A stretch of 64,000 nt of DNA. Source: an uncultured Bacilli bacterium (GTDB lineage Bacteria; Bacillota_I; Bacilli_A; RF39; UBA660). Shown here one piece after another: positions 1 to 64,000 of this stretch. Under the pieces are notes generated by a model. That model did not search any database. It saw only the letters and a list, made by a program, of their open reading frames with translations, and had not been told where the DNA came from. The stretch covers positions 6,355 to 70,354 of the forward strand of contig CAJTKV010000001.1 of the NCBI GenBank assembly GCA_910577075.1, in the 5' to 3' direction. A program made the translations under genes and the position numbers. Position 1 is the stretch's first letter. The number at the start of each line of letters is the position of its first letter.

Positions 1-1426
1 TATCCATCGCGATTAGATGCTTATAGGCATTTAAATACTCAGGAGCTAATCTTCCACATTTAATATCCAATTGTATATTATTATTGGGAAATTTATTTCG
101 ATATTCTTGAAGTAAGACGATAGATTTGACAATTGAATTGCGGAAAGTAAAATTCTCATCTAAATATGCATCAATATTTTCAAGTTTTTCCATTGTCATT
201 GAAGTATAATCGACTATCTGAAATCTCTTTATTATTTCATCATAGAATTCTTTATTTTCCGGTTCTTCTACAGATAATTTCTTAGCAGTACTAACTAATT
301 CTTTATAGAGTTCACGTATTACATCATTTCCACTTATATTGTCGACAAAATCAAATATTTTTATCTGCTTTTTTCTTGCTGAAAATGATAAAGCACGACC
401 AATTTGCTGCAAATATACGGTTGGAGACATCGTCTTTCTAAACATTAAAATACCATCTAAATCTTCAATGTGAAAACCTTCATTAAAAATATCGACAGCG
501 AACATTAAACTTAGTGCATCACTTTTTTCTTCAAAATCCTCTATTTGGCCGCGATTAACATCTTTTTTTTGTGCACTGTGAGCCTGATACATTTTAATCT
601 CGCCTATATCTTTAAACCATGTCTTGGCTTCTTGCATTTTTTGTTTTAAATCTTTTATATTTTTACAAAATACGATATACTTCTCTCCTGAATGTACGCC
701 ATATTTCTTAAGTAAATCGGCAACGGAAGAATTATCCTTAATATCCGAACCAATTTCATCTAATATCTTTTGGATATCTAATATTTCCTTTGTCTTCGGT
801 AATTTATCTAACTTTTTCTTTACTCTTTCATACTTGTCCTTACAAGATATAATAGAATTAATATAAAGAGGCGCTGGTAACAATAATTTTAAAATAGCTT
901 CGGCAACATTTAATTTGCTTGCACAATGGCCATCAAAAAAGTTCTCGCATACATCCATATAATCATCTAAATAACGAATACCGGTCGCTGTTAAACCAAT
1001 CATTTTTTTATCTTCGTGTTTCAAAACCTCTTCTTTAATGCCCTCAACTATCTTGCCCCACTCTTTTGCTCCACAGTGATGCGCCTCATCAAAGACAATA
1101 CAATCATAATCCTCAACTATTTTTTTCGGATCATATTTAATTAAATTATGATATATAAGTGTATCAAACTTTAAAAAGTCTTCCTTCTTCATTCCAAGAG
1201 TATGCATTTGCTTGCCAAATAATTGATCAAACATTTCATCATGCAAACTAATAAATAGAATTCTTTTATGACGCATCTTGGTAAACAAATATTTAAGAAT
1301 TATAAAAGATTTACCAGTACCTGTAGCATGCTCAATAAAAGAAAGAGGATATTTAAGTAAACATTCAACTAAAGCTCTGTAGGCTTTTTCATTATGCGAA
1401 AATAATTTTATATCATCTTCACCCAT
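1..1426 (-). CDS. SF2 helicase (DEAD/DEAH-like, Res-subunit type), C-terminus runs off window start
   Basis: Absent from ORF track because it has no stop in the window. Own translation from ATG 1426..1424 (AAGGGGG RBS upstream): MGEDDIKLFSHNEKAY..EHATGTGKS (Walker A), FDEAHH (motif II), GLTATG (III), QQIGRALS (VI). Open to base 1. Confidence 0.8.
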   Translation of the reverse strand, partial: MGEDDIKLFSHNEKAYRALVECLLKYPLSFIEHATGTGKSFIILKYLFTKMRHKRILFISLHDEMFDQLFGKQMHTLGMKKEDFLKFDTLIYHNLIKYDPKKIVEDYDCIVFDEAHHCGAKEWGKIVEGIKEEVLKHEDKKMIGLTATGIRYLDDYMDVCENFFDGHCASKLNVAEAILKLLLPAPLYINSIISCKDKYERVKKKLDKLPKTKEILDIQKILDEIGSDIKDNSSVADLLKKYGVHSGEKYIVFCKNIKDLKQKMQEAKTWFKDIGEIKMYQAHSAQKKDVNRGQIEDFEEKSDALSLMFAVDIFNEGFHIEDLDGILMFRKTMSPTVYLQQIGRALSFSARKKQIKIFDFVDNISGNDVIRELYKELVSTAKKLSVEEPENKEFYDEIIKRFQIVDYTSMTMEKLENIDAYLDENFTFRNSIVKSIVLLQEYRNKFPNNNIQLDIKCGRLAPEYLNAYKHLIAMD

Positions 1427-1552
1427 TAATACACCCCCTTTTTATCCATTTATTCTAAGAATAAAATTATATCATATTATAACACATATTTAGATAAAGT
1501 AAAATTACATATCACTCTTGTTGTTATACAATAATTTTTTGATGGTTTAAAA

Positions 1553-1576
1553 CAAAAAAGACTCATAATCGAGTCT
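1553..1576 (-). terminator. Rho-independent terminator after surface-protein gene
   Basis: agactc-ataatc-gagtct hairpin (1559..1576) directly after the stop at 1577. Followed on the minus strand by a T6 run. Confidence 0.6.
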
Positions 1577-4500
1577 TTATTCATGACGTTTCTTAATAAT
1601 AATCATTGCAATTATCATAATCAATATAGCTAATGAAATAACTATCAAGTATCTTGTCCAAGGATTTTTCTTTTCTTTTTCCTCATTAACTACTTGTAAT
1701 TTTGTCGTCGTTTCCATAGATGCAGCTTTAGAAGTTGTCTTATTACCTGATGGCAATTCTTCATTTATATCATTAGTAGTTACTGTTGTTGTTTTTCTTG
1801 TTGTTGTTGTATTTCCGTTTCCTTGTGGTTTATTCGTAACAGTATTATTTGTTACTTTTTTCGTTGTATTAACTTTATTTGTTGTTTTCTTTGTTGTATT
1901 ATTTTTTATTGTCGTTGTAACCCTCTTAGATGTAGTTGTCTTTCTTGATGTTGTAGTTGACTTAGTTGTCGGCTTAGTTGTTGGTTTGGTTGTCGGAGTA
2001 GTAGGTCTTACAAGCGAACCATTGCCATGAGCATCTATCCAATCAACCATTAGTCTAACACTGTTAGAGTTACCTGCTCTATCGACAAATTTTAAAGTAA
2101 ATGTGCCATTTTCTGTAAAAGTATAAGTAAATGCATTCTTTGAATAAATTTGATTTCCATCTTCATCAACATTATCAGTTTTATAATTAGTAACTTTTAT
2201 CGCTTCGCTCGGTGTAATCGTAACTAATACATCCCCATCCGTATCTTTTGAAGGATTATATGTTGCTTTAACAGTAGGTACAGTCGTATCAATCCAGTCA
2301 ACTTTGGCCTTAGCTGATCCTGTTACTCCGGTCTTCTTGTCTTTGAATTCAAATGTGAATTCGCCATTCTTTGTGAATGTATAAGTGTTTTTTCCTCCGT
2401 TATTTGTTATTACGATATCCGTGCTTGGATTTATTAGTCTTGCTACTACTTCCTTGTTCGTCGGATTCGTTGTACTATATCCTACTCCAGCTGTTGGATG
2501 CGGATTTTTTGTTATGTCTTGATAGAAGTTGAAGGCTCTGGCTGCAAACCAATTTCCATTCGTTCTATCCGCTACTATTTTGACATATTGTACTTCTCTT
2601 GGATCGGCTATTTCAAATTTTTTAGTCATCGCTATGGCTTGTTCATTTGTATTCGCCTGACTTGGATAGCTTTGGTTCTTTAATTCACTTAGTTTTATCC
2701 ATGTTTTTCCGTCCATACTTCCGTATACTGTTCCATCGACTATTCTTCCGTTTCCTCCTCCAGCTGGTACGAATTCTACGGCTGATAAGTATACCGGATT
2801 ATCAAGTTTTATTGTTATATATCTCTCTGTATCTGTTCCATTCCATGCTGAATGGTATCTTGTATTATAGTTTCCATCTATGGCATTTACTGCTGATCCC
2901 CCATTACTTACCGCTTCTGTTGAGACCGCTTCTTTGGTTAAATGCGATACTGGTATGTATTTTCGCGTATTTGGTTGATTATCTTCTGTGAATGTGTATG
3001 TTACTGTATCACTTGCTAGTTTTGTTCCTGTTGCTCCTATTCTTAACTCTACGATCTTATTTCCCGTTAAGTCTGGACTCTTACTTGCATAACTTGTCCA
3101 CGTACTCGTTCCCTGCATTCTCCACTCGGCTGTTAAACTAACTCCTACTACACGATTTTCTAAATCATTGGCAAAGTACGTTGCTGGCACACTTCCCTTT
3201 GTTATATCTATCTTATACAAATTCTCTTCATTATAGTTTACTCCGACTATATGTATGTAGATATCTTTTTCTGCTGTTATTGCACTTATCTCTTTATTAC
3301 TTAGTAGCCACTTATGTTCTTCTTCTGCGGTAAATGAGACCTCTTTCCACGTCTTCTTTCCATCTATACTATAATCCCATCTTACTCCATTTCCATTAAA
3401 TCTATCGGATAATACTATCTTATTGGCATCTTCTCCATCAAATGAGAATGTTGCAATTGTCTTATCTAATCTTCCCAATAAGTAATTGGCCTCTAACCTA
3501 GTAACTCCAGGTTGAACTACTGTAAAACTATCTTCTGTATTATTAGGCAATACACTTCCCTCAGTTAATATTCTCGTTTGCATTAAGGTAAACCTATATT
3601 GGTTTGCTACGCTTTCCATCTTCGGTTTAATCAAATCTGTCGCATTTTGCATTGGTAATGGATAATATTTTAGGGCTTCCCCTATTTCTTCTGCTAATCT
3701 ATAATAGTCTTCTTCTGTTTTGGTTCCCTTTTCATTGTAGACATTAATTAAACCAAGCCATGCATCAAAATTTATAGACTGGATTTCTAGCGCTTTTCGA
3801 TAAATTTCTTCTTGTTTTGCCAAATCACTGCTATAAACTTTAGCTAACATTACTAATTCTTCAGCCGTTATTAAGTTTTCATGATCATTTATTGCTGCTT
3901 GTTCATATTCCATATAAACACCAGTCGAATAACCGCTAGTATAACTTCCCGTGCTCCATCCAAGTAATCTTGCACTTTTTCCTGTCAAAGTCCATCCAGA
4001 TACGTCATTATCAAGTCTCCAATATCCTCGACCTTCCGCATCTTTAGTATAAAATAACAATGCAGCATGTCCCGGTTGTCCAACAACTATCGCTGGAATT
4101 CCATGTGTACCGCGAATGTTTGCTCCACTTTTAGAAATTCCACCACATACAGCTCCTGTTCCAAATTTATTTCGGAAATTCATCCATACTTTATACAATT
4201 TGTAATCCGCATTTCCTCTTGTAACTTTTAATCTATACTCTTTTACATTTTTTCCTCCAGGTATAACAAACTCGGAATCAAATAGTCCAACCTTTGTTGC
4301 GTCGCTTGACAAACTTTTACCTACATTATCACTTGATTTACTTACTGCAAATAACTCATTAAAATAATCAATATTGGCTGGATCATAATAGATCGGATTA
4401 CCATAATTTGGCCACACATAAGCCATATAAGGATGCGGAGTTATATATCTCCATACATTATTCGGATTTCTATCCACATTATCCTGAACATATTTATTCA

Positions 4501-5755
4501 ACCACAAAATTTCTTCATCATCGATATTATTACTCAAAAGAATACGCATTTCTTCAACATGCAAATCCTCAAAAACATGAGTCATGTCCATGCTATTTGA
4601 AATCTTTAGTTTATTATTCTTATGCATATATTTATATATTGCATAACGTCTCAATGGATCCGAATCATTTTCTCCATTTGCAGCATTTTGCATCCATAAT
4701 CCTACCCTTTGTGAATGCGTTAATGCAATGGAAATAGCCATTCTTTTATACAAATTCCCATATGTCATATTAGGAGTAGTAGGATTATTTAATAATCGAG
4801 TAATTTGAAAATCAGTAGAATATTCTTTATAAAGTTTTGAAAGAACATTAAGTGAATTATAGTAACTTCCTCCATCGGGAAGACCACCCAAAACATAATA
4901 TCTCAAATTTTCTAAATCATTGAATAACCAATTAAAAGTTTTTTCGTTGTCGGTACTCTCCTCAATGAATCTTCTTAAAGCATAAGATCCTGCTCGACTT
5001 GCTAACTCTCTTTGTAACAAAGTAAGCTCATAATCTTTATTAGTTAATGATGAATTTGAATAATCATTTTTTATTTTCTTATCTAATTCGCCAATATCAA
5101 TTACCTGATTATCTTCCAAATCATTAGTTAATTTGGCATCAGCATAAACTGCATGATCATTTCCATTATTGCCATTATTATCAGCATATAACTTTAAATA
5201 TTTTGCTCCCTTAATATTAACTTTTGCTTCTATAGCATTCATACCAGGCTTAACTACTATTGGATTCTCATCTGTTTTTAAAGTCCAATTTACACCATCA
5301 TTAGAAGTATATATGTAAAATTTTACGCCATTGCTTGAACTTGCTGCTGTTTGATTCAAGCCCATAAAAGCGGTAAAATACTCATAATTATAATTACTAA
5401 TATCATAGACAAGTGTTGAATTAGCATGGGCCCACATTCCCTTTTCAAAAGTGTAATAGGCATTTTCAACTTTTACTGCTATTTTGCCTCCAGCAGATGT
5501 TGTATCTTTTAATATACTACCCCATTGTACACTTGATTGGTTAGCTATATAATCAATATCTGATAAATATACCCCTTCATCTCCTATTGCTGCTAAATAA
5601 GTATTTGATTGCCATGAATAATCAAACACGTCCATATCTAACTTGCTATAATTATTATACTTTATACAAAAATTAGCAATGGTAACAATTAATACTGCTA
5701 CACATAAACTTAAAGCAATTTTCTTTTGTTTTTGTAATTCTTCCATTTTTTTCAT
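1577..5755 (-). CDS. Large multidomain cell-surface protein (NPCBM-like + Cys/His/Asp core + TPR-like + F5/8 type C + Ig-like repeats + Thr-rich stalk + C-terminal TM anchor)
   Basis: 1392-aa ORF with N-terminal signal anchor. NPCBM-like segment: GMWAHANSTLVYDISNYNYEYFTAFMGLNQ..VKFYIYTSNDG. Discoidin-like segment: AVNAIDGNYNTRYHSAWNG. Two repeats end in VDWID. PTTKPTTKPTTK stalk, TM helix LIVISLAILIMIIAMIII plus KKRHE tail. No LPXTG. Confidence 0.85.
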   Translation of the reverse strand: MKKMEELQKQKKIALSLCVAVLIVTIANFCIKYNNYSKLDMDVFDYSWQSNTYLAAIGDEGVYLSDIDYIANQSSVQWGSILKDTTSAGGKIAVKVENAYYTFEKGMWAHANSTLVYDISNYNYEYFTAFMGLNQTAASSSNGVKFYIYTSNDGVNWTLKTDENPIVVKPGMNAIEAKVNIKGAKYLKLYADNNGNNGNDHAVYADAKLTNDLEDNQVIDIGELDKKIKNDYSNSSLTNKDYELTLLQRELASRAGSYALRRFIEESTDNEKTFNWLFNDLENLRYYVLGGLPDGGSYYNSLNVLSKLYKEYSTDFQITRLLNNPTTPNMTYGNLYKRMAISIALTHSQRVGLWMQNAANGENDSDPLRRYAIYKYMHKNNKLKISNSMDMTHVFEDLHVEEMRILLSNNIDDEEILWLNKYVQDNVDRNPNNVWRYITPHPYMAYVWPNYGNPIYYDPANIDYFNELFAVSKSSDNVGKSLSSDATKVGLFDSEFVIPGGKNVKEYRLKVTRGNADYKLYKVWMNFRNKFGTGAVCGGISKSGANIRGTHGIPAIVVGQPGHAALLFYTKDAEGRGYWRLDNDVSGWTLTGKSARLLGWSTGSYTSGYSTGVYMEYEQAAINDHENLITAEELVMLAKVYSSDLAKQEEIYRKALEIQSINFDAWLGLINVYNEKGTKTEEDYYRLAEEIGEALKYYPLPMQNATDLIKPKMESVANQYRFTLMQTRILTEGSVLPNNTEDSFTVVQPGVTRLEANYLLGRLDKTIATFSFDGEDANKIVLSDRFNGNGVRWDYSIDGKKTWKEVSFTAEEEHKWLLSNKEISAITAEKDIYIHIVGVNYNEENLYKIDITKGSVPATYFANDLENRVVGVSLTAEWRMQGTSTWTSYASKSPDLTGNKIVELRIGATGTKLASDTVTYTFTEDNQPNTRKYIPVSHLTKEAVSTEAVSNGGSAVNAIDGNYNTRYHSAWNGTDTERYITIKLDNPVYLSAVEFVPAGGGNGRIVDGTVYGSMDGKTWIKLSELKNQSYPSQANTNEQAIAMTKKFEIADPREVQYVKIVADRTNGNWFAARAFNFYQDITKNPHPTAGVGYSTTNPTNKEVVARLINPSTDIVITNNGGKNTYTFTKNGEFTFEFKDKKTGVTGSAKAKVDWIDTTVPTVKATYNPSKDTDGDVLVTITPSEAIKVTNYKTDNVDEDGNQIYSKNAFTYTFTENGTFTLKFVDRAGNSNSVRLMVDWIDAHGNGSLVRPTTPTTKPTTKPTTKSTTTSRKTTTSKRVTTTIKNNTTKKTTNKVNTTKKVTNNTVTNKPQGNGNTTTTRKTTTVTTNDINEELPSGNKTTSKAASMETTTKLQVVNEEKEKKNPWTRYLIVISLAILIMIIAMIIIKKRHE
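1961..1996 (-). repeat. 3 x 12-bp tandem repeat inside the stalk-coding region
   Basis: cttagttgtcgg / cttagttgttgg / tttggttgtcgg read directly. Encodes PTTK PTTK PTTK on the minus strand. Slippage-prone coding repeat. Confidence 0.8.
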
Positions 5756-5929
5756 TACTTCTCAACTCCTAAAATTCTTTTTTTGATTACTTTTCTTCTT
5801 GCTTAATACTATTATATAAAATCTTGGAATTTTGAGAATAATATTTCAATCAAATTTGTATATATTTACATAAATTTGATACAATAATTGTGTAAAAACT
5901 TGTGTACACATTCTCATAAATTTACACAT

Positions 5930-5954
5930 CAAAAAAACAAGAATATTTCTTGTT
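5930..5954 (-). terminator. Rho-independent terminator
   Basis: aacaagaa-tat-ttcttgtt hairpin abutting the stop at 5955. T-run follows on the minus strand. Confidence 0.55.
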
Positions 5955-6392
5955 CTATAGATCTTTCTTTTTTGTTAAAACGATATCAAGTTTCTCAATA
6001 CATTCAAACACTTTCTCAAACTCTGAATAGATATTTAGCTTTTCTTCATCTGACACATTCATCAATACTCGATTAACAGATTCCTTATAATTCCTTTTAG
6101 TTTCCTTATTTAGACTATTCCAGTCAATATTGGCAAAATATTTGAGATACTCTTGATTTAAAGGAAGTTTATCTTGCAATAGCAAAACTGCAATAACTGG
6201 GTAACCTGGATATCCTTGCCAATATGTCGAATTATCATTCGAATAATAAACGTTATCTTTCCATTTTATTAAATATTCTTTTTCACCATTGCTCGATTTT
6301 ACAATAGCATGATCATCAAATAAAGTTATTCTCTCATCTTGAATAGCTGAATAAGCTTCTGGTATCTTTTCAATAGGTGGTAATTTTATCAT
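5955..6392 (-). CDS. Hypothetical protein (145 aa)
   Basis: Clean ORF with its own terminator. No motif I can recognise. Confidence 0.6.
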   Translation of the reverse strand: MIKLPPIEKIPEAYSAIQDERITLFDDHAIVKSSNGEKEYLIKWKDNVYYSNDNSTYWQGYPGYPVIAVLLLQDKLPLNQEYLKYFANIDWNSLNKETKRNYKESVNRVLMNVSDEEKLNIYSEFEKVFECIEKLDIVLTKKKDL

Positions 6393-6430
6393 ATCTTCAT
6401 CTTCTTTCTTATAATTATAATATCAATTAT

Positions 6431-6462
6431 TAAAAAAAGTTGCAAGATTAACACCTTGCAGC
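6431..6462 (-). terminator. Rho-independent terminator overlapping the SDR 3' end
   Basis: gttgcaag-attaacac-cttgcagc hairpin followed by T7 on the minus strand. Spans the stop codon at 6448. Confidence 0.5.
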
Positions 6463-7185
6463 TCCATCAACGGATAATATCTCTCCAGTTATATAACTTG
6501 CCATATCACTTGCCAAAAACAAAAAGGCATTGGCAACATCGCTTGGCTGCCCTATTCTTCCCAATGGGATAGTCTTAATTAATGGCTCAATCATCTCTTT
6601 TGGAAGATTTGCCACCATATCGGTATTTGTTATTCCAGGAGCAACAGCATTAACTCTAATATTGGAAGGAGCTAATTCCCTTGCTAAGGATTTTGTCAGT
6701 CCATTTACGGCAAATTTTGAAGCAGGATATCCTACTCCAGAAGGTTGACCATAAATACTTACCATTGAACTAGTGTTTAATATTACTCCTCCACCATTTT
6801 CTTTCATAAATGGAACAACTGCCTTAGTAGCATTAAACATTGCATTAACATTCAAATCCATGATATTTGCAAAATCATCAACCGTTGTCTCTTCAATTTT
6901 TTTATTAGCTGAAATTCCTGCATTATTTATTAAAATATCTATATGGCCATAATTTCTTTTGATTTTTTTCATTACATTAGTCAATTCCTCATAATTATAT
7001 AGATTTGGATAATATCCTTTTACTATTAATCCCTCTTCCTTTAGGTTTTTTAACGCTTTATCAACAGTTTCTTTTTTTGATCCAAATAAAACCACATCAG
7101 CTCCATTCTTTTTAAAAAGGCGAACAGTTTCTAATCCTATTCCTCTCGTTCCCCCAGTTATAATTGCTACTCGACCTTCTAACAT
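6448..7185 (-). CDS. Short-chain dehydrogenase/reductase, FabG-like
   Basis: TGGTRGIG cofactor motif, NNAG, catalytic YPASK. AAGGAGG RBS. Confidence 0.85.
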   Translation of the reverse strand: MLEGRVAIITGGTRGIGLETVRLFKKNGADVVLFGSKKETVDKALKNLKEEGLIVKGYYPNLYNYEELTNVMKKIKRNYGHIDILINNAGISANKKIEETTVDDFANIMDLNVNAMFNATKAVVPFMKENGGGVILNTSSMVSIYGQPSGVGYPASKFAVNGLTKSLARELAPSNIRVNAVAPGITNTDMVANLPKEMIEPLIKTIPLGRIGQPSDVANAFLFLASDMASYITGEILSVDGAARC

Positions 7186-7241
7186 CTCATATCCTCCTTA
7201 TATATTTATATATTAACCCAAAACCCTTACTTTAATCAATA

Positions 7242-7268
7242 CAAAAAGAAGTAATTTTTATTACTTCT
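7242..7268 (-). terminator. Rho-independent terminator
   Basis: agaagtaat-tttt-attacttct 9-bp stem overlapping the stop at 7267. T5 run follows on the minus strand. Confidence 0.6.
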
Positions 7269-7521
7269 AATCTTTACTCTTAAATGGATGTCTAAATTTA
7301 TACTTTAATTCATTATTAATAATCTTAATAGCAGTATCATAAATCTTTTTGGCTTCTTTTATTTCAACATCTAATCTCCCGACTAATTCATCGATTATTT
7401 TATTCTTACTCTTCTTGCTTATAAAGAAATTACTTTCAAGTATTTCATTAATTATCAAGCATGAATTTTCATCATAGTTTAGTTCTTGAGCCAATTTTAA
7501 AATAAATTCCTTCTTATTCAT
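7267..7521 (-). CDS. Small hypothetical protein with HU-like N-terminal helices
   Basis: 84 aa. The MNKKEFILKLAQELNYDENS start resembles HU/IHF N-termini, but no beta-arm is evident. Start overlaps the stop of the upstream XRE gene, indicating coupling. Confidence 0.5.
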   Translation of the reverse strand: MNKKEFILKLAQELNYDENSCLIINEILESNFFISKKSKNKIIDELVGRLDVEIKEAKKIYDTAIKIINNELKYKFRHPFKSKD

Positions 7522-8431
7522 CTATATCACCATACATAATTCCCTTTGAATCAAGTTGTATTTCATAACCATATTGAAAAATATAGGCAATACTAAATAA
7601 GAATAAAACTTCAATCAGACTGAATAATTCAAATCCGACATTTAAATCAGCATTTAAGACTATTTCAAATATCACTCCTATGATGCCAGGAAGTAAAGTC
7701 ACCACAATCATTAAATATGCTATTTTCTTTATATGATTTACATTTTCTAAAGTAAATGGCGTATCTCCCTTATTAATATTATCAAACAATTTACTTAAGG
7801 ACTTCAACATAATCCTAATCAATATTATAAAAATAAGTAGACATAAAAATCCCGTTTCTAAATATCCCAAGATGGCATATTTGGAATTATTATTTAACAT
7901 ATCTTTCATCTTCAATACATAAAATTGATCTTCTATTTCATAAGTATCCTTTTCATTAACTTGCATCTTGATTTTATCTTGTTCATATAGTAAGACAATT
8001 TTATCCTTATTATTAAATGTTATCTCGTTTTCTTTAATGTCTACTTTTGTAGCAAATACTCCTAAGAAAATCATTGTTGCAATAACTACTGGAATAACAA
8101 CTAAAACTAGAGTAGACATTATTTTTGCTATGACAGATATTGCCTTACTTAATCCCTTCATTTTCCTTTGTTGTTCTTTTTTTAATTTAACGACATTTTC
8201 ACGAACATCTTCATCAAATGAGTCAACATCGATTATACTATCATTTACTAGTTCATTGATATGACAATGAAAAATTTTGCACAACTCCAAAATGTTATTC
8301 ATTTCCGGATAGGCATCTCCTGTCTCCCATTTGCTCACACTCTGTCTCGATACATTGACTCTCTCCGCTAATTCCTCTTGGCTTATTTTTTTAGCCCTTC
8401 TCAACTTCTTTAAATTATCTCCAAATTTCAT
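7514..8431 (-). CDS. XRE-family HTH regulator fused to a multi-TM (DUF2975-like) domain
   Basis: N-terminus LKKLRRAKKISQEELAERVNVSRQSVSKWETG is a classic Cro/C1 HTH, followed by about 4 hydrophobic helices. AAAGGAG RBS. Confidence 0.8.
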   Translation of the reverse strand: MKFGDNLKKLRRAKKISQEELAERVNVSRQSVSKWETGDAYPEMNNILELCKIFHCHINELVNDSIIDVDSFDEDVRENVVKLKKEQQRKMKGLSKAISVIAKIMSTLVLVVIPVVIATMIFLGVFATKVDIKENEITFNNKDKIVLLYEQDKIKMQVNEKDTYEIEDQFYVLKMKDMLNNNSKYAILGYLETGFLCLLIFIILIRIMLKSLSKLFDNINKGDTPFTLENVNHIKKIAYLMIVVTLLPGIIGVIFEIVLNADLNVGFELFSLIEVLFLFSIAYIFQYGYEIQLDSKGIMYGDIDE

Positions 8432-8623
8432 ATTTTTTCTCCTTTTCTAAGCTCATTTTAAAACATAAATAGTAGTAAAACTATCAACTTTCAGTTGCAT
8501 ATAAAATAAAAGAAGTAAACTTTTAAAATGTAACCTATAAAGTGGACTCTTAAAAAAAGAGAGACCTACTTTATAGGTTTTTATTATGTCTTATTGTATA
8601 ATATAAGAAAGTTGGTGGTAATA

Positions 8624-9064
8624 ATGTCAAAAATATTATTTACAAATGCTCAAGTAAAAAAGCTTAGTAAAAATAAATGGAGAAAAAATATAACAAATAA
8701 AAGTATAACTTACACTGATGAATTTAAATATAAATTGGTAAAAGAATGTGAAAATTATAAAAAATTTCCTCAAGATGTATTTAAAGAGTGTGGTATAGAT
8801 CCAGAAATTGTTGGAGAAAGAAGAATATCAAATTCAGCTTATAGATGGAGAAAACAATTAAATTCTACTGGTGAAATAACAGATACTAGAAAAGAATATT
8901 CTGGAAGAACCTTGGAACGAGAATTATCAGATAAAGAAAAACTTAAACGAGCTGAAGCTAGAATAAAATTACTTGAAGCAGAAAATGAATTATTAAAAAA
9001 AAACGAACTGATAGAAATGGGAATTTTAACAGATATCAAATCAATATCAAATTTGAAACAATAA
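8624..9064 (+). CDS. IS3 transposase OrfA (HTH / leucine zipper part)
   Basis: ATG at 8624 after a GGTGGT RBS. The track ORF starts at an upstream TTG. Contains the coiled-coil LKRAEARIKLLEAENELLKK typical of IS3 OrfA. Confidence 0.8.
   Translation: MSKILFTNAQVKKLSKNKWRKNITNKSITYTDEFKYKLVKECENYKKFPQDVFKECGIDPEIVGERRISNSAYRWRKQLNSTGEITDTRKEYSGRTLERELSDKEKLKRAEARIKLLEAENELLKKNELIEMGILTDIKSISNLKQ
8995..9003 (+). promoter_or_regulatory. Programmed -1 ribosomal frameshift slippery run (A9)
   Basis: A9 run near the orfA 3' end. Reading -1 from it gives KKKRTDRNGNFNRYQINIKFETIKYIIDRYELKGMTTYLCE, continuous with orfB. The orfB frame equals the orfA frame minus 1. Confidence 0.75.
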
Positions 9065-9096
9065 AATATATTATTGATAGATATGAATTAAAAGGA

Positions 9097-9945
9097 ATGA
9101 CAACATATTTATGTGAATGTATTGGTGTTTCTAAATCAGGATATTATAATTATTTAAAAAATGAAAATAAAAGAATTGAAAGAGATAATAAAGACCAAAA
9201 AGAGTTTGATTTAATATTAAAAGCCTACAAATTCAAAAAACGCAAAAAAGGTGCTAGACAAATATTAATGGTACTTGATAATGAATTTAATGTTCATTTT
9301 AATCTTAAAAAGATAAGAAGATTAATGAAAAAATTCGGATTAAAATGTCCTATAAGACAAGCTAACCCATATAGAAGAATGATGAAAGCAACTCAAGAAC
9401 ATACTACTTGTGAAAATATTGTTAATCGTGTATTTAAAACTGGGCTACCATATAATGTGCTTTTAACCGATATAACATATTTATTTTATGGTAATAATAA
9501 AAAGTGTTATTTATCAACTATTAAAGATGCTGAAACTAATGAGATACTCGCTTATTATATAAGTGAAAATATGACGTTAGATATTTCTTTAGAAACAATA
9601 AAAAAACTACATCGTAAGAAAAATGTAGTATTAAATGAAAATGTAATTGTTCATTCAGATCAAGGCGTTCATTATACAATTCCAAAATTTCATAATTTAT
9701 TAAAAAAATATAATATTCAACAGTCTATGTCTAGAAGAGGAAATTGTTGGGATAATGCTCCTCAAGAATCATACTTCGGTCATATGAAAGATGAATTAAA
9801 TTTAGATACTTGTTTCACTTTTAGAGATGTATGCAATGAAATAAAAGATTATATTGAATATTATAATAATTATAGATATCAATGGAATTTAAAAAAAATG
9901 ACTCCAGTTCAATACCGAAATCATTTATTTGCAACCATTGTCTAA
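9097..9945 (+). CDS. IS3 transposase OrfB (DDE integrase core), expressed as OrfAB fusion
   Basis: LLTDITY..HSDQGVHYT..RRGNCWDNAPQESYFGHMK is the rve/DDE signature. Confidence 0.85.
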   Translation: MTTYLCECIGVSKSGYYNYLKNENKRIERDNKDQKEFDLILKAYKFKKRKKGARQILMVLDNEFNVHFNLKKIRRLMKKFGLKCPIRQANPYRRMMKATQEHTTCENIVNRVFKTGLPYNVLLTDITYLFYGNNKKCYLSTIKDAETNEILAYYISENMTLDISLETIKKLHRKKNVVLNENVIVHSDQGVHYTIPKFHNLLKKYNIQQSMSRRGNCWDNAPQESYFGHMKDELNLDTCFTFRDVCNEIKDYIEYYNNYRYQWNLKKMTPVQYRNHLFATIV

Positions 9946-9989
9946 ACTCTCTTTTTTTATTTAGTCCTTGACATTGGGTACATTTTATT

Positions 9990-11135
9990 TCAATTACTTC
10001 TCTTATTTAACTCTAACTTTCCTTTTAATGATATTCTCTTATATACATCACTGCGAATTAAGGCATAGACAATAGAAGCTAAAGGTAGGCCAACTAACAT
10101 TCCTATCACCCCAAACAAGCTTCCACCAACACTTATGGCAAGTAATGTCCACATAGGTGATAACCCTACTGATTTGCCAACTACTCTTGGATAAATAAAG
10201 TTTCCTTCTATCTGCTGAACAATTTGGAAGACAACCATAAATAAAAGTGCCTGTAACGGATTTTCTATTGCAATTAATATTGCTCCAACAACCATAGCAA
10301 TAACTGCTCCAAATATGGGAATCAATGCTGTTACTGCCGTCAATACCGAAATAAGTAAGGCATAGGGAAATCTAAATACAAGCAATGCACCAAATAGTAT
10401 CAAGCCTAAAATAATTGCCTCTAGACATTGTCCAGAAATAAATTTTGCAAATGTATCACTGGCAAGTTTAATTATTTCTTTAATCTTACTAGCTCGTCTT
10501 TTTGGAATATATGCTTCCAATAATTTTCTTCCACAATTTTGTAAATATTCCTTTTGACATAAAATATAAACAGAGAAAATAATAGCCATAAATAAAGTTA
10601 CGATTCCCGATATCAATCCGCTTATTAAGCCAACTAAACCATTGGCAACATAATTTAGTAACCTAGTCGTAATAACTGTCAAATTTTCTTTGACAAATAG
10701 ATCATTAATTTGATTCTGTAAATCTGGATATTTATCCAATAGATTCAAAATAAAATTTTCAAAATCCGTTAATAAGGCAGGTATACTATTAACAAGCGAT
10801 TGAACATTCTCTATTAGTTCTGGAATCAATAAAAATAGAACTAAACCAATAATCAAGGCAAAAATTAGAAAAGACAAAATTATCGAAATTATTCTAATTA
10901 ATCCCTTTTTCTTCTTGTTTTTGGTAATACTTAATAATTTCTTTTCAATTTTCACCATAGGTATATTTAAAATAAAGGCAATAATGCAACCTAAAATAAA
11001 TGGTAAAAAGACCGAAAACATCTCACTTACAAAACTAAAAACTACACCTAAATTATTAACTATCCAAAATGAGACAGCAGATATTACAATCAAAATTATC
11101 CACTTTTTCAAATCCTTTATTTCCACAATCAACAC
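9990..11135 (-). CDS. AI-2E family transporter (PerM/UPF0118 permease)
   Basis: 381 aa, about 8 TM helices. C-terminal GLSPMWTLLAISVGGSLFGVIGMLVGLPLAS is typical of the family. Confidence 0.8.
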   Translation of the reverse strand: MLIVEIKDLKKWIILIVISAVSFWIVNNLGVVFSFVSEMFSVFLPFILGCIIAFILNIPMVKIEKKLLSITKNKKKKGLIRIISIILSFLIFALIIGLVLFLLIPELIENVQSLVNSIPALLTDFENFILNLLDKYPDLQNQINDLFVKENLTVITTRLLNYVANGLVGLISGLISGIVTLFMAIIFSVYILCQKEYLQNCGRKLLEAYIPKRRASKIKEIIKLASDTFAKFISGQCLEAIILGLILFGALLVFRFPYALLISVLTAVTALIPIFGAVIAMVVGAILIAIENPLQALLFMVVFQIVQQIEGNFIYPRVVGKSVGLSPMWTLLAISVGGSLFGVIGMLVGLPLASIVYALIRSDVYKRISLKGKLELNKRSN

Positions 11136-11217
11136 CTCTTATAAAATTATACCATATATTCTAGCATTACTTTCTGTTGTTGTCTATAACAATAAAACAT
11201 TTAACCAAACACCACTA

Positions 11218-12306
11218 TTATTTAGGGATCTTTATAGTAAATATTATATATTTGTCTTCATTCTTGACATTAGTAGCCCCTCCATGAAGTTCTATTATAT
11301 CCTTTGTTATAGCAAGACCAAGTCCCGCCCCACCAGTCTTAGATGTCCTTGCTTCATCTCCTCGATAAAACTTTTCAAATATTTTTTCTAGTTTATAATC
11401 TGGTATTTTATCGCCCTCATTTTTAAATATCAATTCCACATCTTCAGAATGCTCTTCCATTAAAACCTCAATTGTCGAATTCGGCTTAGAATAGTTAATT
11501 GCATTTTTTATTAAATTGCCAAATGCCCGTGCCAAAAGATTACCATCACCGTAGTAATCAACCCTATTTTTATAGTTAAAGGTTAAATTCAATTTCTTAT
11601 CATGAAGCATAGGATAACATTCATCAACTAATTGTTCCATTAATAATGTTAAGTCGATATTTTTTTTACTCAATTCCATTTCATACAAATTATATCTTGT
11701 TATTTCAAAAAACTGATTAGTTAACTCTTCTACTCTTAAAGCTTTATCCAAGGCAATTTCAATATATTTATCGCGCATATCTTTACTAATCTTTTTCTCA
11801 TCACTCAAGAGCGTTAAATAACCTATTACCGAAGTAAGTGGTGTCTTTAGATCATGAGCCATATACATTATTAAATCATTTCTCTTATTTTCTTCATCTT
11901 TTGCACGCGTCTTATTTTCTAAGATATTCATGCGAATTCTATTGAGTTCAATCTCTAAAAGTTCTATGTCTAAATCAATTCTAACTTTCTTTTCGGGATC
12001 ATCTAAAATGGAATTAATTGATGATAAAACTGCATCCATATATTTATTATCATGTTTAATGACAAAAAATGACACTAAGGCAATAACAAAAGAATAAATT
12101 ACCAGGATAATTGGCGTTTTAGATTCCATAATTTTATACCATAAGATACCATCAAAAGCGAGAAGCTTATCTGCAATAAAATCATTTAATAAATCATCAA
12201 ACAACCACATTAAAAAAAGCAAGATAATAACTGAATAAAAAAGTATCTTGACAACTGTCCTAAATGCCATTTCCCATTTCAATTTTTTAAATTTCTTCGT
12301 TTTCAA
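11218..12306 (-). CDS. Sensor histidine kinase (VanS/HisKA type)
   Basis: 2 TM helices. H-box MAHDLKTPLTSVIGY, N-box NLIKNAINYS, G-box GGAGLGLAI. Confidence 0.9.
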   Translation of the reverse strand: MKTKKFKKLKWEMAFRTVVKILFYSVIILLFLMWLFDDLLNDFIADKLLAFDGILWYKIMESKTPIILVIYSFVIALVSFFVIKHDNKYMDAVLSSINSILDDPEKKVRIDLDIELLEIELNRIRMNILENKTRAKDEENKRNDLIMYMAHDLKTPLTSVIGYLTLLSDEKKISKDMRDKYIEIALDKALRVEELTNQFFEITRYNLYEMELSKKNIDLTLLMEQLVDECYPMLHDKKLNLTFNYKNRVDYYGDGNLLARAFGNLIKNAINYSKPNSTIEVLMEEHSEDVELIFKNEGDKIPDYKLEKIFEKFYRGDEARTSKTGGAGLGLAITKDIIELHGGATNVKNEDKYIIFTIKIPK

Positions 12307-12979
12307 TCTTATATCCCACTCCCCACACCGTTTTTATGAACTTCGGTTGCTTAGATGAATCACCTAATTTATCTCTTATTCTTCTTATGTGTACCATAAC
12401 GGTATTATTGCTATCAAAATATTTATCTTTCCATACACTTTCAAATAATTCCTCCGAACTGACAACACGCCCTCTATTTATTGCTAAATACCAAACAATA
12501 TCAAATTCCAAAGGAGTCAATTCAATTTTCTTATCATACAGCTTACAAGTATGATTATTTTTAGAAATAGTAAGACCTCCAATATAAATTTTATCATCCA
12601 TCATAGATGCATTATATTCAGTATATCTTCTTATTACAGCTTTAACCCTTGCTATTAATTCCAAAGGATTAAATGGCTTAGTAATATAATCATCAGCACC
12701 AATTGATAATCCTTGGATTTTATCTTGATTGGCAATCTTAGCAGTCAACATAATAATCGGAAACTTTCCTCCTCTTTCCCTTATTTGCTTGACAATATCA
12801 AAGCCACTTATATCATCAACCATAACATCTAAAATCGCCAAATCAATATTTTCTTTATCAAAAATGTCAAGTGCTTGTCGAGAGTTATAACTTTTAAACA
12901 CTTTAAAATTTTCGCTTTTTAGATATACTTCAACTAAATCTGCAATTTCTATTTCATCATCTAAAACAAGGACATTCAT
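12287..12979 (-). CDS. OmpR-family response regulator
   Basis: Start moved to MNVLVLDDE (GGGAGAG RBS 6 nt upstream). Receiver Asp in LAILDVM. Winged-helix C-terminus TVWGVGYK. Overlaps the kinase gene by 20 nt. Confidence 0.9.
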   Translation of the reverse strand: MNVLVLDDEIEIADLVEVYLKSENFKVFKSYNSRQALDIFDKENIDLAILDVMVDDISGFDIVKQIRERGGKFPIIMLTAKIANQDKIQGLSIGADDYITKPFNPLELIARVKAVIRRYTEYNASMMDDKIYIGGLTISKNNHTCKLYDKKIELTPLEFDIVWYLAINRGRVVSSEELFESVWKDKYFDSNNTVMVHIRRIRDKLGDSSKQPKFIKTVWGVGYKIENEEI

Positions 12980-13131
12980 ACACATCTCTCCCAAAAAAAT
13001 TATAACACTTATCGCGGCATTTTTCGATACATCAAAATAAATGTAAGAAAAAGTTAAGAATTGTTTAACAAAATCTTAAATTTCTAAAACTTATTGTGAA
13101 TTATAATGAACTTATGAAAGGAACAAAAGTT

Positions 13132-14930
13132 ATGTGTGGAATAGTTGGATTTATCACCAATAAAAAAGACAAATTGAATATTCTAAAAAGCATGATGCAA
13201 ACTATTGAACATCGAGGACCAGATGGATTTGGAACATTTATTGACGAATATATTGCCTTAGGTCACAATCGCCTAGCCATAATTGACATCAAAGATGGCA
13301 TCCAACCGCAATATAATGAAGACAAATCTTTAGCAATTATCTTTAACGGAGAAATATACAATTATCAAGAATTAATGAGAATTCTAAAGAGCAAGGGACA
13401 CAAATTCGCAACTAAAAGTGATACCGAAGTTATTATTCATGCCTATGAAGAATGGAAATATGATACGCCCAAACATCTAAGAGGCATGTTTGCCTTTGCT
13501 ATATGGGATAAATATAATAAAGAGCTCTTTTTAGCTCGTGATCCATCAGGTATAAAGCCCCTTTACTACGCTAAATTTAATAATACCTTTATGTTTGCAT
13601 CCGAAATCAAAGCCTTAAAAGCTCATCCAGATTTTACTTGTAATTTAATGACCAACTTTTAGCCAGTTATCTTTGCTTTGGCTTTAATGCATCAGACGAA
13701 ACCATGTTCAAAAGAGTATATAATCTAGAACCTGGAACCTATCTTACTTACCAAAATAACAACATCACTAAAAAAAGATATTTCCATTTTGAGTTTACAA
13801 ATAAATCATGTTCTTTAACAGATATCCAAGATGCTATTAAAGATTCCATCAATCATCATCTCATTAGTGATATTGAAGTTGGATCATTCCTATCTAGTGG
13901 CATTGATTCCAGTTATATTGTATCTCTTGCTGATATAAAAAAGAATTATACTGTTGGTTATGAAAATAATAATTTCAGTGAGATAAAATATGCTCAAGAG
14001 CTAAGTACAATGCTAAATCAAACCAATAAAGATAAAATAATAACAAAAGAGGAATATTTAAAAGCTTTGCCTAAGGTAATTAAAGCACTAGATGAACCAC
14101 TTGCTGATCCATCTGCTATTGCTATGTACTTTTGTGCCGAGATCGCCAGTCCAGAATTAAAGGTTGTTCTATCAGGCGAAGGTGCTGATGAGTTATTTGC
14201 CGGATACTTAACATACATGGATGAAATAACACTTAGTTGGTATATGAAAATCCCCTTCTTATTTAGAAATATAGCATCTAAAATTGCTAGCATTTTCCCC
14301 GATATGAAAGGAATAAATTTTATCTATCGTCGTGGTAGAAAACTAGAAGATGAATATATTGGTATAAACAGAATATGTCGAGACAAAGAAGCATGTAATA
14401 TTGTTAAATCTAAGAGGCAAACTAAACCTCAAGATATAACTCACAAGTATTATGAACAATATTCAAATTGTACAAATTTACAAAAAAGACAAATGATCGA
14501 TTTCAATCTCATCCTTGCTAAAGATTTCCTTCCAGCCATCGATCGCAATTGTATGCTCTTTGGACTCGAAGCACGCACACCTTTTCTCGATATCGAAGTC
14601 TTTAAAGTGGCAAGCTCATTGTTAGATACTGACAAGATAAATAAAAATACAACTAAATATATATTGCGAGAAGCAGCTAAATCGGCTATCCCGAATGGAG
14701 CATATAAAAAGAAAAAACTAGGTTTTCCTGTACCTTTAAAAGAGTGGATGAAAGAAGATGATTACTACCAAGAAATATTAAGTAAATTCTCCTCTCCTAC
14801 CGCCGATAAATTTTTCAATCAAAAAAAGATTATAAGACTATTAAAATCCTATAAAAATGATAAATATCACAACTATAAATTTCTTTGGAGTATCTATGTC
14901 TTCATTATTTGGTATGATTTATATTTTTAA
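13132..14930 (+). pseudogene. asnB: Asparagine synthase (glutamine-hydrolysing), frameshifted
   Basis: MCGIVGF Ntn start at 13132. Frame breaks between 13641 and 13659 (..HPDFTCNLMTNF*). Frame -1 continues FNDQLLASYLCFGFNASDETMFKRVYNLEPG into ORF 13704..14930, which carries SGEGADELFAGY. A single missing base restores one 598-aa-class protein. Confidence 0.8.
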
Positions 14931-14955
14931 AAAACACTTTCTAAATTGAAAGTGT
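14928..14955. terminator. Bidirectional terminator between convergent asnB and the XRE gene
   Basis: acactttc-taaatt-gaaagtgt hairpin with an A-run upstream and a T-rich tail downstream. Confidence 0.5.
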
Positions 14956-14959
14956 CTCA

Positions 14960-15442
14960 TTATTTTTCCTTTCTATATAAATGATTATCTATATAGGTAA
15001 TCATTTTTTTAATTTCTATTATACTCCAAATAAAAGTTCCTATTATTACAAGAAATAAAACATCTTCTGTATCAAAAAAGATATAAATCAATACTAAAGA
15101 TACAATCAAACCAATATTTAATTCCCCAAAATGCTCTCTTTGCCATTTCTTGCGATAATATTTAATTTTTTCATCTAGATTAAAAGTGCTATTTTCTAAG
15201 GCCTTTAGCAGATTTTCATCAGCCTTTTGTTTAAAATCTTTATTTTCAATTTGTTCGCCTAAGAAAAATTCATTTATTGTTATTCCCAGTATTTCACATA
15301 ACTCCAAATATAAGGAAACACCTGGTAGACATTTACCATTTTCCCATTTTGAAATCGACTTGTCTGATACCCTTAGTTTCTCTGCTAAATCCTTCTGTGT
15401 TAATTTTTTTGCCTTGCGACAACTAGCTATTAATTTGCCAAT
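14960..15442 (-). CDS. XRE-family HTH protein with C-terminal TM helices; start codon uncertain
   Basis: The track ORF starts at TTG 15307, but the frame stays open upstream and encodes IGKLIASCRKAKKLTQKDLAEKLRVSDKSISKWENGKCLPGVSLY, a full HTH. There is no in-frame ATG/GTG/TTG. The first plausible codon is ATT 15442. Confidence 0.55.
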   Translation of the reverse strand: MGKLIASCRKAKKLTQKDLAEKLRVSDKSISKWENGKCLPGVSLYLELCEILGITINEFFLGEQIENKDFKQKADENLLKALENSTFNLDEKIKYYRKKWQREHFGELNIGLIVSLVLIYIFFDTEDVLFLVIIGTFIWSIIEIKKMITYIDNHLYRKEK

Positions 15443-15522
15443 TTTTACATTATCCTTAACATCACCCTTTCAAGGATATCATACAATAACTGCCTAATAT
15501 TTAACACCTCTTAGAAATAGAA

Positions 15523-15813
15523 TTATGAATTAACACCGATTTTTTCCTCTACCTTTTTACACCATTCACAGCATTTTTCTATTCTAGCACCATTATCTCC
15601 ATGTTCCTTGTCATATGCATAACTTTTTAACAATTCGCAGGGAAATTTTTGGCATTCTCCACAGAAAACGAGTTCTTTTCCCTCTACACATTTTTTTACT
15701 GCACATTCTCCATGGAACGGAATTGTAATATTTGTACACCCCTTACAGCCCATTGTATCTCGGAATTCGCACTTTAAACACTCAATTCCACATCTTGATT
15801 CTATTTTACACAT
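15523..15813 (-). CDS. Cys-rich DUF3795-like protein
   Basis: 96 aa with CGIECLKC..CKGC..CAVKKC..CGEC..FPC, the pattern typical of DUF3795. Confidence 0.6.
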   Translation of the reverse strand: MCKIESRCGIECLKCEFRDTMGCKGCTNITIPFHGECAVKKCVEGKELVFCGECQKFPCELLKSYAYDKEHGDNGARIEKCCEWCKKVEEKIGVNS

Positions 15814-15827
15814 TTAAACGCACTTCC

Positions 15828-16118
15828 TTACATCTTATATTTTCTTAAATCTACGCGATAATTAGTTACTTCTATTCCGTCGCCTTCTAGTCTTCTCTTT
15901 TGTTCATCAATTCCCCCAAATTTATAATTTTTTGATAAATAACCTTTGGCATTTACCACTTTATAACAAGGAAAGTTATCTCCATCTTCATTACTATGCA
16001 ATATATTGCCAACAACTCGCGATAAGTTCTTATTTCCCAAATAAAGAGCAATACTTCCATAAGTGGCAACTTTTCCCTTAGGAATAATCCTTAAATACTC
16101 ATATACTTTTTCTTTCAT
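15828..16118 (-). CDS. MGMT-family (methylated-DNA-protein-cysteine methyltransferase DNA-binding domain) protein
   Basis: IPKGKVATYGSIA..NFPCYKVVNAKG. The active-site Cys is retained, but the motif is PCYKV rather than canonical PCHRV. Confidence 0.75.
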   Translation of the reverse strand: MKEKVYEYLRIIPKGKVATYGSIALYLGNKNLSRVVGNILHSNEDGDNFPCYKVVNAKGYLSKNYKFGGIDEQKRRLEGDGIEVTNYRVDLRKYKM

Positions 16119-16126
16119 GACACCCT

Positions 16127-17011
16127 CTAAAAAAGTGAAATCTGTTCATCACTTTTCTTAACTTTATAAGCCTTAATTATATCCTTCATATTATAAAGAA
16201 TACCATACTTTTTGCATTCATCGACAAAAACGCCATATAAGTGCTTGGCACTTAAAACTGTACAATCATATCGTTCTTGATAGCATTTGAAATATTTTTG
16301 CATCATTCCCGGAAATAATTCATCAATTTTTTCCAAATAATAATCTCGCTGGCGATCTCTTAAAGTCATTCCCATATATGTATGGATAAATTTAGCTCCA
16401 TTAATATGTGCTAAATATACTAATTTCTTTATATCTTCTTCATTATCCGTAACAAAAGGCAAGACAGGATTTAACATAATACCAGCATATATGCCTGCAC
16501 CATTTAATTCTTTAATGGCTTTGAATCTTTGAGATGAAACTGGCGCATAAGGTTCAATATTTTTAGATAACTCATCATTTGGCGTTGTTATCGTTATTTT
16601 TACAATTACATTATTGCTTTTATTTATTTCTTTTAATATATCTAAATCTCTTAAAACTAAATCACTTTTAGTATCTATAGAAACCCCATAACCATATTTT
16701 TTTATTAATTTAAGCGCACCTCTCGTTATTTCATACTTCTTTTCTGCATGATTATAAGTATCTGACATTGCTCCTATTCCAATAACGCCTGTCTTTTTAC
16801 TCTTTTGTAATTCTCGTTCCAAAATTAATAGAGCATCCTTTTTACTTCTCACGCGATCAAAGCCCTCTATTTTATAGCAATCACTTCTACTATCACAATA
16901 AATACAACCATGGCTACAGCCACGATAGAGATTCATATTAAAATCTACTCCATACCATGAATCTCCATTTTTTACTTTCGTCATTATTGTTTTTGCTTCT
17001 ATAAAATCCAT
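16127..17011 (-). CDS. Radical SAM protein, SPL/DNA-photolyase-like (COG1533 type)
   Basis: CSHGCIYC (CX3CX2C) near the N-terminus. Short partial TIM-barrel layout. Lies 8 nt upstream of the MGMT-like gene. Confidence 0.8.
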   Translation of the reverse strand: MDFIEAKTIMTKVKNGDSWYGVDFNMNLYRGCSHGCIYCDSRSDCYKIEGFDRVRSKKDALLILERELQKSKKTGVIGIGAMSDTYNHAEKKYEITRGALKLIKKYGYGVSIDTKSDLVLRDLDILKEINKSNNVIVKITITTPNDELSKNIEPYAPVSSQRFKAIKELNGAGIYAGIMLNPVLPFVTDNEEDIKKLVYLAHINGAKFIHTYMGMTLRDRQRDYYLEKIDELFPGMMQKYFKCYQERYDCTVLSAKHLYGVFVDECKKYGILYNMKDIIKAYKVKKSDEQISLF

Positions 17012-17061
17012 AAAGTCTCCATATTTATTGTTTTATAACAAACTCTTACTATTTATCAAGA

Positions 17062-17403
17062 TTATGCAAAGTTATCTTCATCAATTAAAGGATAAATATC
17101 TATTGCTGGTTCTTCGTATGGATGAACTTTTCTTAAAGCTGAAATTACTGATTTAACTTTTTCTACATCACATACAACTTCAAGTTTTTCCTCTGTAACA
17201 TATTCCTTATTATTATTGTTACCAATGTAAGGATTGGCATTATCATTTGGCATAAACGTTCCCGTGCATTTTGTCGACATCGTACAAAAACTATAGTCAC
17301 CAATTACTCCTGCTCCTGCATCACATACAGCATTTCGTATTTTATCGACATCTTCCTCTGGTACAGTAACAACTATCTTAACTCTTTTAACTTCAAATTT
17401 CAT
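17062..17403 (-). CDS. NIF3/YqfO PII-like insert-domain family protein (COG3323-like)
   Basis: 113 aa. VKIVVTVPEEDVDKIRNAVCDAGAG..HPYEEPAIDIYPL resembles the ferredoxin-like insert of YqfO/NIF3. Confidence 0.5.
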   Translation of the reverse strand: MKFEVKRVKIVVTVPEEDVDKIRNAVCDAGAGVIGDYSFCTMSTKCTGTFMPNDNANPYIGNNNNKEYVTEEKLEVVCDVEKVKSVISALRKVHPYEEPAIDIYPLIDEDNFA

Positions 17404-17421
17404 AATTTTAACACCTTTCCT

Positions 17422-17946
17422 TTAAAAATTATATAAACTTATCTCGCCATTCTTTAAGCCCTTATTTAAAAAAAATCCATCTTCTAAACCTTCGAAATAC
17501 GCCCTTATAGCCTTAGATACTCCACTATGGCATGAAATAACAACACTTTCATAATTTTGGCTTTTTAATTCATCTAGAAAACTCCAAACACGCTTAAAAA
17601 AATCGCGAATATTTTCTTCGTCTCCTTGAACTAACTCAGTATTATAGTTCCAATATTCATCCCTATTAGTTAAATCTAAAGATTTTCCCTTAAATGAACC
17701 CGCATCTCTTTCGGATAATCGCGCATCATATAATATATCTTTATTCTTGAAATTAATAATCTGTGATGTTTCCTTTGCTCTAATTAGAGGAGAAGAAATG
17801 ATAACATCATAATCAATCGCCCTCATCTTTTCGCCTAAAGCTTTTGCTTGATTAATACCATTTTCATTTAAATAATCATCAACACGATTATACACCTTCT
17901 CCACATTGCTACTTACTTCTCCATGTCTGACGATATAAACTCTCAC
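17422..17946 (-). CDS. Histidine phosphatase family (phosphoglycerate mutase-like)
   Basis: The RHGE motif at the N-terminus (VRHGEV) and a later SCHSGV. Confidence 0.85.
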   Translation of the reverse strand: MRVYIVRHGEVSSNVEKVYNRVDDYLNENGINQAKALGEKMRAIDYDVIISSPLIRAKETSQIINFKNKDILYDARLSERDAGSFKGKSLDLTNRDEYWNYNTELVQGDEENIRDFFKRVWSFLDELKSQNYESVVISCHSGVSKAIRAYFEGLEDGFFLNKGLKNGEISLYNF

Positions 17947-17948
17947 AA

Positions 17949-18479
17949 CTATTCTCCTTTCAATTTGTTATATAAATATTCGGGAACAGAAATCGTCAAT
18001 CTCTCTTTAACATCGAATAACATAATAGCATCTTCAATATATTCTTGCTTTTCTGAGCCAAATTCAATGCTTATTCCCATGTTCTCAATATCTTCTACCC
18101 AAATTCTTAAATTTTCATTTTGATATTCTTCTCCGCTTTTTTCTAACTTAAACTTATAATCAAAACTATCTTTAAAATTTTCATCGACAAAATTTAATGC
18201 TTCGCTTTCCATATCAAATTCTTCGCGAACTAAGAATTTATCTTCCTTAGCACCATTTATCATCTCGGCTTTTTTGCGAATAACTAAAACTGCCTTACTA
18301 TTCCATTCATTATGTTTATAAACCCTAACCTTTAAAGTATCATCAGTTATGCTAGATCCATCTTTATTTAAATATATTAAATCATAAAAGGCAAAGTCAG
18401 ATTTTTTACTGGCACCTAACTTTTTTAAAATATCATCTAAATTATCTGTACTATTTAGTATCACTCTCGTATAAAGCAC
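17949..18479 (-). CDS. CYTH-like (class IV adenylate cyclase / triphosphatase fold) protein, tentative
   Basis: Probable GTG start at 18479 (AGGAG 8 nt upstream, TATAAT further up). LKVRVY..IRKK..REEFD..LRIWVEDIENMGISIEFGSE resembles the CYTH strand pattern. Confidence 0.45.
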   Translation of the reverse strand: MLYTRVILNSTDNLDDILKKLGASKKSDFAFYDLIYLNKDGSSITDDTLKVRVYKHNEWNSKAVLVIRKKAEMINGAKEDKFLVREEFDMESEALNFVDENFKDSFDYKFKLEKSGEEYQNENLRIWVEDIENMGISIEFGSEKQEYIEDAIMLFDVKERLTISVPEYLYNKLKGE

Positions 18480-18540
18480 ATTATCAACTCCTAAAAATAT
18501 TATAGCATGATACACACTAAAAAAAGAAGAATTTCTTCTT

Positions 18541-18943
18541 CTATTCGTTATCCTTTAAGACCTTCATTGCCACCGGAAGAGTTTTACCATTATGAAATTC
18601 AACAGCGTCATACATCAAGTCCAACACATCATAATTTGCATCTACTAAAGTTTTTCTTTCGATAATATAGATATGCTGAAGTTATAGGTTTGCCGCTCTT
18701 TTCACAAATTAGATCTGCTGCTTTATTTAAATTATCTTCTTCCATTTCTGAATAAAAATTTCCAGAAAAAAGCACTAACATATCATAGGAATTCGCATCA
18801 AGATCAGCATCATGGTAAAAGTAAAATGGCGAACCTCCAAAAGTATCCAAATCATATCCTTGCTCTCGCGCAAATTTTTTAGCATAAAAGAAATAGGCAT
18901 TATGTACCATACAGGCAATATTTAATCTATTATTTTTCTCCAT
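18541..18943 (-). pseudogene. Hypothetical protein, frameshifted at a homopolymer
   Basis: ORF 18629..18943 ends ..YYRKKNFSRCKL*. The adjacent frame continues KTLVDANYDVLDLMYDAVEFHNGKTLPVAMKVLKDNE* to 18541. The break lies at the T5 run 18651-18655. Confidence 0.5.
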
Positions 18944-18960
18944 TAAACCACTCTTACTCT

Positions 18961-19641
18961 TTAATCCTGATAATGGGTCTTTCGAGAAATTGTTATTTCA
19001 CTTACTTCCACCTGCTTAGGTAAATTTAATGTGTAAAACATTATATCAGCAATATCGCTTGGATTCATCCATTCATCTGCCATACCCTCTAACTTCTTAT
19101 CATACTTTCTAAAAAGACTTGTATTCATTCCTCCAGGATTTAAAGTAATTACACGACAAGGAGTTTTGCTAAACTCTGCCTCTAAATTATAACTAGCTCC
19201 TTTAAATCCCCACTTTGAAGAAGTATATAAAATACTATCAAGTTCAATATCAAATAAAGTTGCCATTATAGATACGACATTTAAAATATCAGCCTTATTA
19301 TTGATGATAACATCCTTTAACTTAGAAGTCATGTAAATAGGCGCAATACTATTAATCATAAAGACATCTTTTGCTTCCTTTAAAGTAATATTCTCTATAC
19401 TACCTATACTCATAGTTCCAGCACAGTTAATAAATGCATCAAATTCCGAATATGTCTCCTTTACTTCTTCTACTGCTCTTTCTATTTCTTCTTCATTACT
19501 TAAATCAACACTCACAAATTCACAACTATAATCAGGTTTGTGTCTACCCAAAGCGATGACTTCTACCCCGCTTTTCACACATAATTCGCCAAAAGCTCTT
19601 CCTAAGCCATCATTCGCACCAGTCAATAAAACTCTTTTCAT
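18961..19641 (-). CDS. Short-chain dehydrogenase/reductase
   Basis: TGANDGLGRA cofactor motif and catalytic YTSSK. Confidence 0.8.
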   Translation of the reverse strand: MKRVLLTGANDGLGRAFGELCVKSGVEVIALGRHKPDYSCEFVSVDLSNEEEIERAVEEVKETYSEFDAFINCAGTMSIGSIENITLKEAKDVFMINSIAPIYMTSKLKDVIINNKADILNVVSIMATLFDIELDSILYTSSKWGFKGASYNLEAEFSKTPCRVITLNPGGMNTSLFRKYDKKLEGMADEWMNPSDIADIMFYTLNLPKQVEVSEITISRKTHYQD

Positions 19642-19828
19642 AAATATTCTCCTTATCTTTTTTAATAAAAAACATATTATTTTACAAATTAGAGCAGATA
19701 TGTTGTCTATTCAAACATCTGACATCAAAATCTTTAGCATAATACGTCACTTCTCCAATTTATTATTAACATTTTGCTCCTACAATTTATTATAATATGA
19801 TAATTCAATTTTTCCAACAAAAAATATA

Positions 19829-20668
19829 CTAATTACCTTTAGTATATTTTGTCCCTATCTTTTCCCCCATTTTAATATCTATTTCTTCATTATTTTTAGT
19901 CATTTCAAAGTACTTGGAAGGAATATCAACGCGATTCTTTTCTACTAGAAGCATTATCGTACTTCCACCAAACAAAAACATTCCTTTTTCTTCTCCACGC
20001 TTAAACTCGTGAGCCCCATGATTATTCTTAATCTTTCCAACCATTAAGGCACCTACTTCTACTTGGACGACATCGCCAAAGTTTTTCGTTTTTAAAATAG
20101 TATATTCCCGCGCATTCTCCGTAAAAACCGGATATTTTTCTAATGCAATTGGTCTAACAGTATGTAATTTTCCCGGAATAAATTTATTTTCCCCCTTGCT
20201 GCCATCATCTAAATAACAATATCTATGATAATTATCAACACATAATCTAATTACAATACACGTTCCATCATTATATTTATCAGCCAGATTCTTATCTTCA
20301 AGCAAAGTACTCATCTTAAACATACTTTGTTTAACTGGAATAACTAAATCTTCCTTAATCGTATAAAAACTAAGATGCCCATCAGCAGGTGATATAAAAT
20401 TTTTTTCATCTCTATCTATCGGACGCTTTTCTTCCCTTACTCTTCTCGCAAAAAAATCGTTAAAACTTTTGATATTATCAACATAATAATCCTGACAATC
20501 AATATGATTTTTCTTGGCAAATCTCTTTACAGCCAATTTAGATATCTTCGTACTTAAAATAAATCCGCCTATTTTTGATATAAAAGGAGATATGAGAATT
20601 CTTAAAAATACTCGTCCAACCATTGTTTTATATAAAAATCTTAATAACAATCCTTCACTTTTTTCCAT
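19829..20668 (-). CDS. psd: Phosphatidylserine decarboxylase proenzyme
   Basis: C-terminal FLFGGSTIML carries the GST self-cleavage site. Size and position next to pssA fit. Confidence 0.85.
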   Translation of the reverse strand: MEKSEGLLLRFLYKTMVGRVFLRILISPFISKIGGFILSTKISKLAVKRFAKKNHIDCQDYYVDNIKSFNDFFARRVREEKRPIDRDEKNFISPADGHLSFYTIKEDLVIPVKQSMFKMSTLLEDKNLADKYNDGTCIVIRLCVDNYHRYCYLDDGSKGENKFIPGKLHTVRPIALEKYPVFTENAREYTILKTKNFGDVVQVEVGALMVGKIKNNHGAHEFKRGEEKGMFLFGGSTIMLLVEKNRVDIPSKYFEMTKNNEEIDIKMGEKIGTKYTKGN

Positions 20669-20675
20669 AATTAAC

Positions 20676-21350
20676 CTATTTCATCAATTTAGAGATTAGT
20701 AATGCTATAAATTCAATGGCACCTATAAGTACTAATATTAATATTCCTTTAGTATCAAATTTCTTAATCTTAAATTTTGAAAGGAAACAAATTCCTGTGA
20801 CAATTATAGCTCCAAAATACACAAGAGTCATATCCATTGGAGATAAAAATTGTAATAACATAACGAAAGGAAAAATCAAAGCTGAAGAAGTAACCGGTAA
20901 GCCTGTATATTCTTTTCTCTTCTTATTCTTCTCCTTTTTTTGTCTAGTTTCTTCTTGAACATTAAAGTAAGCTAAACGAATCAATGCAGCTAAAGCATAT
21001 AAGGCCAAAAAGCCATATACAAAAAAATCTAAAACTCTCTTATGTGGTAGACCATTTAAAAATATCGATCTATGATACATAGCAACGCCTATTGCAGCTG
21101 GCAATATTCCAAATGCTACTAAATCTGAAAGAGAATCTATTTGTATTCCAAATCTCTTCTCCTCATCAGTTCTCTTTTTCTTTGTGCTAGCAACTTTACC
21201 ATCAAACGCATCACATAATCCACAAAAAAGCAAAAAGAATACGCCATAATATGGATGTCCTAATCCACTTAAAGAAACAAATATTCCTAAACTTCCCGAT
21301 ATTAAAGACAAATAAGTCAATATAACTGTATAATCATAAACACCAATCAT
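20676..21350 (-). CDS. pssA: CDP-diacylglycerol-serine O-phosphatidyltransferase
   Basis: CDP-alcohol phosphatidyltransferase motif DAFDGKVA..GIQIDSLSDLV. Multi-TM protein. Confidence 0.85.
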   Translation of the reverse strand: MIGVYDYTVILTYLSLISGSLGIFVSLSGLGHPYYGVFFLLFCGLCDAFDGKVASTKKKRTDEEKRFGIQIDSLSDLVAFGILPAAIGVAMYHRSIFLNGLPHKRVLDFFVYGFLALYALAALIRLAYFNVQEETRQKKEKNKKRKEYTGLPVTSSALIFPFVMLLQFLSPMDMTLVYFGAIIVTGICFLSKFKIKKFDTKGILILVLIGAIEFIALLISKLMK

Positions 21351-22420
21351 TCTCTACTTCTCCTTTTTTGTGACAAGTATTTCGCCAATATTGTCACTCC
21401 ACATACTATTATACAACAATAGAAGGATATTCCTCTACCTATTAATTCTAAATTTACAGCAATATTCTCCGGCATTAATGTTTTAAAGCCATTTAACATT
21501 AGATAATCTGACACTCCAATGGCTCCTGGAATCGGAATACAATATGATCCCGTTATAACAAAACTTTCTATACTAAAGATATCAAAAACTTGATTTAAAT
21601 TACTACTAGTTGCAATAAAAACACACACAATAACGCTAATTTGGGCAAGTCTTTGTAAAAGTGTAAGTATTAAAACCTTCAGCATAACTTTATTATGCCC
21701 CTTTAGCATTTTTGCCGAATCGCGATACTTATCTATTAAGCTATTTAATTTCTTCATGACACTATCCTTATTCTTAATTAAATGAATCTTAGCTGCTACT
21801 GATACGAAGAAAGCACAAATTTTTTGTAGTAAACTCTCATTAAATAATAAAAAGTAGAAGAATGCTACTAAGACAAATTGTACACCAAATCCCACTAAGA
21901 TAAATAATTTAGCTAGGAAGTCCATTTCAAATACAACACTTGGCTTAATAATAAATGAAATAAAATTTATTATTATTATAGATAAAGAATACATAAGTAG
22001 AATGCAAAACATAGTAACTGTAATAACAGAAATAGGTATGCCATCTTTATGCATGAAATAGGCACTGGCCGGTTGACCGCCCGTAGCTGATGGAGTTATT
22101 GCCGAAAAATAAATATCAGCTGATGAATATGCAAATCCATCTCTAACTTTAGTTTTATATTTAAAAGACTTACATAATACGCTTATTGAACATCCTTCAA
22201 AAAAGATAAATAACAACATCGAAAGAATAGCTAGTCCCATCCACAAGGGATTAGCTGATTTAAAAAATTCTATAAATTTATTCAAGGAAAAACTCTTATT
22301 AAAACCTATTATGGCAATTATACTTGCAATAGCTATTACAATAAATAGTGCTACCCATAAAAGTCTTTTTCTATTTCCTATTAAATTATTCTTGGTATCT
22401 TGTATTTGCACAAAAACCAC
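21347..22420 (-). CDS. UPF0104 / LPG-synthase-TM (flippase-like) membrane protein
   Basis: 357 aa, about 8 TM helices, with no C-terminal aminoacyl-PG synthase domain. 4-nt overlap with pssA. Confidence 0.65.
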   Translation of the reverse strand: MVFVQIQDTKNNLIGNRKRLLWVALFIVIAIASIIAIIGFNKSFSLNKFIEFFKSANPLWMGLAILSMLLFIFFEGCSISVLCKSFKYKTKVRDGFAYSSADIYFSAITPSATGGQPASAYFMHKDGIPISVITVTMFCILLMYSLSIIIINFISFIIKPSVVFEMDFLAKLFILVGFGVQFVLVAFFYFLLFNESLLQKICAFFVSVAAKIHLIKNKDSVMKKLNSLIDKYRDSAKMLKGHNKVMLKVLILTLLQRLAQISVIVCVFIATSSNLNQVFDIFSIESFVITGSYCIPIPGAIGVSDYLMLNGFKTLMPENIAVNLELIGRGISFYCCIIVCGVTILAKYLSQKRRSRE

Positions 22421-22427
22421 CTCAAAA

Positions 22428-23081
22428 TCACTTGCTAAGATGATTATCTATTTTAAAAAATAATCTCTTTGCATCAAATTTCTTTGCAATCCATAAACCT
22501 AATTCCATAACTAATATACCACCTATTATATCAATAAACACGTGTTGTTTAACAAAAACTACAGATAAGAATACTAAAAAAGCATAAATAAGTGTAAATA
22601 TTTTGTATATTTTAGGTACTTTTTGCATTTTTATCGATGATCTAAAACACATCCAGCTTTCTAGGCAATGAATAGATGGGAATAAATTAACTGGACCATC
22701 CATTTTATAAATAAATGCTATCATATCATTAAAAATTCCCGTACCAAGTTCTGGTCTCACATAAGTAGTTGGCACAAGGCAAAAGAATATTAAACAAATA
22801 ATCTTGGCAATTATGTCTGCTGCCACATACTGAAAACAATATTCCTTAGATTCTCGAGCGATTAAAATATAGCCGACAACCCATTCAACATAGCAAAAAA
22901 CATAGATGAGGATAAAAATTGGAACTAAGGGAATTGCTTCATCTACCGCCATCGTAAAATCATAATGAAAAAAATGATTAGTTACCAATTTTGAAACATT
23001 ATAAACCAAAGTATTAGCAACAATTGCCATAGCCAAAGGAAAATATGCATATTTAGGCACTATATTAGTAAACTTCTTCAT
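22428..23081 (-). CDS. PAP2-superfamily (PAP2_3-like) membrane phosphatase/transferase
   Basis: Start moved to MKKFTNIV (AGGAG RBS). FPSIHC and KQHVFIDIIGG match PAP2 motifs C2/C3. Confidence 0.65.
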   Translation of the reverse strand: MKKFTNIVPKYAYFPLAMAIVANTLVYNVSKLVTNHFFHYDFTMAVDEAIPLVPIFILIYVFCYVEWVVGYILIARESKEYCFQYVAADIIAKIICLIFFCLVPTTYVRPELGTGIFNDMIAFIYKMDGPVNLFPSIHCLESWMCFRSSIKMQKVPKIYKIFTLIYAFLVFLSVVFVKQHVFIDIIGGILVMELGLWIAKKFDAKRLFFKIDNHLSK

Positions 23082-23372
23082 TACTTCTTCACTCCTAGTA
23101 CAACTATACCTATTCAATGTGACAACTAAATGACATTCTAAGCATTTCATATAAAGTATATCATTTATTCGCTAAAACACAAAATAAAAATACTACGCAA
23201 TATAATAGTATTCTCACTTTCATATAGCTAACATTTATGATTTTTTTATTATTAGTTCATAAATACCAGAACTATATTCATAAAATTCATTTATAAATGC
23301 TAATGCATCTTCTTTTCTACTTAAACTTGTTTCTTCAAAATAAAATTTTTCCATAATAAACATCATCCTTAA

Positions 23373-23990
23373 TTATTCCAAAAACTCTTCACAGACTTGT
23401 TTAATCTTATCAAGTTCCAAACCCGTTGCTAGTAAGGTATTCCAACCATGTCTTTTAGCTTCTTCAATATTTTTTAAAGAATCATCGATAAACAATATAT
23501 CTTTACTCTCAAAAGGTAATTTTTCACTTACTATATCATATATTTTAGAATCAGGCTTTTGACATCCTAGTTCAAAGGACAAAAAGACATAGTCATAATT
23601 ATCTAAGCCAACTTGAGCATCCAACCTTTTCTTATCGACAATTGCCAAATTTGAAAGTATACCAATAAAGCATTTATCTCTTAAAGATACTTCAAAGTCT
23701 CTTACCTCATAATACGAAGAAATCTTTTCGAAATAATAATCATATCTTTCTAAAAACGTTTTAAAATCACATTGCAAATGATACTCTTCTCTTATTTCTT
23801 CAAATGTCTTTTCATATTCTTCCATACTCGAAATAGAAGATAATTGATATTTTCCCAAGTTTATTTTATCGTCTATATCACAGCCAAATTCTTTAAACAA
23901 AAAATTATAGGCATCATAAACATTGTAATCAGTTGTATGTGATTCAACTATATTACCCCAATCAAATAATATTACTTTATTCTTTTTCAT
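23373..23990 (-). CDS. HAD-superfamily hydrolase
   Basis: N-terminal ILFDWGNI (DxG variant of motif I) and LFIDDSLKNIEEA (motif IV). Confidence 0.75.
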   Translation of the reverse strand: MKKNKVILFDWGNIVESHTTDYNVYDAYNFLFKEFGCDIDDKINLGKYQLSSISSMEEYEKTFEEIREEYHLQCDFKTFLERYDYYFEKISSYYEVRDFEVSLRDKCFIGILSNLAIVDKKRLDAQVGLDNYDYVFLSFELGCQKPDSKIYDIVSEKLPFESKDILFIDDSLKNIEEAKRHGWNTLLATGLELDKIKQVCEEFLE

Positions 23991-23999
23991 GTTAAACTC

Positions 24000-24455
24000 C
24001 TATTTATCATCGTATATACCTAGAATGTCTTTAACATTGTTCATCATATTTTCTCCAACGCTATCCCATTTCAAATATTTATTAACATCTTCAATTTTGA
24101 CAAACAGTCTTTTATAAGTCATACCGCTATCTACATCCGGTCTTAAAGTTCCAACTTTTTTTATTTTAGCAATCATTCTTACTTGAGCATAGCTATCAAT
24201 CTCATCTCCGACAACTTCTTGAAATCCCAAATATTTTATATCGCCTATCTCTGTATTCACTTCTTCTAAACACTCTCTTATTAATGTTCCCGCGATACTC
24301 TCATTAGCAAGTGGATGTCCTCCTGGTATGCGATATTCTCCCTCTTTTTCTTCATACAATAAAACCTGATTTTCATCATCAAGCAGGATTCCGGAAACCT
24401 GAGTTATCTTCATATTATCCGGAACATCTTCACTATGCCATAAATATTTTACCAT
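24000..24455 (-). CDS. NUDIX hydrolase
   Basis: Nudix box GGHPLANESIAGTLIRECLEEVNTE. Confidence 0.85.
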   Translation of the reverse strand: MVKYLWHSEDVPDNMKITQVSGILLDDENQVLLYEEKEGEYRIPGGHPLANESIAGTLIRECLEEVNTEIGDIKYLGFQEVVGDEIDSYAQVRMIAKIKKVGTLRPDVDSGMTYKRLFVKIEDVNKYLKWDSVGENMMNNVKDILGIYDDK

Positions 24456-24489
24456 TTAATCATTCCCATCATATGCTAAATCATCTAGA

Positions 24490-24888
24490 CTATTTTTCTA
24501 AAAGAGCCGTTACTTCAATCTCTATTTTGGCACCTTCTCTAGTTAGTTTATTAACCTCAACCATTGTTGAAACGGGCATAGAATTTTTAAAATATTCTGC
24601 TCGTATAGGTGAAACAATAGAAAAGTCATTCATATCTGTCAAATAGATAACTGCCTTTATGACATTATCTAAACTTGCTCCAGCCAATTTCAGAATGTTA
24701 TTGATATCTTCAAAAACCAAAAGAGTTTGCTCTGCTATATCGTCTGTAACTACTCTTTTATCTTCTCCCATTGGAGGTTGTATCCCCGAAACATAAATCA
24801 TCGAATAATCTCCAAAATCTATTTTCTTCGCTGGTGTATAAACTCCTTTAATCTCCAAATCTACTGGTTTAATATTTTCAATTTTCAT
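24490..24888 (-). CDS. ridA: RidA/YjgF family reactive-intermediate deaminase
   Basis: 132 aa. The C-terminal PVSTMVEVNKLTREGAKIEIEVTA pattern is typical of YjgF/L-PSP. Confidence 0.8.
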   Translation of the reverse strand: MKIENIKPVDLEIKGVYTPAKKIDFGDYSMIYVSGIQPPMGEDKRVVTDDIAEQTLLVFEDINNILKLAGASLDNVIKAVIYLTDMNDFSIVSPIRAEYFKNSMPVSTMVEVNKLTREGAKIEIEVTALLEK

Positions 24889-24902
24889 AATATTCCTCTT
24901 TC

Positions 24903-25499
24903 CTATAAATTTATCTTTACTTCGGGAAACAACTCATATAAATCATAACCCAATAAATCATCAAAAAATTTCTTTAATTTATACGTTTCTTTCATATGAT
25001 ACTGAGTGGTTTGATAAGCACCCTTCCTCATAACCATCTCAACTAATCGCTTATCAATTGTATATATCTCATCGGCACACATTAAATCGGCCAAACAGAC
25101 CATTTTTTCATATAAAGTATACTCATGATTTTTGACAAAATCTGTACGAAAAGAAGTAGCTTTTGGTATACCTCCTGCTGTACATAGATAGTCATTATTT
25201 AGATATGAATGCGTCAAAGCAATATTACAATACTCAATATCATATCCTTTTTCTTTCATATAATTATAGCCTTTAATTTCATGTCCATGATCGTCGGCAC
25301 TTATTTTTCCAATATCATGCAAAAGAGCTAAGGTCTTGGCTTTCTCCACATCTGTATCATATCCTTTTTCCTTAAATGCGCCAGCCAATCTCTCAACGAC
25401 TGATGCTACATATATAGAATGTACAATCCATCTATCGGAGCTCTTTTTACCACGCTCACCATTCAATATTTTTAATATATCCTCACTCTTTGGAATCAT
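24903..25499 (-). CDS. HD/HDIG-domain phosphohydrolase
   Basis: Start moved to MIPKSEDIL (GGTGGTGA RBS). LALLHDIGK HD motif. Overlaps the upstream gene by 17 nt. Confidence 0.8.
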   Translation of the reverse strand: MIPKSEDILKILNGERGKKSSDRWIVHSIYVASVVERLAGAFKEKGYDTDVEKAKTLALLHDIGKISADDHGHEIKGYNYMKEKGYDIEYCNIALTHSYLNNDYLCTAGGIPKATSFRTDFVKNHEYTLYEKMVCLADLMCADEIYTIDKRLVEMVMRKGAYQTTQYHMKETYKLKKFFDDLLGYDLYELFPEVKINL

Positions 25500-26925
25500 T
25501 TTCACCACCGAGCTTTCTAAACAAATCATCATATATTTGATACGATGATAGATATACTACCATATCAGCTTTCCTATTTTCATAATTACCTTCATAAGCC
25601 AAGTCCTTATTTATCATAGGAACATCTACAACTTTTCTTACAAACCATCTAGGATTAATCATATAGGCAATCACAGCAATATCCCAAATCGGCCATCTAT
25701 CCCGATGCTGATATGTTTTCGTATAATAATCAAAGCCATCAATTAAATATTTGTGTAGAGGATTATTGATATCCATCTTATGCTCTAATTCATAAACTGT
25801 AGTTTCCAAATTAGATGCAACCCCCTTACATGGAATTATCGTCAATTTAACATCTGATGAAAAAATTTCTTTTACGGCATCTACATCTTTAAAGTTTGCC
25901 TCATGCAAATTATTCGGATAGAAAAAATTATGTCCACCCAACCAAATAATCTCAATCCTATCAATTATTTTAGGCTCATATTTTATTGCCAATGCCACAT
26001 TCGTTATCGCTCCAATAGCCATAATATAGGTTTTTTCATTTTTTAAGGCAATATCTATTATTTTATCAACTGCTTCATTTCTTTCACTATAGCCATTTAA
26101 CATATAATTAGTTGAGCCCCTAAATATCCTATCGAAGCTCTTAAGACCCAATAAATCACATATTTTTCTCGCTTCTTTATAACTATTTTCTATTCCCGAA
26201 TCATCATAAAAGCGCGTCTCTTTTCTAAATGGCGCGATGGTTATTGCCTCGACATCAAAAATATCCAGCGACTTAAACATATAAGCAATAGCAAACTGAT
26301 CATCCGATTCATTATAAGTATCCGTATCCAATATAACTTTATATTTAGATTTCCCATAATTACAAACTATATCATATATTTCTTCCCAACTATGTGCTCG
26401 CTTTATATAATCATTATCCCTATTGAAAGGCATATCCATAATTATGGGATACAACCCAAATTTATAGGCATCTATACAATTTTTAAGCGAATCATCAATC
26501 AATATTGGAATATTATTTTTTAAACAAATCTCCGTCTTATCATGGACATTATAGGCATTTGTCAGAAATAGTTTATCATATGGAATATCGTATTTTGCTA
26601 GCCATTCTTCCGTCATTTTTCTAGGATTACTATATTCTCCATTATCTCTTCCACTTATAATATAAATTTCATAACCCTTATCTCTTAACATCTTTATATA
26701 TTTAGATGCCTCGGGAATAGGCTCAAAATCCTGAGCAATTTTTTCTAAATTATTTTTATAGAACTTCTTTTCTTCTTCACTAGTCCAATTAAATTTGCAT
26801 CTTACTTTTGGACTATCATTAACTATTCCTGGTCCACCAATTTCCTCATCATGCTTTATATATGCTTTTAAAAGTACTTCATCAAAATTCGAAATAACAT
26901 TGTCAATATCTAATCCGATTCGCAT
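25483..26925 (-). CDS. Fusion protein: 5'(3')-deoxyribonucleotidase-like HAD domain + inosine/uridine-preferring nucleoside hydrolase domain
   Basis: N-terminus MRIGLDIDNVISNF (DxD) and ILIDDSLKN. From about residue 195, VILDTDTYNESDDQFAIAYM is the IUNH DxDxxxDD signature. Confidence 0.8.
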   Translation of the reverse strand: MRIGLDIDNVISNFDEVLLKAYIKHDEEIGGPGIVNDSPKVRCKFNWTSEEEKKFYKNNLEKIAQDFEPIPEASKYIKMLRDKGYEIYIISGRDNGEYSNPRKMTEEWLAKYDIPYDKLFLTNAYNVHDKTEICLKNNIPILIDDSLKNCIDAYKFGLYPIIMDMPFNRDNDYIKRAHSWEEIYDIVCNYGKSKYKVILDTDTYNESDDQFAIAYMFKSLDIFDVEAITIAPFRKETRFYDDSGIENSYKEARKICDLLGLKSFDRIFRGSTNYMLNGYSERNEAVDKIIDIALKNEKTYIMAIGAITNVALAIKYEPKIIDRIEIIWLGGHNFFYPNNLHEANFKDVDAVKEIFSSDVKLTIIPCKGVASNLETTVYELEHKMDINNPLHKYLIDGFDYYTKTYQHRDRWPIWDIAVIAYMINPRWFVRKVVDVPMINKDLAYEGNYENRKADMVVYLSSYQIYDDLFRKLGGENDSKE

Positions 26926-26960
26926 AGTCTCACCATACTCATTATAACATAGTTAATATA

Positions 26961-27095
26961 CTATTCACATTTTTTTGCATACTCATTGTCTATATCATAA
27001 AGTATTTTATCTCCCGTATAAAAAAACTTCGTAGCCTTAACACACCCCATTAAACACGGAATATTGTACTCTCGCGAAAATATTGCCGATAACAT
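26961..27095 (-). pseudogene. 3' remnant of a PEP-utilising-enzyme mobile domain
   Basis: 44-codon frame MLSAIFSREYNIPCLMGCVKATKFFYTGDKILYDIDNEY resembles ..SHAAIVAREyGIPcvvG...AT....G..v.vD. The phospho-His and everything upstream are missing. Confidence 0.4.
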
Positions 27096-27344
27096 AATTC
27101 AATTTAATAATAATAGATATAGAATATTAACCAATAATATAATAAAAAGATTTACCACAGTAAATCTATTTTATAACGACAAATATGACGATATATTTAT
27201 TTCTTATAACAATTCTATTTATCAACTATCAATCTATAAAAACTTATCATCTAAAAAAGGAAACTCCAAATATTTTCTATAGCAATTAAAAAACTACATA
27301 AATACATAACCTAAATAACAATTCGGAGTAATTTTGAGAGTAAC

Positions 27345-27372
27345 TTTAAAAAAACAACGTAATTACGTTGTT
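27345..27372 (-). terminator. Rho-independent terminator after tRNA-Gln
   Basis: aacaacgt-aatt-acgttgtt hairpin followed by T7 on the minus strand. Lies 14 nt after the tRNA 3' end. Confidence 0.65.
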
Positions 27373-27385
27373 TAAATTGACTAAA

Positions 27386-27461
27386 TGGTTGCCCCAGTAG
27401 GATTCGAACCTACGGAATAACAGGGTCAGAGCCTGCCGCCTTACCGCTTGGCTATGGGGCA
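27386..27461 (-). tRNA. tRNA-Gln (anticodon CUG), CCA encoded
   Basis: Reverse complement TGCCCCATAGCCAAGCGGTAAGGCGGCAGGCTCTGACCCTGTTATTCCGTAGGTTCGAATCCTACTGGGGCAACCA. 7-bp acceptor TGCCCCA/TGGGGCA, anticodon loop CTCTGAC, T-loop GGTTCGAATCC. Confidence 0.9.
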
Positions 27462-27504
27462 AAATTTGATACCACATATATAATATCAAAAAATTTACCA
27501 AATG

Positions 27505-27800
27505 TCATTTGATTTTAATAAATTGTAACTCATTTCCATCAATATCTTTAATAAATATTGACTTGCGCTTCAAATCTCCATAGAATGCATTAGAAAAATC
27601 TATGCCCATACTATGAAGTAAATCGATTAATTCGCCTTCTTCGTCATAACTATATAGATGCCCTCTTTTTCTAACTCATCTTTGTAACTCCTAACCATTC
27701 TTGGAGACACTTCAAGCATATTAGCTAGTTCTTTGCATGAATGTCTTTTACCAGATGATAAAATATCTAACATTTTTATATTCTTTGAAATTTTTGACAT
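27505..27800 (-). pseudogene. Frameshifted small HTH (HTH_11/DeoR-N-like) gene
   Basis: ATG 27800: MSKISKNIKMLDILSSGKRHSCKELANMLEVSPRMVRSYKDELEKEGIYIVMTKKAN*. The next frame continues YDEEGELIDLLHSMGIDFSNAFYGDLKRKSIFIKDIDGNELQFIKIK* to 27505. Confidence 0.4.
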
Positions 27801-28426
27801 TTATTCACCCTCTTTTTCCTTAAATAATATACTAATTGATCATATCCCAATTCAAACTCGGCATCTCTTATGATCTTATTTCTTTCAATTACTTGAAAAT
27901 TACAATTGGTAAATAACTCTTCTATCTCCAACATTCTATAATAACTCACAAATTCCTCTAAAGATTCATCAAAAGGTTCTGAAACCATTTTCTCGCCATC
28001 TCCCTCTTGAAGGATTATAAAGAAAATACCATCATCTTTTAAAAGATCATAGATTGAATCAAATAATCTTTGCATATTCTTTTTTTCTACATGAATAGTA
28101 GAATTAATAGCCATTACTCCATCATATCTCTTATTCAAATCCAAATTGAGCATATCCATAACATAAAAATTAGCATTGCTAACTTTATCTTTAGCAATAT
28201 TAATCATATTAGTTGAATAATCTATTCCATCTAATATTTTTCCCTTATCTGCTACATACTTAGTAAAACTGCCCATCGCACAACCTAAATCGAGAATATT
28301 GTTTCCCCTTACTAAATCTATAAACTTATCTATATATTCATCATATGGGTGATCATTCCAAAGTTCTCTATCATAAATATCCGCTATTTTATCATAAGCT
28401 TCTCTCGTCTTCATTATTGCATCCAT
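27776..28426 (-). CDS. Class I SAM-dependent methyltransferase
   Basis: Motif I ILDLGCAMGSF and post-I acidic LDGIDYS. Confidence 0.85.
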   Translation of the reverse strand: MDAIMKTREAYDKIADIYDRELWNDHPYDEYIDKFIDLVRGNNILDLGCAMGSFTKYVADKGKILDGIDYSTNMINIAKDKVSNANFYVMDMLNLDLNKRYDGVMAINSTIHVEKKNMQRLFDSIYDLLKDDGIFFIILQEGDGEKMVSEPFDESLEEFVSYYRMLEIEELFTNCNFQVIERNKIIRDAEFELGYDQLVYYLRKKRVNKCQKFQRI

Positions 28427-28481
28427 ACTAATTCGCTCCTAACAACATTATACCATAATAAAAAGGCCTTTTAAGACCTTC

Positions 28482-29223
28482 CTATAAAACTAAAGTACCG
28501 CTTATTACATACTTTTCCCCATTTTCACATATTTTCTCTATAACTTCATCTTTGATAAAATATATTTCTCCGAAAGCCGTTATACTGCTATCATCAATCA
28601 AAATATGACTTCCATCTGTTATAGCATAAATACATCTCTCATTAGACTCTCTTTCAATATATCTTCTTTGATATATTTCTTTCTCCGTTAGACCATCTTC
28701 ACTCAAAATAAAATGAGGTTCAATATTAATATCCGTAACTCCTAAACCATCAAAGTAAATCGGTTCTGAGTTTTCCATCTCTTCAGGACTATTAAAAACT
28801 GAAGAAGACATATTTAAAGCACCAGCACTTTGTCCCATCAAGATTCCATCAAAATTCTTAAGTATATCTTTTAATCCTATTTTTTCAAAAAATTGATGTT
28901 GCGTATATGTATCTCCTCCACTTAGATAAATAAAATCGGCATTCTCAACCATCCTTTTGGCATCTAGGGCATTTCTTTCATCTAATGTCTGATAATCTAA
29001 AAATGTTATTCCCGATAGTTTTAATGTTTCAAATAACAATGCCGAATATTCCGAAACTTTCTCAATATCTTGATAATCGGATGCTACAAATAATATAGAA
29101 TTATTTTTATTAAGATGCTTTTTTATTTGGTCAACTAGTCCATTCGTATTATCAATTTCCTTTGCAACCTTTTTTCCATCAACTTTTTGATAATGATTTA
29201 AATTACTCGTAAAAATTAATCAT
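28482..29223 (-). pseudogene. Peptidase S51 (dipeptidase E-like), N-terminus frameshifted at a homopolymer
   Basis: YLSGGDTY and nucleophile GQSAGALNM. The frame stays open upstream of the called TTG start (LIFTSNLNHYQKVDGKKVAKEID..). An ATG at 29223 with a GAGGA RBS is out of frame by one base across the A5 run 29211-29215. Confidence 0.6.
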
Positions 29224-29228
29224 ATTCA

Positions 29229-30305
29229 TCAATCCTCACTTAATATTTTTGTATCAACTGTTATTGTCTTGTTACCATAATCAACTATTGTCTTAGCATC
29301 ATAGGGAATTATACATCTTGGTACAGAATGACCAAAGTTAACATTATATAAAACAGGTGTATCAATATCTTCAAAAACCTTACTTATTACTTGTTTATAT
29401 TCTTCGTAATATACTTCATCAATTGGCTTACCAAATATTACCCCTTGAACTAAACTTAGTATATTCTTTTTCTTAAAGTAAGATAACATCTCTTCCAATT
29501 TTTCTGGTGTTGATTTTTCATCACTAGTCTCTAAAAACAATATTTTTTTCTTCCACTCATCATCACTAGGTAAAATATTATATTTTTGATATACAGCTGC
29601 TGCTTCTTCATATCTTCCACCTACATATGCTTCATATATACTTTCAATACAACCACCATATAGCTTACCAGTCCTTTTTCCCTCACCATTTAAAATTTCA
29701 AAGCCATGAGTTTCTTTTACCATTTCTCTTGGCTTACCCAACTCATCTACTCCATAACTCTTTCTATCCATATACCAAACAGGACTAGAAGTTATCTCCA
29801 TCTTATCTAGTGCCTCAAAATAATAATCAAAATACTTTTTCGTATAAGGTAACATTTCACTGTCTAATTCCGCAATATCGACAAGTAGACAAGGACCATA
29901 AAATGTTGATAACCCCAATCTATTCAACATTAAATGATTATTTGTCGTGTCAGAAAAGCCCGTAAATATCTTAGGATTCTTTTTTACTGCCTCGATAAAC
30001 TCTTCATCTTCCATGAGATAGGGAATTGTTTTATAAGTATCAAATCCTCCAATGGCGTTTATTATTCCCTTTATTTCTGGATCCATAAATGCCTGCTTTA
30101 AATCATGAGCTCGAGCTTCAGGATGCGCCTCTAAATAATCCATATCTTTTAAAGCATTATCCATTATTACGGGAATAAGTCCCATTTCCTCTAATCTTTT
30201 AATTCCTAAATCTAATTCATGTTTACAAAAAGGCATACCTAACAAACCTCTTGATAAACTAACTATTGCTACCTTATCTCCTTTTTTTAAACTTTTTGGT
30301 TGCAT
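29229..30305 (-). CDS. LD-carboxypeptidase / MccF-like S66 peptidase
   Basis: KGDKVAIVSLS start, nucleophile elbow TGFSDTT, C-terminal NFGHSVP. Confidence 0.85.
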   Translation of the reverse strand: MQPKSLKKGDKVAIVSLSRGLLGMPFCKHELDLGIKRLEEMGLIPVIMDNALKDMDYLEAHPEARAHDLKQAFMDPEIKGIINAIGGFDTYKTIPYLMEDEEFIEAVKKNPKIFTGFSDTTNNHLMLNRLGLSTFYGPCLLVDIAELDSEMLPYTKKYFDYYFEALDKMEITSSPVWYMDRKSYGVDELGKPREMVKETHGFEILNGEGKRTGKLYGGCIESIYEAYVGGRYEEAAAVYQKYNILPSDDEWKKKILFLETSDEKSTPEKLEEMLSYFKKKNILSLVQGVIFGKPIDEVYYEEYKQVISKVFEDIDTPVLYNVNFGHSVPRCIIPYDAKTIVDYGNKTITVDTKILSED

Positions 30306-30392
30306 AATATCATCTCCAAATTTATTATATCATCTGTTTTTATTTTCTTCATCTTTTTCTTTTAACTATCTAACTATATTTCTCAATTTAAA

Positions 30393-31388
30393 TTATTTAT
30401 ATAACAAACTACAAATATTTATTCTAGTTTCATTATTATGCTGACCATTTATATAATATTTACTTAAATCTTCATATTCCGAATTTACCGTATCTTCAAA
30501 AGTAACTTTATAAAACAATCCTCCCTTGCATCTAGTATAGCTTATAACTGCATGATCATTTTCCACCTGCTTAACACTTTCATCCAATAGTTCTTTATAT
30601 ATTTTTATCTTTTCTTTTATTAACTTCTTTATATCATTATTATTTAAATAATCTAAAACAGCATATTGTAAAAATGCCGAAGTACACAAATCAAAACTGT
30701 TTTTATAACTATATAATACATTCATAAAGCCATCCGAGCATATAATATATCCCACATTAATAGATGGACTTATTAACTTGGAAAATGTTCCCAAATAGAT
30801 GATATTTTTTCCATTATTCATTTCATATAATGTTCTATATTTATAATCAGTATAATTAATTAAGCTATAGGGATCATCCTCAATAACTAAGACATCATAT
30901 TTGTTGATAATATCCAAAAACTTACTTCTTACTTCATTAGACCAAGCATATCCAGTTGGATTATTAAAAGTTGGTGTTACATAGATTGCTCTCGGTTTAT
31001 ACATTGCTAGAATGTCTTCTAGTTCTTGTAAGTCGAAGCCATCTTCTCCTAAATCACAGCCAAGCAAATTAATATTTATCTTTTTAAAGACATCAAGAGC
31101 ACCAAAATAAGTTGGCTGTTCCACTAGAATTGTATTTCCTTCATTAAATAAGGCATAAGCTAGCAAATTAAGAGATTGCTGAGAACCACTAGTTATTATT
31201 ATATCTTTATAGTTAACATTGTAATCCCAAATAGATTTTAAAAAATCCGCAATACTCTCTCTTAATTCTTTCATTCCCTTCGGACTAACATAGGTATTAA
31301 AATTAATGCCACTATCGACAACTGTTCTAATACTTTTATTTATCCCTTCACTATCTATTAAATTGTATATACCGAGCGATTTATTCAT
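30393..31388 (-). CDS. PLP-dependent aminotransferase (class I/II fold, MocR-type catalytic domain without HTH)
   Basis: TPTFNNPTG, EDDPY, LGTFSKLISPSINVGY (Schiff-base Lys). Confidence 0.85.
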   Translation of the reverse strand: MNKSLGIYNLIDSEGINKSIRTVVDSGINFNTYVSPKGMKELRESIADFLKSIWDYNVNYKDIIITSGSQQSLNLLAYALFNEGNTILVEQPTYFGALDVFKKININLLGCDLGEDGFDLQELEDILAMYKPRAIYVTPTFNNPTGYAWSNEVRSKFLDIINKYDVLVIEDDPYSLINYTDYKYRTLYEMNNGKNIIYLGTFSKLISPSINVGYIICSDGFMNVLYSYKNSFDLCTSAFLQYAVLDYLNNNDIKKLIKEKIKIYKELLDESVKQVENDHAVISYTRCKGGLFYKVTFEDTVNSEYEDLSKYYINGQHNNETRINICSLLYK

Positions 31389-32023
31389 TACTTCCTCCTA
31401 CAAATATAAAGTGCACTTTTGCCATTATCCTTTATTTCTATATCAAAATAAGGTTCTAAAATACTTCTATAATCCTCCTCACTTATCCAATCAAAAACCG
31501 TAAAATGTGGTTCAAATCCTTCCCTTATTTGCACATGAGATACCTTATTATCCACTAAATATGAAATCTCTAAATAGCTTATATCATCAATAACATATTC
31601 TTTTATCATTGGCTTTTCACTAGGCCTACTAGAAAACGTATTAAAAATAAATAAGCCATTCTTTTTTAACATTTTGCTAAACTTTTGAATATCAATATGC
31701 AACATCCAATAATTAACTGCTTGTTCACAAAAGACTTTATCAAACTCATCTTCATTGCCATTAACAAATTCTTGAACACTCATATTTTTAACATTAACAC
31801 CTAAGTCTTCTAAATCAGCAGGAATCATATCTTTCTCCTGATCGACATAAGTAACATCATTACTAAGCATCTTTAATCTTCTTGTTAATCTTCCGTTTCC
31901 TCCACACAAATCCAGCACTTTATCATCATTCTGAATATTACCTTCGTCAATTAAGTAATCTACCCCCTTTTTAAAATACCTTTTATATAATTTTTCATAA
32001 ACATCAAATTTGGGATATTTCAT
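31388..32023 (-). CDS. Class I SAM-dependent methyltransferase
   Basis: VLDLCGGNGRLT motif I. TAATG overlap with the aminotransferase start. Confidence 0.8.
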   Translation of the reverse strand: MKYPKFDVYEKLYKRYFKKGVDYLIDEGNIQNDDKVLDLCGGNGRLTRRLKMLSNDVTYVDQEKDMIPADLEDLGVNVKNMSVQEFVNGNEDEFDKVFCEQAVNYWMLHIDIQKFSKMLKKNGLFIFNTFSSRPSEKPMIKEYVIDDISYLEISYLVDNKVSHVQIREGFEPHFTVFDWISEEDYRSILEPYFDIEIKDNGKSALYICRRK

Positions 32024-32026
32024 AAA

Positions 32027-32548
32027 TCATACCTTCTTTCCACTTCTTTTAACTACTCTCCCTGGTATACCTACTACTGTCGTATTAGCATCCACACTTT
32101 TAAGTAGCACGGCATTTGCCCCTACTTTTACATTGTCGCCAATTGTAATATTTCCAAGTATTTTAGCACCACATCCAATAAATACATTATTTCCAATTGT
32201 TGGATGCCTTTTACCTGTTTCTGATCCAATTCCCCCTAAAGTAACTCCATGAAACATTGTTACATTATCGCCAATTATCGCCGTTTCACCAATTACCACA
32301 CCAATTCCATGATCGATAAATAATCCCTTGCCAATTCTTGCCCCTGGATGTATTTCTATTCCCGTTTTTCTCTTGGCTTTTTCGCTAATATATCTAGCTA
32401 TTAAAAAGTGCTTCTTTTTATAAAAATGATGAGCTACTTTATAATAAATTAATGCTTTAAATGAAGGATATAACAAGACTTCCATTGTACTTCTAATAGC
32501 TGGATCTCTCTCCTTAATGACTTTTATTTGTTCTTTGATATATCCCAT
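32027..32548 (-). CDS. cysE: Serine O-acetyltransferase
   Basis: [43 protein letters not shown] hexapeptide repeats. Confidence 0.9.
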
Positions 32549-32560
32549 ATCAAACCCTCC

Positions 32561-33232
32561 TTATAATTTATTTCCCTTTTTATCAAACAAATATATAACT
32601 CCATGATATTTAATATTAAATGATGTTTGATTATCTCTTATTGAATCCTTAACTGTTCCCGGAAAAGCATATTCTTGATACTTTAATTTTGAATCAAAAT
32701 AATGATTAATATGGACAATTACATCGACATCACTGTTTTCAAATAAATGAGCAAGTAAAGGTGCATTTAAAGTAGCTTTCTTCCCGCAAACATAAATAGT
32801 ATGCTTTTGATGATCGACATTTCTTACAATGGTATACTCCGATAAATCTTCTTTTCCTCTAATAGTCGTAATAAAACTCTTATCATCTATTCTAACTGCT
32901 ATACTCCCAAATATATATTTATCTCCATAGACATTTTTTATAAATAATTCCCTATACCTAGACATATATTCTCTAAATACATCTAATCTTTTCTCAATAT
33001 CAACTTTCTCCTTAACACGTTCTGTATGATAATATTCATCTCTATTGGCATCATCAATATACCCTACTTCATCTTTAATCTCAAAGACGCTTTTCTCCTT
33101 AGTTAATACATACTTGTTCTGAGCTGTTTCCATTATAATAAATTGCCATTTTTCGTCTAATAATTCTTTATATGTTTCATCGACGATGTCATCATTTATA
33201 TTATCTATATGTTTCTTTTTATACTTAATCAT
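32561..33232 (-). CDS. Hypothetical protein with divergent class II aldolase/adducin-like C-terminal half (tentative)
   Basis: GSIAVRIDDKSFITTIRGK..KATLNAPLLAHLF..VIVHINH..YHGV loosely parallels GNISvR..ITpSG..KPSSE..H..VvHtH..NHG. 8-nt overlap with coaB. Confidence 0.4.
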   Translation of the reverse strand: MIKYKKKHIDNINDDIVDETYKELLDEKWQFIIMETAQNKYVLTKEKSVFEIKDEVGYIDDANRDEYYHTERVKEKVDIEKRLDVFREYMSRYRELFIKNVYGDKYIFGSIAVRIDDKSFITTIRGKEDLSEYTIVRNVDHQKHTIYVCGKKATLNAPLLAHLFENSDVDVIVHINHYFDSKLKYQEYAFPGTVKDSIRDNQTSFNIKYHGVIYLFDKKGNKL

Positions 33233-33965
33233 ATATCATCATCTCATTTATCAACTTTTCGGCAATATCTTCTTTTCCTGAAGCCTCAATATAATCATCC
33301 TCACCTATAATATATGCTAAATGATTGCCATTTCTTATATTAGATAAATCATTTGCAACAACTAAATCACATTTATTCTTATTTTTTAACTTGGTAGCCA
33401 CATCGATTAATTCATCCTTTGTTACGCCATCTAATAATTTGAATCCTACAAGATATGTCTTTGGACTTAAATCCTTAATCATCGAAATTATCTTTGGCGT
33501 TCTCTTTAATTTGATCATCAAATCATCCTCATAAGAAGAAATCTTAGTAGCGATAATTGCATTACTCTTATCTGTAATATTATCGTATAATGATAATTTC
33601 TTATTGTTTTCTATTGTATCAATAATTCTTTTAGCTGTTGTAACAAAATCCACCGTATAATCTGAGACCGCCATAGAATGAATAAAGTAATCGATTTTTT
33701 CTGTCGTAAGTAATTTATCTACTGCTATCTTTAAATCATTCGTATCTATAATCTCTACAATCTCGATTTTTTCATGACTCGGTTTTAGCGCTGTCTTCGA
33801 AGCAATATAATAGATCTTTTCTATCTCATCACCTTTTAATTCCATTATCTTATTGGCAATTACCACTCCAAGTTTACCTGTACTGCTATTGGTAATTTTT
33901 CTAACATTATCAATTCTTTCACTTGTGCCACCTGCCGTAATTATTATTTTATATTTCATATCCAT
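33225..33965 (-). CDS. coaB: Phosphopantothenate-cysteine ligase (monofunctional, streptococcal type)
   Basis: IITAGGTSERIDNVRKITNSSTGKLG, HSMAVSDY, KRTPKII, GFKLL, VVANDL. Collinear with the streptococcal CoaB layout as I recall it. Confidence 0.85.
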   Translation of the reverse strand: MDMKYKIIITAGGTSERIDNVRKITNSSTGKLGVVIANKIMELKGDEIEKIYYIASKTALKPSHEKIEIVEIIDTNDLKIAVDKLLTTEKIDYFIHSMAVSDYTVDFVTTAKRIIDTIENNKKLSLYDNITDKSNAIIATKISSYEDDLMIKLKRTPKIISMIKDLSPKTYLVGFKLLDGVTKDELIDVATKLKNKNKCDLVVANDLSNIRNGNHLAYIIGEDDYIEASGKEDIAEKLINEMMIYD

Positions 33966-34791
33966 CCTTCTTTCTTAAAGCTTTTTCGCTTTCTTTTATT
34001 CTATATAGACCGCATAAATACTCACAGTTAATATAAAGTCCGTCTAATAATTCATCAATAATTCGCTTTTTTTCTTCTTTATTCTTTATATCTTCATCAT
34101 CTAAAGTAACTTTCGAACTTCCATAAAGTATTCTCAATTTTTCTCCTAATTTAAACTTAACTTCTATAAAATCATTTGAATTCAGATAACCATTTCCAAA
34201 TGAAAGAGTAAATGTTGATAATTTATCAAATACTTCACCATCGATTTTGGAAAATAAAACCGTTGTTCCATTGCCAAATATAAATTTGTTTCTTAACTCC
34301 CTAAAGCATTCCAAGAATAAATCATTATTACGTACTATATCTAAGCATTCTTTTATTTTTTCCCTTTCTATATCCATGCCCTTACTTTTAAATTCTCTTG
34401 AAAACCTTTTTTTGCCATTATCGACATTGGCAAAATAATCATCGCCATCTCTTCTGACAAAATTTACTATAGTATTCCCGTCTTTAAAGGTTTCAAAAGA
34501 TGGAGCAATTACCTCGAGAATTAAGAGCGCAAAATCACCACTTATCGAATGATAGCCATATAATACCTCTCTTCCCAGTGTCTTTAAAATATCCAAAAGT
34601 TGTTCACTTTCTAAATCATATGCCAAATATGCAGTATTAAATTTATTCACAATATCATACAAACTAACTGAATCATCATAATTTATATCTCTTTTACGTC
34701 CATTGTTTATAACTGTGCATACTTCATAAGGATCTTTTACTGTCAGTGTTGTAACTAGATTAAAATCATAAATAAAATTTGTTAAATCCAT
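33949..34791 (-). CDS. Hypothetical protein X (280 aa) embedded between coaC and coaB
   Basis: Start moved to ATG 34791 (AAGGAGG RBS 7 nt upstream, 1 nt after the coaC stop). 3' end overlaps the coaB start. No recognisable motif. Confidence 0.6.
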   Translation of the reverse strand: MDLTNFIYDFNLVTTLTVKDPYEVCTVINNGRKRDINYDDSVSLYDIVNKFNTAYLAYDLESEQLLDILKTLGREVLYGYHSISGDFALLILEVIAPSFETFKDGNTIVNFVRRDGDDYFANVDNGKKRFSREFKSKGMDIEREKIKECLDIVRNNDLFLECFRELRNKFIFGNGTTVLFSKIDGEVFDKLSTFTLSFGNGYLNSNDFIEVKFKLGEKLRILYGSSKVTLDDEDIKNKEEKKRIIDELLDGLYINCEYLCGLYRIKESEKALRKKDGYEI

Positions 34792-34792
34792 A

Positions 34793-35338
34793 TTATTCCT
34801 CCTTAAGCAGTTCATTTAGACTAGCAATTATCTTATCCTTATCTGCCAGTTTTCCAACAGCTTTATATCCACAAGCTAAATTACCACAGACAGGATCAAT
34901 AAAATGATATCCATATTTTTTAAGTTTTTTTATATTATCTTGTACAATGCCATTTTCATACATTCCATTATTCATTGCTGGCGCTATTAAAACTTGGGAT
35001 TTTGTTGCCATTACCGTCGTCGAAAGCATATCATCGGCTATACCATTAGCTAACTTGCCAATAATGTTTGCTGTTGCTGGTGCTATTAAAACTAAATCAG
35101 CTTTCCTAGCTAGACTTATGTGTTCAACATCAACATGATCTTTTTCATGAAACATATCCACAACTACTCTACTCTTAGATAAAGTTTCCAAAGTAAGTGG
35201 TGTAATAAACTTTGTAGCATTTTCCGTCATTATAATATCGACATTTGCGCCCTCTCTTTTCAAATGATTTATAACATCACATATTTTATAACAAGCAATT
35301 CCTCCTGTTACTCCAATTAGTATATTCTTATCTTTCAT
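34793..35338 (-). CDS. coaC: Phosphopantothenoylcysteine decarboxylase (HFCD flavoprotein)
   Basis: ILIGVTGGIACYK, LIAPATANIIGKLANGIADD, APAMN. Confidence 0.85.
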   Translation of the reverse strand: MKDKNILIGVTGGIACYKICDVINHLKREGANVDIIMTENATKFITPLTLETLSKSRVVVDMFHEKDHVDVEHISLARKADLVLIAPATANIIGKLANGIADDMLSTTVMATKSQVLIAPAMNNGMYENGIVQDNIKKLKKYGYHFIDPVCGNLACGYKAVGKLADKDKIIASLNELLKEE

Positions 35339-35430
35339 GCTCTTCCTCTCTCTTTCTAATTACATTGTATTCTATTTTTGTTGATAAGTTAAATATATAA
35401 ATGTTATAATATTAATAAGGAGAACTTATA

Positions 35431-36297
35431 ATGAATATAGACTTAGAATTATATAAAACTTTTTATGTTGTTGCAAAGCATAAACACATGACTAAAGCCA
35501 GTGAAGAATTGCACATATCCCAGCCAGCGATATCCCAATCTATCAAAAAATTGGAAGACCAACTAGATGGCACTTTATTTTTAAGAAGCAATAAAGGCAT
35601 GGAACTTACCGAAGAGGGAAAAATGTTTTACGAATATGTCAAAGGTGCTTTAGAACTTATAGATAATGCCGAAAAGGAATTTACATCTTTTAAAACCCTT
35701 GATAAGGGAGAAATAAAAATTGGATGCTCGACTACCCTTACCAAATTAATATTAATGGATTCCATTGAAAAATTTCATCAAGACTATCCCAACACCAATA
35801 TCAATATTACAAACGAACTTACGAGCAAGTTAATCGAAGATCTAAAATTGGGAAAATTAGACTTTGTCATTTTTAATGAAAGTAACATTAAGGAATCCAA
35901 TGTTAGTTTGAAAAAAATCAAAGAACTAAAACAAGGATTTATCTATAATCCAATATACTTCAATGATGACGTAAAATCTTTTAAGGATTTAAATAACTTT
36001 CCCTTAATACTTCAAAGACCAGAATCTAACAGTCGTAAACTTCTTAATCACTTTGCCCTTCAAAATAACGTAAATTTAATTCCTAAAATAGAAACTGTCA
36101 GTCAAGAATTAGTTACAGAATTTACTAATATTGGTTTGGGTATTGGTTTTGCCATAATTGATCTAGCCAAAAGGAACTTTAAAAACTTAAAAGAACTTGA
36201 AATAAATAAATCTATTCCCAAAATAAATATTTATTTAGCTACTAACAAGAATACTCTTTTAACATTTGCTAGCAAAAAGTTTATCGAATATTTATAA
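35431..36297 (+). CDS. LysR-family transcriptional regulator
   Basis: HMTKASEELHISQPAISQSIKKLEDQLDGTLFLR. Divergent from coaC across a 92-bp intergenic region. Confidence 0.9.
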   Translation: MNIDLELYKTFYVVAKHKHMTKASEELHISQPAISQSIKKLEDQLDGTLFLRSNKGMELTEEGKMFYEYVKGALELIDNAEKEFTSFKTLDKGEIKIGCSTTLTKLILMDSIEKFHQDYPNTNINITNELTSKLIEDLKLGKLDFVIFNESNIKESNVSLKKIKELKQGFIYNPIYFNDDVKSFKDLNNFPLILQRPESNSRKLLNHFALQNNVNLIPKIETVSQELVTEFTNIGLGIGFAIIDLAKRNFKNLKELEINKSIPKINIYLATNKNTLLTFASKKFIEYL

Positions 36298-36315
36298 CAT
36301 ATAAAAATGTCAGTA

Positions 36316-37161
36316 TCAATCTACTGGCATTTTCTTTAATTTACCACAACCTAAGTGAAATTTTTTTCTCTTTATCAATCTATCTTTTATTTTTCTCTGC
36401 AAACTTGTCTCTTCACTTAAGACATCATAGTTTTCAACACTGCTTATTCCATATACATGGTTGAGAATATCATCTGTACACTCTTCACCCGCAGATATTT
36501 TAAATAAACTTTGAAATTTGGCAATATTTGATTCTTCATCGACAAGTTTTAATATTTCTTTACTAAGCAACCAAGAATTACAATAATAATTATACTTATC
36601 CAATCTAAAGTACTTGTGTATATAAGATTTTGACTTTTTAAGGGAATCTAATACTTCATCATAATCTAATTTAGTTCCTCCGAAGATATGTATTTTTATA
36701 TCTTTACCGGACAATCCATACTGCAATCTTCCTACTTCAATTATCTTAATACGAATAAAATAAAGTCCCCATAGTAGCTGAGAAAATCTTATTCCATCTA
36801 ATTTTCTAATCCATATATCATTAGTAAGACATTCTCTTACTCTCAATTTATGAAGACGTACCTGTTCATCATCAAACAAATGTCCCTTCATGTTGATCAT
36901 ATGCAATTTATATCCCAATAATAGAATAATATTAGTAACCCATAAATCTTCAAAATTAAAAATCTGAGTAATACTCTTAATCTTCCACATATTTGTAAGA
37001 TCATCACTATATAAAGGGGATAATACTGAATAAAACTGCATTACTAAATCATTTTCAGTTAAATAATCCACACATTTTAAACATCTATTATAATAATCTT
37101 CATCATCAATCTCATAAAATTTTAAAGCCTCTTCAATATCTTCAATAGTTATTCCTATCAC
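36316..37161 (-). CDS. Acyltransferase-domain protein (NAT_N/GNAT_C-type), tentative
   Basis: GRLQYGLSGKDIKIHIFGGTKL..CNSWLLSKEILKLVDEESNIAKFQSLF matches my memory of this Firmicute family (RLQ..iHIP.g..L..SWLL.p.L...SNI..F). Confidence 0.5.
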   Translation of the reverse strand: MIGITIEDIEEALKFYEIDDEDYYNRCLKCVDYLTENDLVMQFYSVLSPLYSDDLTNMWKIKSITQIFNFEDLWVTNIILLLGYKLHMINMKGHLFDDEQVRLHKLRVRECLTNDIWIRKLDGIRFSQLLWGLYFIRIKIIEVGRLQYGLSGKDIKIHIFGGTKLDYDEVLDSLKKSKSYIHKYFRLDKYNYYCNSWLLSKEILKLVDEESNIAKFQSLFKISAGEECTDDILNHVYGISSVENYDVLSEETSLQRKIKDRLIKRKKFHLGCGKLKKMPVD

Positions 37162-37162
37162 T

Positions 37163-37732
37163 TTAATTATCTCCTAGCATCAAAAACTTATATATTTCTC
37201 CCCAATTGTTAACAACCTTAAAACATCTAGCATCATCAACTTTATCGGAAGCAGCGTTTTTAAAATATATACCTGTTATATTTTCTTTAGCAGCATTCTT
37301 GCATATATCGATATCATCATCGACTATATAATCACATTTTTCACTCTTCAATCTTTCAATTTTGCTATGCTCATTAAAGAAAACTTTTAAATTGTCAATT
37401 CCTGCATTTTTTAACTTTTCTAGACCATAATTAGTCTCTTCTTCACTTCTACTTGTTATAACTATAATCTCAAAATTATTCATAAGTTTTTTCAAAACTA
37501 ATTCTACACCTGTCATAAGATTTGCCGTTGATAAAACTGTTGGAGCGTTTTTCTTGTAGAAATCTTTAAGTTCCTCTTCTGACCAATCATATCTTTTTTG
37601 AAATAATCTTGGCGAATTATCAATTATATTATCTCTGCCAAATTTATCGACATCATGCATTTCAGCATATACTCTATACAAATTTTCTGAATCAAATACA
37701 ACTCCATCTAAATCAAGCGCTATCTTCTTCAT
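37163..37732 (-). CDS. HAD-type 5'-nucleotidase-like hydrolase
   Basis: Start moved to MKKIALDLDGVVFD (DxD motif; GAAGGGAAAG RBS). Also YIVDDDIDIC. Confidence 0.7.
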   Translation of the reverse strand: MKKIALDLDGVVFDSENLYRVYAEMHDVDKFGRDNIIDNSPRLFQKRYDWSEEELKDFYKKNAPTVLSTANLMTGVELVLKKLMNNFEIIVITSRSEEETNYGLEKLKNAGIDNLKVFFNEHSKIERLKSEKCDYIVDDDIDICKNAAKENITGIYFKNAASDKVDDARCFKVVNNWGEIYKFLMLGDN

Positions 37733-37754
37733 ATTATCTTTCCCTTCAATTTTT

Positions 37755-38501
37755 TTACCTTTTCTTTCTTCCCAGTAATACTGCCAAAAGCAAACCAATA
37801 AATACTAATAATGCTCCTACACCAATTATAATATATTTATCATAATTTTTCTTTTCTACTATTTGGGAAATTTCTTTTTCCTTTTGCGTACTTGTTGTTG
37901 TACTAACTGATGTACTAATAGAAGCTGTCATGCTAGTTGTTGTGCTATTACTTGTCGTCGTTTCACTACTAGTTGTATTATCCGTCATTACCTTAGATGA
38001 CGTGGACTTCTTAGTTGTCGTCGGTTTCTTTGTCGTCGTCGTTGTTGTTCTTGGAACATCTAAATAGATGAAACCATAATCTGATGTTATTGCTTTTACT
38101 TCATCCACAGATATAGTTTGATTGGTTGCTATACCCGTAGAGTTCATTGCACCACCCTCATCATAGGTAATATTATTTCCATCTACTTTTGTTACAAATG
38201 CCACATGTCCACCAAATCCGTCACCATAATTCCAGATCATAAGAGAATTAACTTTTGGTTCTTTTCCCGTTGCAAATCCCGCCTTCTTTGCCTGCTTATG
38301 CCATGTCCAGACATTATACCAAGTAGGTAATTCAATTCCCGTTCTCTTCTTCGTTTCGCCCCAAGCATACCAAGTACAATTTACTATCTTTCCAAATCCT
38401 AAATCTTCATAATGCGGATAAGGATTGCTCTTCGCAGAAACGGAAGTTACTCCTACTATACTAAACACAAAAATTGCTAAAAACCACTTCATCTTCTTCA
38501 T
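37755..38501 (-). CDS. Secreted CHAP-domain peptidoglycan amidase/endopeptidase with Thr-rich stalk and C-terminal TM anchor
   Basis: Start moved to MKKMKWFLAIFVFSIVGVTSVSA signal peptide. NCTWYAWGE (Cys) and GGHVAFVTKV (His). TTTTTKKPTTTKKSTSS stalk. IIIGVGALLVFIGLLLAVLL plus GRKKR. Confidence 0.85.
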   Translation of the reverse strand: MKKMKWFLAIFVFSIVGVTSVSAKSNPYPHYEDLGFGKIVNCTWYAWGETKKRTGIELPTWYNVWTWHKQAKKAGFATGKEPKVNSLMIWNYGDGFGGHVAFVTKVDGNNITYDEGGAMNSTGIATNQTISVDEVKAITSDYGFIYLDVPRTTTTTTKKPTTTKKSTSSKVMTDNTTSSETTTSNSTTTSMTASISTSVSTTTSTQKEKEISQIVEKKNYDKYIIIGVGALLVFIGLLLAVLLGRKKR

Positions 38502-38579
38502 TTTATCACATCCAATTTTATTATAACATATACAAAATAAATATATAAAAAGAAAATGCGCCAATTAAGCGCATACAAT

Positions 38580-40592
38580 CTATCTATTAGTTAATTTCAA
38601 ATGTTTATCTATTTCCTCTATAGAAGTATTAGAGCATGGGAATAGTTCATCTGCCATATCTCCCATTCGTTTTTCCGCCCCAGTAATAAATTCTTCCATA
38701 GAATAAAAATCTTCAATACCTTCACATAATTTTTTCGTTTTTAATGCTTTTGGATTTTTATCAACCTCAGAAGCAAGCAACGACCATCTTTGATAAGCTT
38801 CTCCATTTTTTTCTCTTCTTTGAGGACCTAAATATTTATCTAACCAAGCTATTTTTAAATCCGTATGTAACTTATTAAACCATAGTAATAAATCATAATT
38901 ACTCTTAGATAATTTATAATTTTCTTGATTTAAATTCTTCATTAGTTCTTTAACTTTTTTATATTGTGCATTATACCAAGTTGTCATATAAGTTCCATCA
39001 AAAAAACAATAGTCCTTACTCTTAGGTAAGACATTTCCATATTCTATAGTCCTCTCATAATATGCGGATCTCTTATCTTCAACATTTGGTAAATCTATTC
39101 CCCTTAAATAATTTTCAAGATAAGCAAGCATCTCAATGACATACATATCATCACTTGAGATTTTATAATCTTTATTCTTTTTATATAGTCTAAGTTCATT
39201 CTTAGCTATTTTTAACATCTCTTTATACCAATCACGCAAATATGTTCCATCTTTATATTTTTCATCTGGATCTTCTAAATATCCCGAATTGGAAATAATT
39301 CTATCACAATAAATATCTGTTTTATCTCTATTACTTAAATAAGCTGTTTGACAAATAGATTCAATATAATTATTTAAATCAGTTATATTACCACCAAATG
39401 AGACATTTTGTAGGCCAACTATACCGTTTCCTGTTTCTCCCTTTTTCTCATAATTATCTCGCAAATGTAAAAAATTCAAAGAACTGATTCTGGTAAGATT
39501 CCCCCCTAAATCCAATATTCTAACCGGCATCTTATTTCCCAAAGAACAACCTCTACCAAACTTTTGTAAAAAGTCACGATAGGCATTTGTTTTATTGGCA
39601 AAAATAATTTGCATTTCGCCATCTGTATGAAAGCCTTCTGTCATCTGTCTTATTGATAATAAAACTTTACTATTGCCATCTCTAAACTCATTATTTTTAA
39701 ATTCATTAATATTCTCTGAATTTTCCTTTTTTGGCAATCTACACGAAGTCTTATATATATCCAATGTTGGAAACTCTCTTCTTAATAATCTTTCCTTAGC
39801 TAACAAATCATTAAAATCTCGACAGTAAAACATTATTTTAGTTTGATGCAAATTCAAATATTTTTTTAATATATGAACTATACCTGCTTCTTTGTTTAAA
39901 TAATCAACTAATTGATCAATCTGCTCTTCACTGATATTTTCTCCTACTCGTTTTTTTAATATATCTATTGCTTCTTCACGAGTATTTCGCGATAGAACAA
40001 AAAATTCGTCATATATAGGTATCGAAAACAAGTCGTTTGCAAACGCTTCATCAAGAGAATAAAAAAATGAAACATTGCCATCGTATAAGACATTTGCCAT
40101 ATTGACTCTCTTTTTTAATTCTTCATCATTATCATCATTTACTATTTCAAAATCCCACTGCAAAATTGGGGTTGCCGATAATCCCAAGTACTTTCTTTCT
40201 CCATCGTCATTAAACATTTTGGAAATTGATTCATATCTCTTCTTTTTGGCAATGGCATGAAATTCATCACAGACAAACAAATCAAATGTAGGAACAATTC
40301 CCTTCTTTATCATTTCATGAAGTTGAGCATAAGTATAAAATTTTAAATCGGCAAAATCCTTATCCAAATCATAACCCATATTGGTTAAATGTTCTTGTAT
40401 TTGTTCTAAATGGAGCTGTCTAGGTGCTGCAAAAACAATAGCTTTATCTGCATAATTCAACATAGCTGAAGTAGCAATTGCTGATTTTCCTATTCCCATT
40501 GTCGCGATAACGCATGAACGTTTCTTAAACTCTAAATCATTTAAAACATTTTCTATTGCTTCTTTAATATGCGGATAATCAAAAATATTCAT
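38580..40592 (-). CDS. SF2 helicase with C-terminal helicase-associated (HA) repeats
   Basis: ATMGIGKS (Walker A), CDEFHA (II), GLSATP (III), QKFGRGCS (VI). The C-terminal third has repeated DGTY..WY and W..L motifs. Confidence 0.85.
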   Translation of the reverse strand: MNIFDYPHIKEAIENVLNDLEFKKRSCVIATMGIGKSAIATSAMLNYADKAIVFAAPRQLHLEQIQEHLTNMGYDLDKDFADLKFYTYAQLHEMIKKGIVPTFDLFVCDEFHAIAKKKRYESISKMFNDDGERKYLGLSATPILQWDFEIVNDDNDEELKKRVNMANVLYDGNVSFFYSLDEAFANDLFSIPIYDEFFVLSRNTREEAIDILKKRVGENISEEQIDQLVDYLNKEAGIVHILKKYLNLHQTKIMFYCRDFNDLLAKERLLRREFPTLDIYKTSCRLPKKENSENINEFKNNEFRDGNSKVLLSIRQMTEGFHTDGEMQIIFANKTNAYRDFLQKFGRGCSLGNKMPVRILDLGGNLTRISSLNFLHLRDNYEKKGETGNGIVGLQNVSFGGNITDLNNYIESICQTAYLSNRDKTDIYCDRIISNSGYLEDPDEKYKDGTYLRDWYKEMLKIAKNELRLYKKNKDYKISSDDMYVIEMLAYLENYLRGIDLPNVEDKRSAYYERTIEYGNVLPKSKDYCFFDGTYMTTWYNAQYKKVKELMKNLNQENYKLSKSNYDLLLWFNKLHTDLKIAWLDKYLGPQRREKNGEAYQRWSLLASEVDKNPKALKTKKLCEGIEDFYSMEEFITGAEKRMGDMADELFPCSNTSIEEIDKHLKLTNR

Positions 40593-40677
40593 AAAGTCAT
40601 GCCCCCTTAATTAATCCTATATTTTAAGGTTTCTATTCTCTAAAGTCAATAGTTCATAACAATATATTTTAATCTAA

Positions 40678-40707
40678 ACAAATAAAACACCAACTATTAC
40701 ATTGGTG
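40678..40707 (-). terminator. Rho-independent terminator after the NUDIX gene
   Basis: caccaa-ctattaca-ttggtg hairpin followed by TTTTATTTG on the minus strand. Lies in the 129-bp gap before the helicase gene. Confidence 0.5.
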
Positions 40708-40721
40708 CTTTCATTATATCA

Positions 40722-41129
40722 TCATATTAATTTTAAATCCTCTAGCATTAGTTTATGATCATAGGCTAGTTCCATTTCTCTTATTTCCTCTGGCTTAAAC
40801 CATTTAACTTCATCGCATTCGCTTACTGCTGAAGGAGTCCCACTTATAATATCACAAAAATGCGGAAGGCAAATCATTGTTTTAGTTGGATGTCTTCCGA
40901 TTTTATCATAATATCTTCCCGTGAATCGGATATTTCCTATCTCGACACCAATTTCCTCCATAGCTTCTCTTTTTAAAGCATTTTCGATTTCTTCGCCCCA
41001 TTCAACTTTACCAGCTATTAATCCCCATAATTGTTTATAGGCACCTCTTGTACGATGCATTAAAAGTATTTCACCCTTATCATTTCTTATAATTGCATCG
41101 ACACCTATATATGGATGGTCTGTTTGCAT
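40722..41129 (-). CDS. NUDIX hydrolase
   Basis: Nudix box GKVEWGEEIENALKREAMEEIGVE. Starts 10 nt after the upstream gene. Confidence 0.85.
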   Translation of the reverse strand: MQTDHPYIGVDAIIRNDKGEILLMHRTRGAYKQLWGLIAGKVEWGEEIENALKREAMEEIGVEIGNIRFTGRYYDKIGRHPTKTMICLPHFCDIISGTPSAVSECDEVKWFKPEEIREMELAYDHKLMLEDLKLI

Positions 41130-41138
41130 AATATCCCT

Positions 41139-42230
41139 CTATTTCCTTTTTTCTTGTATTTCTCTCGTCAAATCATGCATTATTGTACAATATTCACAAA
41201 GAAGACATCCTTCATTTTTAAATATATCTAAATCATTTTCTAACATTTTTATAGCCGCATATTCACTACATTCATAAAAAGTTTCTGTATCACATTCTTC
41301 TTTGCCTGCAAACTCAGAATTTTCTGAAGGTCTGAACGCCAATATACATGGATGTATTCCATTCATCGTCAATTTATCAATTCCCTTTTTGATTGTATCA
41401 ACTGGTGCAATACCACATATTAATGTACTGCCAACTTTGTTGCCACCTAGTAATTCATTTGCATAAATTCCTCTTTTAATATATTCATCTATACCAATTG
41501 CGCCCTTACCTGGACAAATCTCTCGTCTTAACTTTTCGTCATATATCTCAATATTAAAGCCAAATGAAGTTGCTCCAACATCAATCAATTTCTTTATTTC
41601 TTCTCTAGTTGGCGGAACCATTTCCACCCAAATGGGAATGTCTTTGGATTTTTTTCTGATTTTATCTATTATATTTATAAAATTTGCTGTAGATCGTGGA
41701 AGCGGTAAATATGTACCTCCTCCAAGACAAACATGATATTTCCTTTCATCCTTGGCAAAATCGACTACTTCGGCAATCTCATCAGGAGTAGACTCATTAA
41801 CTCTTTCTCCGCATCCACAAAACTTACACTTCAAATTGCGCTTGTTATAATCACATCCTGTATAAGTCATATGGAGATACTTCTCCCCTTCATCGATAAA
41901 TATCTCCGATGTCAATCGATTTGTTGAAGTCTTTTTCTCATACCACTTTGGCGGATCAATAAAAGCAACATCACAGATAATATTGTCATTAATATCAGAT
42001 AATGAAAGTTTATCTAAACTGCCAACTAACTTGTAACCGACATTTTCCGTGTTTTCATATAGCACATTTGCTAAAACAGATACTTTACTACCTAATTTGA
42101 TCATTATCCCAAAATATCTTCCCTGTTTATGCATTTCACTAGGATTTTGGTGCTCATATATCTGTTCCGCCAAATCATTAGCTAATATTCCATGGCAAAT
42201 TATATCTGCCTTTACTCTTATTAAATCCAT
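41139..42230 (-). CDS. Radical-SAM-like enzyme with non-canonical Cys motif
   Basis: TGCDYNKRNLKCKFCGCG (CX8CX2CXC, not CX3CX2C), LGGGTYLP (GGE-like), GATSFGFNIEIYD, STLICGIAP. C-terminal CLLCEYC. About 110-aa unknown N-terminal domain. Confidence 0.55.
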   Translation of the reverse strand: MDLIRVKADIICHGILANDLAEQIYEHQNPSEMHKQGRYFGIMIKLGSKVSVLANVLYENTENVGYKLVGSLDKLSLSDINDNIICDVAFIDPPKWYEKKTSTNRLTSEIFIDEGEKYLHMTYTGCDYNKRNLKCKFCGCGERVNESTPDEIAEVVDFAKDERKYHVCLGGGTYLPLPRSTANFINIIDKIRKKSKDIPIWVEMVPPTREEIKKLIDVGATSFGFNIEIYDEKLRREICPGKGAIGIDEYIKRGIYANELLGGNKVGSTLICGIAPVDTIKKGIDKLTMNGIHPCILAFRPSENSEFAGKEECDTETFYECSEYAAIKMLENDLDIFKNEGCLLCEYCTIMHDLTREIQEKRK

Positions 42231-42267
42231 TAAAACACCTCTTAAATAGATTATATCATAAATAAAA

Positions 42268-43701
42268 CTATTTACTATTATTATCCAAAAATTTATCTAA
42301 ATACTCTTTCCAATCCTCGGCATTTTCTTCTTCAAACAAGTGATAAAGAATTGCTACAATTATTTCATGTCTATTGCTGGCCTCTTGCATTCCTGCCTTA
42401 GTCATCATCAAATCCTTAAGACACAAAAGTTTATTAAAACAATGTCTAACTACGCTATCATCGCATAATTTGTAATTACTAGCTTCTATCCTATCATCGG
42501 GAAAAGAATTTCTATCAAAAAATGGCTTACCATTACTCTTTTGATAATCAAGACTTCTTAAAATTCCCGTAACTCCTATGGCATCACACATGTAAGCATC
42601 ACTTACAATCATTCCTTCGATGCTCTTAGGTCTAATACCCATCAAAGACTTTTTATAACCAATGCTTTTAATTGAATCTAAAACTATATTCTGACTATCT
42701 TCATCTACTTTAGCTTTAGTCATAATATCCTTGGCATTTTGCAAGTTACTAGCATGTTCTTCGCCAAATATTTTATAATCATCTACTTCATGCAAAAGGG
42801 CAATTAATGAGGGAATAAACACATCGACATTTTCCGATTTGGCAAATTTTAAAGTTAAATCATATACGCGATTAACATGTTCCATACCGTGTCCTGATTT
42901 ATCCTTCTTTAATATTTTTAAAACTTCATCTTTAACTTTTGATATTATTTGATTTCTCTCTTTATAATAGTTAGTAACATCACTACTTCTCCTAAAGACC
43001 TTAACTTTATCACTTAAAAAACCAATAATTTCATCTTCATCTCTACATGCATTATAAAATAATTCGTTTTTATTGGAAAAATGTACTGTTTCTGAAGATT
43101 TTTCTTCCGTAAATAGCGAACCTACTACGACAGTTTCTATATTCTTCTTATCAATTAAGTCTTTATATAAATTCATGTCTTTAATCGTTATATTCTCAAT
43201 AACTGGTTTAATATACAAAACAACAGGAATATTAGAATTAAGCAAATCAAAAGTTTTAAATCTTCTCTCCAAATTCTCTGTTGCTTTCTCATATTTTTCA
43301 TATTCACTTATAGTGCTATTGCTGACAAATATTATCAACTGTCCATAATAACTGATAAGGGGGATTAATTCTTTAACATCATCATAAGATACATATCTTT
43401 TTGTTGATATCTGTACCTGATTACCTTTTGCTAGAAAATATCTTGCTACCTCTAGTGTATCTTTTTTATTTGCCTCATCAAAACACTCAGAAAAACACCC
43501 TAGAGTAATTAAAGTATTCTTATCATACTTAAAATTAAATGTATCAAGCATTTCAAGTACTTCAATACTTGTTTTTCTCTCCATCTTATTCATTCCCATT
43601 TTAGATAAATAACAAAACTTACATTTACTTTTACATCCCAAACATGTATTTATAAATATTCTTTTTTTATCTCTAGCAAAAATATAGCCATTGTCTATCA
43701 T
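42268..43701 (-). CDS. Fusion: SPL-like radical SAM domain + YpgQ/YedJ-type HD phosphohydrolase domain
   Basis: N-terminus CLGCKSKCKFC contains canonical CX3CX2C. C-terminal half SGHGMEHVNRVYDLTLKFA..LIALLHEVDDYK matches the GHxxxHxxRV...ALLHDvxDxK pattern. Confidence 0.8.
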   Translation of the reverse strand: MIDNGYIFARDKKRIFINTCLGCKSKCKFCYLSKMGMNKMERKTSIEVLEMLDTFNFKYDKNTLITLGCFSECFDEANKKDTLEVARYFLAKGNQVQISTKRYVSYDDVKELIPLISYYGQLIIFVSNSTISEYEKYEKATENLERRFKTFDLLNSNIPVVLYIKPVIENITIKDMNLYKDLIDKKNIETVVVGSLFTEEKSSETVHFSNKNELFYNACRDEDEIIGFLSDKVKVFRRSSDVTNYYKERNQIISKVKDEVLKILKKDKSGHGMEHVNRVYDLTLKFAKSENVDVFIPSLIALLHEVDDYKIFGEEHASNLQNAKDIMTKAKVDEDSQNIVLDSIKSIGYKKSLMGIRPKSIEGMIVSDAYMCDAIGVTGILRSLDYQKSNGKPFFDRNSFPDDRIEASNYKLCDDSVVRHCFNKLLCLKDLMMTKAGMQEASNRHEIIVAILYHLFEEENAEDWKEYLDKFLDNNSK

Positions 43702-43796
43702 AAAAATTTTTCCTTCTTATACATATTTATTAAATTATATCATAATAATTTCATCCTGTAAGAATAGTCTCTTCATCAAAAATAAGAAGACAACAA

Positions 43797-43825
43797 TTGA
43801 CATTATGTGATGTTTTTAATATAAT
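43797..43825 (+). promoter_or_regulatory. Consensus sigma-70/SigA promoter for the NAT-like gene
   Basis: TTGACA (43797-43802), exact 17-nt spacer, TATAAT (43820-43825). AAAGGAA RBS before ATG 43855. Confidence 0.65.
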
Positions 43826-43854
43826 GTTATTAACATACAGAAAGGAACACTTAT

Positions 43855-44868
43855 ATGAAGATTACTACCAATAACTCTGATAAAGGAAATAGTTTTACAA
43901 GTATAGCAAGAGGTAGATATACTTCCATAAAAAAGAAAAAAATCACTTCTTTCATCGACTATAATTCTCTTGATTTAAATCTTATTTCTAAGCTTTTAAA
44001 TCAAGTTATTCAAAATTACACATATAGCACATTTGATCTTATTAAACTAATTAAAGAAAATTTTAATGGCAATATTAAAAAAAGCATTCAATCCGTTGAT
44101 GATTACTCAAAAGTTCGCTTCAATTGTTATTATGCTACTAAACTTTTAAAAGAAAAACTAAAAAATAAAGGGATTGATACCAAATATGTTTCTTACAAGT
44201 CAATTGGTTTTTCTTCTCCATCTGGTGACGAACTTATCAAAGAGGCACATATTTCATTAGTTATACCTACCATCCACAATGAAAGAATCTATTATCTTGT
44301 TTTAGATCCCGGCTATCGCATTCCAGAACCCATGGGTTTTTATAAATCCAGCAAAATTACTAATCTAAAAATTGATCATGATGATATCTCAATTCAAAAA
44401 ACAAGTAGCAACATCTATCCTTATTGCATGAAAATGAAGGGATATAATAGATATTCTATCGATGAAAACAGTTATTCTTGTGAAGAATATTTTAATTGTG
44501 ATTATGAGACGTTGAATCCTGAAGAAATTCTTTTTCCCATCTCCTATACAATTCTAAATGGCTATCGAATAATTAATTATAATGAAGACAAACAAAAATC
44601 GGCTATGATAAAAGTTATGATTTTAGAAGAATATCTCGAATGCTATGACTGCAATCAAAGTATTTCTTTTGCATTTTCTGAGTTAAAAAATATGTCTAAA
44701 GACCAACTATATAACCTACTAACGCCCTTCTGTGATAAATTAAAACAAGACGTTCAAGAATTAGTAGAAATAATTTATTTTATATTGAATAATAATAGCC
44801 AATTTATTAGTGAAATTATGAATAAACCTGTTTTAAAAGAATTTAAAAAGAATATTACTTATCATTAA
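43855..44868 (+). CDS. Hypothetical protein with arylamine-N-acetyltransferase/transglutaminase-like Cys-His-Asp pattern (tentative)
   Basis: VRFNCYYATKLL (Cys), EAHISLVIPT (His), YYLVLDPGYRI (Asp), in the order and spacing of the NAT catalytic triad. Confidence 0.45.
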   Translation: MKITTNNSDKGNSFTSIARGRYTSIKKKKITSFIDYNSLDLNLISKLLNQVIQNYTYSTFDLIKLIKENFNGNIKKSIQSVDDYSKVRFNCYYATKLLKEKLKNKGIDTKYVSYKSIGFSSPSGDELIKEAHISLVIPTIHNERIYYLVLDPGYRIPEPMGFYKSSKITNLKIDHDDISIQKTSSNIYPYCMKMKGYNRYSIDENSYSCEEYFNCDYETLNPEEILFPISYTILNGYRIINYNEDKQKSAMIKVMILEEYLECYDCNQSISFAFSELKNMSKDQLYNLLTPFCDKLKQDVQELVEIIYFILNNNSQFISEIMNKPVLKEFKKNITYH

Positions 44869-45673
44869 ATCGTGTAGAGACAGATATTTCGAAAGGAACC
44901 ATAGATCCGTCCTCCACAACATTGATTTCAACTCCAAAATGCCCCATTCCATCTTTTAATAATTCTTCTTGTTCCATATAAAGAGGAAATACAACATCAT
45001 TTATTAACTTTCTGAATACCTTTTTTTCTATGCCTTTATAACAGTTTGGCATAGTTTTTATTATCTCTTCTTTTTTATCTGGATAGGCATCAAATAAAAA
45101 ATCTCGTCTTATTTTCAAAGTTTCTAAATATTGAATTTGATTTATCTCACCTGTTTTATATTTTTGAATAGACGAATCATCCATAAATGGAACATCATCC
45201 CATGGAATAATCCAGCTCTCATGACTTCCTCTTCCTCTAGACAATAAGCCACAACCAAAACTAGGGCCCACATAATCTATATATAAGAAATGTCCTATCT
45301 TTACATCTAGTCCAAATCCTCCTTCAGTATGAATTCTTTCATTTGTGCCCGGCTTTAAATCTTCCAAGATTATTACAGCATCTGGCACTAGTTTTTTCAC
45401 ATCTCGAATATATTGATTAACTCTATCTCTATGAAACGTTTGTCCCTCTGGCAGTTTTCCTTCAACTCCTCTAGGGGAATCACATCTAACTGTCATAGTG
45501 TTAACGGGAAATTCATTCTTTACCTTTTCCCACTCTTCTTCATTATCAATGACATACATCTTATTTAACGGACTTAAATGCGGTAAATATTTATCAACTA
45601 ACGCTATACCTTTGCATTTTCTGTAAGTATTTATAAGTGCCATATGTTCTTTTTTAGATATATCTAAAATCAT
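44855..45673 (-). CDS. Hypothetical protein (272 aa)
   Basis: Clean ORF. Its 3' end overlaps the convergent NAT-like gene by 14 nt. No confident motif. Confidence 0.6.
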   Translation of the reverse strand: MILDISKKEHMALINTYRKCKGIALVDKYLPHLSPLNKMYVIDNEEEWEKVKNEFPVNTMTVRCDSPRGVEGKLPEGQTFHRDRVNQYIRDVKKLVPDAVIILEDLKPGTNERIHTEGGFGLDVKIGHFLYIDYVGPSFGCGLLSRGRGSHESWIIPWDDVPFMDDSSIQKYKTGEINQIQYLETLKIRRDFLFDAYPDKKEEIIKTMPNCYKGIEKKVFRKLINDVVFPLYMEQEELLKDGMGHFGVEINVVEDGSMVPFEISVSTRFNDK

Positions 45674-45699
45674 TTATACATTCCTCTTTTTTATTATAA

Positions 45700-46254
45700 T
45701 TAATTTAATATATGACTTATAGTTCTATCAATCTGATTAATAATTTCTTCGTCGTCTTTAGTAGGGAGGGTATTTGTATTTAAAGAATATATATAATCCT
45801 TCTGCAAATCGAATTCAGCATTTAACTTTTTAAATGTTTTTACTGATATATCAATTGCATTATCTGGAGACCCATTGCCGCCACCAACAAGTATTAGTAT
45901 TCCCTTCTTTTTCTTCATATTATTAGAAATATTTAAAAAATACTTATTACTCCATATATAATTTAATCTTGTAAATACTGAAAACAATGGTGGAGTTACA
46001 TACGAAATATATATTGGAGATGCAATAATTAAAACGTCATAGTCATCCTTCAATATTACAGCCATATTATCCTTTATAGAACATCCTTCATTTTTCCAAC
46101 AATATCTACAATCTATACACGGTTTAATATCATCTTTATAAGCATTTATTTCATCAAACTCCGTATCACTTGGAAATCTCTCTTTAACTTTATTAATAAC
46201 AAATGCTGTATCTCCATTATTATGGGGAGAACCGTTCAAAATAAGCGCTTTCAC
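45700..46254 (-). CDS. Iron-sulfur flavoprotein (Isf-type flavodoxin/NADPH-FMN reductase family)
   Basis: MKALILNGSPHNNGDT FMN-binding start. CIDCRYCWKNEGC (CX2CX2CX5C) compact cluster motif. Confidence 0.8.
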   Translation of the reverse strand: MKALILNGSPHNNGDTAFVINKVKERFPSDTEFDEINAYKDDIKPCIDCRYCWKNEGCSIKDNMAVILKDDYDVLIIASPIYISYVTPPLFSVFTRLNYIWSNKYFLNISNNMKKKKGILILVGGGNGSPDNAIDISVKTFKKLNAEFDLQKDYIYSLNTNTLPTKDDEEIINQIDRTISHILN

Positions 46255-46363
46255 ATTATCACTTCCATGATTATTATAACATTTCCTACCCTCAAAGTTC
46301 TACCTTATTTTCTTTAACAATTATTTCTGTTTTTATTAAATTGCCTAACTTTTTGAATTTTAA

Positions 46364-46504
46364 AAGGATGTGCACATAATTTTTGTTTACATCCTTTATT
46401 TAGCGCATTAAGCTATACTTTTAAATTATTTGCAAAATGTCAATAAAACTTTTATCTTTCTTATTTACGGCAGCAATTCTTATATTTCTTACCACTTCCA
46501 CAAA
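46364..46504 (-). repeat. Degenerate copy 3 of the secA 3' end (SEC-C coding tail + spacer + terminator hairpin)
   Basis: 46462-46504 tatttacggcagcaattcttatatttcttaccacttccacaaa matches 49232-49274 at 37/43. It encodes only ..LCGSGKKYKNCCRK* behind TAA TAG stops. Hairpin aaggatgt..acatcctt (46364-46396) resembles the secA terminator. Confidence 0.75.
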
Positions 46505-46605
46505 GCCTTTTCTATTAGCGTTTGTGTGAGATCTTGGCAACACTCCACAGCAATCGACAAACCTAGCAGATTGTATATAAAAAATGATTATTCTTATAAA
46601 AACTA

Positions 46606-47565
46606 TCACAATTTTTTACCATCTTTTGAGGTAACTACTTTAGTTGCTATTAACACATCATTTTTCAATTCATCTAATTCAGGATATCTTACTAATTGTT
46701 CTAGAAAATAAACTATATCATATATTCCTAATCTTTCATATAGATTTGGAGTATTAACTAATTCAGGATAATACTTATTAACATATGACATTATATTTGA
46801 ATAATCATTAGCATCTGTATATTTTTCTGTTTCTTCACTAGCAAATTTCCATGGCTTTCTTATCATTCTATAAAGTATATCTAACTCGAAATCTCTTGGT
46901 GCATACATTGATCTTTCAAAATCAATTATTTTAATCTTTCCATTATCCACAAATATATTATCAAAGTGAAAATCATTATGAACTAAGACAAATTCATCAG
47001 AATCAAGATATTCATCAAAATCAGAGTAGGCTTGTTCTAATAATTTTTGTTCTTCGTCATTAAAGATATTTAATTCTTTAGCTTCTTCATATAAAGGATT
47101 AAATTCTTTCTTCATATATTCTGACCAATTATATTTCTCCCCTTTAATGCTGTGCATCTGTTTCATAGCATCACATAGTTGTCTTATTATATCTTCTCTT
47201 TGTTCTTCAGAATAAGTATGCCACACATTAAATAAAGAAACACCATTTACTTTTTCAAGTATTTCATAAAAATATGGAAGATCTTTTTTATCTGTACTTG
47301 AATAATATAACTTAGGTATTAGAGTATTACCTTTATTGGAATTATAAAAAGTGATTTCTTTTTTAAACTCTTCTTCATTATCCAAATCAGTACATACTTT
47401 AACTATATAAGAATCATTTACTTTATATAAAGTATTTGTGAATCCAACATTTATTTTTTCGCACCTTGGATTTGTACCAAATACTGATGTATTGGTTCTA
47501 ACTATTAAATCTATTATTTTGTCCAACTTTATCACTTCCTTCTCAATTATATCATACACCCTCAT
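46606..47565 (-). CDS. APH/choline-kinase-like phosphotransferase
   Basis: LVHNDFHFDNIFV (HxDxxxxN catalytic loop), KIIDFERS (DFE metal-binding). Confidence 0.8.
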   Translation of the reverse strand: MRVYDIIEKEVIKLDKIIDLIVRTNTSVFGTNPRCEKINVGFTNTLYKVNDSYIVKVCTDLDNEEEFKKEITFYNSNKGNTLIPKLYYSSTDKKDLPYFYEILEKVNGVSLFNVWHTYSEEQREDIIRQLCDAMKQMHSIKGEKYNWSEYMKKEFNPLYEEAKELNIFNDEEQKLLEQAYSDFDEYLDSDEFVLVHNDFHFDNIFVDNGKIKIIDFERSMYAPRDFELDILYRMIRKPWKFASEETEKYTDANDYSNIMSYVNKYYPELVNTPNLYERLGIYDIVYFLEQLVRYPELDELKNDVLIATKVVTSKDGKKL

Positions 47566-47622
47566 GTTTATCAGTGAATTAGGGAAAAGACATGCGTATA
47601 ATTACCTAAATATTATAATCAT

Positions 47623-47656
47623 AGAAAAACCCGCAATATCTTTATTTATGTGGGTT
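47623..47656 (-). terminator. Rho-independent terminator after SEC-C copy 2
   Basis: aacccgca-(13 nt)-tgtgggtt hairpin with one mismatch, followed by T5 on the minus strand. Confidence 0.5.
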
Positions 47657-47664
47657 CTCGATCT

Positions 47665-47707
47665 TATTTACCACAACAATTTTTATATTTCTTACCGCTT
47701 CCACAAG
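47665..47707 (-). repeat. Copy 2 of the secA 3' end; forms a 19-codon mini-ORF (47664..47723)
   Basis: tatttaccacaacaatttttatatttcttaccgcttccacaag matches 49232-49274 at 39/43. With ATG 47723 it reads MRVRSSCGSGKKYKNCCGK*. No clear RBS. Confidence 0.75.
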
Positions 47708-47906
47708 AACTTCGTACTCTCATATTATCAATACTTACAATATTTATAATATTATTGATTTTTTTAGGTAATTCTTATATTATCTGCATTATTAGTATCA
47801 TTTTTATTATAAATATTTCTCTACTGTGGACAAATTGAGGACATTGTCCACAATTGTTCACTGATATAGGTATATCATATTTTAACAATTTATAATAATG
47901 TTCCAT

Positions 47907-48932
47907 TTACTTATTTTCTATTTGTTTTGTTTCACTTAACAATCTATCAAAATCAGATACATAATTATTGTCTTGAATAACTTTGTACCTTTCATACTCA
48001 CTTTCGGCTTTTTCCTTTGCCTGTTTGTGTGATATTTTACCTTTTCCCTCTAAAACATCATAATGAAATACTCTTAATGCATTTTCCACTTCATTCTTCC
48101 AGTCATTCATATACATCGCAATATTTCTTTCGGCATTATTTTCGGCAATATCTAAAAATAAGTTGACTAAATTATTCAAATTCTTAATTTCTTTTTCATC
48201 TAAATAGTTTTTAGCAATTATAACATCTGATTTCATTATTTTCCCATCAGGAGATTTCTCCCACGTCTTAAGACCCATATTATCTTTTTTGGAATCTGCT
48301 CTTTCATAAACAATTTCAGCAGCAGTCTGACCAGTTATAGCAAAGTGGAATTTATTTTGAACCGTTTGATAAAATGTTATAGCTATATCACTATCCTTAT
48401 CGTAATCAATTGAACATTCAGCAAATATATCGGTAATTTTTTGATAAAACATTCTTTCACTTGTACGAATTAATTTAATTCTTTCAAGCAATCTTTTAAA
48501 ATACTCTTGATCAGACTTTCTTGCTTTCATAAATCGTTCATCATTTAAAGCAAACCCTTGAACCATGTAATCTTTAATTATCTTATTTGCCCAAGTTCTA
48601 AATTTGATTGCTTTTTTAGAATTAACTCTAAATCCAATAGAAATAATCATATCAAGATTGTAGTAAGGGTAAACCCTTTTTACATTTCGATTTCCTTCCT
48701 TTTGAACTTGTGCAATTTTTGCACAAGTTGAAGTTTCTTCTAGTTCTTCGTCTTTATATATATTATTGATATGTCTAACAATCCCACTTCTATCAATGCT
48801 AAACAGAGTTGATAAGGCTTCTGTATTTAACCAAACATCTTCGTTTTCTAATAATACTTCCACTTTAGTATTACCATCTTCGTCATTATAAAATAAAATG
48901 TTTTTTTCATTTCCAATTAGTTTATCATTCAT
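47907..48932 (-). CDS. RhuM-family virulence/DNA-binding protein
   Basis: Start moved to MNDKLIG (AAGAAGGTG RBS). VEVLLENEDVWLNTEALSTLF..YYNLDMIISIGFRVNSKKAIKFRTWAN is the RhuM signature. Confidence 0.8.
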   Translation of the reverse strand: MNDKLIGNEKNILFYNDEDGNTKVEVLLENEDVWLNTEALSTLFSIDRSGIVRHINNIYKDEELEETSTCAKIAQVQKEGNRNVKRVYPYYNLDMIISIGFRVNSKKAIKFRTWANKIIKDYMVQGFALNDERFMKARKSDQEYFKRLLERIKLIRTSERMFYQKITDIFAECSIDYDKDSDIAITFYQTVQNKFHFAITGQTAAEIVYERADSKKDNMGLKTWEKSPDGKIMKSDVIIAKNYLDEKEIKNLNNLVNLFLDIAENNAERNIAMYMNDWKNEVENALRVFHYDVLEGKGKISHKQAKEKAESEYERYKVIQDNNYVSDFDRLLSETKQIENK

Positions 48933-49103
48933 TATTGCACCTTCTTTAATAATTATTCTTAAAGTAATCAACTAATAATATTATGTTATTATATAATTCT
49001 TCTGTTCTTAGCATTTCCTGTAATTCATATCTATCATATTTTTGATTAAAAAATATTCAATATTTACTGCCATAATTATTTCAACTCGACATTCAACAAA
49101 AAA

Positions 49104-49274
49104 GATGTCAACAAATTTATTTTTGCTGACATCCCTTAATTTCAATGAATTTTGTCCACATTTTATTCAATCGGTTGACAAACAACAAATTTGTTACCTT
49201 TTAAAAATTTAACTTTTCCATTATTTCATACTATTTACCACAGCAGTTTTTATATTTCTTACCACTTCCGCAAG
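49104..49274 (-). repeat. Copy 1 (functional): secA SEC-C coding tail, spacer and secA terminator
   Basis: 49232-49274 encodes ..CGSGKKYKNCCGK*. Terminator hairpin gatgtca-(16 nt)-tgacatc at 49104-49133 is followed by T6 on the minus strand. Confidence 0.8.
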
Positions 49275-51732
49275 GACATGGATCATTTCTACCAACCTTA
49301 TTTTCTTTCTTAATAGGTTCCTTCTTAGCTTTTTGCTTTCCATCATCAGCTTTGCCTTCCATTGGCTTAGCTGTAAAGTTTTGTTTGATTTCCATTTTAA
49401 GTAAGAATGTTGCAATTGAAGCATCGATATTATCTTGCATTCTTTCAAACATCTCATAACCCTCTAAGGCATATGCTTGAAGTGGATTATTTTGTCCATA
49501 TCCACGTAATCCAATACCTTCTCTTAAGTTATCCATATCAGAAATATGTTTTACCCAAGCTTCATCAATTACACGTAATGAAATGTGTTTTTCAAAGTCT
49601 CTAACGATATCCTCAGGAACGATAGCAATCTTTTCTTCGTAGTCTTCAATTACTCTCTCACTGATAATATTAGCTACTTCATCTTCTGTTAATCCACTTA
49701 ATTCTTCAAGTTTAAGCTTATCAGTTTTAAGAAGATTATGATTAACGTTATCCATAATTGAATTTAAATCATCATCTGTTAGATATCCCTCTGGTTCAAT
49801 ATGTGAATCTATTAAGACATCGATATGGTCATGAATAATATCCAAAATGATGTTATGAATATCTTCAGAATCTAATATTTCATTTCTTCTTTCATAGATA
49901 ATCTTTCTTTGCTCTGAAACAATATTATCATAATCCAGTAAGTTCTTACGCATATCATAGTTGTTTCCTTCAACCTTCTTTTGAGCTGATTCAACTGAAC
50001 GAGTAAACATCTTACTTCTTACTTGTTCCATCTCATCTAAACCTAAAGATTGAACCATACCCTTAATCTTATCAGCTCCAAAGCGATGCATTAGTTCATC
50101 TTCAAAAGAGATAAAGAATTGTGAATATCCTGGATCTCCTTGACGACCAGCACGTCCTCTAAGCTGATTATCAATACGACGCGATTCATGTCTCTCAGTA
50201 CCAATAACACATAGACCACCTAATTCGGCTACACCTTCGCCTAATTTGATATCGGTACCACGACCAGCCATATTAGTTGCAATAGTAACTGCACCTTTTT
50301 CACCAGCCTTGGCAATAATTTCTGCCTCTCTAGCATGATTCTTAGCATTTAATACTTCATGTTTAATATGTTCTTTAGTTAACATCTTTGATAATTTTTC
50401 ATTTGATTCAACACTTATCGTACCAACCAAAATCGGTTGACCTGTTTCATGAACTTCTTTAATGAATTCTACAATAGCCCTATACTTGCCATTAATTGTA
50501 GCATACATTAAATCGCTCATATCCTCTCTTATACAAGGCTTATTTGTAGGTATTTGAATAACATACATGTTATAAATATCTCTAAATTCTTCCTCTTCTG
50601 TCTTTGCTGTACCTGTCATACCTGATATTTTAGCGTACATACGGAATAAATTTTGGAAAGTTATTGTCGCCATCGTACGAGTCTCTTCGTTAATTGGAAC
50701 TCCTTCTTTAGCTTCAATTGCTTGATGTAATCCATCAGAGAATTGTCTTCCTTCCATCAAACGACCTGTAAATTGGTCTACTATAACGACCTTTTGTTCA
50801 CCATCGACAACATAGTCGACATCTAAACTCATTCCATAATTAGCTTTTAACGCCTGATTAATATGATGAACTAGTGCTGTATTATCTGAATCATATAAAT
50901 TTTTTAATTTGAAATACTTTTCAATTTTCTTAGATCCCTCTTCGGTTAAGATAACACTCTTAGTCTTAGCATCAACAGAATAATCATCTTCTTCAGTCAA
51001 AGATTTAACTGCTCTATCAGCTTCAATATAGAGATTAGCTGAATTGACCTTACCACCGCTTATAATCAATGGTGTTCTTGCCTCATCGATTAAGATTGAG
51101 TCTACTTCATCTAGAATAACATAATTAAGTTTTCTTTGAACGCGATCCTCTGCTCTAACAACCATATTATCTCTTAAGTAGTCAAAACCGATTTCATTAT
51201 TAGTAGAATAAGTTACATCACAATTATAAACTTCCCTTTTTTGTTCAGGATTCAATTCTCTTAAATTGATTCCTACACTTATTCCCAAGAATTCAAATAT
51301 AGGTCCCATCCATTTGGCATTACGATCTGTTAAGTATTCATTTACTGTTACAACATGAACACCTTTACCAGTCAAGGCATTTAAATAAGCTGGCAATACA
51401 GTTGTCAATGTCTTACCTTCACCAGTTTTTAATTCTGCTAAGTTACCAAAATGTAATGCTAAACCACCAAGTATTTGTACATAATAAGGCTTTTCGCCTA
51501 TCATACGGAAAGCCGCTTCTCTTGCTGTTGCAAATGCCTTAACTATAACTTCTGTATCATCAATAGTTTTGCCATTTTCTAGCATTCCCTTTAACTTATC
51601 AGTCATCCCTGCTAATTCTTCATCGCTCATCTTTGAATATTCATCATCTAAGGCAACGATTTTATCAGCAATACCTCTAAATCTTTTTAATTCTTTATAT
51701 TCAGTATCTATTAAACTTTTTAAAAATCCCAT
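49231..51732 (-). CDS. secA: Preprotein translocase ATPase SecA
   Basis: 833 aa. AELKTGEGKTL Walker A, ILDEVDSILIDEARTPLIISG, GRAGRQGDPG, C-terminal zinc finger CPCGSGKKYKNCCGK. Confidence 0.97.
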   Translation of the reverse strand: MGFLKSLIDTEYKELKRFRGIADKIVALDDEYSKMSDEELAGMTDKLKGMLENGKTIDDTEVIVKAFATAREAAFRMIGEKPYYVQILGGLALHFGNLAELKTGEGKTLTTVLPAYLNALTGKGVHVVTVNEYLTDRNAKWMGPIFEFLGISVGINLRELNPEQKREVYNCDVTYSTNNEIGFDYLRDNMVVRAEDRVQRKLNYVILDEVDSILIDEARTPLIISGGKVNSANLYIEADRAVKSLTEEDDYSVDAKTKSVILTEEGSKKIEKYFKLKNLYDSDNTALVHHINQALKANYGMSLDVDYVVDGEQKVVIVDQFTGRLMEGRQFSDGLHQAIEAKEGVPINEETRTMATITFQNLFRMYAKISGMTGTAKTEEEEFRDIYNMYVIQIPTNKPCIREDMSDLMYATINGKYRAIVEFIKEVHETGQPILVGTISVESNEKLSKMLTKEHIKHEVLNAKNHAREAEIIAKAGEKGAVTIATNMAGRGTDIKLGEGVAELGGLCVIGTERHESRRIDNQLRGRAGRQGDPGYSQFFISFEDELMHRFGADKIKGMVQSLGLDEMEQVRSKMFTRSVESAQKKVEGNNYDMRKNLLDYDNIVSEQRKIIYERRNEILDSEDIHNIILDIIHDHIDVLIDSHIEPEGYLTDDDLNSIMDNVNHNLLKTDKLKLEELSGLTEDEVANIISERVIEDYEEKIAIVPEDIVRDFEKHISLRVIDEAWVKHISDMDNLREGIGLRGYGQNNPLQAYALEGYEMFERMQDNIDASIATFLLKMEIKQNFTAKPMEGKADDGKQKAKKEPIKKENKVGRNDPCPCGSGKKYKNCCGK

Positions 51733-51868
51733 AAATTAACCTCCAGTAGTAAATATTTTATCACAAATAAATAAAAACAAATAGATTTGCTTTTAAATCT
51801 TAGATATATATATTAAGTAAATCTTCTACTTATTACACTATACCTCAATAAAAGTATACCATAACAAA

Positions 51869-51895
51869 TGAAAAAAGGCTAAGAAAATAGCCTTT
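51869..51895 (-). terminator. Rho-independent terminator after hpf
   Basis: aggcta-agaaaa-tagcct hairpin flanked by A6/T5 runs. Confidence 0.6.
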
Positions 51896-51964
51896 TTCCT
51901 CAAAAAAATCGTACTTTTTAGTTAAAATTCAACTAATATTTTAAGAAATTTATAAAACTTAGTT

Positions 51965-52492
51965 TTATTTGGCATTAATAATACCATATTGTCCATCTTT
52001 TCTCTTATAAAGAACAGATGTGCATTCTTCATCAACATTCTTAAATACAAAGAAATCATGTCCAAGTAATTCCATTTGTAGAATAGCTTCTTCTTCACTC
52101 ATTGGTTTAGATTCAATATTTTTTCTCTTTATTATTTTGGAATCTTCTTCTTTTTCTTCCTCTTCTTCAAATAGCATGAATCCCATAGACTCGACATTTC
52201 TATATCTATTTAATTTAGTCTTATTCTTTCTTATTTGTCTTTCTAAAACATCAATAACTTCATCAACTGCAGCATATAAGTCAGCATGCTTTTCTTCTGC
52301 TCTTAAAGTATATCTATCAGTTGGAATAGTTACTTCAATTGATTGCTCTCCATTCTTAACACGAACTAAAATGTGTGCTGAAATCTTTGTAGGCTCTTCA
52401 AAATATTTTTCAAGACGTTCTAACTTTTCCTTAACATAATTCTTGATTGCCTCTGTAATTTCAATCTTGTCACCACGAATATTAATATTCAT
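51965..52492 (-). CDS. hpf: Ribosome hibernation-promoting factor (long form)
   Basis: MNINIRGDKIEITEAIKNYV start. C-terminal dimerisation domain PMSEEEAILQMELLGHDFFVFKN. Confidence 0.9.
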   Translation of the reverse strand: MNINIRGDKIEITEAIKNYVKEKLERLEKYFEEPTKISAHILVRVKNGEQSIEVTIPTDRYTLRAEEKHADLYAAVDEVIDVLERQIRKNKTKLNRYRNVESMGFMLFEEEEEKEEDSKIIKRKNIESKPMSEEEAILQMELLGHDFFVFKNVDEECTSVLYKRKDGQYGIINAK

Positions 52493-52547
52493 AATATCAC
52501 CTTCCTACTTCAATTATATCAAGGAAATGCGAAATATTAAAGAAATT

Positions 52548-52763
52548 TTATAATACTTCTAGTACAACTTTTTCTACTACTTCCACTGCTTGCAAACCTT
52601 TTACAGTTTCAATTAGTTTAAAATCAACTATATCACCTTCATTTAAGGTCTTATAGCCTTCTTTTAAAATAGCAGAGTAGTGAACAAAAATGTCTTCTAA
52701 GTTTTCTACTTCAATAAATCCATAGCCCTTTTCATTATTGAACCATTTAACTTTTCCAGTCAT
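52548..52763 (-). CDS. Cold-shock domain protein
   Basis: [15 protein letters not shown] (RNP1) and FVHYS (RNP2). Confidence 0.9.
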
Positions 52764-52812
52764 GCTTTACACCTTCTTCCTTTAATACATCTCGATTATA
52801 TCCCAACCAAAA

Positions 52813-52839
52813 TGAAAAAAAGGTCGAACGATGTCGACC
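52813..52839 (-). terminator. Rho-independent terminator
   Basis: ggtcga-acgatg-tcgacc hairpin followed by T8 on the minus strand. Lies 4 nt after the stop at 52843. Confidence 0.6.
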
Positions 52840-52842
52840 ACA

Positions 52843-53133
52843 TTAATATTTTAAATAAAAATCTCTCAAATTATAACTTTTCGCTAAAAGTTCCACCTTT
52901 TCTCCTGTTTTTAAAGTAAAACTATTGCCAATAAAATCATATTCTTTAACCAAATCATCATCAACTATGCAATCAAAACTGCACATTTTATAATTATCGG
53001 GCAAAACTTCTAATAAGTTTTTCAATTTTCCTCTGTGTCTAATTCGATAATTTTTATTCTCTGTATGAGCAATCAATTTGCCCTTAGATATCTCTATATA
53101 TTGAATTTTTTCTTTTACATCTTGTATTTTCAT
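52843..53133 (-). CDS. Stand-alone LytTR-like DNA-binding domain protein (tentative)
   Basis: 96 aa. IQYIEISKGKLIAHTENKNYRIRHRGKLKNLLEVLPDNY follows the LytTR pattern I.yIe.....i..ht....y..r.sL..le..Lp. Confidence 0.45.
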   Translation of the reverse strand: MKIQDVKEKIQYIEISKGKLIAHTENKNYRIRHRGKLKNLLEVLPDNYKMCSFDCIVDDDLVKEYDFIGNSFTLKTGEKVELLAKSYNLRDFYLKY

Positions 53134-53142
53134 ATTCTACTC

Positions 53143-53574
53143 CTAATAGTTTCTTTTGCTCTCACGAGCCAAATCTCTTTCTTTAATAGTTTCTCTCTTA
53201 TCATATATCTTTTTACCCTTACATACTCCCAAAAGAACTTTAACTTTATCTTTTTTAAAGTACATTTTTAAAGGGACAAGAGAATAGCCTTGTAATTTGA
53301 TATCTTCCGCTAATCTCTTTATTTCATTTTTGTGTAATAATAACTTGCGACTTCTTCGCTCTTCATGATTAAATCTATTACCCTCATCATACTTGGCAAT
53401 ATACATATTTGTGACAAATACTTCGCCATTTTTAATTCTTGCAAAAGTATCCTTTATACTTACACTGCCCTTTCTAATAGATTTAATCTCCGTTCCCGTA
53501 AGTTCTATGCCACATTCAATTTCTCTTTCAACAAAGTAATCAAAGTAGGCTTTGCGATTATTTATCTCTATCAT
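53143..53574 (-). CDS. smpB: SsrA-binding protein SmpB
   Basis: [38 protein letters not shown]. Confidence 0.95.
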
Positions 53575-55693
53575 CTTTACCCTCTGTAATCAATGTAAAA
53601 TCAATATATGATAATTCGACATTAACAGAAATACATTTTACTCTTACGCGATCTCCAAAAGTATACTTTTTCTTGCTATTTTTAGCAATTATACATTGAT
53701 GTTCTTCAACAAATGTATATATATCATTAGGCAATGTCTCTAAATTGACAAATCCCTCTACTAAATTATCTAATTGAACGAAGAATCCATTCTTCATAAC
53801 ACCGCTGATAATTGCTGAATACTCTTCATTGATATGGTTTTCCATATATTCGCTCATTTTTTTCTTAGTAACTGCTCTTTCTGCCTCAGTTGCCGCTACT
53901 TCTCTTTCACTACTATGTTCCGCAACGCCTGGTAAATGTTGTTCTAGATAATTAAATGTTTTATTATCCATATTATGTTCAAACAGACATGTCCTTAAAA
54001 TACGATGTACTTGTAAGTCTGGATATCTTCTTATCGGACTTGTAAAATGTGTATAATACATACTAGCTAAGCCAAAATGTCCGATATTATTCGTATCATA
54101 TTTGGCCTTTGGCATACATCTTACAGCCATTGATCTAAATATAGCATCCGTTTCATCACCTGTTGTTATTTGATCTAATAACTTTTGGAACATATGCGGA
54201 TTCATCGTCTTATATTTTCCCTTTATCATCTTTCCTGCGGAAACACAGAAAGTTATATAAGCAGCAATCTTTTCCTCTTTAGGAACATCGTGAACACGAT
54301 AAATACTAGGAATACCTAATTGACTTATCGTTCTCGCCACTGTTTCATTGGCGGCAACCATAAAGTCTTCAATTAATTTTTCACCCTCTAATTGTTCGCG
54401 CTTTTTAATATCAATAGCACGGCCACTCTCATCGCACACAATCTTTGGTTCATCTGTACCAAAATCACTTGCTCCACGGCGAACTCTCTCCGCTCTTATA
54501 ATATGTGCAAGTTCTTGCATATTTCTCATCATTTCGGTAAAGTCCTCATAACCTTCATCAACTATTCCATCCATCAAATAGTGATTTACCGATGTATAAG
54601 TCATCTTCTTTTTGGAATTAATTATCGAAGGATAAATATCCGATTCGACAACCACTCCACTATTATCAATTTTCATTTCACACGTAATAGCACATCTATC
54701 GACATTGGGATTCAATGAACAAATACCATTGGACAATTTATGAGGTAACTGTGGAATAACAGCATCTGCCAAGTAAGAAGAAGTTCCTCTTACAAAGGCT
54801 TCTTTATCCAAAGGCGAGTTTTCCCTAACATAATATGATACATCAGCAATATGAACACCCAATACATATAAATCCCCATCTTTTTCAATACTAATAGCAT
54901 CGTCAATATCTTTAGTTGTAATATCATCAATTGTAACGATTTTTCTATCCGTCAAATCTCTTCTGCCAACTCTATCCTTATCTAATACCTCATTAGGTAG
55001 TGCTTCCGCTTCCTTCATGGCTTCTTCTGGAAATTCTGGATAAATTTCATACTGAGCAGCAATCGTCAAAATATCTTCATTGGCATCATCCTTATGACAA
55101 ATATGTTTAACAACCTCAGCACTATACTTATTCTTACCCAAGTCCTCTATCGTCTTAACGACAACAATTTCTCCTTCTACACACGAAGCTAATGATTCCT
55201 TTGTTATCTCAAGTTCTATTTGGATTTTCTCCTTAGGATCAAAATAGATATTTTTTCCATCGGATTTAATAATACCTACAATATTGCTTAGGTCTCTTTT
55301 TAAAACCTTTAAAACTTTTCCTTCAATTTTTTTCCCATCAGACGCAATTATTTCCACTAAGACTTCATCTTTATCTAACGCATAACCGATATTTTCTCGA
55401 GCAATGTGAATATCTTCTCCATCATTCACAATCAAGAATCCAAAGCCCTTTTTGTTAACTGACAATTTTCCCATTTTAAAATTAGCACATTTACTATATA
55501 ACATGTACTTATCTTTTTTAGTTTTATAAACAACAAAGTCTTTAACTAAAGCATCTAATTCTTCATCTAGACTTCTTAATTCCTCTACTGTTTTTAACTC
55601 AAGTTCATCACTTATAGAGAGTAAATCTAAGGCAATTCCTGAGCGTTCTAAAACAGCTACGATATCTTCTTTCATCTTATCACCTAAATTCAT
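53558..55693 (-). CDS. rnr: Ribonuclease R
   Basis: CSD-like N-terminus GFGFL, RNB domain [15 protein letters not shown] and [27 protein letters not shown]-terminal S1 domain. Confidence 0.95.
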
Positions 55694-55713
55694 TATAACA
55701 CCTAGTACCTCTC

Positions 55714-55742
55714 AAAAATAAAAAAAGTACATAAAATGTACT
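55714..55742 (-). terminator. Rho-independent terminator after secG
   Basis: agtaca-taaaa-tgtact hairpin followed by a T-run on the minus strand. Confidence 0.6.
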
Positions 55743-55744
55743 AA

Positions 55745-55960
55745 TTATTGTAAATATAATATTAAGGAAATAACAAAGAATGCAATTCCCAATATAAGAG
55801 TAACACGACTTATTAAAAGTTCGGCCCCTCTTTCTTTTTGGTTTTGAAACAATTCCGAATTTCCTCCAGAAATAATTTGTCCACCCGCTTGAGCTTTATT
55901 GCTTTGTAATAAAACAAGAGCAATTAATAATATTGATATAACAATAAGTGCTGTTTCCAT
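55745..55960 (-). CDS. secG: Preprotein translocase subunit SecG
   Basis: 71 aa, two TM helices, LLQSNKAQAGG motif. Confidence 0.85.
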   Translation of the reverse strand: METALIVISILLIALVLLQSNKAQAGGQIISGGNSELFQNQKERGAELLISRVTLILGIAFFVISLILYLQ

Positions 55961-56138
55961 TTATTCACCTGATTTCCATAATAATTTAACATATTTAATT
56001 AAAAACTTCAAGAAATTGTTCACAAACAACTTCAAATATATTATTAGTATAAATCATTTGTAAACTATTATCAATAAAAATTTATTATCATTACCATTGA
56101 ATTATTAGTATGTTATAATCTATGAGAGGAGATATGTC

Positions 56139-57374
56139 ATGAAAATAGTTGAATTAACCAATATCCAATTTGATGAATATGCTAAATACCATCCACTGAA
56201 CAATTATTGTCAAACATCTAAATATGCCCTATTAATGAGTGAATATGGCTACTCTTATGATTATATTGGCTTTGTCGATGACAGCAATAATATTCAAGCT
56301 GCTTCTCTTATCTTAACTAAAAAGATTCAAGGAAGAACAAGGTATGGCTATGCTCCAAAGGGATTTTTAGTAAACTACTATGATCAAGCATTATTAAAAG
56401 ATTTCTTAACAGAACTGAGAAAATACTACAAAAAGAAAAATTTTATCTTTATTAAATTCAATCCGGAAATCATCATTGGAGAAACCAGTTTAAAGCAAAA
56501 CTTCGTCGTTTCATACAATGGTAATGTCCGCATTATTGATGACTTAAAAGCCCTAAACGTCAAACGTCGTCTTGAATTACAAGAATTCGATTTAATGATG
56601 CCAAAATTCAATGCCTATCTCAATTTAAAAACATTTGATTTAAACAACTTATGCCGCAATTATCGCAAGAAAATCAAACAAGGTATTAATAAGGGCCTAT
56701 CTCTGACACTTGGAGGACCAAAAGAAGTCGAAATTCTCTATAGTTTCATAAAAAATAAGACCAAAAATAGTTTGTCTTACTACCGTAACTTCTATAATGT
56801 TTTCAATCGCGATAATTCTATTGATTTAGTATTCATAAAAATTGATTTTGAAAAGTACCTAAGTCATGTAAGAGAAGTATATGACCGCGAACAAGCTATA
56901 AATGATCACTTCAATGAACTAATTCAAATGGATCCCAATAAAAAGAATTTAAATGCCAAAATGGACTCTGATAAAAAACTTCAAGGCTATAAGGAAAATA
57001 TTATTAAAGCTACTAACGGTCTTAAGAGACACGCAACAGACATCGTAGCTGGAGCATTAGTTATCAAACATTATAATCGTGTTTCCATTCTTGTAAGCGG
57101 TTATAAAGAGGAATATAAATATTTAAATCCAAATCATTTCTTGCACTATGCCATATTTGAACGCTATAAACCATACTTTAATTACTGTGATATGAATGGT
57201 GTAAGTGGCAATTTTGAACCATCAAGTCCATATCACGGACTAAATCAATTTAAAGTTAAATTTAATCCTGCCATATATGAATTTGTTGGTGAATTTGACC
57301 TTATATGCAGCGAAAGAATATTTAAAAAGCTTATCAAGACGAGCTTTATTGAAGACGAATTTAACAAACAATAA
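56139..57374 (+). CDS. FemAB-family peptidoglycan interpeptide-bridge aminoacyltransferase
   Basis: 411 aa. N-terminus FDEYAKYHPLNNYCQTSKYA, a central coiled-coil insert, C-terminal GVSGNF..YHGLNQFKVKFN. Confidence 0.8.
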   Translation: MKIVELTNIQFDEYAKYHPLNNYCQTSKYALLMSEYGYSYDYIGFVDDSNNIQAASLILTKKIQGRTRYGYAPKGFLVNYYDQALLKDFLTELRKYYKKKNFIFIKFNPEIIIGETSLKQNFVVSYNGNVRIIDDLKALNVKRRLELQEFDLMMPKFNAYLNLKTFDLNNLCRNYRKKIKQGINKGLSLTLGGPKEVEILYSFIKNKTKNSLSYYRNFYNVFNRDNSIDLVFIKIDFEKYLSHVREVYDREQAINDHFNELIQMDPNKKNLNAKMDSDKKLQGYKENIIKATNGLKRHATDIVAGALVIKHYNRVSILVSGYKEEYKYLNPNHFLHYAIFERYKPYFNYCDMNGVSGNFEPSSPYHGLNQFKVKFNPAIYEFVGEFDLICSERIFKKLIKTSFIEDEFNKQ

Positions 57375-57411
57375 GAGTTATATTAATAACTCTTTTTTTA
57401 TATAATTAAAT

Positions 57412-57714
57412 ATGAATAATCAAAGCCTTAAAGACAATCCAAGAGTATTAACATTATCTGCCATCATCTTAGGATATTCTCTTATTGGCGATTACTCGGC
57501 AAATGAACAAAATTCCATAGGAAACTGGTTTATGCTCATAGGTCAAATTCTCGAAACTAATTCCGCCTTTGAACAAATGAAACAAACCAATCAAAATAAT
57601 AACAACTTCTCTAATAATGCCATATTTGATCATCGACTATCCGCAAATGAAGCTGAAATTCAAAAAATAAAAGAGGTTTTAGAAAACCTCATAGATAAAA
57701 TTAATAATTTATAA
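57412..57714 (+). CDS. Small hypothetical protein (100 aa)
   Basis: LSAIILGYSLIGDYSANEQNSIGNWFMLIGQILETNSA resembles a small Clostridia/Bacilli family (..S..EqN.lgn.f..iGq.L). Asn-rich linker. Confidence 0.5.
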   Translation: MNNQSLKDNPRVLTLSAIILGYSLIGDYSANEQNSIGNWFMLIGQILETNSAFEQMKQTNQNNNNFSNNAIFDHRLSANEAEIQKIKEVLENLIDKINNL

Positions 57715-57716
57715 TA

Positions 57717-58304
57717 TCATAGCTTCTTTTGCAATTTTAAAACCTCAATATATTCCTGATACTCTGGTATTTCACTCTCTAAAAGCGCTATATCTTCATC
57801 TATGGCCTCCATTACGATTGCCTCCTCTAAATCAGCACTATCAAAAACGCGAATAAAACATGGATGATCAAGAGACTTAATTATGACGTATTTTCCCTCT
57901 TTAAAAATAGGCACAATATTAATAGCTTCTAAATCTTCGCCTATTTTAATATTTTTTGGTACTATCTCTACTTCTGGGGCATTATAATATTCAAAGTTCT
58001 TATGCTCATAACCATTAGCAATCCACGCCAACCTATCACAAAGAAGTTTAATAGTATTTTTAGAAGAAGTTTTAAATATATGTAAGCATGCCAATATTAC
58101 ACAAAATTGTGATACGCTATTTATAATCAAAAGAGGATTGGCAAAAATTGAAATTGCTATTAAAATGACAAAATATATTATAAATATTGCCATATATTTT
58201 GGACCAGTAAATTTCATTCGTTTCTGTGCCTTCTTACATTCTTTTGCAATATCAATTATGGAAGAATATCCAAACTGTTGATATTTATTATCTATCTTTT
58301 TCAT
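57717..58304 (-). CDS. 2-TM membrane protein, paralog 3 of tandem triplet
   Basis: AGGTGG RBS. Two TM helices, then IVPKNIKIGEDLEAINIVPIFKEGKYVIIKSL. Confidence 0.65.
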   Translation of the reverse strand: MKKIDNKYQQFGYSSIIDIAKECKKAQKRMKFTGPKYMAIFIIYFVILIAISIFANPLLIINSVSQFCVILACLHIFKTSSKNTIKLLCDRLAWIANGYEHKNFEYYNAPEVEIVPKNIKIGEDLEAINIVPIFKEGKYVIIKSLDHPCFIRVFDSADLEEAIVMEAIDEDIALLESEIPEYQEYIEVLKLQKKL

Positions 58305-58321
58305 CTTTACTCGCCACCTAT

Positions 58322-58894
58322 CTAAGTGCGCAAAATCAATCTCTTAGTCTTTCTTTCTATTTTTCTTTTGGTCTTGGCATCCAAATTTTGATATTCTTTT
58401 GAAGCTTCCAACTCATCCAACATTTTTACAACTTGCTCACCATTTTCCTCATACTGTGCTAATATAACTGGTGCTGTAAATAATCTTTTTATAATTACAT
58501 ATTTTCCCTCTTTAAATATTGGAACTTTGTTTACTGCCTCTAAATCTTCGCCTACCTTGATATTTTTAGGAATAATAGTAACATCATTAAAGTTTAATTG
58601 TTGAAAGTTATGATCATCAAGTTCATTACATATCTTACTAGATAATTCGTTAAAAAAAGTCTGTGTCTTTTCTTTCATAGATTCTTTCGAATTGGCAGCA
58701 ATACTGAGAATCCCCCCAAAAAATGATGTCAAAGGGAAAAATTTACCAACAGGAACAAAATTAAAGGCCAATAATATTGCTAAGATTATTTCTCCCACAA
58801 TAGATCCGTAAAGAACACTATTTGTAAGAAAACGTTTACTTTTTCGCGATTTTATCACCTTTACAATATTTTCATCACATTCAAAATCTCTCAT
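58322..58894 (-). CDS. 2-TM membrane protein, paralog 2 of tandem triplet
   Basis: Start moved to ATG 58894 (GGGGG RBS), because the track start is a TTG inside paralog 1. Carries IIPKNIKVGEDLEAVNKVPIFKEGKYVIIKRL. Confidence 0.65.
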   Translation of the reverse strand: MRDFECDENIVKVIKSRKSKRFLTNSVLYGSIVGEIILAILLAFNFVPVGKFFPLTSFFGGILSIAANSKESMKEKTQTFFNELSSKICNELDDHNFQQLNFNDVTIIPKNIKVGEDLEAVNKVPIFKEGKYVIIKRLFTAPVILAQYEENGEQVVKMLDELEASKEYQNLDAKTKRKIERKTKRLILRT

Positions 58895-58916
58895 AAATAC
58901 CCCCTGTAACTCTAAT

Positions 58917-59486
58917 TTATTTTTCTTCAATATTCCTTTTAAGAACCTTCATATTATTGCGAACAAATTCACTTTCGACCGCTAAATCATTGAGAACACC
59001 TAGCATTTCTTCATTTTCTAAAACATCAACATTATTTTTTCCATCAACTTCAAGTTGTCTTAAAACAAAAGAAGAAGGTCGCGATTTTATAACTAGATAG
59101 TAGCCATTTTCAAAAACAGGCTTCATATTAGGATCCTCAATAACATCAAACACTTGAATTTTTGAAGAAATTACTTCAATATCATTTAAAGAATCTATGT
59201 TACAACTCTTTTCTGTTACCTTCTCAATATCATGTGCCAATTGGCGGATATATGGCTCATTTCGTTGATCAACATTTTTTCCTCCAATTCCAAAAATAGC
59301 AATACCTGAGCTGATAATAGACGCTATATCCGTAACAATTTGTTTTAAATATCCAACTCTTCGCATTGCAATTAAGACAATAACTATAAAAAGCCATCCA
59401 AAAGCTGAAGTTCTTTCAATTTGTCCACGATTTTTCAATCTTCGCATTTGCGCTGCCGTATTCTCACTGTCATATAACCTCTTCAT
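58917..59486 (-). CDS. 2-TM membrane protein, paralog 1 of tandem triplet (most divergent)
   Basis: GAGGTGGA RBS. Two TM helices, then VISSKIQVFDVIEDPNMKPVFENGYYLVIKSR. Confidence 0.65.
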   Translation of the reverse strand: MKRLYDSENTAAQMRRLKNRGQIERTSAFGWLFIVIVLIAMRRVGYLKQIVTDIASIISSGIAIFGIGGKNVDQRNEPYIRQLAHDIEKVTEKSCNIDSLNDIEVISSKIQVFDVIEDPNMKPVFENGYYLVIKSRPSSFVLRQLEVDGKNNVDVLENEEMLGVLNDLAVESEFVRNNMKVLKRNIEEK

Positions 59487-59519
59487 TTAATCCACCTCGC
59501 TCTATATACTATCACAAAA

Positions 59520-59545
59520 CAAAAAAAACATCTACAAAGAGATGT
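59520..59545 (-). terminator. Rho-independent terminator after typA
   Basis: acatct-acaaag-agatgt hairpin followed by T9 on the minus strand. Overlaps the stop codon. Confidence 0.6.
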
Positions 59546-61353
59546 TATTTTCTATTTAAACGATATCTTTCATTAGGATCTAATATAGCTTTTCTAATTC
59601 TAATATCATCAGGAGTAATTTCTACATACTCATCATCTTCAATAAATTCTAGTGCTTCTTCAAGAGTAAATGTTCTTGGCTTAATTAGAGCAATTGCATC
59701 ATCTGATCCACTAGCACGAGTATTAGTAAGTTGTTTATTCTTACATGGATTGACATTTAAGTCATTATCGCGATTATGAATACCAACAACCATACCTACA
59801 TAGACATCAGTAGCAGGTCCAACAATTAATTGACCACGATCCTGTAAGTTAAATAGTGAGAATCCTAAAGTTTTACCAGCCTCCATAGAGACAAGTACAC
59901 CATTCTTACGAGTTGTCAATTCTCCAGCATATGGCTTATACTCATCAAATGATCTAACCATAATACCTTCACCCTTAGTATTTGTTATGAATGCTGAACG
60001 ATATCCAATTAAGCCACGAGTAGGAGCAGAGAATGTCAAATGTGTATAGTTATCATCACCTGTTGTCATACTCATTAAAAGCCCCTTGCGCTCTTGCAAA
60101 TCGCTTATAATAGTTGAAGCAAAATCAGAAGGAGTATTAATAATTACTGTTTCAAATGGTTCACATTTCTTTCCATCTATTTCTTGGAATAAAACTTGTG
60201 GTTTTGATACAGATAATTCATAACCTTCACGACGCATATTCTCAAGTAATATAGATAAATGCAACTCACCACGGCCGGATACCTTAAATCCATCACTTCC
60301 TGGTAATTCTTCCACTTCAAGACCAACATTAGTTTCAAGTTCTTTATCTAATCTATCCTTAATATGACGACTAGTTAAGAACTTACCACTTTGTCCAGCA
60401 AAAGGTGAATTATTAACTAAGAAATTCATCGAAAGCGTTGGTCTTTCAATTTCTATTGGAGGAAGCGGATTTGGCTTACCATGCTCACAAATTGTATCAC
60501 CAATAGAAATATGGTTACATCCAGCAATAGTTACAATATCTCCATAATAAGCTTCGCTCTTCTCGACCTTATTTAATCCCTCATTGACGAATAATTTAGT
60601 AATTTTAAAGCTCGTCTCTTCGCCATCATTTTTAACTAGAGTAACTAATTCATTTGCCTTAATTTTACCGGATTTAACACGTCCTATTCCTAGACGCCCT
60701 ATATATCCATCATATGCTAAAGAAGATACTTGCAATTGTAAATCATCATCTTCACTTCCGGCATATGGTTCAACTTGTTTTAAAATGGTCTCAAGTAAAG
60801 GTGAAATATTATTCTCCCCTAAATCATCAGGATCTAGAGTAGCAATACCTTGTTTTGCAATACCATAAACAATTGGGAAGTCTAATTGTTCATCGGTAGC
60901 ATTAAGTTCAACGAATAAATCAAAAGTCATATCGACAACTTCTTGAATACGCGCATCCTTCTTATCAATCTTATTGATAAATAGAATTGGTCTTAGGTTT
61001 TGCTCTAATGCTTTCTTTAAAACAAATCTCGTTTGAGGCATTACACCTTCAGCTGAATCCACTAGCAAAATAACTGTATCGACAGTTTTAATAACTCTTT
61101 CTACTTCACTAGAAAAATCCGCATGGCCTGGAGTATCAACAATATTTATCTTATAATCCTTGTACCTTATTGCACAATTCTTTGAATAAATTGTTATACC
61201 TCTTTCTCTTTCAATATCATTCGAATCCATCACTTGTTCAACAATTTGATCATGTTCTGAAAAAACACCATTTTGTTGCAATAATGCATCTACTAATGTT
61301 GATTTACCTGCATCAACGTGTGCCACAACGGCAATATTAATAATTTTATCCAT
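59545..61353 (-). CDS. typA: Translational GTPase TypA/BipA
   Basis: Start moved to MDKIINIAVVAHVDAGKSTLVD (G1). DTPGHADF (G3), NKIDK (G4). Confidence 0.95.
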   Translation of the reverse strand: MDKIINIAVVAHVDAGKSTLVDALLQQNGVFSEHDQIVEQVMDSNDIERERGITIYSKNCAIRYKDYKINIVDTPGHADFSSEVERVIKTVDTVILLVDSAEGVMPQTRFVLKKALEQNLRPILFINKIDKKDARIQEVVDMTFDLFVELNATDEQLDFPIVYGIAKQGIATLDPDDLGENNISPLLETILKQVEPYAGSEDDDLQLQVSSLAYDGYIGRLGIGRVKSGKIKANELVTLVKNDGEETSFKITKLFVNEGLNKVEKSEAYYGDIVTIAGCNHISIGDTICEHGKPNPLPPIEIERPTLSMNFLVNNSPFAGQSGKFLTSRHIKDRLDKELETNVGLEVEELPGSDGFKVSGRGELHLSILLENMRREGYELSVSKPQVLFQEIDGKKCEPFETVIINTPSDFASTIISDLQERKGLLMSMTTGDDNYTHLTFSAPTRGLIGYRSAFITNTKGEGIMVRSFDEYKPYAGELTTRKNGVLVSMEAGKTLGFSLFNLQDRGQLIVGPATDVYVGMVVGIHNRDNDLNVNPCKNKQLTNTRASGSDDAIALIKPRTFTLEEALEFIEDDEYVEITPDDIRIRKAILDPNERYRLNRK

Positions 61354-61474
61354 AAAAATCACTTCCCTTTTTGTCAACTACTAAATAATACAACCATTTA
61401 GACTATTTTGCAAGAAAAAAATAAAACTCTTCTTATATTTAATGATTTAATGTATAATTATGATAGGTGATTTT

Positions 61475-64000
61475 ATGCGTAGTAAATTATTAAATTTCTT
61501 AAAAAACAATAGATTATATTTTGCCACTTTCTTTATTGGCGTATTGATAGTCGGCTTTATTTATCAATTAAATAATGTAACTCCTCTGGGAGATAATTCT
61601 CTTCTATGTGTGGATTTTTATCATCAATACGGACCAATGCTTGGTGAACTATATGATAGGTTACATAGTTTCTCCGGTTTTACCTACTCCTTCAGCATGG
61701 GGTTAGGTCTTCCTTTCTTTAGAAACTTTTTAAATTATCTATCTAGTCCCTTTAATATAATTATGTTATTATTCACGAGAAATAATCTTGTTACTTCTTA
61801 TTCTTTTATAATCGGACTTAAGGCCGTTGTTGCCAGCGTAACTATGGTTTATTACTTAAGTAAGAAATTTGACACTAAAAAATTATATTTAATTCCCCTT
61901 GGAATAATCTATGCTTTCCAAGCCTACTTTTCTGCATATTACTGGAATATCATGTGGTTAGATGGCTTAGTATTCCTCCCTCTTATAACACTCGGAATAG
62001 AGAGCATTGTCAAAGAAAACAAATGGAAACTCTACACCTTCAGTTTAGCTCTTATGCTAATAGCAAATTACTTCATCGGTTATATGATATGCATCTTCTC
62101 TGTTGTCTATTTCCTTATATATAATATTTATAAATTTAAAATTAAAAAAGGAGAAACTTTAAAGAATATAAAGATATTCTTTAAAAGATGCTTCACATTT
62201 GGAATATGTTCTTTAATTGCGGGCCTTTTAACCGCGGCCTTCCTTTTGCCAATGGCTCAATCTATGGCATCAATTTCAGCAACAGGAGGAGAAATACCGA
62301 CAAGCCAGTATTATGCCTTTGAATTTGTCGATTATCTCTTTGGACATTTCACGGGTGTTGACACAACTGTCTTTGCATCAGACACAATAACCAATCCGAA
62401 TATATCATGTGGCATTCTCTCGGTTGCTTTACTTCTCCTTTATCTAATAAATATAGATATTCCAATAAAAAACAAAATATGTTATCTTCTCATATTGGGA
62501 TTCTTTATATTGGCATTCTTCTTGCCACAACTAGATTATATCTTACATGCCTTTCACGTTCCAAACGACTTGCCATATCGCTATTCGTTCCTCTACAGTT
62601 TTGTTCTTGTAACTATATGTGCCTACAGTCTTATTAACATTAAAAAGATTAATTTTCCCATGGTAGCACTATCCTATGTCTTCTTAATCGTGCTGTTGCT
62701 ACTCGTTAAAGAAGAAGGATGGCAAGGAATAACCACTAATATGATATATATCAACATGATTCTTCTTAGTCTATACTTTGTCTTCTATGCTTGTTACTAT
62801 TTTACCAATAGACTACCTAGTCTATTCTATATTGGCATTATAGCTGTTGCATCTGTGGATGTTATCATTGCCATTAATTATAACTGGGATATAACACAAG
62901 TTTTAAGTGTCTTTTATGAAGATTACAATTCAACAGAAGAATTACTAGATTATGTAAAAAATTATGATGATGAATTATTCTATCGCATTGAAAATACGGA
63001 AATGATGACCCTTAATGACTCTTCTTGGTATAACTACAATGGTATGACAACTTTCTCATCTATGGCCTACGAAAATATGGCTATATTACAACATAACTTG
63101 GGAATCCCAGGAAACGAAATAAACAGTTACTATTATGTTCATTCGACCCCAATATATGATTTGATGTTCGATATAAAATACTTCATTGGTTCCCTAAATG
63201 ACTATTTCCGCTATAAAGAGATAAAGACAATAGAGGAAACTGCTAATGAGTTTGTCTATAATGTTGGTCTCATATATGGTGTTAAAGAAGATATTAAAGA
63301 TTGGACCGCTGGAGTTGGTAACCCTTTTGCTGCACAAAATGATTATATGTATTACGCTACCGGTATCGATAACGTTTTAGAACCAACAACTCTAATAAAC
63401 ACCGAAGAAGTATATAATGACAGTACAAGTGTTATTCTAAAATATCAATATGAAAATCCTTTTGATAACATGTATTTTTACAGTGATGATTATAACATTG
63501 ACTTTATCATCATTGGTGATACTCTTTATTATAAAAATGATAATTATGAAACTATTTTAGAAAACAATCCCGATATATACTATGCCTATCTCGATGACTA
63601 CAGTGAATCAAATGTCATAAATATATCATCAAGTGATGAAATCATAGATATATATGTCGGATTTAATAATTACTATGAAACATCATTCAATGTATATAAT
63701 ATTAATCATGATAACTTTATAGAAGCATATAATTATTTAAATAGTTATAAATTCGATATGATGTCTTATAAAGAAGACGAAATAATCGGCAATATAAATT
63801 TAGATGAAAATATGTACGTCTATACATCCATTCCTTATGATCAAGGATGGCATGTCTATATCGATGGAAAAGAAGTAGAAACAGAATCCTTAGAAGATAC
63901 CCTATTAATATTCAAATGTAATGCTGGAACCCATAATATTCGCCTTAAATATCGTGCTCCATTAAGCACAATTGGCAAAATAATAAGCCTTCTTACCATC
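61475..64000 (+). CDS. yfhO: YfhO-family membrane glycosyltransferase, 3' end beyond window
   Basis: Absent from ORF track because it has no stop in the window. ATG 61475 after an AGGTGA RBS: MRSKLLNFLKNNRLYFATFFIG..DFYHQYGPMLGELYDRL..GLGLPFFRNFLNYLSSPFN. Many TM helices. Open for 842 codons to base 64000. Confidence 0.85.
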   Translation, partial: MRSKLLNFLKNNRLYFATFFIGVLIVGFIYQLNNVTPLGDNSLLCVDFYHQYGPMLGELYDRLHSFSGFTYSFSMGLGLPFFRNFLNYLSSPFNIIMLLFTRNNLVTSYSFIIGLKAVVASVTMVYYLSKKFDTKKLYLIPLGIIYAFQAYFSAYYWNIMWLDGLVFLPLITLGIESIVKENKWKLYTFSLALMLIANYFIGYMICIFSVVYFLIYNIYKFKIKKGETLKNIKIFFKRCFTFGICSLIAGLLTAAFLLPMAQSMASISATGGEIPTSQYYAFEFVDYLFGHFTGVDTTVFASDTITNPNISCGILSVALLLLYLINIDIPIKNKICYLLILGFFILAFFLPQLDYILHAFHVPNDLPYRYSFLYSFVLVTICAYSLINIKKINFPMVALSYVFLIVLLLLVKEEGWQGITTNMIYINMILLSLYFVFYACYYFTNRLPSLFYIGIIAVASVDVIIAINYNWDITQVLSVFYEDYNSTEELLDYVKNYDDELFYRIENTEMMTLNDSSWYNYNGMTTFSSMAYENMAILQHNLGIPGNEINSYYYVHSTPIYDLMFDIKYFIGSLNDYFRYKEIKTIEETANEFVYNVGLIYGVKEDIKDWTAGVGNPFAAQNDYMYYATGIDNVLEPTTLINTEEVYNDSTSVILKYQYENPFDNMYFYSDDYNIDFIIIGDTLYYKNDNYETILENNPDIYYAYLDDYSESNVINISSSDEIIDIYVGFNNYYETSFNVYNINHDNFIEAYNYLNSYKFDMMSYKEDEIIGNINLDENMYVYTSIPYDQGWHVYIDGKEVETESLEDTLLIFKCNAGTHNIRLKYRAPLSTIGKIISLLTI

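Follow-up and report, generated by a model that had tools for sequence, protein, structure and literature searches.

CoaB and CoaC of streptococci and enterococci (TIGR02114 and TIGR02113; CoaB structure 2gk4) are encoded by two separate genes. Most bacteria have the bifunctional CoaBC (Dfp), which unites a CTP-dependent ligase with the enzyme of the neighboring step, so that cysteine ligation is followed by decarboxylation. FMN-dependent oxidative decarboxylation of cysteine by a flavoprotein of this fold is also carried out by the HFCD/LanD decarboxylases (EpiD, MrsD, CypD). The class II aldolase/adducin superfamily (FucA, AraD, MtnB/APIP, YgbL/OtnC) and phage cofactor-supply genes, such as NAD salvage/reconstitution modules, are further points of comparison for the locus described here.

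The locus lies in a stretch of 64,000 nucleotides (the window) from an uncultured Bacilli bacterium. It resembles the streptococcal and enterococcal pair in having separate CoaB and CoaC genes with the same folds and catalytic motifs, but differs in that these are embedded with an aldolase-like protein (Y), a methyltransferase (MT) and an aminotransferase (AT), with the addition of X and CysE, in a mobile, LysR-linked cassette that sometimes lacks CoaC or CoaB. The Y family, like CoaBC, joins a CoaB-like ligase to a second domain, but this is a class II aldolase-like domain rather than the flavoprotein. We tentatively read the locus as an accessory, LysR-controlled, horizontally mobile operon for an uncharacterized small-molecule pathway on CoA-type chemistry, which we regard as plausible rather than probable.

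Operon layout, control region and distribution

Seven minus-strand ORFs and a plus-strand LysR gene occupy positions 30393-36297, as the earlier note had described, and its junction spacings were all reproduced on recomputation: a 1-nt gap between coaC and X, overlaps of 17 nt (X/coaB) and 8 nt (coaB/Y), gaps of 12 nt (Y/cysE) and 3 nt (cysE/MT), and a 1-nt overlap (TAATG) between MT and AT. Upstream of all the start codons lie purine-rich stretches resembling Shine-Dalgarno sequences. A hairpin scan of the locus found no terminator-like hairpin within the operon or 3' of AT. Genes for a ResIII helicase, a NUDIX protein and radical SAM proteins are found near the operon in the window.

The divergent regulator gene (35431..36297, plus strand) encodes HTH_1 and LysR_substrate domains; an NCBIfam search reached no specific equivalog. 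Its orthologs (E about 1e-140 to 1e-154) are divergent from the cassette in 27/34 loci. The 92 bp separating it from coaC (35339..35430) contain divergent promoters, with a lysR promoter-like site, TTGATA-18-TATAAT, at 35381-35410, and a motif, ATTATAACAT..ATATATTTTACTTATCAA, that is almost unchanged across ~28 species in which the enzymes are only ~55-60% identical. This motif is a probable LysR box, to which the regulator would bind. The proposed LysR control is plausible, because the divergent LysR gene and the near-invariant intergenic region are kept together in 27/34 species loci.

A compact cassette, LysR divergent from CoaC-CoaB-Y-MT-AT, was found at 34 species-level loci of gut Firmicutes, all counts out of 34 referring to species-level loci with a split Y. 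Its constant part is Y, MT and AT (32/34); CoaB is present in 32/34, CoaC and LysR in 27/34 each, X in two and CysE in one. The heptacistron is a lineage-specific elaboration of the compact cassette. As the arrangement is conserved across dozens of species, it reflects more than chance. The flanks differ between species, and in one lineage the cassette lies within a 9-kb segment that contains a serine recombinase and TnpV and is shared, at 99.8% identity, by contigs whose flanks differ, which marks the cassette as accessory. Some cassettes are reduced, either missing CoaC or having neither CoaB nor CoaC. A housekeeping role is not supported, as the cassette is mobile and accessory and also occurs in these reduced forms.

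CoaC, CoaB and the associated enzymes

CoaC (181 aa; 34793..35338, minus strand; PF02441) is a predicted FMN-dependent phosphopantothenoylcysteine decarboxylase (PPCDC), scoring 229.1 against TIGR00521 (cut-off 219.7) and 196 against coaC_strep, below the cut-off of 261. Its closest solved structures are Mycobacterium smegmatis CoaBC and human PPCDC, and the catalytic His (EHISLARKAD), the PAMNxxMY motif and the substrate-clamp Cys (LACG) all align with solved relatives. The clamp Cys is typical of PPCDC, whose product is the saturated cysteamine. CoaB (246 aa; 33225..33965, minus strand; PF04127) resembles the streptococcal-type monofunctional phosphopantothenate-cysteine ligase. It falls below the cut-offs of PRK06732 (238 against 265) and coaB_strep (210 against 217), aligns end to end with the CoaB structure of S. 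pneumoniae (2gk4, E 8e-42), and retains the motifs GGTSExIDxVRxITNxSTG, AVSDY, KISS and ANDL. The pair keeps the catalytic motifs of phosphopantothenoylcysteine synthetase (PPCS) and decarboxylase.

The flavoprotein also matches CypD, EpiD and MrsD weakly, and MT weakly matches a daptide methyltransferase, as would be expected of a RiPP cluster with a LanD-type peptidyl-cysteine decarboxylase. LanD enzymes lack the PPCDC clamp Cys, whereas the flavoprotein retains it, scores far better as PPCDC and adjoins a streptococcal-type CoaB. A precursor-peptide ORF would not fit into the junctions (-17 to +12 nt), and genes for a lanthionine synthetase, a protease or an exporter are absent. We consider a RiPP cluster highly improbable.

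CysE (32027..32548, minus strand) is a serine O-acetyltransferase whose gene is a lineage-specific insert in the operon; it scores above the cut-offs of both TIGR01172 (226.6 against 210.65) and EpsC (229 against 150); it occupies this operon position only in the window and one other locus. MT (211 aa; 31388..32023, minus strand) is a dedicated SAM-dependent methyltransferase of generic class I type that matches generic Pfam methyltransferase families. In every complete cassette a homolog adjoins the Y domain, making it the constant partner of Y. In a family profile its closest solved relatives were ToxA and phosphoethanolamine or glycine N-methyltransferases, a likeness confined to the SAM-binding half. 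AT (331 aa; 30393..31388, minus strand; PF00155) is a short PLP aminotransferase of class I, with a conserved length of about 336 aa in 32/34 loci. It aligns with its best solved relatives, archaeal KAT/ArAT/LysN-type enzymes (E 1e-45), from their residue ~69 and therefore lacks the N-terminal arm; an SK motif (TFSKL) sits where the family bears the PLP lysine.

With CoaB and CoaC near the equivalog models and all motifs kept, they could be genuine PPCS and PPCDC in an alternative or auxiliary CoA route. The role of Y, MT, AT and X would then be to provide or salvage 4'-phosphopantothenate or 4'-phosphopantetheine, starting from some non-standard precursor. Examples would be a pantothenate kinase substitute, a new phosphopantoate/beta-alanine route, or a flavin-independent decarboxylation in the phage/CPR version of the module described below. 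The existence of reduced cassettes suggests that housekeeping enzymes can stand in for the missing ones, and that the substrates may be the same. A PF01467 nucleotidyltransferase gene overlaps the end of AT at one locus. The reported absence of a pantothenate kinase from the window was borne out by a scan of 40 of its proteins, 30 of them outside the operon, none of which is such a kinase. This route is nevertheless unlikely in our view. The methyltransferase has no place in it, as no CoA step known to us requires one; we know of no kinases of the class II aldolase fold, and gut Y lacks the nucleotide-binding part of its fused relatives. CoaB reaches neither of the curated CoaB cut-offs, and CoaC, though above TIGR00521, is below coaC_strep. 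Moreover, the cassette is mobile, has a LysR regulator and a patchy distribution, and mostly lacks X.

X and Y

X (33949..34791, minus strand) was described in the earlier note as lacking a recognizable motif, and no match was found in Pfam, NCBIfam, PHROG or PADLOC. Its start is the ATG at 34791 (280 aa) rather than that of a 288-aa ORF, since 40/40 homologs begin at MDLTNFIYDFNL. An AF2 model was confident (pLDDT 90) and matched no structure at E<1e-3 in PDB or BFVD. The X family comprises 47 proteins. In the window and four other loci, including two further cassette types, X separates CoaC from CoaB; it follows a CoaB-like gene in another locus, is paired with LysR alone in one, and is unlinked in six. 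Its proposed tie to CoaC and CoaB thus holds moderately: the position recurs, but X is missing from most cassettes and some homologs stand alone. It may be an optional helper of the pair.

Y (223 aa; 32561..33232, minus strand) has no Pfam or NCBIfam match. The weak class II aldolase-like pattern noted earlier was confirmed by structure prediction (AF2 pLDDT 91) and Foldseek, which matched the model to YgbL/OtnC, FucA and APIP/MtnB with a probability of 0.97-1.0, although with a TM of only about 0.4. Over its first ~70 aa Y is similar to the C-terminal part of CoaB structures, and the ~45 residues that end a CoaB-like domain are retained in it. In hhalign, Y 13-223 matched residues 152-369 of a CoaB-like::Y fusion family with a probability of 100; H174, H177 and H210 align with the HxH...H of the fusions and Asn156 with their invariant Asn. 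Y is a domain of class II aldolase-like type that bears a His triad and derives from a CoaB-like::aldolase-like fusion protein. It shares with the superfamily the fold, the triad and Gly/Ser-Thr phosphate-site-like motifs, and differs in its CoaB-like stub, in having HxxH where the fusions have HxH, and in Asn156, which, judged by eye, occupies the position of the catalytic Glu73 of FucA. The last two differences suggest that the activity of gut Y may be unusual or lost.

The linkage of Y to CoaB-type enzymes holds, through synteny in 34 species loci, CoaB-like::Y fusions (four loci and about 800 database proteins), Y::MT fusions (two loci) and independent co-occurrence in phages. Some fusions reach PF00596, as does a second aldolase-like type, Y2, which occurs together with CoaC and CoaB in gut locus L069 and phage locus L065. 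The suggestion that X and Y are missing canonical CoA steps was not supported: Y has an aldolase-type metal fold that includes no nucleotide-binding part, X is absent from most cassettes, and a missing kinase, salvage or transporter role finds no support for either.

The best reading is instead that PPCS/PPCDC chemistry is combined with lyase, methylation and transamination steps, and that the product is most likely a small molecule derived from cysteine and distinct from ordinary coenzyme A. A methylated and transaminated cysteine- or pantetheine-derived metabolite, offered earlier as an alternative, is the best fit. In the proposed pathway, CoaB would activate a phosphorylated carboxylic acid (4'-phosphopantothenate or a close analog) to the acyl-CMP and add L-cysteine, and CoaC would decarboxylate the cysteine oxidatively and then reduce the product to a cysteamine (pantetheine-type) thiol. 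Y would use a metal for a lyase-, decarboxylase- or isomerase-type reaction beside the phosphate-bearing end, MT would methylate a heteroatom, most likely nitrogen, and AT would interconvert keto and amino groups on this scaffold or its precursor; these three may act before or after CoaB and CoaC. CysE would increase the cysteine supply in this lineage only. The pathway would end in a modified metabolite, either phosphopantetheine-like or a cysteamine amide, rather than in bulk CoA.

Consistent with this pathway are the near-canonical motifs and scores of CoaC and CoaB with the clamp Cys kept, the conserved cassette and control region, the fusions and the fusion-MT adjacency, the pairing of Y2 with CoaC and CoaB, the accessory nature of the locus, the cysteine link given by the CysE insert, the modeled fold of Y and the apparent relatives of MT and AT. 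Against it, the canonical character of CoaB and CoaC is strong enough for them to be nothing more than CoA enzymes, the cassette encodes no exporter or obvious product consumer, the phage/CPR product may differ, and Y may have an altered or lost activity.

The phage and CPR module

An older form of the module, a CoaB-like::Y fusion followed by the same MT as in the gut cassette, resides in huge phages, where it is common, and in CPR bacteria; of 30 fusion loci from these two sources, 28 have MT next to the fusion. With neither CoaC nor the aminotransferase, this form may make a different product from the gut cassette.

The frequency of the pair in huge phages would fit a module that makes or destroys a small molecule for anti-phage defense or counter-defense, the gut cassette being a bacterial derivative in mobile or defense islands. 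An AcrVA2-like gene lies near the pair in one locus, and in some phages the pair is beside NAD salvage genes; the mobile gut element encodes a CHAT protease and is adjoined by Schlafen/AlbA-type genes, and the helicase, NUDIX and radical SAM genes of the window are of interest here. We nonetheless consider a conflict role quite improbable. PADLOC matched only a generic methyltransferase domain, no effector or sensor component is evident, and the CPR pair is set among ordinary chromosomal genes. Control by a metabolite through a LysR-type regulator is also less typical of defense than of metabolism.

Phage cofactor supply, a comparison that serves as a lead rather than as a test, shares with the fusion-MT pair a setting among auxiliary metabolic genes, but the conserved pair itself contains no NAD enzyme. 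In three related phages, all of one clade, the pair adjoins NAPRTase and NAD synthase, which places the module among cofactor-supply genes; this, like a gene for an acyl carrier protein that lies 1 kb away from the fusion in one phage locus, would also suit the auxiliary CoA route.

Organization and CoA-type enzymes of the operon

Seven genes on the minus strand (30393-35338), encoding CoaC, X (280 aa, 33949-34791), CoaB, Y (223 aa, 32561-33232), CysE, a SAM methyltransferase (MT) and a PLP aminotransferase (AT), lie divergent to a gene for a regulator assigned as LysR-type by profile searches (35431-36297, +), and all eight stand exactly where the earlier note had placed them. The junctions within the operon are, in order, a 1-nt gap, a 17-nt overlap, an 8-nt overlap, a 12-nt gap, a 3-nt gap and a 1-nt TAATG overlap, with a Shine-Dalgarno-like stretch upstream of each start (window G+C ~30%). 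No terminator-like hairpin was found inside the operon or 3' of its last gene, and the next gene, encoding an S66 LD-carboxypeptidase, follows 87 nt on. The sole terminator-like hairpin of 29000-36500 lies at 36304-36333 (+), just past the LysR stop codon and between convergent genes. An 80-aa ORF returned by the ORF finder at 32010-32252 (+), antisense to cysE and MT and wholly within confirmed genes, is most likely not a gene.

The 92 bp between coaC and the LysR start (35339-35430) contain a promoter-like site for lysR (TTGATA-18-TATAAT), and are nearly invariant (..ATTATAACAT..ATATATTTTACTTATCAA..) across species in which the enzymes are only 55-60% identical. This conservation supports a conserved regulator-operator-operon unit, with the LysR protein as the putative ligand of the operator. 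The sole RNA-flagged run, in which a 42-kb contig is covered at flat depth, is uninformative on transcription.

CoaB matches PF04127 (E 7e-32) and aligns over its full length with S. pneumoniae CoaB (2gk4, E 8e-42), while scoring below both curated equivalog cut-offs as close misses (PRK06732, 238.1 vs 265; TIGR02114, 210.3 vs 217.2). Its motifs GGTSExIDxVRxITNxSTG, AVSDY, KISS and ANDL are kept, and align with 2gk4 and with the E. coli and M. smegmatis CoaB sequences. CoaC matches PF02441 (E 9e-36), and exceeds the cut-off of TIGR00521 (229.1 > 219.7) but not that of coaC_strep (195.9 < 261.4). Human PPCDC and the CoaC half of M. smegmatis CoaBC are its nearest solved relatives, and the motifs EHISLARKAD (catalytic His), PAMNNGMY (PxMNxxM) and GNLACG (clamp Cys) align with both. 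Because the motifs are kept in both proteins, it is very probable that CoaB and CoaC can join cysteine to an acid and carry out the decarboxylation; the acid would be 4'-phosphopantothenate. CysE scores above the cut-offs of both TIGR01172 (226.6 > 210.65) and NF041874 (229.2 > 150).

In the HFCD family, the clamp cysteine sets PPCDC apart from LanD-type peptide decarboxylases, and reduced cysteamine is a product of PPCDC, not of LanD. A RiPP cluster, in which the flavoprotein would act as a LanD-type enzyme, is extremely improbable here, as the window flavoprotein carries the clamp Cys and the operon junctions leave no space for a peptide ORF.

The five steps of CoA synthesis, a drug target, are regarded as a closed pathway. 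The earlier note saw no pantothenate kinase in the window, and a scan of 40 window proteins, 30 of which are encoded outside the operon, likewise gave no pantothenate kinase, CoaD or CoaE. If the cassette were an alternative route to CoA itself or to phosphopantetheine, CoaB and CoaC would serve it directly. A canonical CoA biosynthesis operon would be expected to go with PanK, CoaD or CoaE and to have a housekeeping distribution; the cassette described here is mobile and patchy, and we regard such a route as rather unlikely.

Y, its fusion to a CoaB-like domain and its partners

Y has no match in Pfam (E ≤ 0.01), NCBIfam, PHROGs or PADLOC, and hence none to PF00596. The weak class II aldolase-like pattern noticed earlier in Y is nevertheless borne out by structure: the body of its AF2 model (pLDDT 91) has the class II aldolase/adducin fold in Foldseek searches (probability 0.97-1.0, E down to 4.5e-4, TM only 0.34-0.44), with YgbL/OtnC, FucA and APIP/MtnB as structural matches, and some relatives of Y do reach PF00596. 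The first ~70 residues of Y look like the C-terminal part of CoaB structures (Foldseek). Relatives are few, with 301 in a collection of 5.8 billion proteins, all unnamed or "hypothetical", only 309 among 1.84 billion representatives in an exhaustive HMMER search, and none in PLSDB (plasmids).

The diverse relatives are mostly 350-420 aa long with the Y region at the C-terminus, and these long forms are fusions of a CoaB-like domain to a Y domain. The CoaB-like part is a PF04127 match in which the Asn and Lys positions of the ligase are conserved, and the Y part contains an invariant HxH...H triad, KATLN and RGK. Because residues 13-223 of Y align with residues 152-369 of the fusion in profile-profile comparison (probability 100), gut Y is, as judged from sequence, a truncated fusion that has lost all but the final ~45 residues of the CoaB-like domain. 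H174, H177 and H210 of Y align with the HxH...H triad, with the spacing HxxH in gut Y, and Asn156 aligns with the invariant Asn of the fusion family, at the position of the FucA catalytic Glu73 when compared by eye.

The fusion family has ~800 members, named hypothetical or "phosphopantothenate-cysteine ligase". Its hosts include CPR genomes, e.g. Kaiserbacteria and Yanofskybacteria; other members come from the 485-kb GenBank phage LR745208.1 and from IMG/VR contigs, many of them 200-550 kb long. In 28 of the 30 phage and CPR loci examined, the fusion adjoins a homolog of the window MT. Neither CoaC nor an aminotransferase was present in the fusion and MT loci among these 30, and no third phage component is conserved upstream of the fusion, the upstream ORFs not being mutually homologous. 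The fusion and MT pair of huge phages and CPR bacteria is the older module. Fusions of Y to MT themselves were found in two loci (L026, L041).

Profile searches identify MT as a generic class I SAM methyltransferase, with conserved motifs of its own family (QAVNYW, FIFNTF and one His). Among solved proteins, the nearest to MT are N-methyltransferases of small molecules (ToxA, phosphoethanolamine N-methyltransferases and glycine-sarcosine N-methyltransferase), matched (E 1e-9 to 1e-5) over the SAM-binding half only. PHROGs and PADLOC likewise give only generic methyltransferase matches. With the pair carried by phages, a role in phage-host conflict was weighed; PADLOC, however, gave no system match and only a generic methyltransferase-domain match to mad2, and such a role appears quite improbable. 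AT matches PF00155 (E 2e-25), and is closest to archaeal KAT/ArAT/LysN-type enzymes (E 1e-45) but lacks their N-terminal arm. An SK motif (TFSKL) occupies the PLP-lysine position of the family, and loss of the N-terminal arm may leave the active site open to a bulky substrate.

Several genes near these modules have a cofactor flavour. Genes for NAPRTase, NAD synthase and an RNA ligase-like protein surround the fusion and MT in three related phages (L049, L059, L062; IMG/VR contigs of 66-548 kb). NAPRTase and NAD synthase were not counted as part of the module, because they stand beside the fusion in this one phage clade only. A 260-kb phage-like contig (L066; locus positions 5648-6064 and 10006-12207) has genes for an acyl carrier protein (PP-binding), an AcrVA2-like protein and adenylosuccinate synthase near the fusion, the acyl carrier protein gene being 1 kb from it in one phage. 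A nucleotidyltransferase gene overlaps the AT end in one cassette locus (L032). The NAD genes, the acyl carrier protein and the nucleotidyltransferase are hints, but none of them is conserved. A cupin of the "cysteine dioxygenase" PHROG lies near the fusion in one locus only.

A second aldolase-like partner, Y2 (357-378 aa), consists of an N-terminal domain without assignment and a PF00596 domain, and is distantly related to the fusion family (E 1e-10). In the gut locus L069, Y2 comes after CoaC-X-CoaB, with the same LysR as regulator, and in an 88-kb Firmicutes-type phage contig (L065, 4026-8741) it lies between a strep-type CoaC and CoaB of that contig's own, with no methyltransferase nearby. 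The CoaC/CoaB/aldolase-like trio therefore recurs independently of MT and AT. No relatives of Y2 were found in IMG/VR viral contigs. UvrA-like, P-loop and thioredoxin reductase genes downstream of the L069 genes were seen once. The 554-aa protein downstream in L074, another locus with X, has no detectable kinship with Y, MT or Y2.

Distribution, mobility and variants of the cassette

To survey the cassette, one genome per species was taken, giving 38 loci that were mapped with phmmer; the counts below refer to the 34 loci with a free-standing Y. Y-MT-AT is present in 32 of these, the other two being cut by contig ends. CoaB is found in 32/34, directly upstream of Y-MT-AT except in one case, where it is downstream, and CoaC and the divergent LysR gene are each present in 27/34. 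X occurs in only two loci (L018, L025) and CysE in only one (L009). These loci belong to gut MAGs (labelled Bacilli, Clostridia, Erysipelotrichaceae or Tenericutes) of mouse, chicken, rabbit, ruminant and human origin, and the window sequence itself was found in mouse gut metagenomes and isolates. The literature searched has no paper on the cassette or on the CoaB-like::Y fusion, and a paper on gut micronutrients (PMC6593275) covers canonical CoaBC only.

The genes flanking the cassette are not conserved between species. In Ca. Onthocola-type contigs, the cassette is part of a segment of 8.6-9.1 kb, with 99.8% identity from contig to contig, that comprises genes for a CHAT protease, a 168-aa protein, LysR, the five-gene cassette, TnpV and a large serine recombinase (L001-L004, locus positions ~4060-13130). 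The outer flanks of this segment differ between contigs, and one has PcfK/PcfJ conjugation-type genes. The cassette is thus accessory and mobile.

Reduced forms lack CoaC (LysR / CoaB-Y-MT-AT, L024), both CoaB and CoaC (LysR / Y-MT-AT, L030), or CoaC and LysR (CoaB-Y-MT-AT, L022 and L032). These forms indicate that the constant and specific part of the cassette is Y-MT-AT, and CoaB and CoaC are apparently dispensable or supplied in trans.

The 280-aa start of X is correct, because every homolog begins at MDLTNFIYDFNL. X has no match in Pfam, NCBIfam, PHROGs or PADLOC, and its confident model (pLDDT 90) gave no significant Foldseek match in PDB or BFVD. The family has only 47 proteins, with few invariant residues (FGNGTT, FGN and one Asp), and no relatives in IMG/VR viral contigs. 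In three cassette types (that of the window, L069 and L074), X is placed between CoaC and CoaB; in L070 it comes after a CoaB-like gene, with LysR as regulator; in L073 it stands with LysR alone; and in L005-L008, L071 and L072 it has no link to CoaB or CoaC. The chromosomal sites of L070 and L005-L008 are syntenic (Zn peptidase, CysRS, guanylate kinase), with X preceded by LysR and the CoaB-like gene in the former and by an HD-domain gene in the latter, so X can persist where the CoaB-like gene is absent. Because of this range of contexts, X is a genuine, though optional, partner of the LysR/CoaC/CoaB front end, and may be a helper, a scaffold, an extra enzyme or a protection factor. Guilt by association with CoA-type genes, the basis on which X and Y had been singled out, holds well for Y and moderately for X, but neither folds nor distribution support the proposal that X or Y is a missing kinase or transporter.

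Possible products and other features of the window

Of the readings weighed, we tentatively prefer that of an accessory small-molecule pathway. The CoaB-type ligase and CoaC would convert a phosphorylated acid and cysteine to a cysteamine amide. Y, with metal-dependent lyase-type chemistry near a phosphate, together with MT and AT, would modify the cysteamine-amide scaffold or build its acid part, and CysE would raise the cysteine supply in the window lineage. A bolder reading, which we consider improbable, is that the Y domain, the CoaB-type ligase and the dedicated MT constitute a hitherto unrecognized enzymatic route for making or remodelling a phosphopantetheine-type cofactor, for example by flavin-independent processing of phosphopantothenoylcysteine or by a new way of building the phosphorylated acyl part. 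Huge phages and CPR bacteria would then carry a two-gene cofactor-supply module, which gut Firmicutes would have expanded with CoaC, the aminotransferase, X and CysE.

The cassette is widespread, regulated and mobile, reuses two CoA steps with three or four uncharacterized proteins, and is tied to a two-gene module with ~800 database members, including those of huge phages and CPR bacteria. Elucidation of the product would give a function to a family now labelled phosphopantothenate-cysteine ligase or hypothetical, and a reason why giant phages and ultra-small bacteria retain the pair, and could expose a new thiol or cofactor in gut anaerobes.

Upstream of the LysR gene, 36316-42230 encodes a GNAT_C protein, a HAD phosphatase, a CHAP-domain protein (secreted, with a Thr/Ser-rich linker and a hydrophobic C-terminal tail), a 670-aa ResIII/DEAD helicase, a NUDIX hydrolase and two radical SAM proteins, and this run may be an island. 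At 25483-26925 (-), a 480-aa fusion of an NT5C-type 5'-nucleotidase to an inosine-uridine nucleoside hydrolase has an unusual two-step nucleotide-to-base architecture. A response regulator at 12287-12994 (-) scores 348.9 bits on the VanR-ABDEGLN model (cut-off 350), and the adjacent ORF at 11218-12306 (-) may be a sensor kinase; the two are a possible van-type two-component system. An IS3-family transposase is encoded at 9097-9945 (+) (251 bits vs a cut-off of 160), with a 156-aa ORF just upstream (8594-9064), and G+C falls to 0.257 at 8001-10000.

Follow-up and report, generated by a model that had tools for sequence, protein, structure and literature searches.

The minus strand of the DNA analysed here (one window of 64,000 nt) carries an uncharacterised operon of a gut Bacilli bacterium that encodes two rare radical SAM (rSAM) enzymes and a Nudix hydrolase. 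Our leading reading, held tentatively as close to an even call, is that its products alter a nucleotide, or a small molecule derived from one, by radical chemistry and then trim it by hydrolysis. Gene 1 (42268-43701, minus strand) encodes a 477-aa rSAM::HD fusion, gene 2 (41139-42230, minus strand) a 363-aa variant rSAM enzyme and gene 3 (40722-41129, minus strand) a 135-aa Nudix hydrolase; translation matched exactly the open reading frames located in an earlier note on this DNA. Identical proteins are present in NCBI (MCX4364657.1, MCX4364658.1 and MCX4364659.1, from a MAG named 'Bacilli bacterium'), the three exact sequences were found on 31-43 independent contigs with homologues at 40-98% identity, and genes 1-3 were confirmed as real genes.

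The genes are separated by exactly 37 nt (gene 1/gene 2) and 9 nt (gene 2/gene 3), so that the tight spacing reported earlier stood while its figures of 38 and 10 nt were each off by one. A promoter-like site with CTTACA, a 17-nt spacer and a TG-extended TATAAT (43734..43762, minus strand) was found where a promoter had been proposed upstream of gene 1; judged by consensus, it matches at 10 of 12 positions plus the TG, and it ends ~33 nt before the start codon (ATG) of gene 1. An intrinsic-terminator-like hairpin (11-bp stem and T tail, dG -16.2 kcal/mol, z = -4.1 vs shuffles) follows the Nudix gene as claimed, but at 40684..40711 (minus strand) and not at 40678-40707, and counterpart hairpins lie 3' of the Nudix gene in two related loci (L001 and L177). 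Short gaps, a promoter-like site of its own and the terminator-like hairpin bear out the description of the three genes as one transcription unit, apart from the SF2 helicase gene that follows (38580..40592, minus strand; ResIII/DEAD by Pfam, with an unknown C-terminal half). The helicase gene has a promoter-like site at 40649-40621, and a comparable TTGAC..-type site was seen by eye before it in four relatives; it forms a transcription unit of its own, in synteny with the operon but probably outside the system. Homologues of the helicase (56% identity) are found where genes 1 and 2 are absent, adjoining GDPD, HD, NT5C and MazG genes, and the genes downstream of it in the window (coaBC, a LysR regulator, GNAT) are metabolic.

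The N-terminal domain of gene 1 (residues 1-245; 42967..43701, minus strand) belongs to the radical SAM superfamily by motif, by PF04055 (32.3 bits, cutoff 29.5) and by Foldseek, in which all matches were rSAM enzymes. Its cluster motif C23x3C27x2C30 (C23KSKC27KFC30) is at least 90% conserved in family alignment A4, and further family motifs are GC69xSEC73xD, GNQxQxxTK and YxKP. The fusion to an HD domain was confirmed, the motifs CKSKCKFC, GHGMEHVNRV and LLHEVDDYK all being read in the translation. Foldseek with the AF2 model (pLDDT 91.8) gave generic matches only (SuiB, PFL-AE, NosL, SPL and viperin, E 4e-6 to 2e-4), the top match of the family profile against PDB was SPL and was not significant (E 0.42), and relatives with E<=1e-3 numbered 351 among 1.84e9 representative proteins; the domain is a rare orphan family. 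Spore photoproduct lyase and COG1533 proteins (Rv2578c, PA0069) are, weakly, its nearest named relatives, and the label 'SPL/COG1533-like' holds as weak similarity and nothing beyond it.

Three assignments were tried and rejected for this domain. Spore photoproduct lyase/COG1533 models (NF038135, NF033668) gave 18-28 bits with stand-alone relatives, vs cutoffs of 360-430; the PADLOC pVip and NCBIfam viperin models matched neither gene 1 nor gene 2; and an OxsB-type cobalamin-dependent rSAM is contradicted by a domain of ~245 aa that starts at residue 1 and in which Pfam found nothing of B12-binding type.

The C-terminal domain of gene 1 (residues ~246-477; 42268..42966, minus strand) is of YpgQ/YedJ type by sequence and by fold, as had been claimed: PDB sequence matches were 3djb (7.2e-30), YpgQ (5dqv, 3.4e-17) and YedJ (3gw7), with Foldseek TMt of 0.65-0.89 over these structures and 0.76-0.89 excluding YedJ. 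YpgQ is a (d)NTP pyrophosphohydrolase with metal ligands H29, H58, D59 and D124 (PMC8177086). Alignment to 5dqv places H275, H304, E305 and Y370 of gene 1 at these positions, so that two of the four canonical ligands of the H...HD...D set are missing: the second residue of the HD dyad is Glu (HE), and Tyr stands in for the last Asp (D370Y). HE is found in 17 of 38 scanned relatives; Tyr370 is confined to this sublineage (3 sequence variants), with Asp in all other scanned homologues (41 motif matches). With the equivalent of D124 missing, this copy of gene 1 is less likely to strip off phosphates. PenF, a YpgQ-like HD protein, is encoded in a nucleoside-antibiotic cluster and shows that HD proteins of this type serve in such pathways. 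The gene 1 domain matches the YpgQ/YedJ/PenF family in fold and sequence and differs in its fusion to an rSAM domain, its HE dyad and its Tyr.

Gene 2 encodes an N-terminal domain of ~110 aa (two helices and a five-stranded beta unit) followed by an rSAM barrel (AF2 pLDDT 93.3). It scores 47.8 bits with PF04055, which places it in the radical SAM superfamily, and 154.9 bits (cutoff 125, residues 5-325) with NCBIfam NF045502 'variant_rSAM', of which it is a member; that model gives the name 'radical SAM protein' only and no function. Two cysteine motifs were read from the translation, C126x8C135x2C138xC140 and C342x2C345x2C348. Across 42 family members (alignment A2), C126, C135, C138, C239 and C348 are invariant, C12, C168, C295, C342 and C345 reach at least 90% conservation and C140 is not conserved, so that of the CX8CX2CXC motif first described the CX8CX2C part held and the last Cys did not. 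The description of gene 2 as an atypical rSAM enzyme is borne out by PF04055, by the barrel and by CX8CX2C in place of CX3CX2C. The C-terminal CX2CX2C, also noticed earlier, is kept across the family and is probably an auxiliary Fe-S site. Foldseek matches were HydE, LipA, BioB, PylB, ThiH and HydG at TM ~0.5, and the family profile found ThiH in PDB at 9.7e-6 over 128 residues only.

Membership of the ThiH/CofH/HydG tyrosine-lyase clade was rejected for gene 2 (CofH 26.6 bits vs cutoff 426; CX8CX2C, not CX3CX2C), as was TIGR04043 (MSMEG_0568, the Nit1C-cluster rSAM; 83.4 bits vs cutoff 303.7); no nitrilase or other Nit1C-type neighbour was found among the Pfam-annotated genes around the operon. 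Neither characterised homologues nor solved structures nor PADLOC defence models provided a function for genes 1 and 2, and no homologue of either rSAM enzyme has a known substrate; the view that nothing characterised matches them agreed with Foldseek and family-profile searches, which returned generic rSAM enzymes only.

Gene 3 has the canonical Nudix box (G41x5E47x7R55EAMEEIGV, for GX5EX7REUXEEXGU) in its translation and scores 81.9 bits with PF00293, and is a Nudix hydrolase as originally described. As a MutT 8-oxo-dGTPase equivalog it was rejected (TIGR00586 53.2 bits, below the 97.9 cutoff); it matches the single-gene PADLOC candidate PDC-S07 at 62.5 bits. The third operon position is exchangeable in relatives between Nudix and nucleoside-2-deoxyribosyltransferase-like (NDT-like) genes, sometimes with RidA: Nuc_deoxyri_tr2 replaces Nudix in L020, and RidA plus Nuc_deoxyri_tr2 are found in L175.

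Conserved co-occurrence of the three genes had been named beforehand, in the earlier note, as a point on which its proposal could be refuted. Neighbourhoods were surveyed at 80 species-representative loci with a gene-1 relative; gene 2 adjoined it at one and a Nudix gene at none (0/80), and the third gene is swapped in close relatives. Co-occurrence therefore fails outside one narrow clade, and two radical steps in one pathway become only one of several readings. The proposal of two radical steps plus phosphate trimming kept its nucleotide-directed context and lost its fixed trio.

That context is carried by recurring partners. HD domains of two families recur fused or adjacent to gene-1-type rSAMs; at 28 of the 80 loci an HD domain was either part of the same protein (rSAM::HD) or encoded next to it with the order reversed (HD then rSAM), HD-CE (PF24391), a PRTase and a gene-1-type rSAM are joined in unrelated proteins of 814-844 aa, and a 556-aa protein combines a PRTase with such an rSAM. 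The rSAM-HD link is recurrent and of independent origin. OPRT-like membrane PRTases were found near gene-1-type rSAMs at 8 loci and thymidylate-kinase-like genes at 10, these partnerships occurring in Proteobacteria, in Paenibacillus and at one prophage end; His_Phos was found at 4 loci and a SAM methyltransferase at 14. Nucleotide-directed chemistry, as first suggested, is thus backed by recurring HD, PRTase, thymidylate-kinase-like, NDT-like and Nudix partners.

The best-surviving alternative, which we consider unlikely though credible, is that the operon is a mosaic, with gene 1 a self-sufficient module and gene 2 plus its downstream partner another, co-transcribed in this clade and acting on different substrates. 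Gene-1 relatives at 53-63% identity do occur without gene 2, next to a separate HD gene (L005) or a SAM methyltransferase (L016, L018, L019, L021 and L176), and gene-2 relatives at 67-68% identity have a 2-hydroxyacid dehydrogenase gene within 4 nt downstream and lack gene 1. Among gene-2 relatives at 35-68% identity no gene 1, HD or Nudix gene was found nearby; the wider family has a 4-5 gene cassette of its own, with neighbours that include the 2-hydroxyacid dehydrogenase, a membrane protein, a TrmFO-like gene and a MoaA-like rSAM, the last unrelated to the gene 1 rSAM (hhalign probability 0.4%). Over one set of genomes, gene 1 diverges far faster (61-94% identity) than gene 2 (77-98%) or the Nudix gene (90-96%). 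Against separate modules stand the nucleotide-type partners on both and the adjacency of genes 1 and 2 in every clade member, with terminator-free gaps of 16-40 nt that are kept while the third gene and both flanks change. All gene 1-gene 2 pairs lie at one syntenic chromosomal site (secA ... LysR-coaBC), so their adjacency could reflect common descent and not selection; each gene widely occurs without the other, and any coupling in one pathway is therefore putative.

The flanks of the operon include a divergent 337-aa gene (43855..44868, plus strand) with a promoter matching 12/12 consensus positions at 43797-43825 (plus strand), a conserved clade neighbour whose copies (64-91% identical) adjoin gene 1 in L001, L175 and L177-179 and which had no match in Pfam, NCBIfam or PADLOC. 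Between secA and the operon, strains differ even where their gene 1 proteins share 94% identity. Gene-1 relatives repeatedly have integrase, Mob_Pre, serine recombinase and RhuM genes in their vicinity, one relative directly follows lysis genes at a prophage end, and one gene-2 cassette adjoins Lamassu-like genes. Genes 1 and 2 and their relatives had no match in PADLOC-DB v2, a nearby RhuM protein matches PADLOC candidate PDC-S05, and almost no relatives of either gene were found on viral contigs. The mobile and prophage contexts make a defence or antimetabolite role plausible; the missing PADLOC matches for genes 1 and 2, their near absence from viral contigs and the metabolic genes beyond the helicase count against the preferred reading.

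Among known systems, oxetanocin A biosynthesis in Bacillus megaterium, in which the rSAM OxsB and the HD phosphohydrolase OxsA act on a phosphorylated nucleoside (PMC7074753; PMC8177086), likewise pairs rSAM and HD and is the nearest mechanistic precedent; the two proteins jointly act on dAMP, dADP or dATP. OxsB depends on cobalamin, whereas the gene 1 domain had no match to a B12-binding domain, and OxsA is absent from the PDB sequence matches of the gene 1 HD domain, so the likeness is an analogy of architecture, not homology. Albucidin requires a BioB-like rSAM (AlbA) and a second, OxsB-like one (AlbB) (PMC7074753), two rSAM enzymes that lead to a nucleoside analogue, and BioB is among the nearest folds of gene 2 with HydE and LipA; no sequence relationship to the operon is shown, and gene 2 differs in its CX8CX2C and extra N-terminal domain. 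Viperin and pVip act on NTPs and occur with nucleotide kinases in accessory or mobile contexts, as distant gene-1 relatives adjoin the thymidylate-kinase-like gene, but viperin matched gene 1 in Foldseek only at E ~1e-4 and TM 0.3-0.57. The comparisons with viperin and with QueE are analogies, not homology.

Housekeeping damage control in a strict anaerobe, with an SPL/COG1533-like lyase undoing radical- or UV-type damage to DNA or free nucleotides while the HD and MutT-like Nudix enzymes sanitise the pool beside a helicase, appears improbable. The weak COG1533-type matches, SPL among the Foldseek matches, MutT as the top Nudix equivalog match, the pyrophosphohydrolase activity of YpgQ, synteny across related species and helicase homologues among NT5C, MazG and HD genes are all consistent with it. 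The SPL/COG1533 scores nevertheless lie far under their cutoffs, a core repair function would not be as rare and patchy as this family, the helicase gene is transcribed separately and also found without the operon, and PRTase and thymidylate-kinase-like partners, a prophage end and mobile contexts fit base-derived synthesis better than repair.

There is a slim prospect that gene 2 is a ThiH/CofH-like amino-acid lyase making a non-nucleotide metabolite or cofactor, with the nucleotide hydrolases incidental. ThiH-type enzymes release 2-iminoacetate, and RidA (with gene 2 in L175) or the 2-hydroxyacid dehydrogenase (2-Hacid_dh, paired with gene 2 in 27 loci) would handle the imine by-product; CofH and ThiH are also the closest named relatives of gene 2, although at scores far under family cutoffs, with an unlike cluster motif and N-terminal domain, and this account leaves gene 1 and the Nudix/NDT alternation unexplained. 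Least probable is RNA modification, with the gene 1 rSAM acting on a tRNA or rRNA nucleoside, often with a neighbouring methyltransferase, and HD and Nudix processing RNA ends: the SAM methyltransferase lies immediately upstream in the 14 loci above, a TrmFO/GidA-like gene is present in some gene-2 cassettes and the gene 1 N terminus weakly resembles RlmN, but that resemblance is limited to the cluster-binding loop (E ~0.7-1), no domain that binds RNA was found, the substrates of the PRTase and kinase partners are free bases and nucleotides, and the distribution is accessory and patchy.

Domain identities, conserved motifs, operon layout and the patterns of neighbouring genes are all shown by the analysis; for the preferred reading, radical chemistry on a nucleotide and then trimming, we infer the substrate class, how genes 1 and 2 are coupled and what the operon does for the cell as follows. 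Gene 1 would be an OxsB/OxsA-like pair in a single chain, whose CX3CX2C cluster would generate a 5'-deoxyadenosyl radical for attack on a (d)NMP, (d)NDP or (d)NTP, possibly of a pyrimidine as partner genes elsewhere suggest. The fused YpgQ-type HD domain would bind the substrate or product in its phosphorylated form and, in the majority of relatives, would remove phosphate; with its site degraded in this lineage, it may serve mainly as a nucleotide-binding partner. Gene 2, a second and independent radical enzyme with a ThiH/CofH/HydE-like barrel, a CX8CX2C cluster and a putative auxiliary Fe-S site, may modify the same scaffold further or supply an amino-acid-derived fragment, and the third protein (Nudix, or an N-glycosidase-like NDT with or without RidA) would trim, release or detoxify the product. 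In this bacterium, the operon would then probably serve to make or handle an antimetabolite, a nucleoside or a nucleobase, deployed against phage or competitors.

The three genes were recovered by ORF translation on the minus strand exactly where they had been claimed: gene 1, the radical SAM (rSAM)::HD fusion (42268–43701, 477 aa); gene 2, the variant rSAM (41139–42230, 363 aa); and gene 3, the Nudix protein (40722–41129, 135 aa), with gaps of 37 nt between genes 1 and 2 and 9 nt between genes 2 and 3. All motifs quoted in the earlier note were readable in these translations. Its claim that the operon has a promoter and terminator of its own, apart from those of the downstream SF2 helicase gene, was borne out by a promoter-like site of the extended −10 class, matching consensus in intergenic DNA (43762–43734, minus strand), a terminator-like hairpin (40711–40684, minus strand; 11-bp stem, dG −16.2 kcal/mol, z −4.1 versus shuffles) and a separate promoter-like site ahead of the helicase (40649–40621, minus strand), and the observation as a whole was confirmed. 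Because the exact proteins, deposited under MCX4364657.1 to MCX4364659.1 for a MAG labelled ‘Bacilli bacterium’, recur in NCBI on 31–43 contigs, the genes are real and the sequence is no assembly accident. An Rfam scan of the window detected no riboswitch near the operon, the short 5′ UTR of which leaves no room for a ligand-sensing leader. The sole match at the gathering threshold in the whole window was one tRNA gene (27389–27461, minus strand), and no tmRNA was detected by Rfam in the window, though smpB lies nearby. The divergent 337-aa gene beside gene 1 (orf337), which has no family assignment and is kept beside gene 1 across the clade, is preceded by a perfect 12/12 sigma-70 consensus promoter, TTGACA-17-TATAAT (43797–43825, plus strand).

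The rSAM half of gene 1 has no specific relative among known families. Pfam assigned Radical_SAM alone (residues 17–179, 32.3 bits, cutoff 29.5), and Foldseek matched this half of the AF2 model (pLDDT 91.8) to SuiB, PFL-AE, NosL, SPL and viperin with E values of 4e-6 to 2e-4. The family profile reached SPL in the PDB at E 0.42, and members scored 18–28 bits against the COG1533-type NCBIfam families Rv2578c/PA0069, for which the cutoffs are 360–430. With scores this low, the ‘SPL/COG1533-like’ label given to gene 1 holds as a distant resemblance and fails at the level of the family. For both rSAMs, sequence and profile searches of the PDB, and Foldseek searches of the PDB and BFVD using high-confidence AF2 models, gave generic rSAM similarity only and no specific assignment. 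The gene-1 rSAM family is also rare and very small: phmmer with residues 1–245 against 1.84 billion cluster representatives returned 351 matches at E<=1e-3, 44 of them at E<=1e-30.

The C-terminal half of gene 1 is an HD domain of the YpgQ/YedJ type, as had been read from its motifs, on the grounds of sequence similarity to solved proteins (3djb, 7e-30; YpgQ 5dqv, 3e-17) and a TM of 0.76–0.89 to their structures in the AF2 model. The metal ligands of YpgQ are H29/H58/D59/D124 (PMC8177086), which in the alignment to 5dqv correspond to H275/H304/E305/Y370 of gene 1. An HE dyad in place of HD is common to 17 of the 38 relatives scanned; Tyr370 (codon at window positions 42592–42594) is confined to the window sublineage, the residue being Asp in all other homologues scanned (41 motif matches). 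The substitution D370Y is fixed in that sublineage, since it is present in the exact sequence, found on 31 contigs, and in two other variants as well, which rules out a sequencing error. With Tyr replacing the D124 equivalent next to an HE dyad, the HD site in the window lineage is probably hydrolytically impaired, as judged from these residues. Among other relatives of this domain, HD domains 53% identical to that of gene 1 are fused to 5-formyltetrahydrofolate cyclo-ligase (PF01812) in Traorella massiliensis (P0046, P0055), and further fusions carry MarR, PAPS reductase, His_Phos or GNAT domains.

Gene 2 scored above the cutoff of NCBIfam NF045502, ‘variant_rSAM’ (154.9 bits vs 125), a model that names no function, and below that of the MSMEG_0568 family (NCBIfam). 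Across 42 family members, cysteines C126, C135 and C138 (CX8CX2C), C239 and C348 are invariant and C12, C168, C295, C342 and C345 nearly so, a pattern that fits an rSAM cluster of unusual spacing together with a putative auxiliary Fe-S site. As modelled by AF2 (pLDDT 93.3), gene 2 resembles HydE, LipA, BioB, PylB, ThiH and HydG with TM of about 0.5 over the barrel, and the best PDB profile match was ThiH (9.7e-6); the N-terminal domain of about 110 aa is conserved and has no assignment. The invariant motif and the barrel fold agree with the description of gene 2 as an atypical rSAM, and that of gene 3 as a canonical Nudix protein was likewise upheld (PF00293, 81.9 bits); gene 3 also matches the PADLOC single-gene candidate PDC-S07 and scores under the MutT equivalog cutoff.

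The trio is conserved within one clade only, and the association dissolves outside it. In the clade, gene 1 is 61–94% identical, the block always lies at one chromosomal site, flanked by secA and LysR-coaBC, and the order is orf272, orf337 (divergent), gene 1, gene 2, X and helicase, where the third operon position, X, is filled by a Nudix gene in L001, L177 and the window; in L020 it encodes a Nuc_deoxyri_tr2 protein (nucleoside-2-deoxyribosyltransferase-like, NDT-like) and in L175 RidA plus Nuc_deoxyri_tr2. The earlier note had proposed conserved co-occurrence of the three genes as a check, and this was not found: among 80 species-representative loci, gene 2 adjoins a gene-1 relative in one (L020) and a Nudix gene in none. 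Gene-1 relatives at 53–63% identity adjoin either an HD gene separate from the rSAM, as in L005, or a SAM methyltransferase gene, as in L016, L018, L019, L021 and L176, and gene-2 relatives at 67–68% identity have a 2-hydroxyacid dehydrogenase next downstream. The wider gene-2 family (35–46% identity) has its own cassette of four to five genes, comprising the variant rSAM, in some cases fused to a SAM methyltransferase, and, as its partners, 2-Hacid_dh in 27 loci, a membrane protein of about 300–345 aa in 14, a MoaA-like rSAM in 15 and a TrmFO/GidA-like protein in 8; the loci of this wider family (cassette at L012, L096, L098, L099, L103, L105, L113–L117, L119) contain no gene 1, HD, Nudix or helicase gene. 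The MoaA-like partner was ruled out as a member of the gene 1 rSAM family (hhalign probability 0.4%). In L012 the cassette adjoins Lamassu-like genes (LmuB_C, MC3, CTD7). More distant variant-rSAM relatives (28–35% identity; 31 loci within L123–L164, including human gut metagenome contigs) have as constant partner a pentapeptide-repeat protein of about 499 aa, accompanied in 17 of the 31 by a XerC-like integrase.

The helicase was rejected as a member of the system on account of a promoter-like site of its own, present in each of the four relatives examined, the terminator that precedes it where X is Nudix, and homologues at 56% identity from which genes 1 and 2 are absent. Such homologues lie at L180 204–6069 and L182 641–3383; those of L180 and L181 stand among the nucleotide hydrolase genes NT5C, MazG, GDPD and stand-alone HD, and upstream of the L182 homologue a weak HD match only was found. 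The stretch from secA to the operon is variable (window 43855–49230 vs L001 5237–9848) despite gene 1 proteins 94% identical: the window carries RhuM (which matches PADLOC candidate PDC-S05), an APH-type kinase, an FMN reductase and orf272, and L001 a tyrosine integrase, RhuM and different small genes. On the other side, a CHAP-domain protein (37755–38564, minus strand) in which a long Thr/Ser-rich linker connects a signal/anchor-like N terminus to a hydrophobic segment at the C terminus is encoded in the window and L001 and absent from L020, L175 and L177.

Gene-1-type rSAMs were linked to HD in 28 of 80 loci, some as rSAM::HD fusions and others with a separate HD gene immediately upstream. 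Independent fusion architectures in the representative library included HD-CE (PF24391) + PRTase + rSAM (PRTase, phosphoribosyltransferase; P0205, P0209, 814–844 aa) and PRTase + rSAM (P0253, 556 aa); in P0200 and P0217 (1747–1770 aa) an N-terminal rSAM is followed by about 1500 residues without assignment. A compact cassette led by distant gene-1-type rSAMs, in which genes for an OPRT-like PRTase with a membrane anchor and for a thymidylate-kinase-like protein follow, recurs in Proteobacteria, Paenibacillus and other lineages (L089 9980–12679, with an extra 140-aa protein; L077, L080–L082, L085–L087, L090, L091, L093; L174 8001–9589). Recurrent neighbors of gene-1 relatives are genes for integrase, Mob_Pre, serine recombinase and RhuM, and at one IMG/VR prophage end the rSAM and PRTase come after holin, endolysin and one further gene. 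These HD, PRTase, kinase and mobile contexts, with the Nudix, NDT-like and RidA swaps at X, point consistently to an accessory lifestyle and to a substrate that is a base, a nucleotide or a nucleoside. The earlier interpretation of the trio as nucleotide modification is thus strengthened in its chemistry, and weakened as an obligate three-gene pathway by the single adjacency in 80 loci and the swaps. A defence or antimetabolite role of the operon is plausible and unproven: PADLOC returned nothing for either rSAM in scans of operon proteins, neighbors, distant relatives and fusion proteins, and viral contigs yielded no gene 2 and a single gene-1 relative at 35% identity. In the rSAM/PRTase/kinase cassette, PADLOC matches were all weak and confined to the kinase-like protein (best PDC-M51B, 39 bits). 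Megablast of window 38–48 kb gave no match in plasmid or phage collections.

The best analogy for the operon is oxetanocin biosynthesis, in which an rSAM and an HD phosphohydrolase work on nucleotides, OxsA (HD) and OxsB (rSAM) acting simultaneously on dAMP, dADP or dATP (PMC7074753). Albucidin, which requires a BioB-like rSAM and a second rSAM (PMC7074753), is alike in its two rSAMs, one BioB-like, and PenF in being a YpgQ-like HD protein within a nucleoside-antibiotic cluster. By analogy, gene 1 would modify by radical chemistry a phosphorylated nucleoside held by its own HD domain, gene 2 would carry out a second radical step or supply a fragment, and the third gene would trim, release or detoxify the product; since the HD site of gene 1 is probably impaired, the Nudix protein may provide the phosphate chemistry in the window lineage. 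The fullest form of this reading is tentative, and we think it rather unlikely to be right: that gene-1-type rSAMs are a new, rare nucleotide-modifying family unrelated to viperin, OxsB, MoaA or QueE, recruited repeatedly, on prophages and mobile elements and alongside HD, PRTase and kinase partners, for an antiviral or antibacterial nucleoside analogue, and coupled in gut Bacilli to the CX8CX2C orphan rSAM to give an undescribed hypermodified nucleoside.

Foremost among the alternatives is that two independent modules were joined as a mosaic, to be set beside the separate cassettes of the two rSAMs on one side and their constant order in the clade on the other. Less probably, the operon may serve nucleotide or DNA damage control, for which MutT as the best equivalog match of the Nudix protein would speak, or RNA modification, for which the TrmFO/GidA-like protein in some gene-2 cassettes would speak and against which the PRTase and kinase partners of gene-1-type rSAMs count. 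Gene 2 as a ThiH-like enzyme with a non-nucleotide role would take up its best profile match, one among several barrel enzymes that its model resembles.

Radical SAM with HD on nucleotides is a known concept, and these enzyme families are unrelated to the known examples; no description of the operon or of either rSAM family was found in the literature searched. To our knowledge, few rSAM enzymes have free nucleotides as substrates. Known examples are viperin, MoaA, QueE and OxsB, each of which opened a field (such as antiviral chain terminators, cofactors or nucleoside drugs). The present data also carry a caution for annotation, in that a seeming three-gene system may be a clade-specific juxtaposition of modules partnered differently elsewhere. 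In this operon, two orphan rSAM families that both lack a characterized member are found together with nucleotide hydrolases, and because the HD, HD-CE and PRTase fusions are unusually informative, the substrate class of gene 1 is directly testable in vitro. If the function were confirmed, the operon would represent new nucleotide-modifying radical chemistry, and the gut microbiome might also prove to be the source of a new natural nucleoside analogue.

Follow-up and report, generated by a model that had tools for sequence, protein, structure and literature searches.

We have found that the 3' end of secA, in the 64,000-nucleotide stretch of an uncultured Bacilli genome that was analysed here (hereafter "the window"), is present in three co-oriented copies that enclose two gene cassettes, and we consider it probable, at roughly 85%, that this gene end is the chromosomal attachment site (attB) for at least two families of lambda-type tyrosine integrases, the two units of the window being integrase-less derivatives of the corresponding elements. 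The first-pass annotation of this DNA had proposed serial insertion at the extreme 3' end of secA, a reading of the tail copies that is supported by arrays across the bacterial family, by integrases and whole prophages located between tails, by conserved arms and by a native flank; its account of the origin of the units holds as far as serial insertion is concerned, with the correction that two different integrase families would be involved. Our search has found no publication that describes secA, or its SEC-C tail, as an att site.

The secA gene and its three tails

The integration target, secA (49231..51732, minus strand, 833 aa, an open reading frame of which the last 13 codons are tail 1), encodes a protein identical to a product that is annotated with the Pfam SecA domains and SEC-C, and it is located in the gene order csp-hpf-secA; the source is a mouse-gut genome of 2.04 Mb, 91.6% complete. 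The tail peptide, CGSGKKYKNCC[G/R]K followed by a stop codon, occurs three times in the same orientation, as the first-pass annotation had reported, and its identities of 39/43 and 37/43 were exact in a hand count. Tail 1 (49231..49272, minus strand), identified by repeat and translation search, reads CGSGKKYKNCCGK with TAG and is the present, working end of secA; tail 2 (47664..47705, minus strand) reads CGSGKKYKNCCGK with TAA and is a displaced secA end that forms part of the kinase cassette; tail 3 (46461..46502, minus strand), also displaced, reads CGSGKKYKNCCRK with TAA. The repeat search of the window has returned one three-copy direct repeat family (46452-46503, 47655-47706 and 49222-49273), the degenerate back-translation of the tail matches the 64 kb at tails 1-3 only (3 matches, 0 expected), and a six-frame scan places the peptide nowhere else in the 2.04-Mb assembly. 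No further tail was found in the 36.3-46.4 kb block at up to 8 mismatches; the array stops at copy 3 (46461), and the proposal that the secA tail is the edge of a 36.3-49.2 kb accessory block is not upheld.

The reading frame of secA is open through to its stop codon despite the insertions, and direct repeats of the gene end bound both cassettes, an arrangement that also occurs, with secA intact, in the arrays that we have fetched from about 20 relatives. The likeness among the three copies is limited to the 13 codons and the stop; they differ by synonymous changes or TAG/TAA, with one exception, the Gly-to-Arg change (GGT to CGT) of copy 3. Within the presumed core, tails 1 and 2 are not identical (TGC/TGT and AGT/AGC), which suggests that these att sites are old and perhaps no longer recombinogenic.

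A hairpin follows each copy, as had been noted: the terminator hairpin of the rhuM left arm after copy 1 (49100-49137) folds at -18.9 kcal/mol (z -5.1), the weakened hairpin of the kinase left arm after copy 2 (~47624-47659) at -11 kcal/mol (z -2.4), and the hairpin after copy 3 (46363..46397, minus strand) at -11.9 kcal/mol (z -3.85). The last of these lies in the B' flank and marks the distal limit of the array; the flank downstream of copy 3 is orthologous to the one that follows the distal tail in the relative G014 (~85% similar over ~80 nt, by eye on the alignment). Judged by this comparison, copy 3 is the original chromosomal end of secA, with the native terminator retained. Tail 2 and its flank are 79% identical over 95 nt to the tail of the secA gene of G006 and the downstream flank there, and tail variants co-segregate with the arm that lies downstream (10/10 vs 12/54, Fisher p = 4e-6); we infer that tail 1 arrived together with the rhuM cassette, as the core and P' side of its attL.

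The rhuM cassette and the kinase cassette

The Pfam matches agree with the earlier placement of a rhuM gene between copies 1 and 2 and of an APH-like kinase between copies 2 and 3. The rhuM cargo (47907..48932, minus strand; 341 aa from its ATG, likewise annotated as a 341-aa gene in public contigs) matches PF13310 (E 3e-102) and the PADLOC model PDC-S05 (E 1e-135), and is a candidate single-gene phage-defence protein. It is flanked by a left arm (48933..49230, minus strand) that aligns with the left arms of integrase-bearing elements of the type that we call T1 and shares 79% identity over 298 nt with the DNA downstream of secA in the relative G017, and by a right arm (47706..47906, minus strand; the T1 attR arm) that aligns over ~165 nt with the right arms of the integrase-bearing elements in G014, G003 and G160. 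The left arm contains the inverted word TGTGGACAA (49152-49160) and direct words (49173-49193) that have degenerated to TTGTTGTT and TTGTCAAC, as compared with TTGTCCAC, a word that the left arm of the G003 element shares with the rhuM cassette. The right arm, read in the sense of secA, contains the inverted TGTGGACAA (47844-47852) and the doublet of ATGTCCTCA (47836-47844) and TTGTCCACA (47825-47833), after which come repeats of the ATAATAYT type; ~14 nt of this arm have been deleted.

The 9-mer TTGTCCACA occurs three times in the window, with 0.28 occurrences expected, and exclusively in the two arms of the rhuM cassette. The first-pass annotation had noticed it at two sites; the word is present at both, its secA-side coordinate having been one base off (49152-49160 is correct), and the inverted copy at 47825-47833 had been overlooked. 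The left and the right arm of the rhuM cassette are the putative att arms of a single integrase family, with TTGTCCACA as the arm word. A homologue of rhuM in G006 (80% nucleotide identity) is not bounded by tails; the minimal rhuM unit may be what deletion has left of a larger element, or may have been captured.

The cargo of the second cassette (46606..47565, minus strand, 319 aa) is a kinase of the APH family (PF01636, E 1e-24); its candidate assignment to the APH(3') resistance equivalog was rejected, as it scores 34 bits against the NCBIfam APH_3p model, where the cutoff is 205. Both of its arms are of a second type, T2, and are decayed. The left arm (47566..47663, minus strand), which can be aligned with its counterparts in the same kinase cassette at the loci L033 and L034, with the left arm of G003 and with prophage attL sites, has kept a tttaggtaatt block and has lost the TAGATAC word doublet by deletion; the right arm (46503..46605, minus strand), which aligns with the right arms of the prophage L093 and of cassettes in G222 and G228, has a mutated word doublet (ataatcattttttatataca) and an internal deletion of ~45 nt. 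Going by these alignments, the arms are the decayed arms of a second, phage-type integrase family with the word TAGATAC.

The kinase itself is 82-86% identical in the secA arrays of other genera, where it is placed directly after a tail (L033 and L034) or downstream of secA and rhuM (L035); SecA at L034 and L035 is merely 61-66% identical, a disparity that points to horizontal transfer of the kinase. In two genera the kinase is preceded by one and the same 42-nt tail, which in a third genus is the tail of secA itself.

These comparisons also bear on the simplest account of the repeats, i.e. that unequal crossing-over or slippage has locally duplicated the secA end with no site-specific recombinase, the enclosed genes being ordinary neighbours. 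The absence of a recombinase from the window and the invariance of the array within the species would suit such a duplication, but the copies are distinguished by synonymous changes, their flanks are mutually unrelated and have their homologues in the att arms that integrase-bearing elements and prophages of other genera carry, the same kinase unit stands behind the tails of secA genes as divergent as those above, and arrays always start at exactly the same codon; we regard local duplication as very improbable.

Arrays, integrases and prophages in relatives

Our survey has covered 201 genomes of the same family, one per genus: at least one tail is present in 154 of them and 2-7 tails in 57, and tails on one contig lie on the same strand wherever positions are listed. 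The fetched arrays have up to eight tails, begin at precisely one codon and, in every case where the start is covered, open at a full-length (~830-aa) secA; additional direct tails that have no CPC prefix occur in G003, G014, G016 and G025.

Integrases and other cargo between duplicated tails, which the first-pass annotation had suggested looking for in other genomes, do exist in the relatives and include whole prophages. In G014, secA is followed by a 440-aa tyrosine integrase (with Phage_integrase, SAM_3 and Arm-DNA-bind_4 domains), Fic, a 1067-aa protein and a tail; homologues of this integrase (40-57% identity) occur in intact form in G003, G160 and G228, and as split or truncated genes in G113, G084, G134, G091 and G160. 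Two IMG/VR prophage contigs, of 35 and 40 kb, have two flanking tails, T2 arms and an integrase of the G015 type (59-99% identity), and in four IMG/VR viral contigs a tail that is free of secA lies beside an integrase of the G003/G014 family, resembling an attP. In a collection of phage genomes from public deposits, the nearest integrases are ~31% identical.

The arms of a cassette are related to each other: in 37 cassettes, the left and right arm of one cassette have on average 4.9 GC-containing 8-mers in common, as compared with 1.08 for arms from different genomes and 0.29 for arms on opposite sides of the same tail. A comparison of attL with attR in the G003 element and the two prophages shows perfect identity over no more than 15-18 nt, at the 5' edge of the tail, where the crossover would be located.

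The same arrays allow us to consider whether the extra tails are independent small genes for free SEC-C zinc-knuckle peptides, selected for a role in secretion or ribosome binding. An in-frame ATG of copy 2 (at 47723, apparently by chance) and a stop delimit a 19-codon ORF (47664-47723), and the peptide is conserved while synonymous sites vary; inspection of the sequence before this ATG, however, has revealed no Shine-Dalgarno sequence, and the frame of copy 3 is closed by two stop codons three codons upstream, with no start codon. About two thirds of the displaced tails in the relatives have no in-frame start before the upstream stop, the open frames upstream being mostly 1-24 codons long, and the conserved DNA runs into the non-coding arms rather than into a leader or ribosome-binding site. 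The diversity of the displaced tails is 0.47 at third codon positions vs 0.08-0.10 at first and second positions, the same pattern as in the tails attached to secA, as is expected if the tails evolved while serving secA. The conserved start, ribosome-binding site and open frame of a mini-protein gene are thus lacking, and we find this explanation very improbable. The first-pass annotation had stated that its integration model would be weakened by small SEC-C genes that are conserved independently and alike in the peptide motif alone; the data speak in favour of the model on this point.

Absence of integrases and probable fixation in the species

No integrase lies between the tails of the window, each unit consisting of one cargo gene and its arms, and none was found upstream or downstream of the array within the window, in agreement with the first-pass annotation; none of either family was found in the genome (91.6% complete), where the best matches are 24-32% identical. 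Related elements do have an integrase gene inside (in G014, G003, G160, G228 and the prophages), which suggests that the units of the window are non-autonomous derivatives.

The variation of cargo that had been anticipated at this site is seen between species, the secA-downstream region being different in nearly all species of the genus, but not among contigs that encode an identical SecA: the gene content of the array is the same in 21/21 full-length contigs, and one further contig ends in rhuM. Neither an empty site nor a circle junction nor a cargo variant occurs in these 22 contigs, which is weak evidence for their absence, as contigs lose rare forms; likewise, no excision product or variant arrangement occurs in the Logan contigs of eight mouse-gut runs, where contigs hide rare forms. 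Since the 21 contigs do not vary and no excision product was seen, we conclude that the rhuM and kinase cassettes are probably old, integrase-less fossils that are fixed in the species.

It could be argued instead that the rhuM unit is still a live cassette, mobilisable in cis, which incoming phages or ICEs with a cognate integrase excise and move, and that the same may apply to the kinase unit: the rhuM unit retains both arms, word copies and AT-rich repeats, integrase-less units with complete arms are common in the relatives, and the kinase unit has moved between genera in the past. Against this stand the degenerate direct words of the rhuM left arm and the deletion in its right arm, the loss of word doublets from the kinase unit, the core that differs between tails, and the uniformity of the 22 contigs and eight runs; a live cassette is, in our judgement, unlikely.

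Proposed mechanism

In the mechanism that we propose, the attB core would be approximately CCWTGTGGNNNNGG, where the last 13 codons of secA begin, and the integrases would belong to the temperate phages and ICE-like elements that inhabit this family of gut Bacilli with small genomes. The attP of each element would bring its own copy of the secA tail, so that insertion would place this copy on secA, leaving SecA intact, and would move the earlier tail to the far end of the element; repeated insertion would build a co-oriented stack, in which each unit consists of a tail, a left arm, cargo and a right arm. In the window, the T2-type kinase unit would have inserted first, displacing the native tail (copy 3), which stayed by the native terminator; the T1-type rhuM unit would then have inserted at secA, displacing the tail of the kinase unit (copy 2). 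Past mobilisation of the units would have occurred in trans, for which the occurrence of the kinase unit in the arrays of other genera is the one indirect indication. At present, the kinase arms have no arm-type words left, the rhuM arms are recognisable with partly degenerate words, and both units, fixed in the species, would act as ordinary chromosomal genes.

Comparison with known systems

The closest parallel comes from Streptococcus thermophilus, where CIMEs (cis-mobilisable elements), ICESt1 and ICESt3 undergo site-specific accretion at the 3' end of fda: the tyrosine integrase is directed at the end of a housekeeping gene, which the element resupplies, and integrase-less, att-flanked elements stand in tandem with autonomous elements or replace them. 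Like CIMEs, the units of the window appear to be flanked by the att arms of related autonomous elements and have no recombination or transfer genes; unlike that system, the target here is the SEC-C tail of secA, arrays reach eight att sites with one to three genes in most units, and one target serves two or more integrase families, whose arm words differ.

The att sites of lambda Int and Tn916 Int, heterobivalent tyrosine integrases, consist of a core with arm-type sites in P and P' arms. The integrases of the relatives resemble them in combining an arm-binding N-terminal domain (PF14657) with SAM-like and catalytic domains, and the elements in having short words, peculiar to each element, repeated in both arms and what is probably the crossover within the 15-18-nt identity block. 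Arm words match at both ends of the rhuM unit, while the kinase arms are recognisable with their words lost; the units of the window differ in having no integrase inside, and the putative attP here in holding a 42-nt coding mimic of the target gene end.

The composite SCCmec and pseudo-SCC islands of staphylococci, which are inserted at the 3' end of rlmH (orfX) by large serine recombinases (Ccr), are similarly tandem cassettes, some of them recombinase-less, at the 3' end of a conserved gene with direct repeats of that gene end in between; here the target is another gene and the recombinases belong to the tyrosine integrases, of the phage or ICE type. Integrons, too, line up cassettes in one orientation at a single chromosomal site, most of which consist of one gene and have no integrase. 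In contrast to integrons, the IntI integrase, attI and Pc are absent here and the head of the array is secA; the boundaries are formed by the 42-nt secA coding mimic and double-strand arm words rather than by folded attC hairpins, the hairpins beside the boundaries being ordinary terminators with U-runs; and each unit brings terminators and, presumably, promoters of its own.

A bolder possibility, which we put forward tentatively and consider doubtful, is that this Bacilli family has assembled an integron-like platform for gene capture from phage and ICE parts. Units of one to three genes would each have a miniature attP (right arm, secA-tail mimic, left arm), and the integrases of passing phages and ICEs would excise, exchange and re-insert them in trans at the secA end; the secA locus would then be a shuffled common store of defence and accessory genes, in which rhuM and the kinase are two deposits.

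Significance

The reading that we prefer, i.e. attB use of the secA end by at least two integrase families, would make the zinc-finger tail of SecA, the end of an essential and universally conserved gene, an att site common to phages, ICE-like elements and integrase-less cassettes. As attP would have to encode a working protein tail, the recombination site would be under selection at the protein level. Orphan SEC-C fragments, which may be annotated as pseudogenes or mini-ORFs, and the frequent breaks of MAG contigs at secA in these bacteria would both be accounted for. For the genome studied here, the analysis marks rhuM and the kinase gene as cargo that was acquired horizontally long ago, and it probably locates the place where secA originally ended; in the uncultured gut Bacilli at large, accessory and candidate defence genes would be gathered at one predictable locus.

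The three secA tails of the window

The secA gene lies at 49231-51732 on the minus strand, which holds nearly all genes around the site, and its product ends in CPCGSGKKYKNCCGK; the GC content of the window is ~30%. A repeat search of the window has revealed a single three-copy direct family, in a register identical to that of the first-pass annotation, whose identity counts of 39/43 and 37/43 are correct on the sequence. All three copies are on the minus strand: copy 1, which is secA's own end (49231-49272), copy 2 (47664-47705) and copy 3 (46461-46502). The degenerate back-translation of the tail matches at three places only in the 64 kb, with 0 expected, and in a six-frame translation of the complete 2.04-Mb assembly the tail peptide is confined to the secA array.

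The likeness among the copies is limited to 13 codons and the stop, from the CxC pair's second Cys onwards, and their differences are synonymous with one exception, a change of Gly to Arg in copy 3. Copy 2 lies within an ORF of 19 codons, before which no Shine-Dalgarno sequence can be seen, and copy 3 has stop codons three codons upstream. The genes between the copies are rhuM (PF13310) and then an APH-family kinase; a terminator-like hairpin follows each of the three copies.

Tail arrays in related genomes

For comparison, we have retrieved the DNA that follows secA in 40 relatives with a SecA match. Within the genus, the genes directly after secA change with almost every species. A relaxed DNA scan has identified further co-oriented tails 3' of secA in the genomes G003, G014, G016 and G025, the last of these genomes from another order, and, in G001, a degenerate tail behind a homologue of rhuM; the CPC prefix is missing from every one of these extra tails.

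Across the family, scanned with one genome per genus, the tail is present in 154 of 201 genomes, and the scan table gives two to seven tails in 57 of the 201. Among the matches listed, tails on one contig are always on the same strand, and many are within ~100 nt of the contig end (G020:C23, G019:C2, G011:C4, G046, G175, G235 and others); evidently, short-read assembly breaks at repeated secA tails, and therefore arrays are under-counted. The fetched arrays have up to eight tails (G053); where the start is covered, a secA of ~830 aa is at the head, a stop ends every tail, and the cargo ORFs are almost all in the direction of secA.

Integrases and prophages at secA tails

In G014, the element that extends from secA to the second tail has a tyrosine integrase of 440 aa (domains Arm-DNA-bind_4, SAM_3 and Phage_integrase) as its first gene, followed by Fic and a 1067-aa protein. 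Homologues of this integrase (40-57% identity) are located directly after a tail in G003, G160 and G228, and split or truncated forms occur in G113, G084, G134, G091 and G160. The 20-kb element of G160 looks ICE-like, because it carries ParA, ParB, a sortase and a DUF3991-Toprim primase; these first 20 kb 3' of secA (L023-L025, G160:C1) also encode an 866-aa surface protein, a 2367-aa protein and DUF3848, with an integrase present and a truncated second integrase at the end of the element.

A second integrase type, of 373 aa, adjoins secA in inverted orientation in G015. Two IMG/VR prophage contigs, of 35 and 40 kb, combine a G015-type integrase (99% and 59% identical) with two flanking tails, and four other viral contigs have a tail without secA beside an integrase of the G003/G014 family, which by its layout looks like an attP-type arrangement. 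In the deposited-phage collection, the best integrase match is ~31% identical, and no named phage is tied to the secA site. Separately, many viral contigs (IMG/VR L083-L137) encode proteins of 100-200 aa or longer that end in a SEC-C tail (CGSGKKYKxCCGK) and are unrelated to att sites, so that phages also bear genuine SEC-C-tailed proteins.

Arms of the cassettes and the types of the two units

We read the flanks of the tails as att arms, the left arm following a tail and the right arm preceding the next one. Over 37 cassettes, the two arms of a unit have a mean of 4.9 GC-containing 8-mers in common, compared with 1.08 for arms of different genomes and 0.29 for arms that face each other across a tail. 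The ~160 nt upstream of displaced tails are conserved between copy 2 of the window and the elements in G014, G016 and G025. Two families of arm words can be distinguished, each tied to one integrase family: T1 words (TTGTYCNCA-like; TTGTCCAC for the G003-type integrase) accompany G014/G003-type integrases, and T2 words (TAGATAC or TAGATAAG doublets) accompany G015-type phage integrases, with T2 arms in all five IMG/VR contigs that bear a G015-type integrase. In locus L019 (G053:C27:24000-42000), with eight secA tails in 14 kb and most units of a single gene, T1 arms are interleaved with T2 arms.

By its arms, the rhuM unit (between copies 1 and 2) is classed as T1: its right arm (47706-47906) gives a ~165-nt alignment with arms of integrase-bearing elements, and its word, TTGTCCACA, is that of G003's element. 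This 9-mer occurs three times in the window, always in the two rhuM-unit arms, against 0.28 expected; the 9-mer that had earlier been noticed in both the secA spacer and the rhuM hairpin is explained as the T1 arm word of this unit, because the word lies in both arms.

The kinase unit (between copies 2 and 3) is similarly classed as T2. Where the same kinase cassette occurs in other genera (loci L033 and L034), its left arms can be aligned with the tail, the hairpin and the tttaggtaatt block of the window's unit, as can prophage attL sites; the word doublet of the window's unit is deleted. The other arm of this unit can be aligned with right arms of T2 type and has mutated words and an internal deletion. 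The sequence ATTGCTGTGG (~46540, between the kinase and copy 3), considered as a vestigial fourth tail, has been rejected, as it aligns within the T2 right arm.

Probable tail ownership and crossover

Globally, tail identity does not correlate with the k-mer similarity of either flank, upstream or downstream (rho ~0); the informative test is instead a categorical one on the Arg-variant tail (GGA CGC AAG...), which is followed by a T2 left arm in 10 of 10 cases, whatever lies upstream, compared with 12 of 54 other tails (p = 4e-6). An identical 42-nt version of the tail stands before the kinase in both L033 and L034, and G003 has it as the end of secA itself. Perfect identity of attL and attR, in the two prophages and in the element of G003, is limited to 15-18 nt (CCWTGTGGNNNNGG...) along the tail's 5' edge.

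We infer that the exchange would occur within this 15-18-nt block, that each tail and its downstream unit would move together, and that a newly inserting element would swap its own tail onto secA in place of the previous one. Displaced tails have a diversity of 0.47 at third codon positions and ~0.09 at first and second positions; they would show this codon pattern of working tails because the incoming tail would replace that of secA. Tails 1 and 2 of the window differ within the core, a difference that fits old events.

Native end and extent of the array

Over ~80 nt, the flank 3' of copy 3, with the hairpin at 46363-46397, resembles the one behind the distal tail of G014, and because of this match copy 3 is taken as the native end of secA, still followed by the gene's own terminator. 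No further tail occurs in the window with up to 8 mismatches allowed, 36-46.4 kb included, and we therefore delimit the array to 46461-49272. Of the accessory block at 36.3-49.2 kb proposed earlier, with the secA tail at its edge, nothing shows the part from 36.3 to 46.4 kb to belong to the array, and no tail has been found there.

In G014, fragments homologous to the 670-aa helicase of the window (38580-40592) directly follow the distal tail and native terminator (L014 6558-7266); in the window, ~6 kb separate the native terminator from the helicase (40600-46360), with an FMN reductase gene, two unknown genes, two radical-SAM genes and a NUDIX gene. By comparison with L014, this is a second variable segment, without att marks.

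Cargo of the arrays

Copies of the kinase that are 82-86% identical occur in secA arrays of other genera, immediately 3' of a tail in L033 and L034, and L035 has the order secA, rhuM (45% identical), kinase; the SecA proteins of L034 and L035 are only 61-66% identical to that of the window. Distant kinase homologues (up to 76% identity) are mostly located elsewhere in their genomes. The kinase should not be called a resistance gene, because it scores 34 bits against the APH(3') profile, far below the cutoff of 205, which rules out an APH(3') assignment.

For RhuM (47907-48932), PADLOC gives a match to PDC-S05 (E 1e-135), a candidate family of single-gene defence. The rhuM gene has 80% DNA identity to one in G006, located there within a larger island without a second tail; several rhuM paralogues occur in relatives, three of them in G006. 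The nearest species, G020 (SecA 98% identical; assembly only 84% complete), is without the kinase and without a close rhuM.

A 546-aa ORF between two tails of G016 (L012, 869-2509), at first a candidate serine recombinase, has proved to encode a complete second methionyl-tRNA synthetase; the T1 cassette in which it lies has no other cargo. An extra MetRS carried by a mobile unit could protect against a MetRS inhibitor, as a resistance or immunity gene.

State of the array in this species

Many mouse-gut runs, from 2014 to 2025, contain the stretch almost unchanged, and the gene order is identical in 21 of 21 full-length contigs that encode an identical SecA, with one more contig ending in rhuM. 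In the Logan contigs of eight mouse-gut runs, no empty site has been found and the array is unchanged; contigs of these assemblies tend to end at tail 2 or tail 3. A joint of 46401 to 49046 in Logan contigs, with a 22-nt side, has been discounted as spurious. One mouse-gut run (X19) has a 315-bp in-frame kinase deletion (47100-47416) at normal contig depth, which suggests that some strains have relaxed selection on the kinase. The genome of the window has no close homologue of either integrase type, and we read the rhuM and kinase units as fixed fossils, the rhuM unit being the better preserved.

Relation to known systems

The secA arrays share the logic of lambda-type integration into a gene 3' end, in which elements accrete in tandem and derivatives without an integrase occur, and have parallels in the CIMEs at fda in S. 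thermophilus and in the SCC or pseudo-SCC stacks at rlmH; unlike an integron, the secA array has no IntI, no attI and no attC. Our literature search for secA as an attB, attP or prophage site has returned nothing relevant. Relative to the searchable papers, the SEC-C tail of secA as an integration target, the sharing of one target by at least two integrase families, and the frequency and length of the arrays of tiny cassettes all appear to be new.
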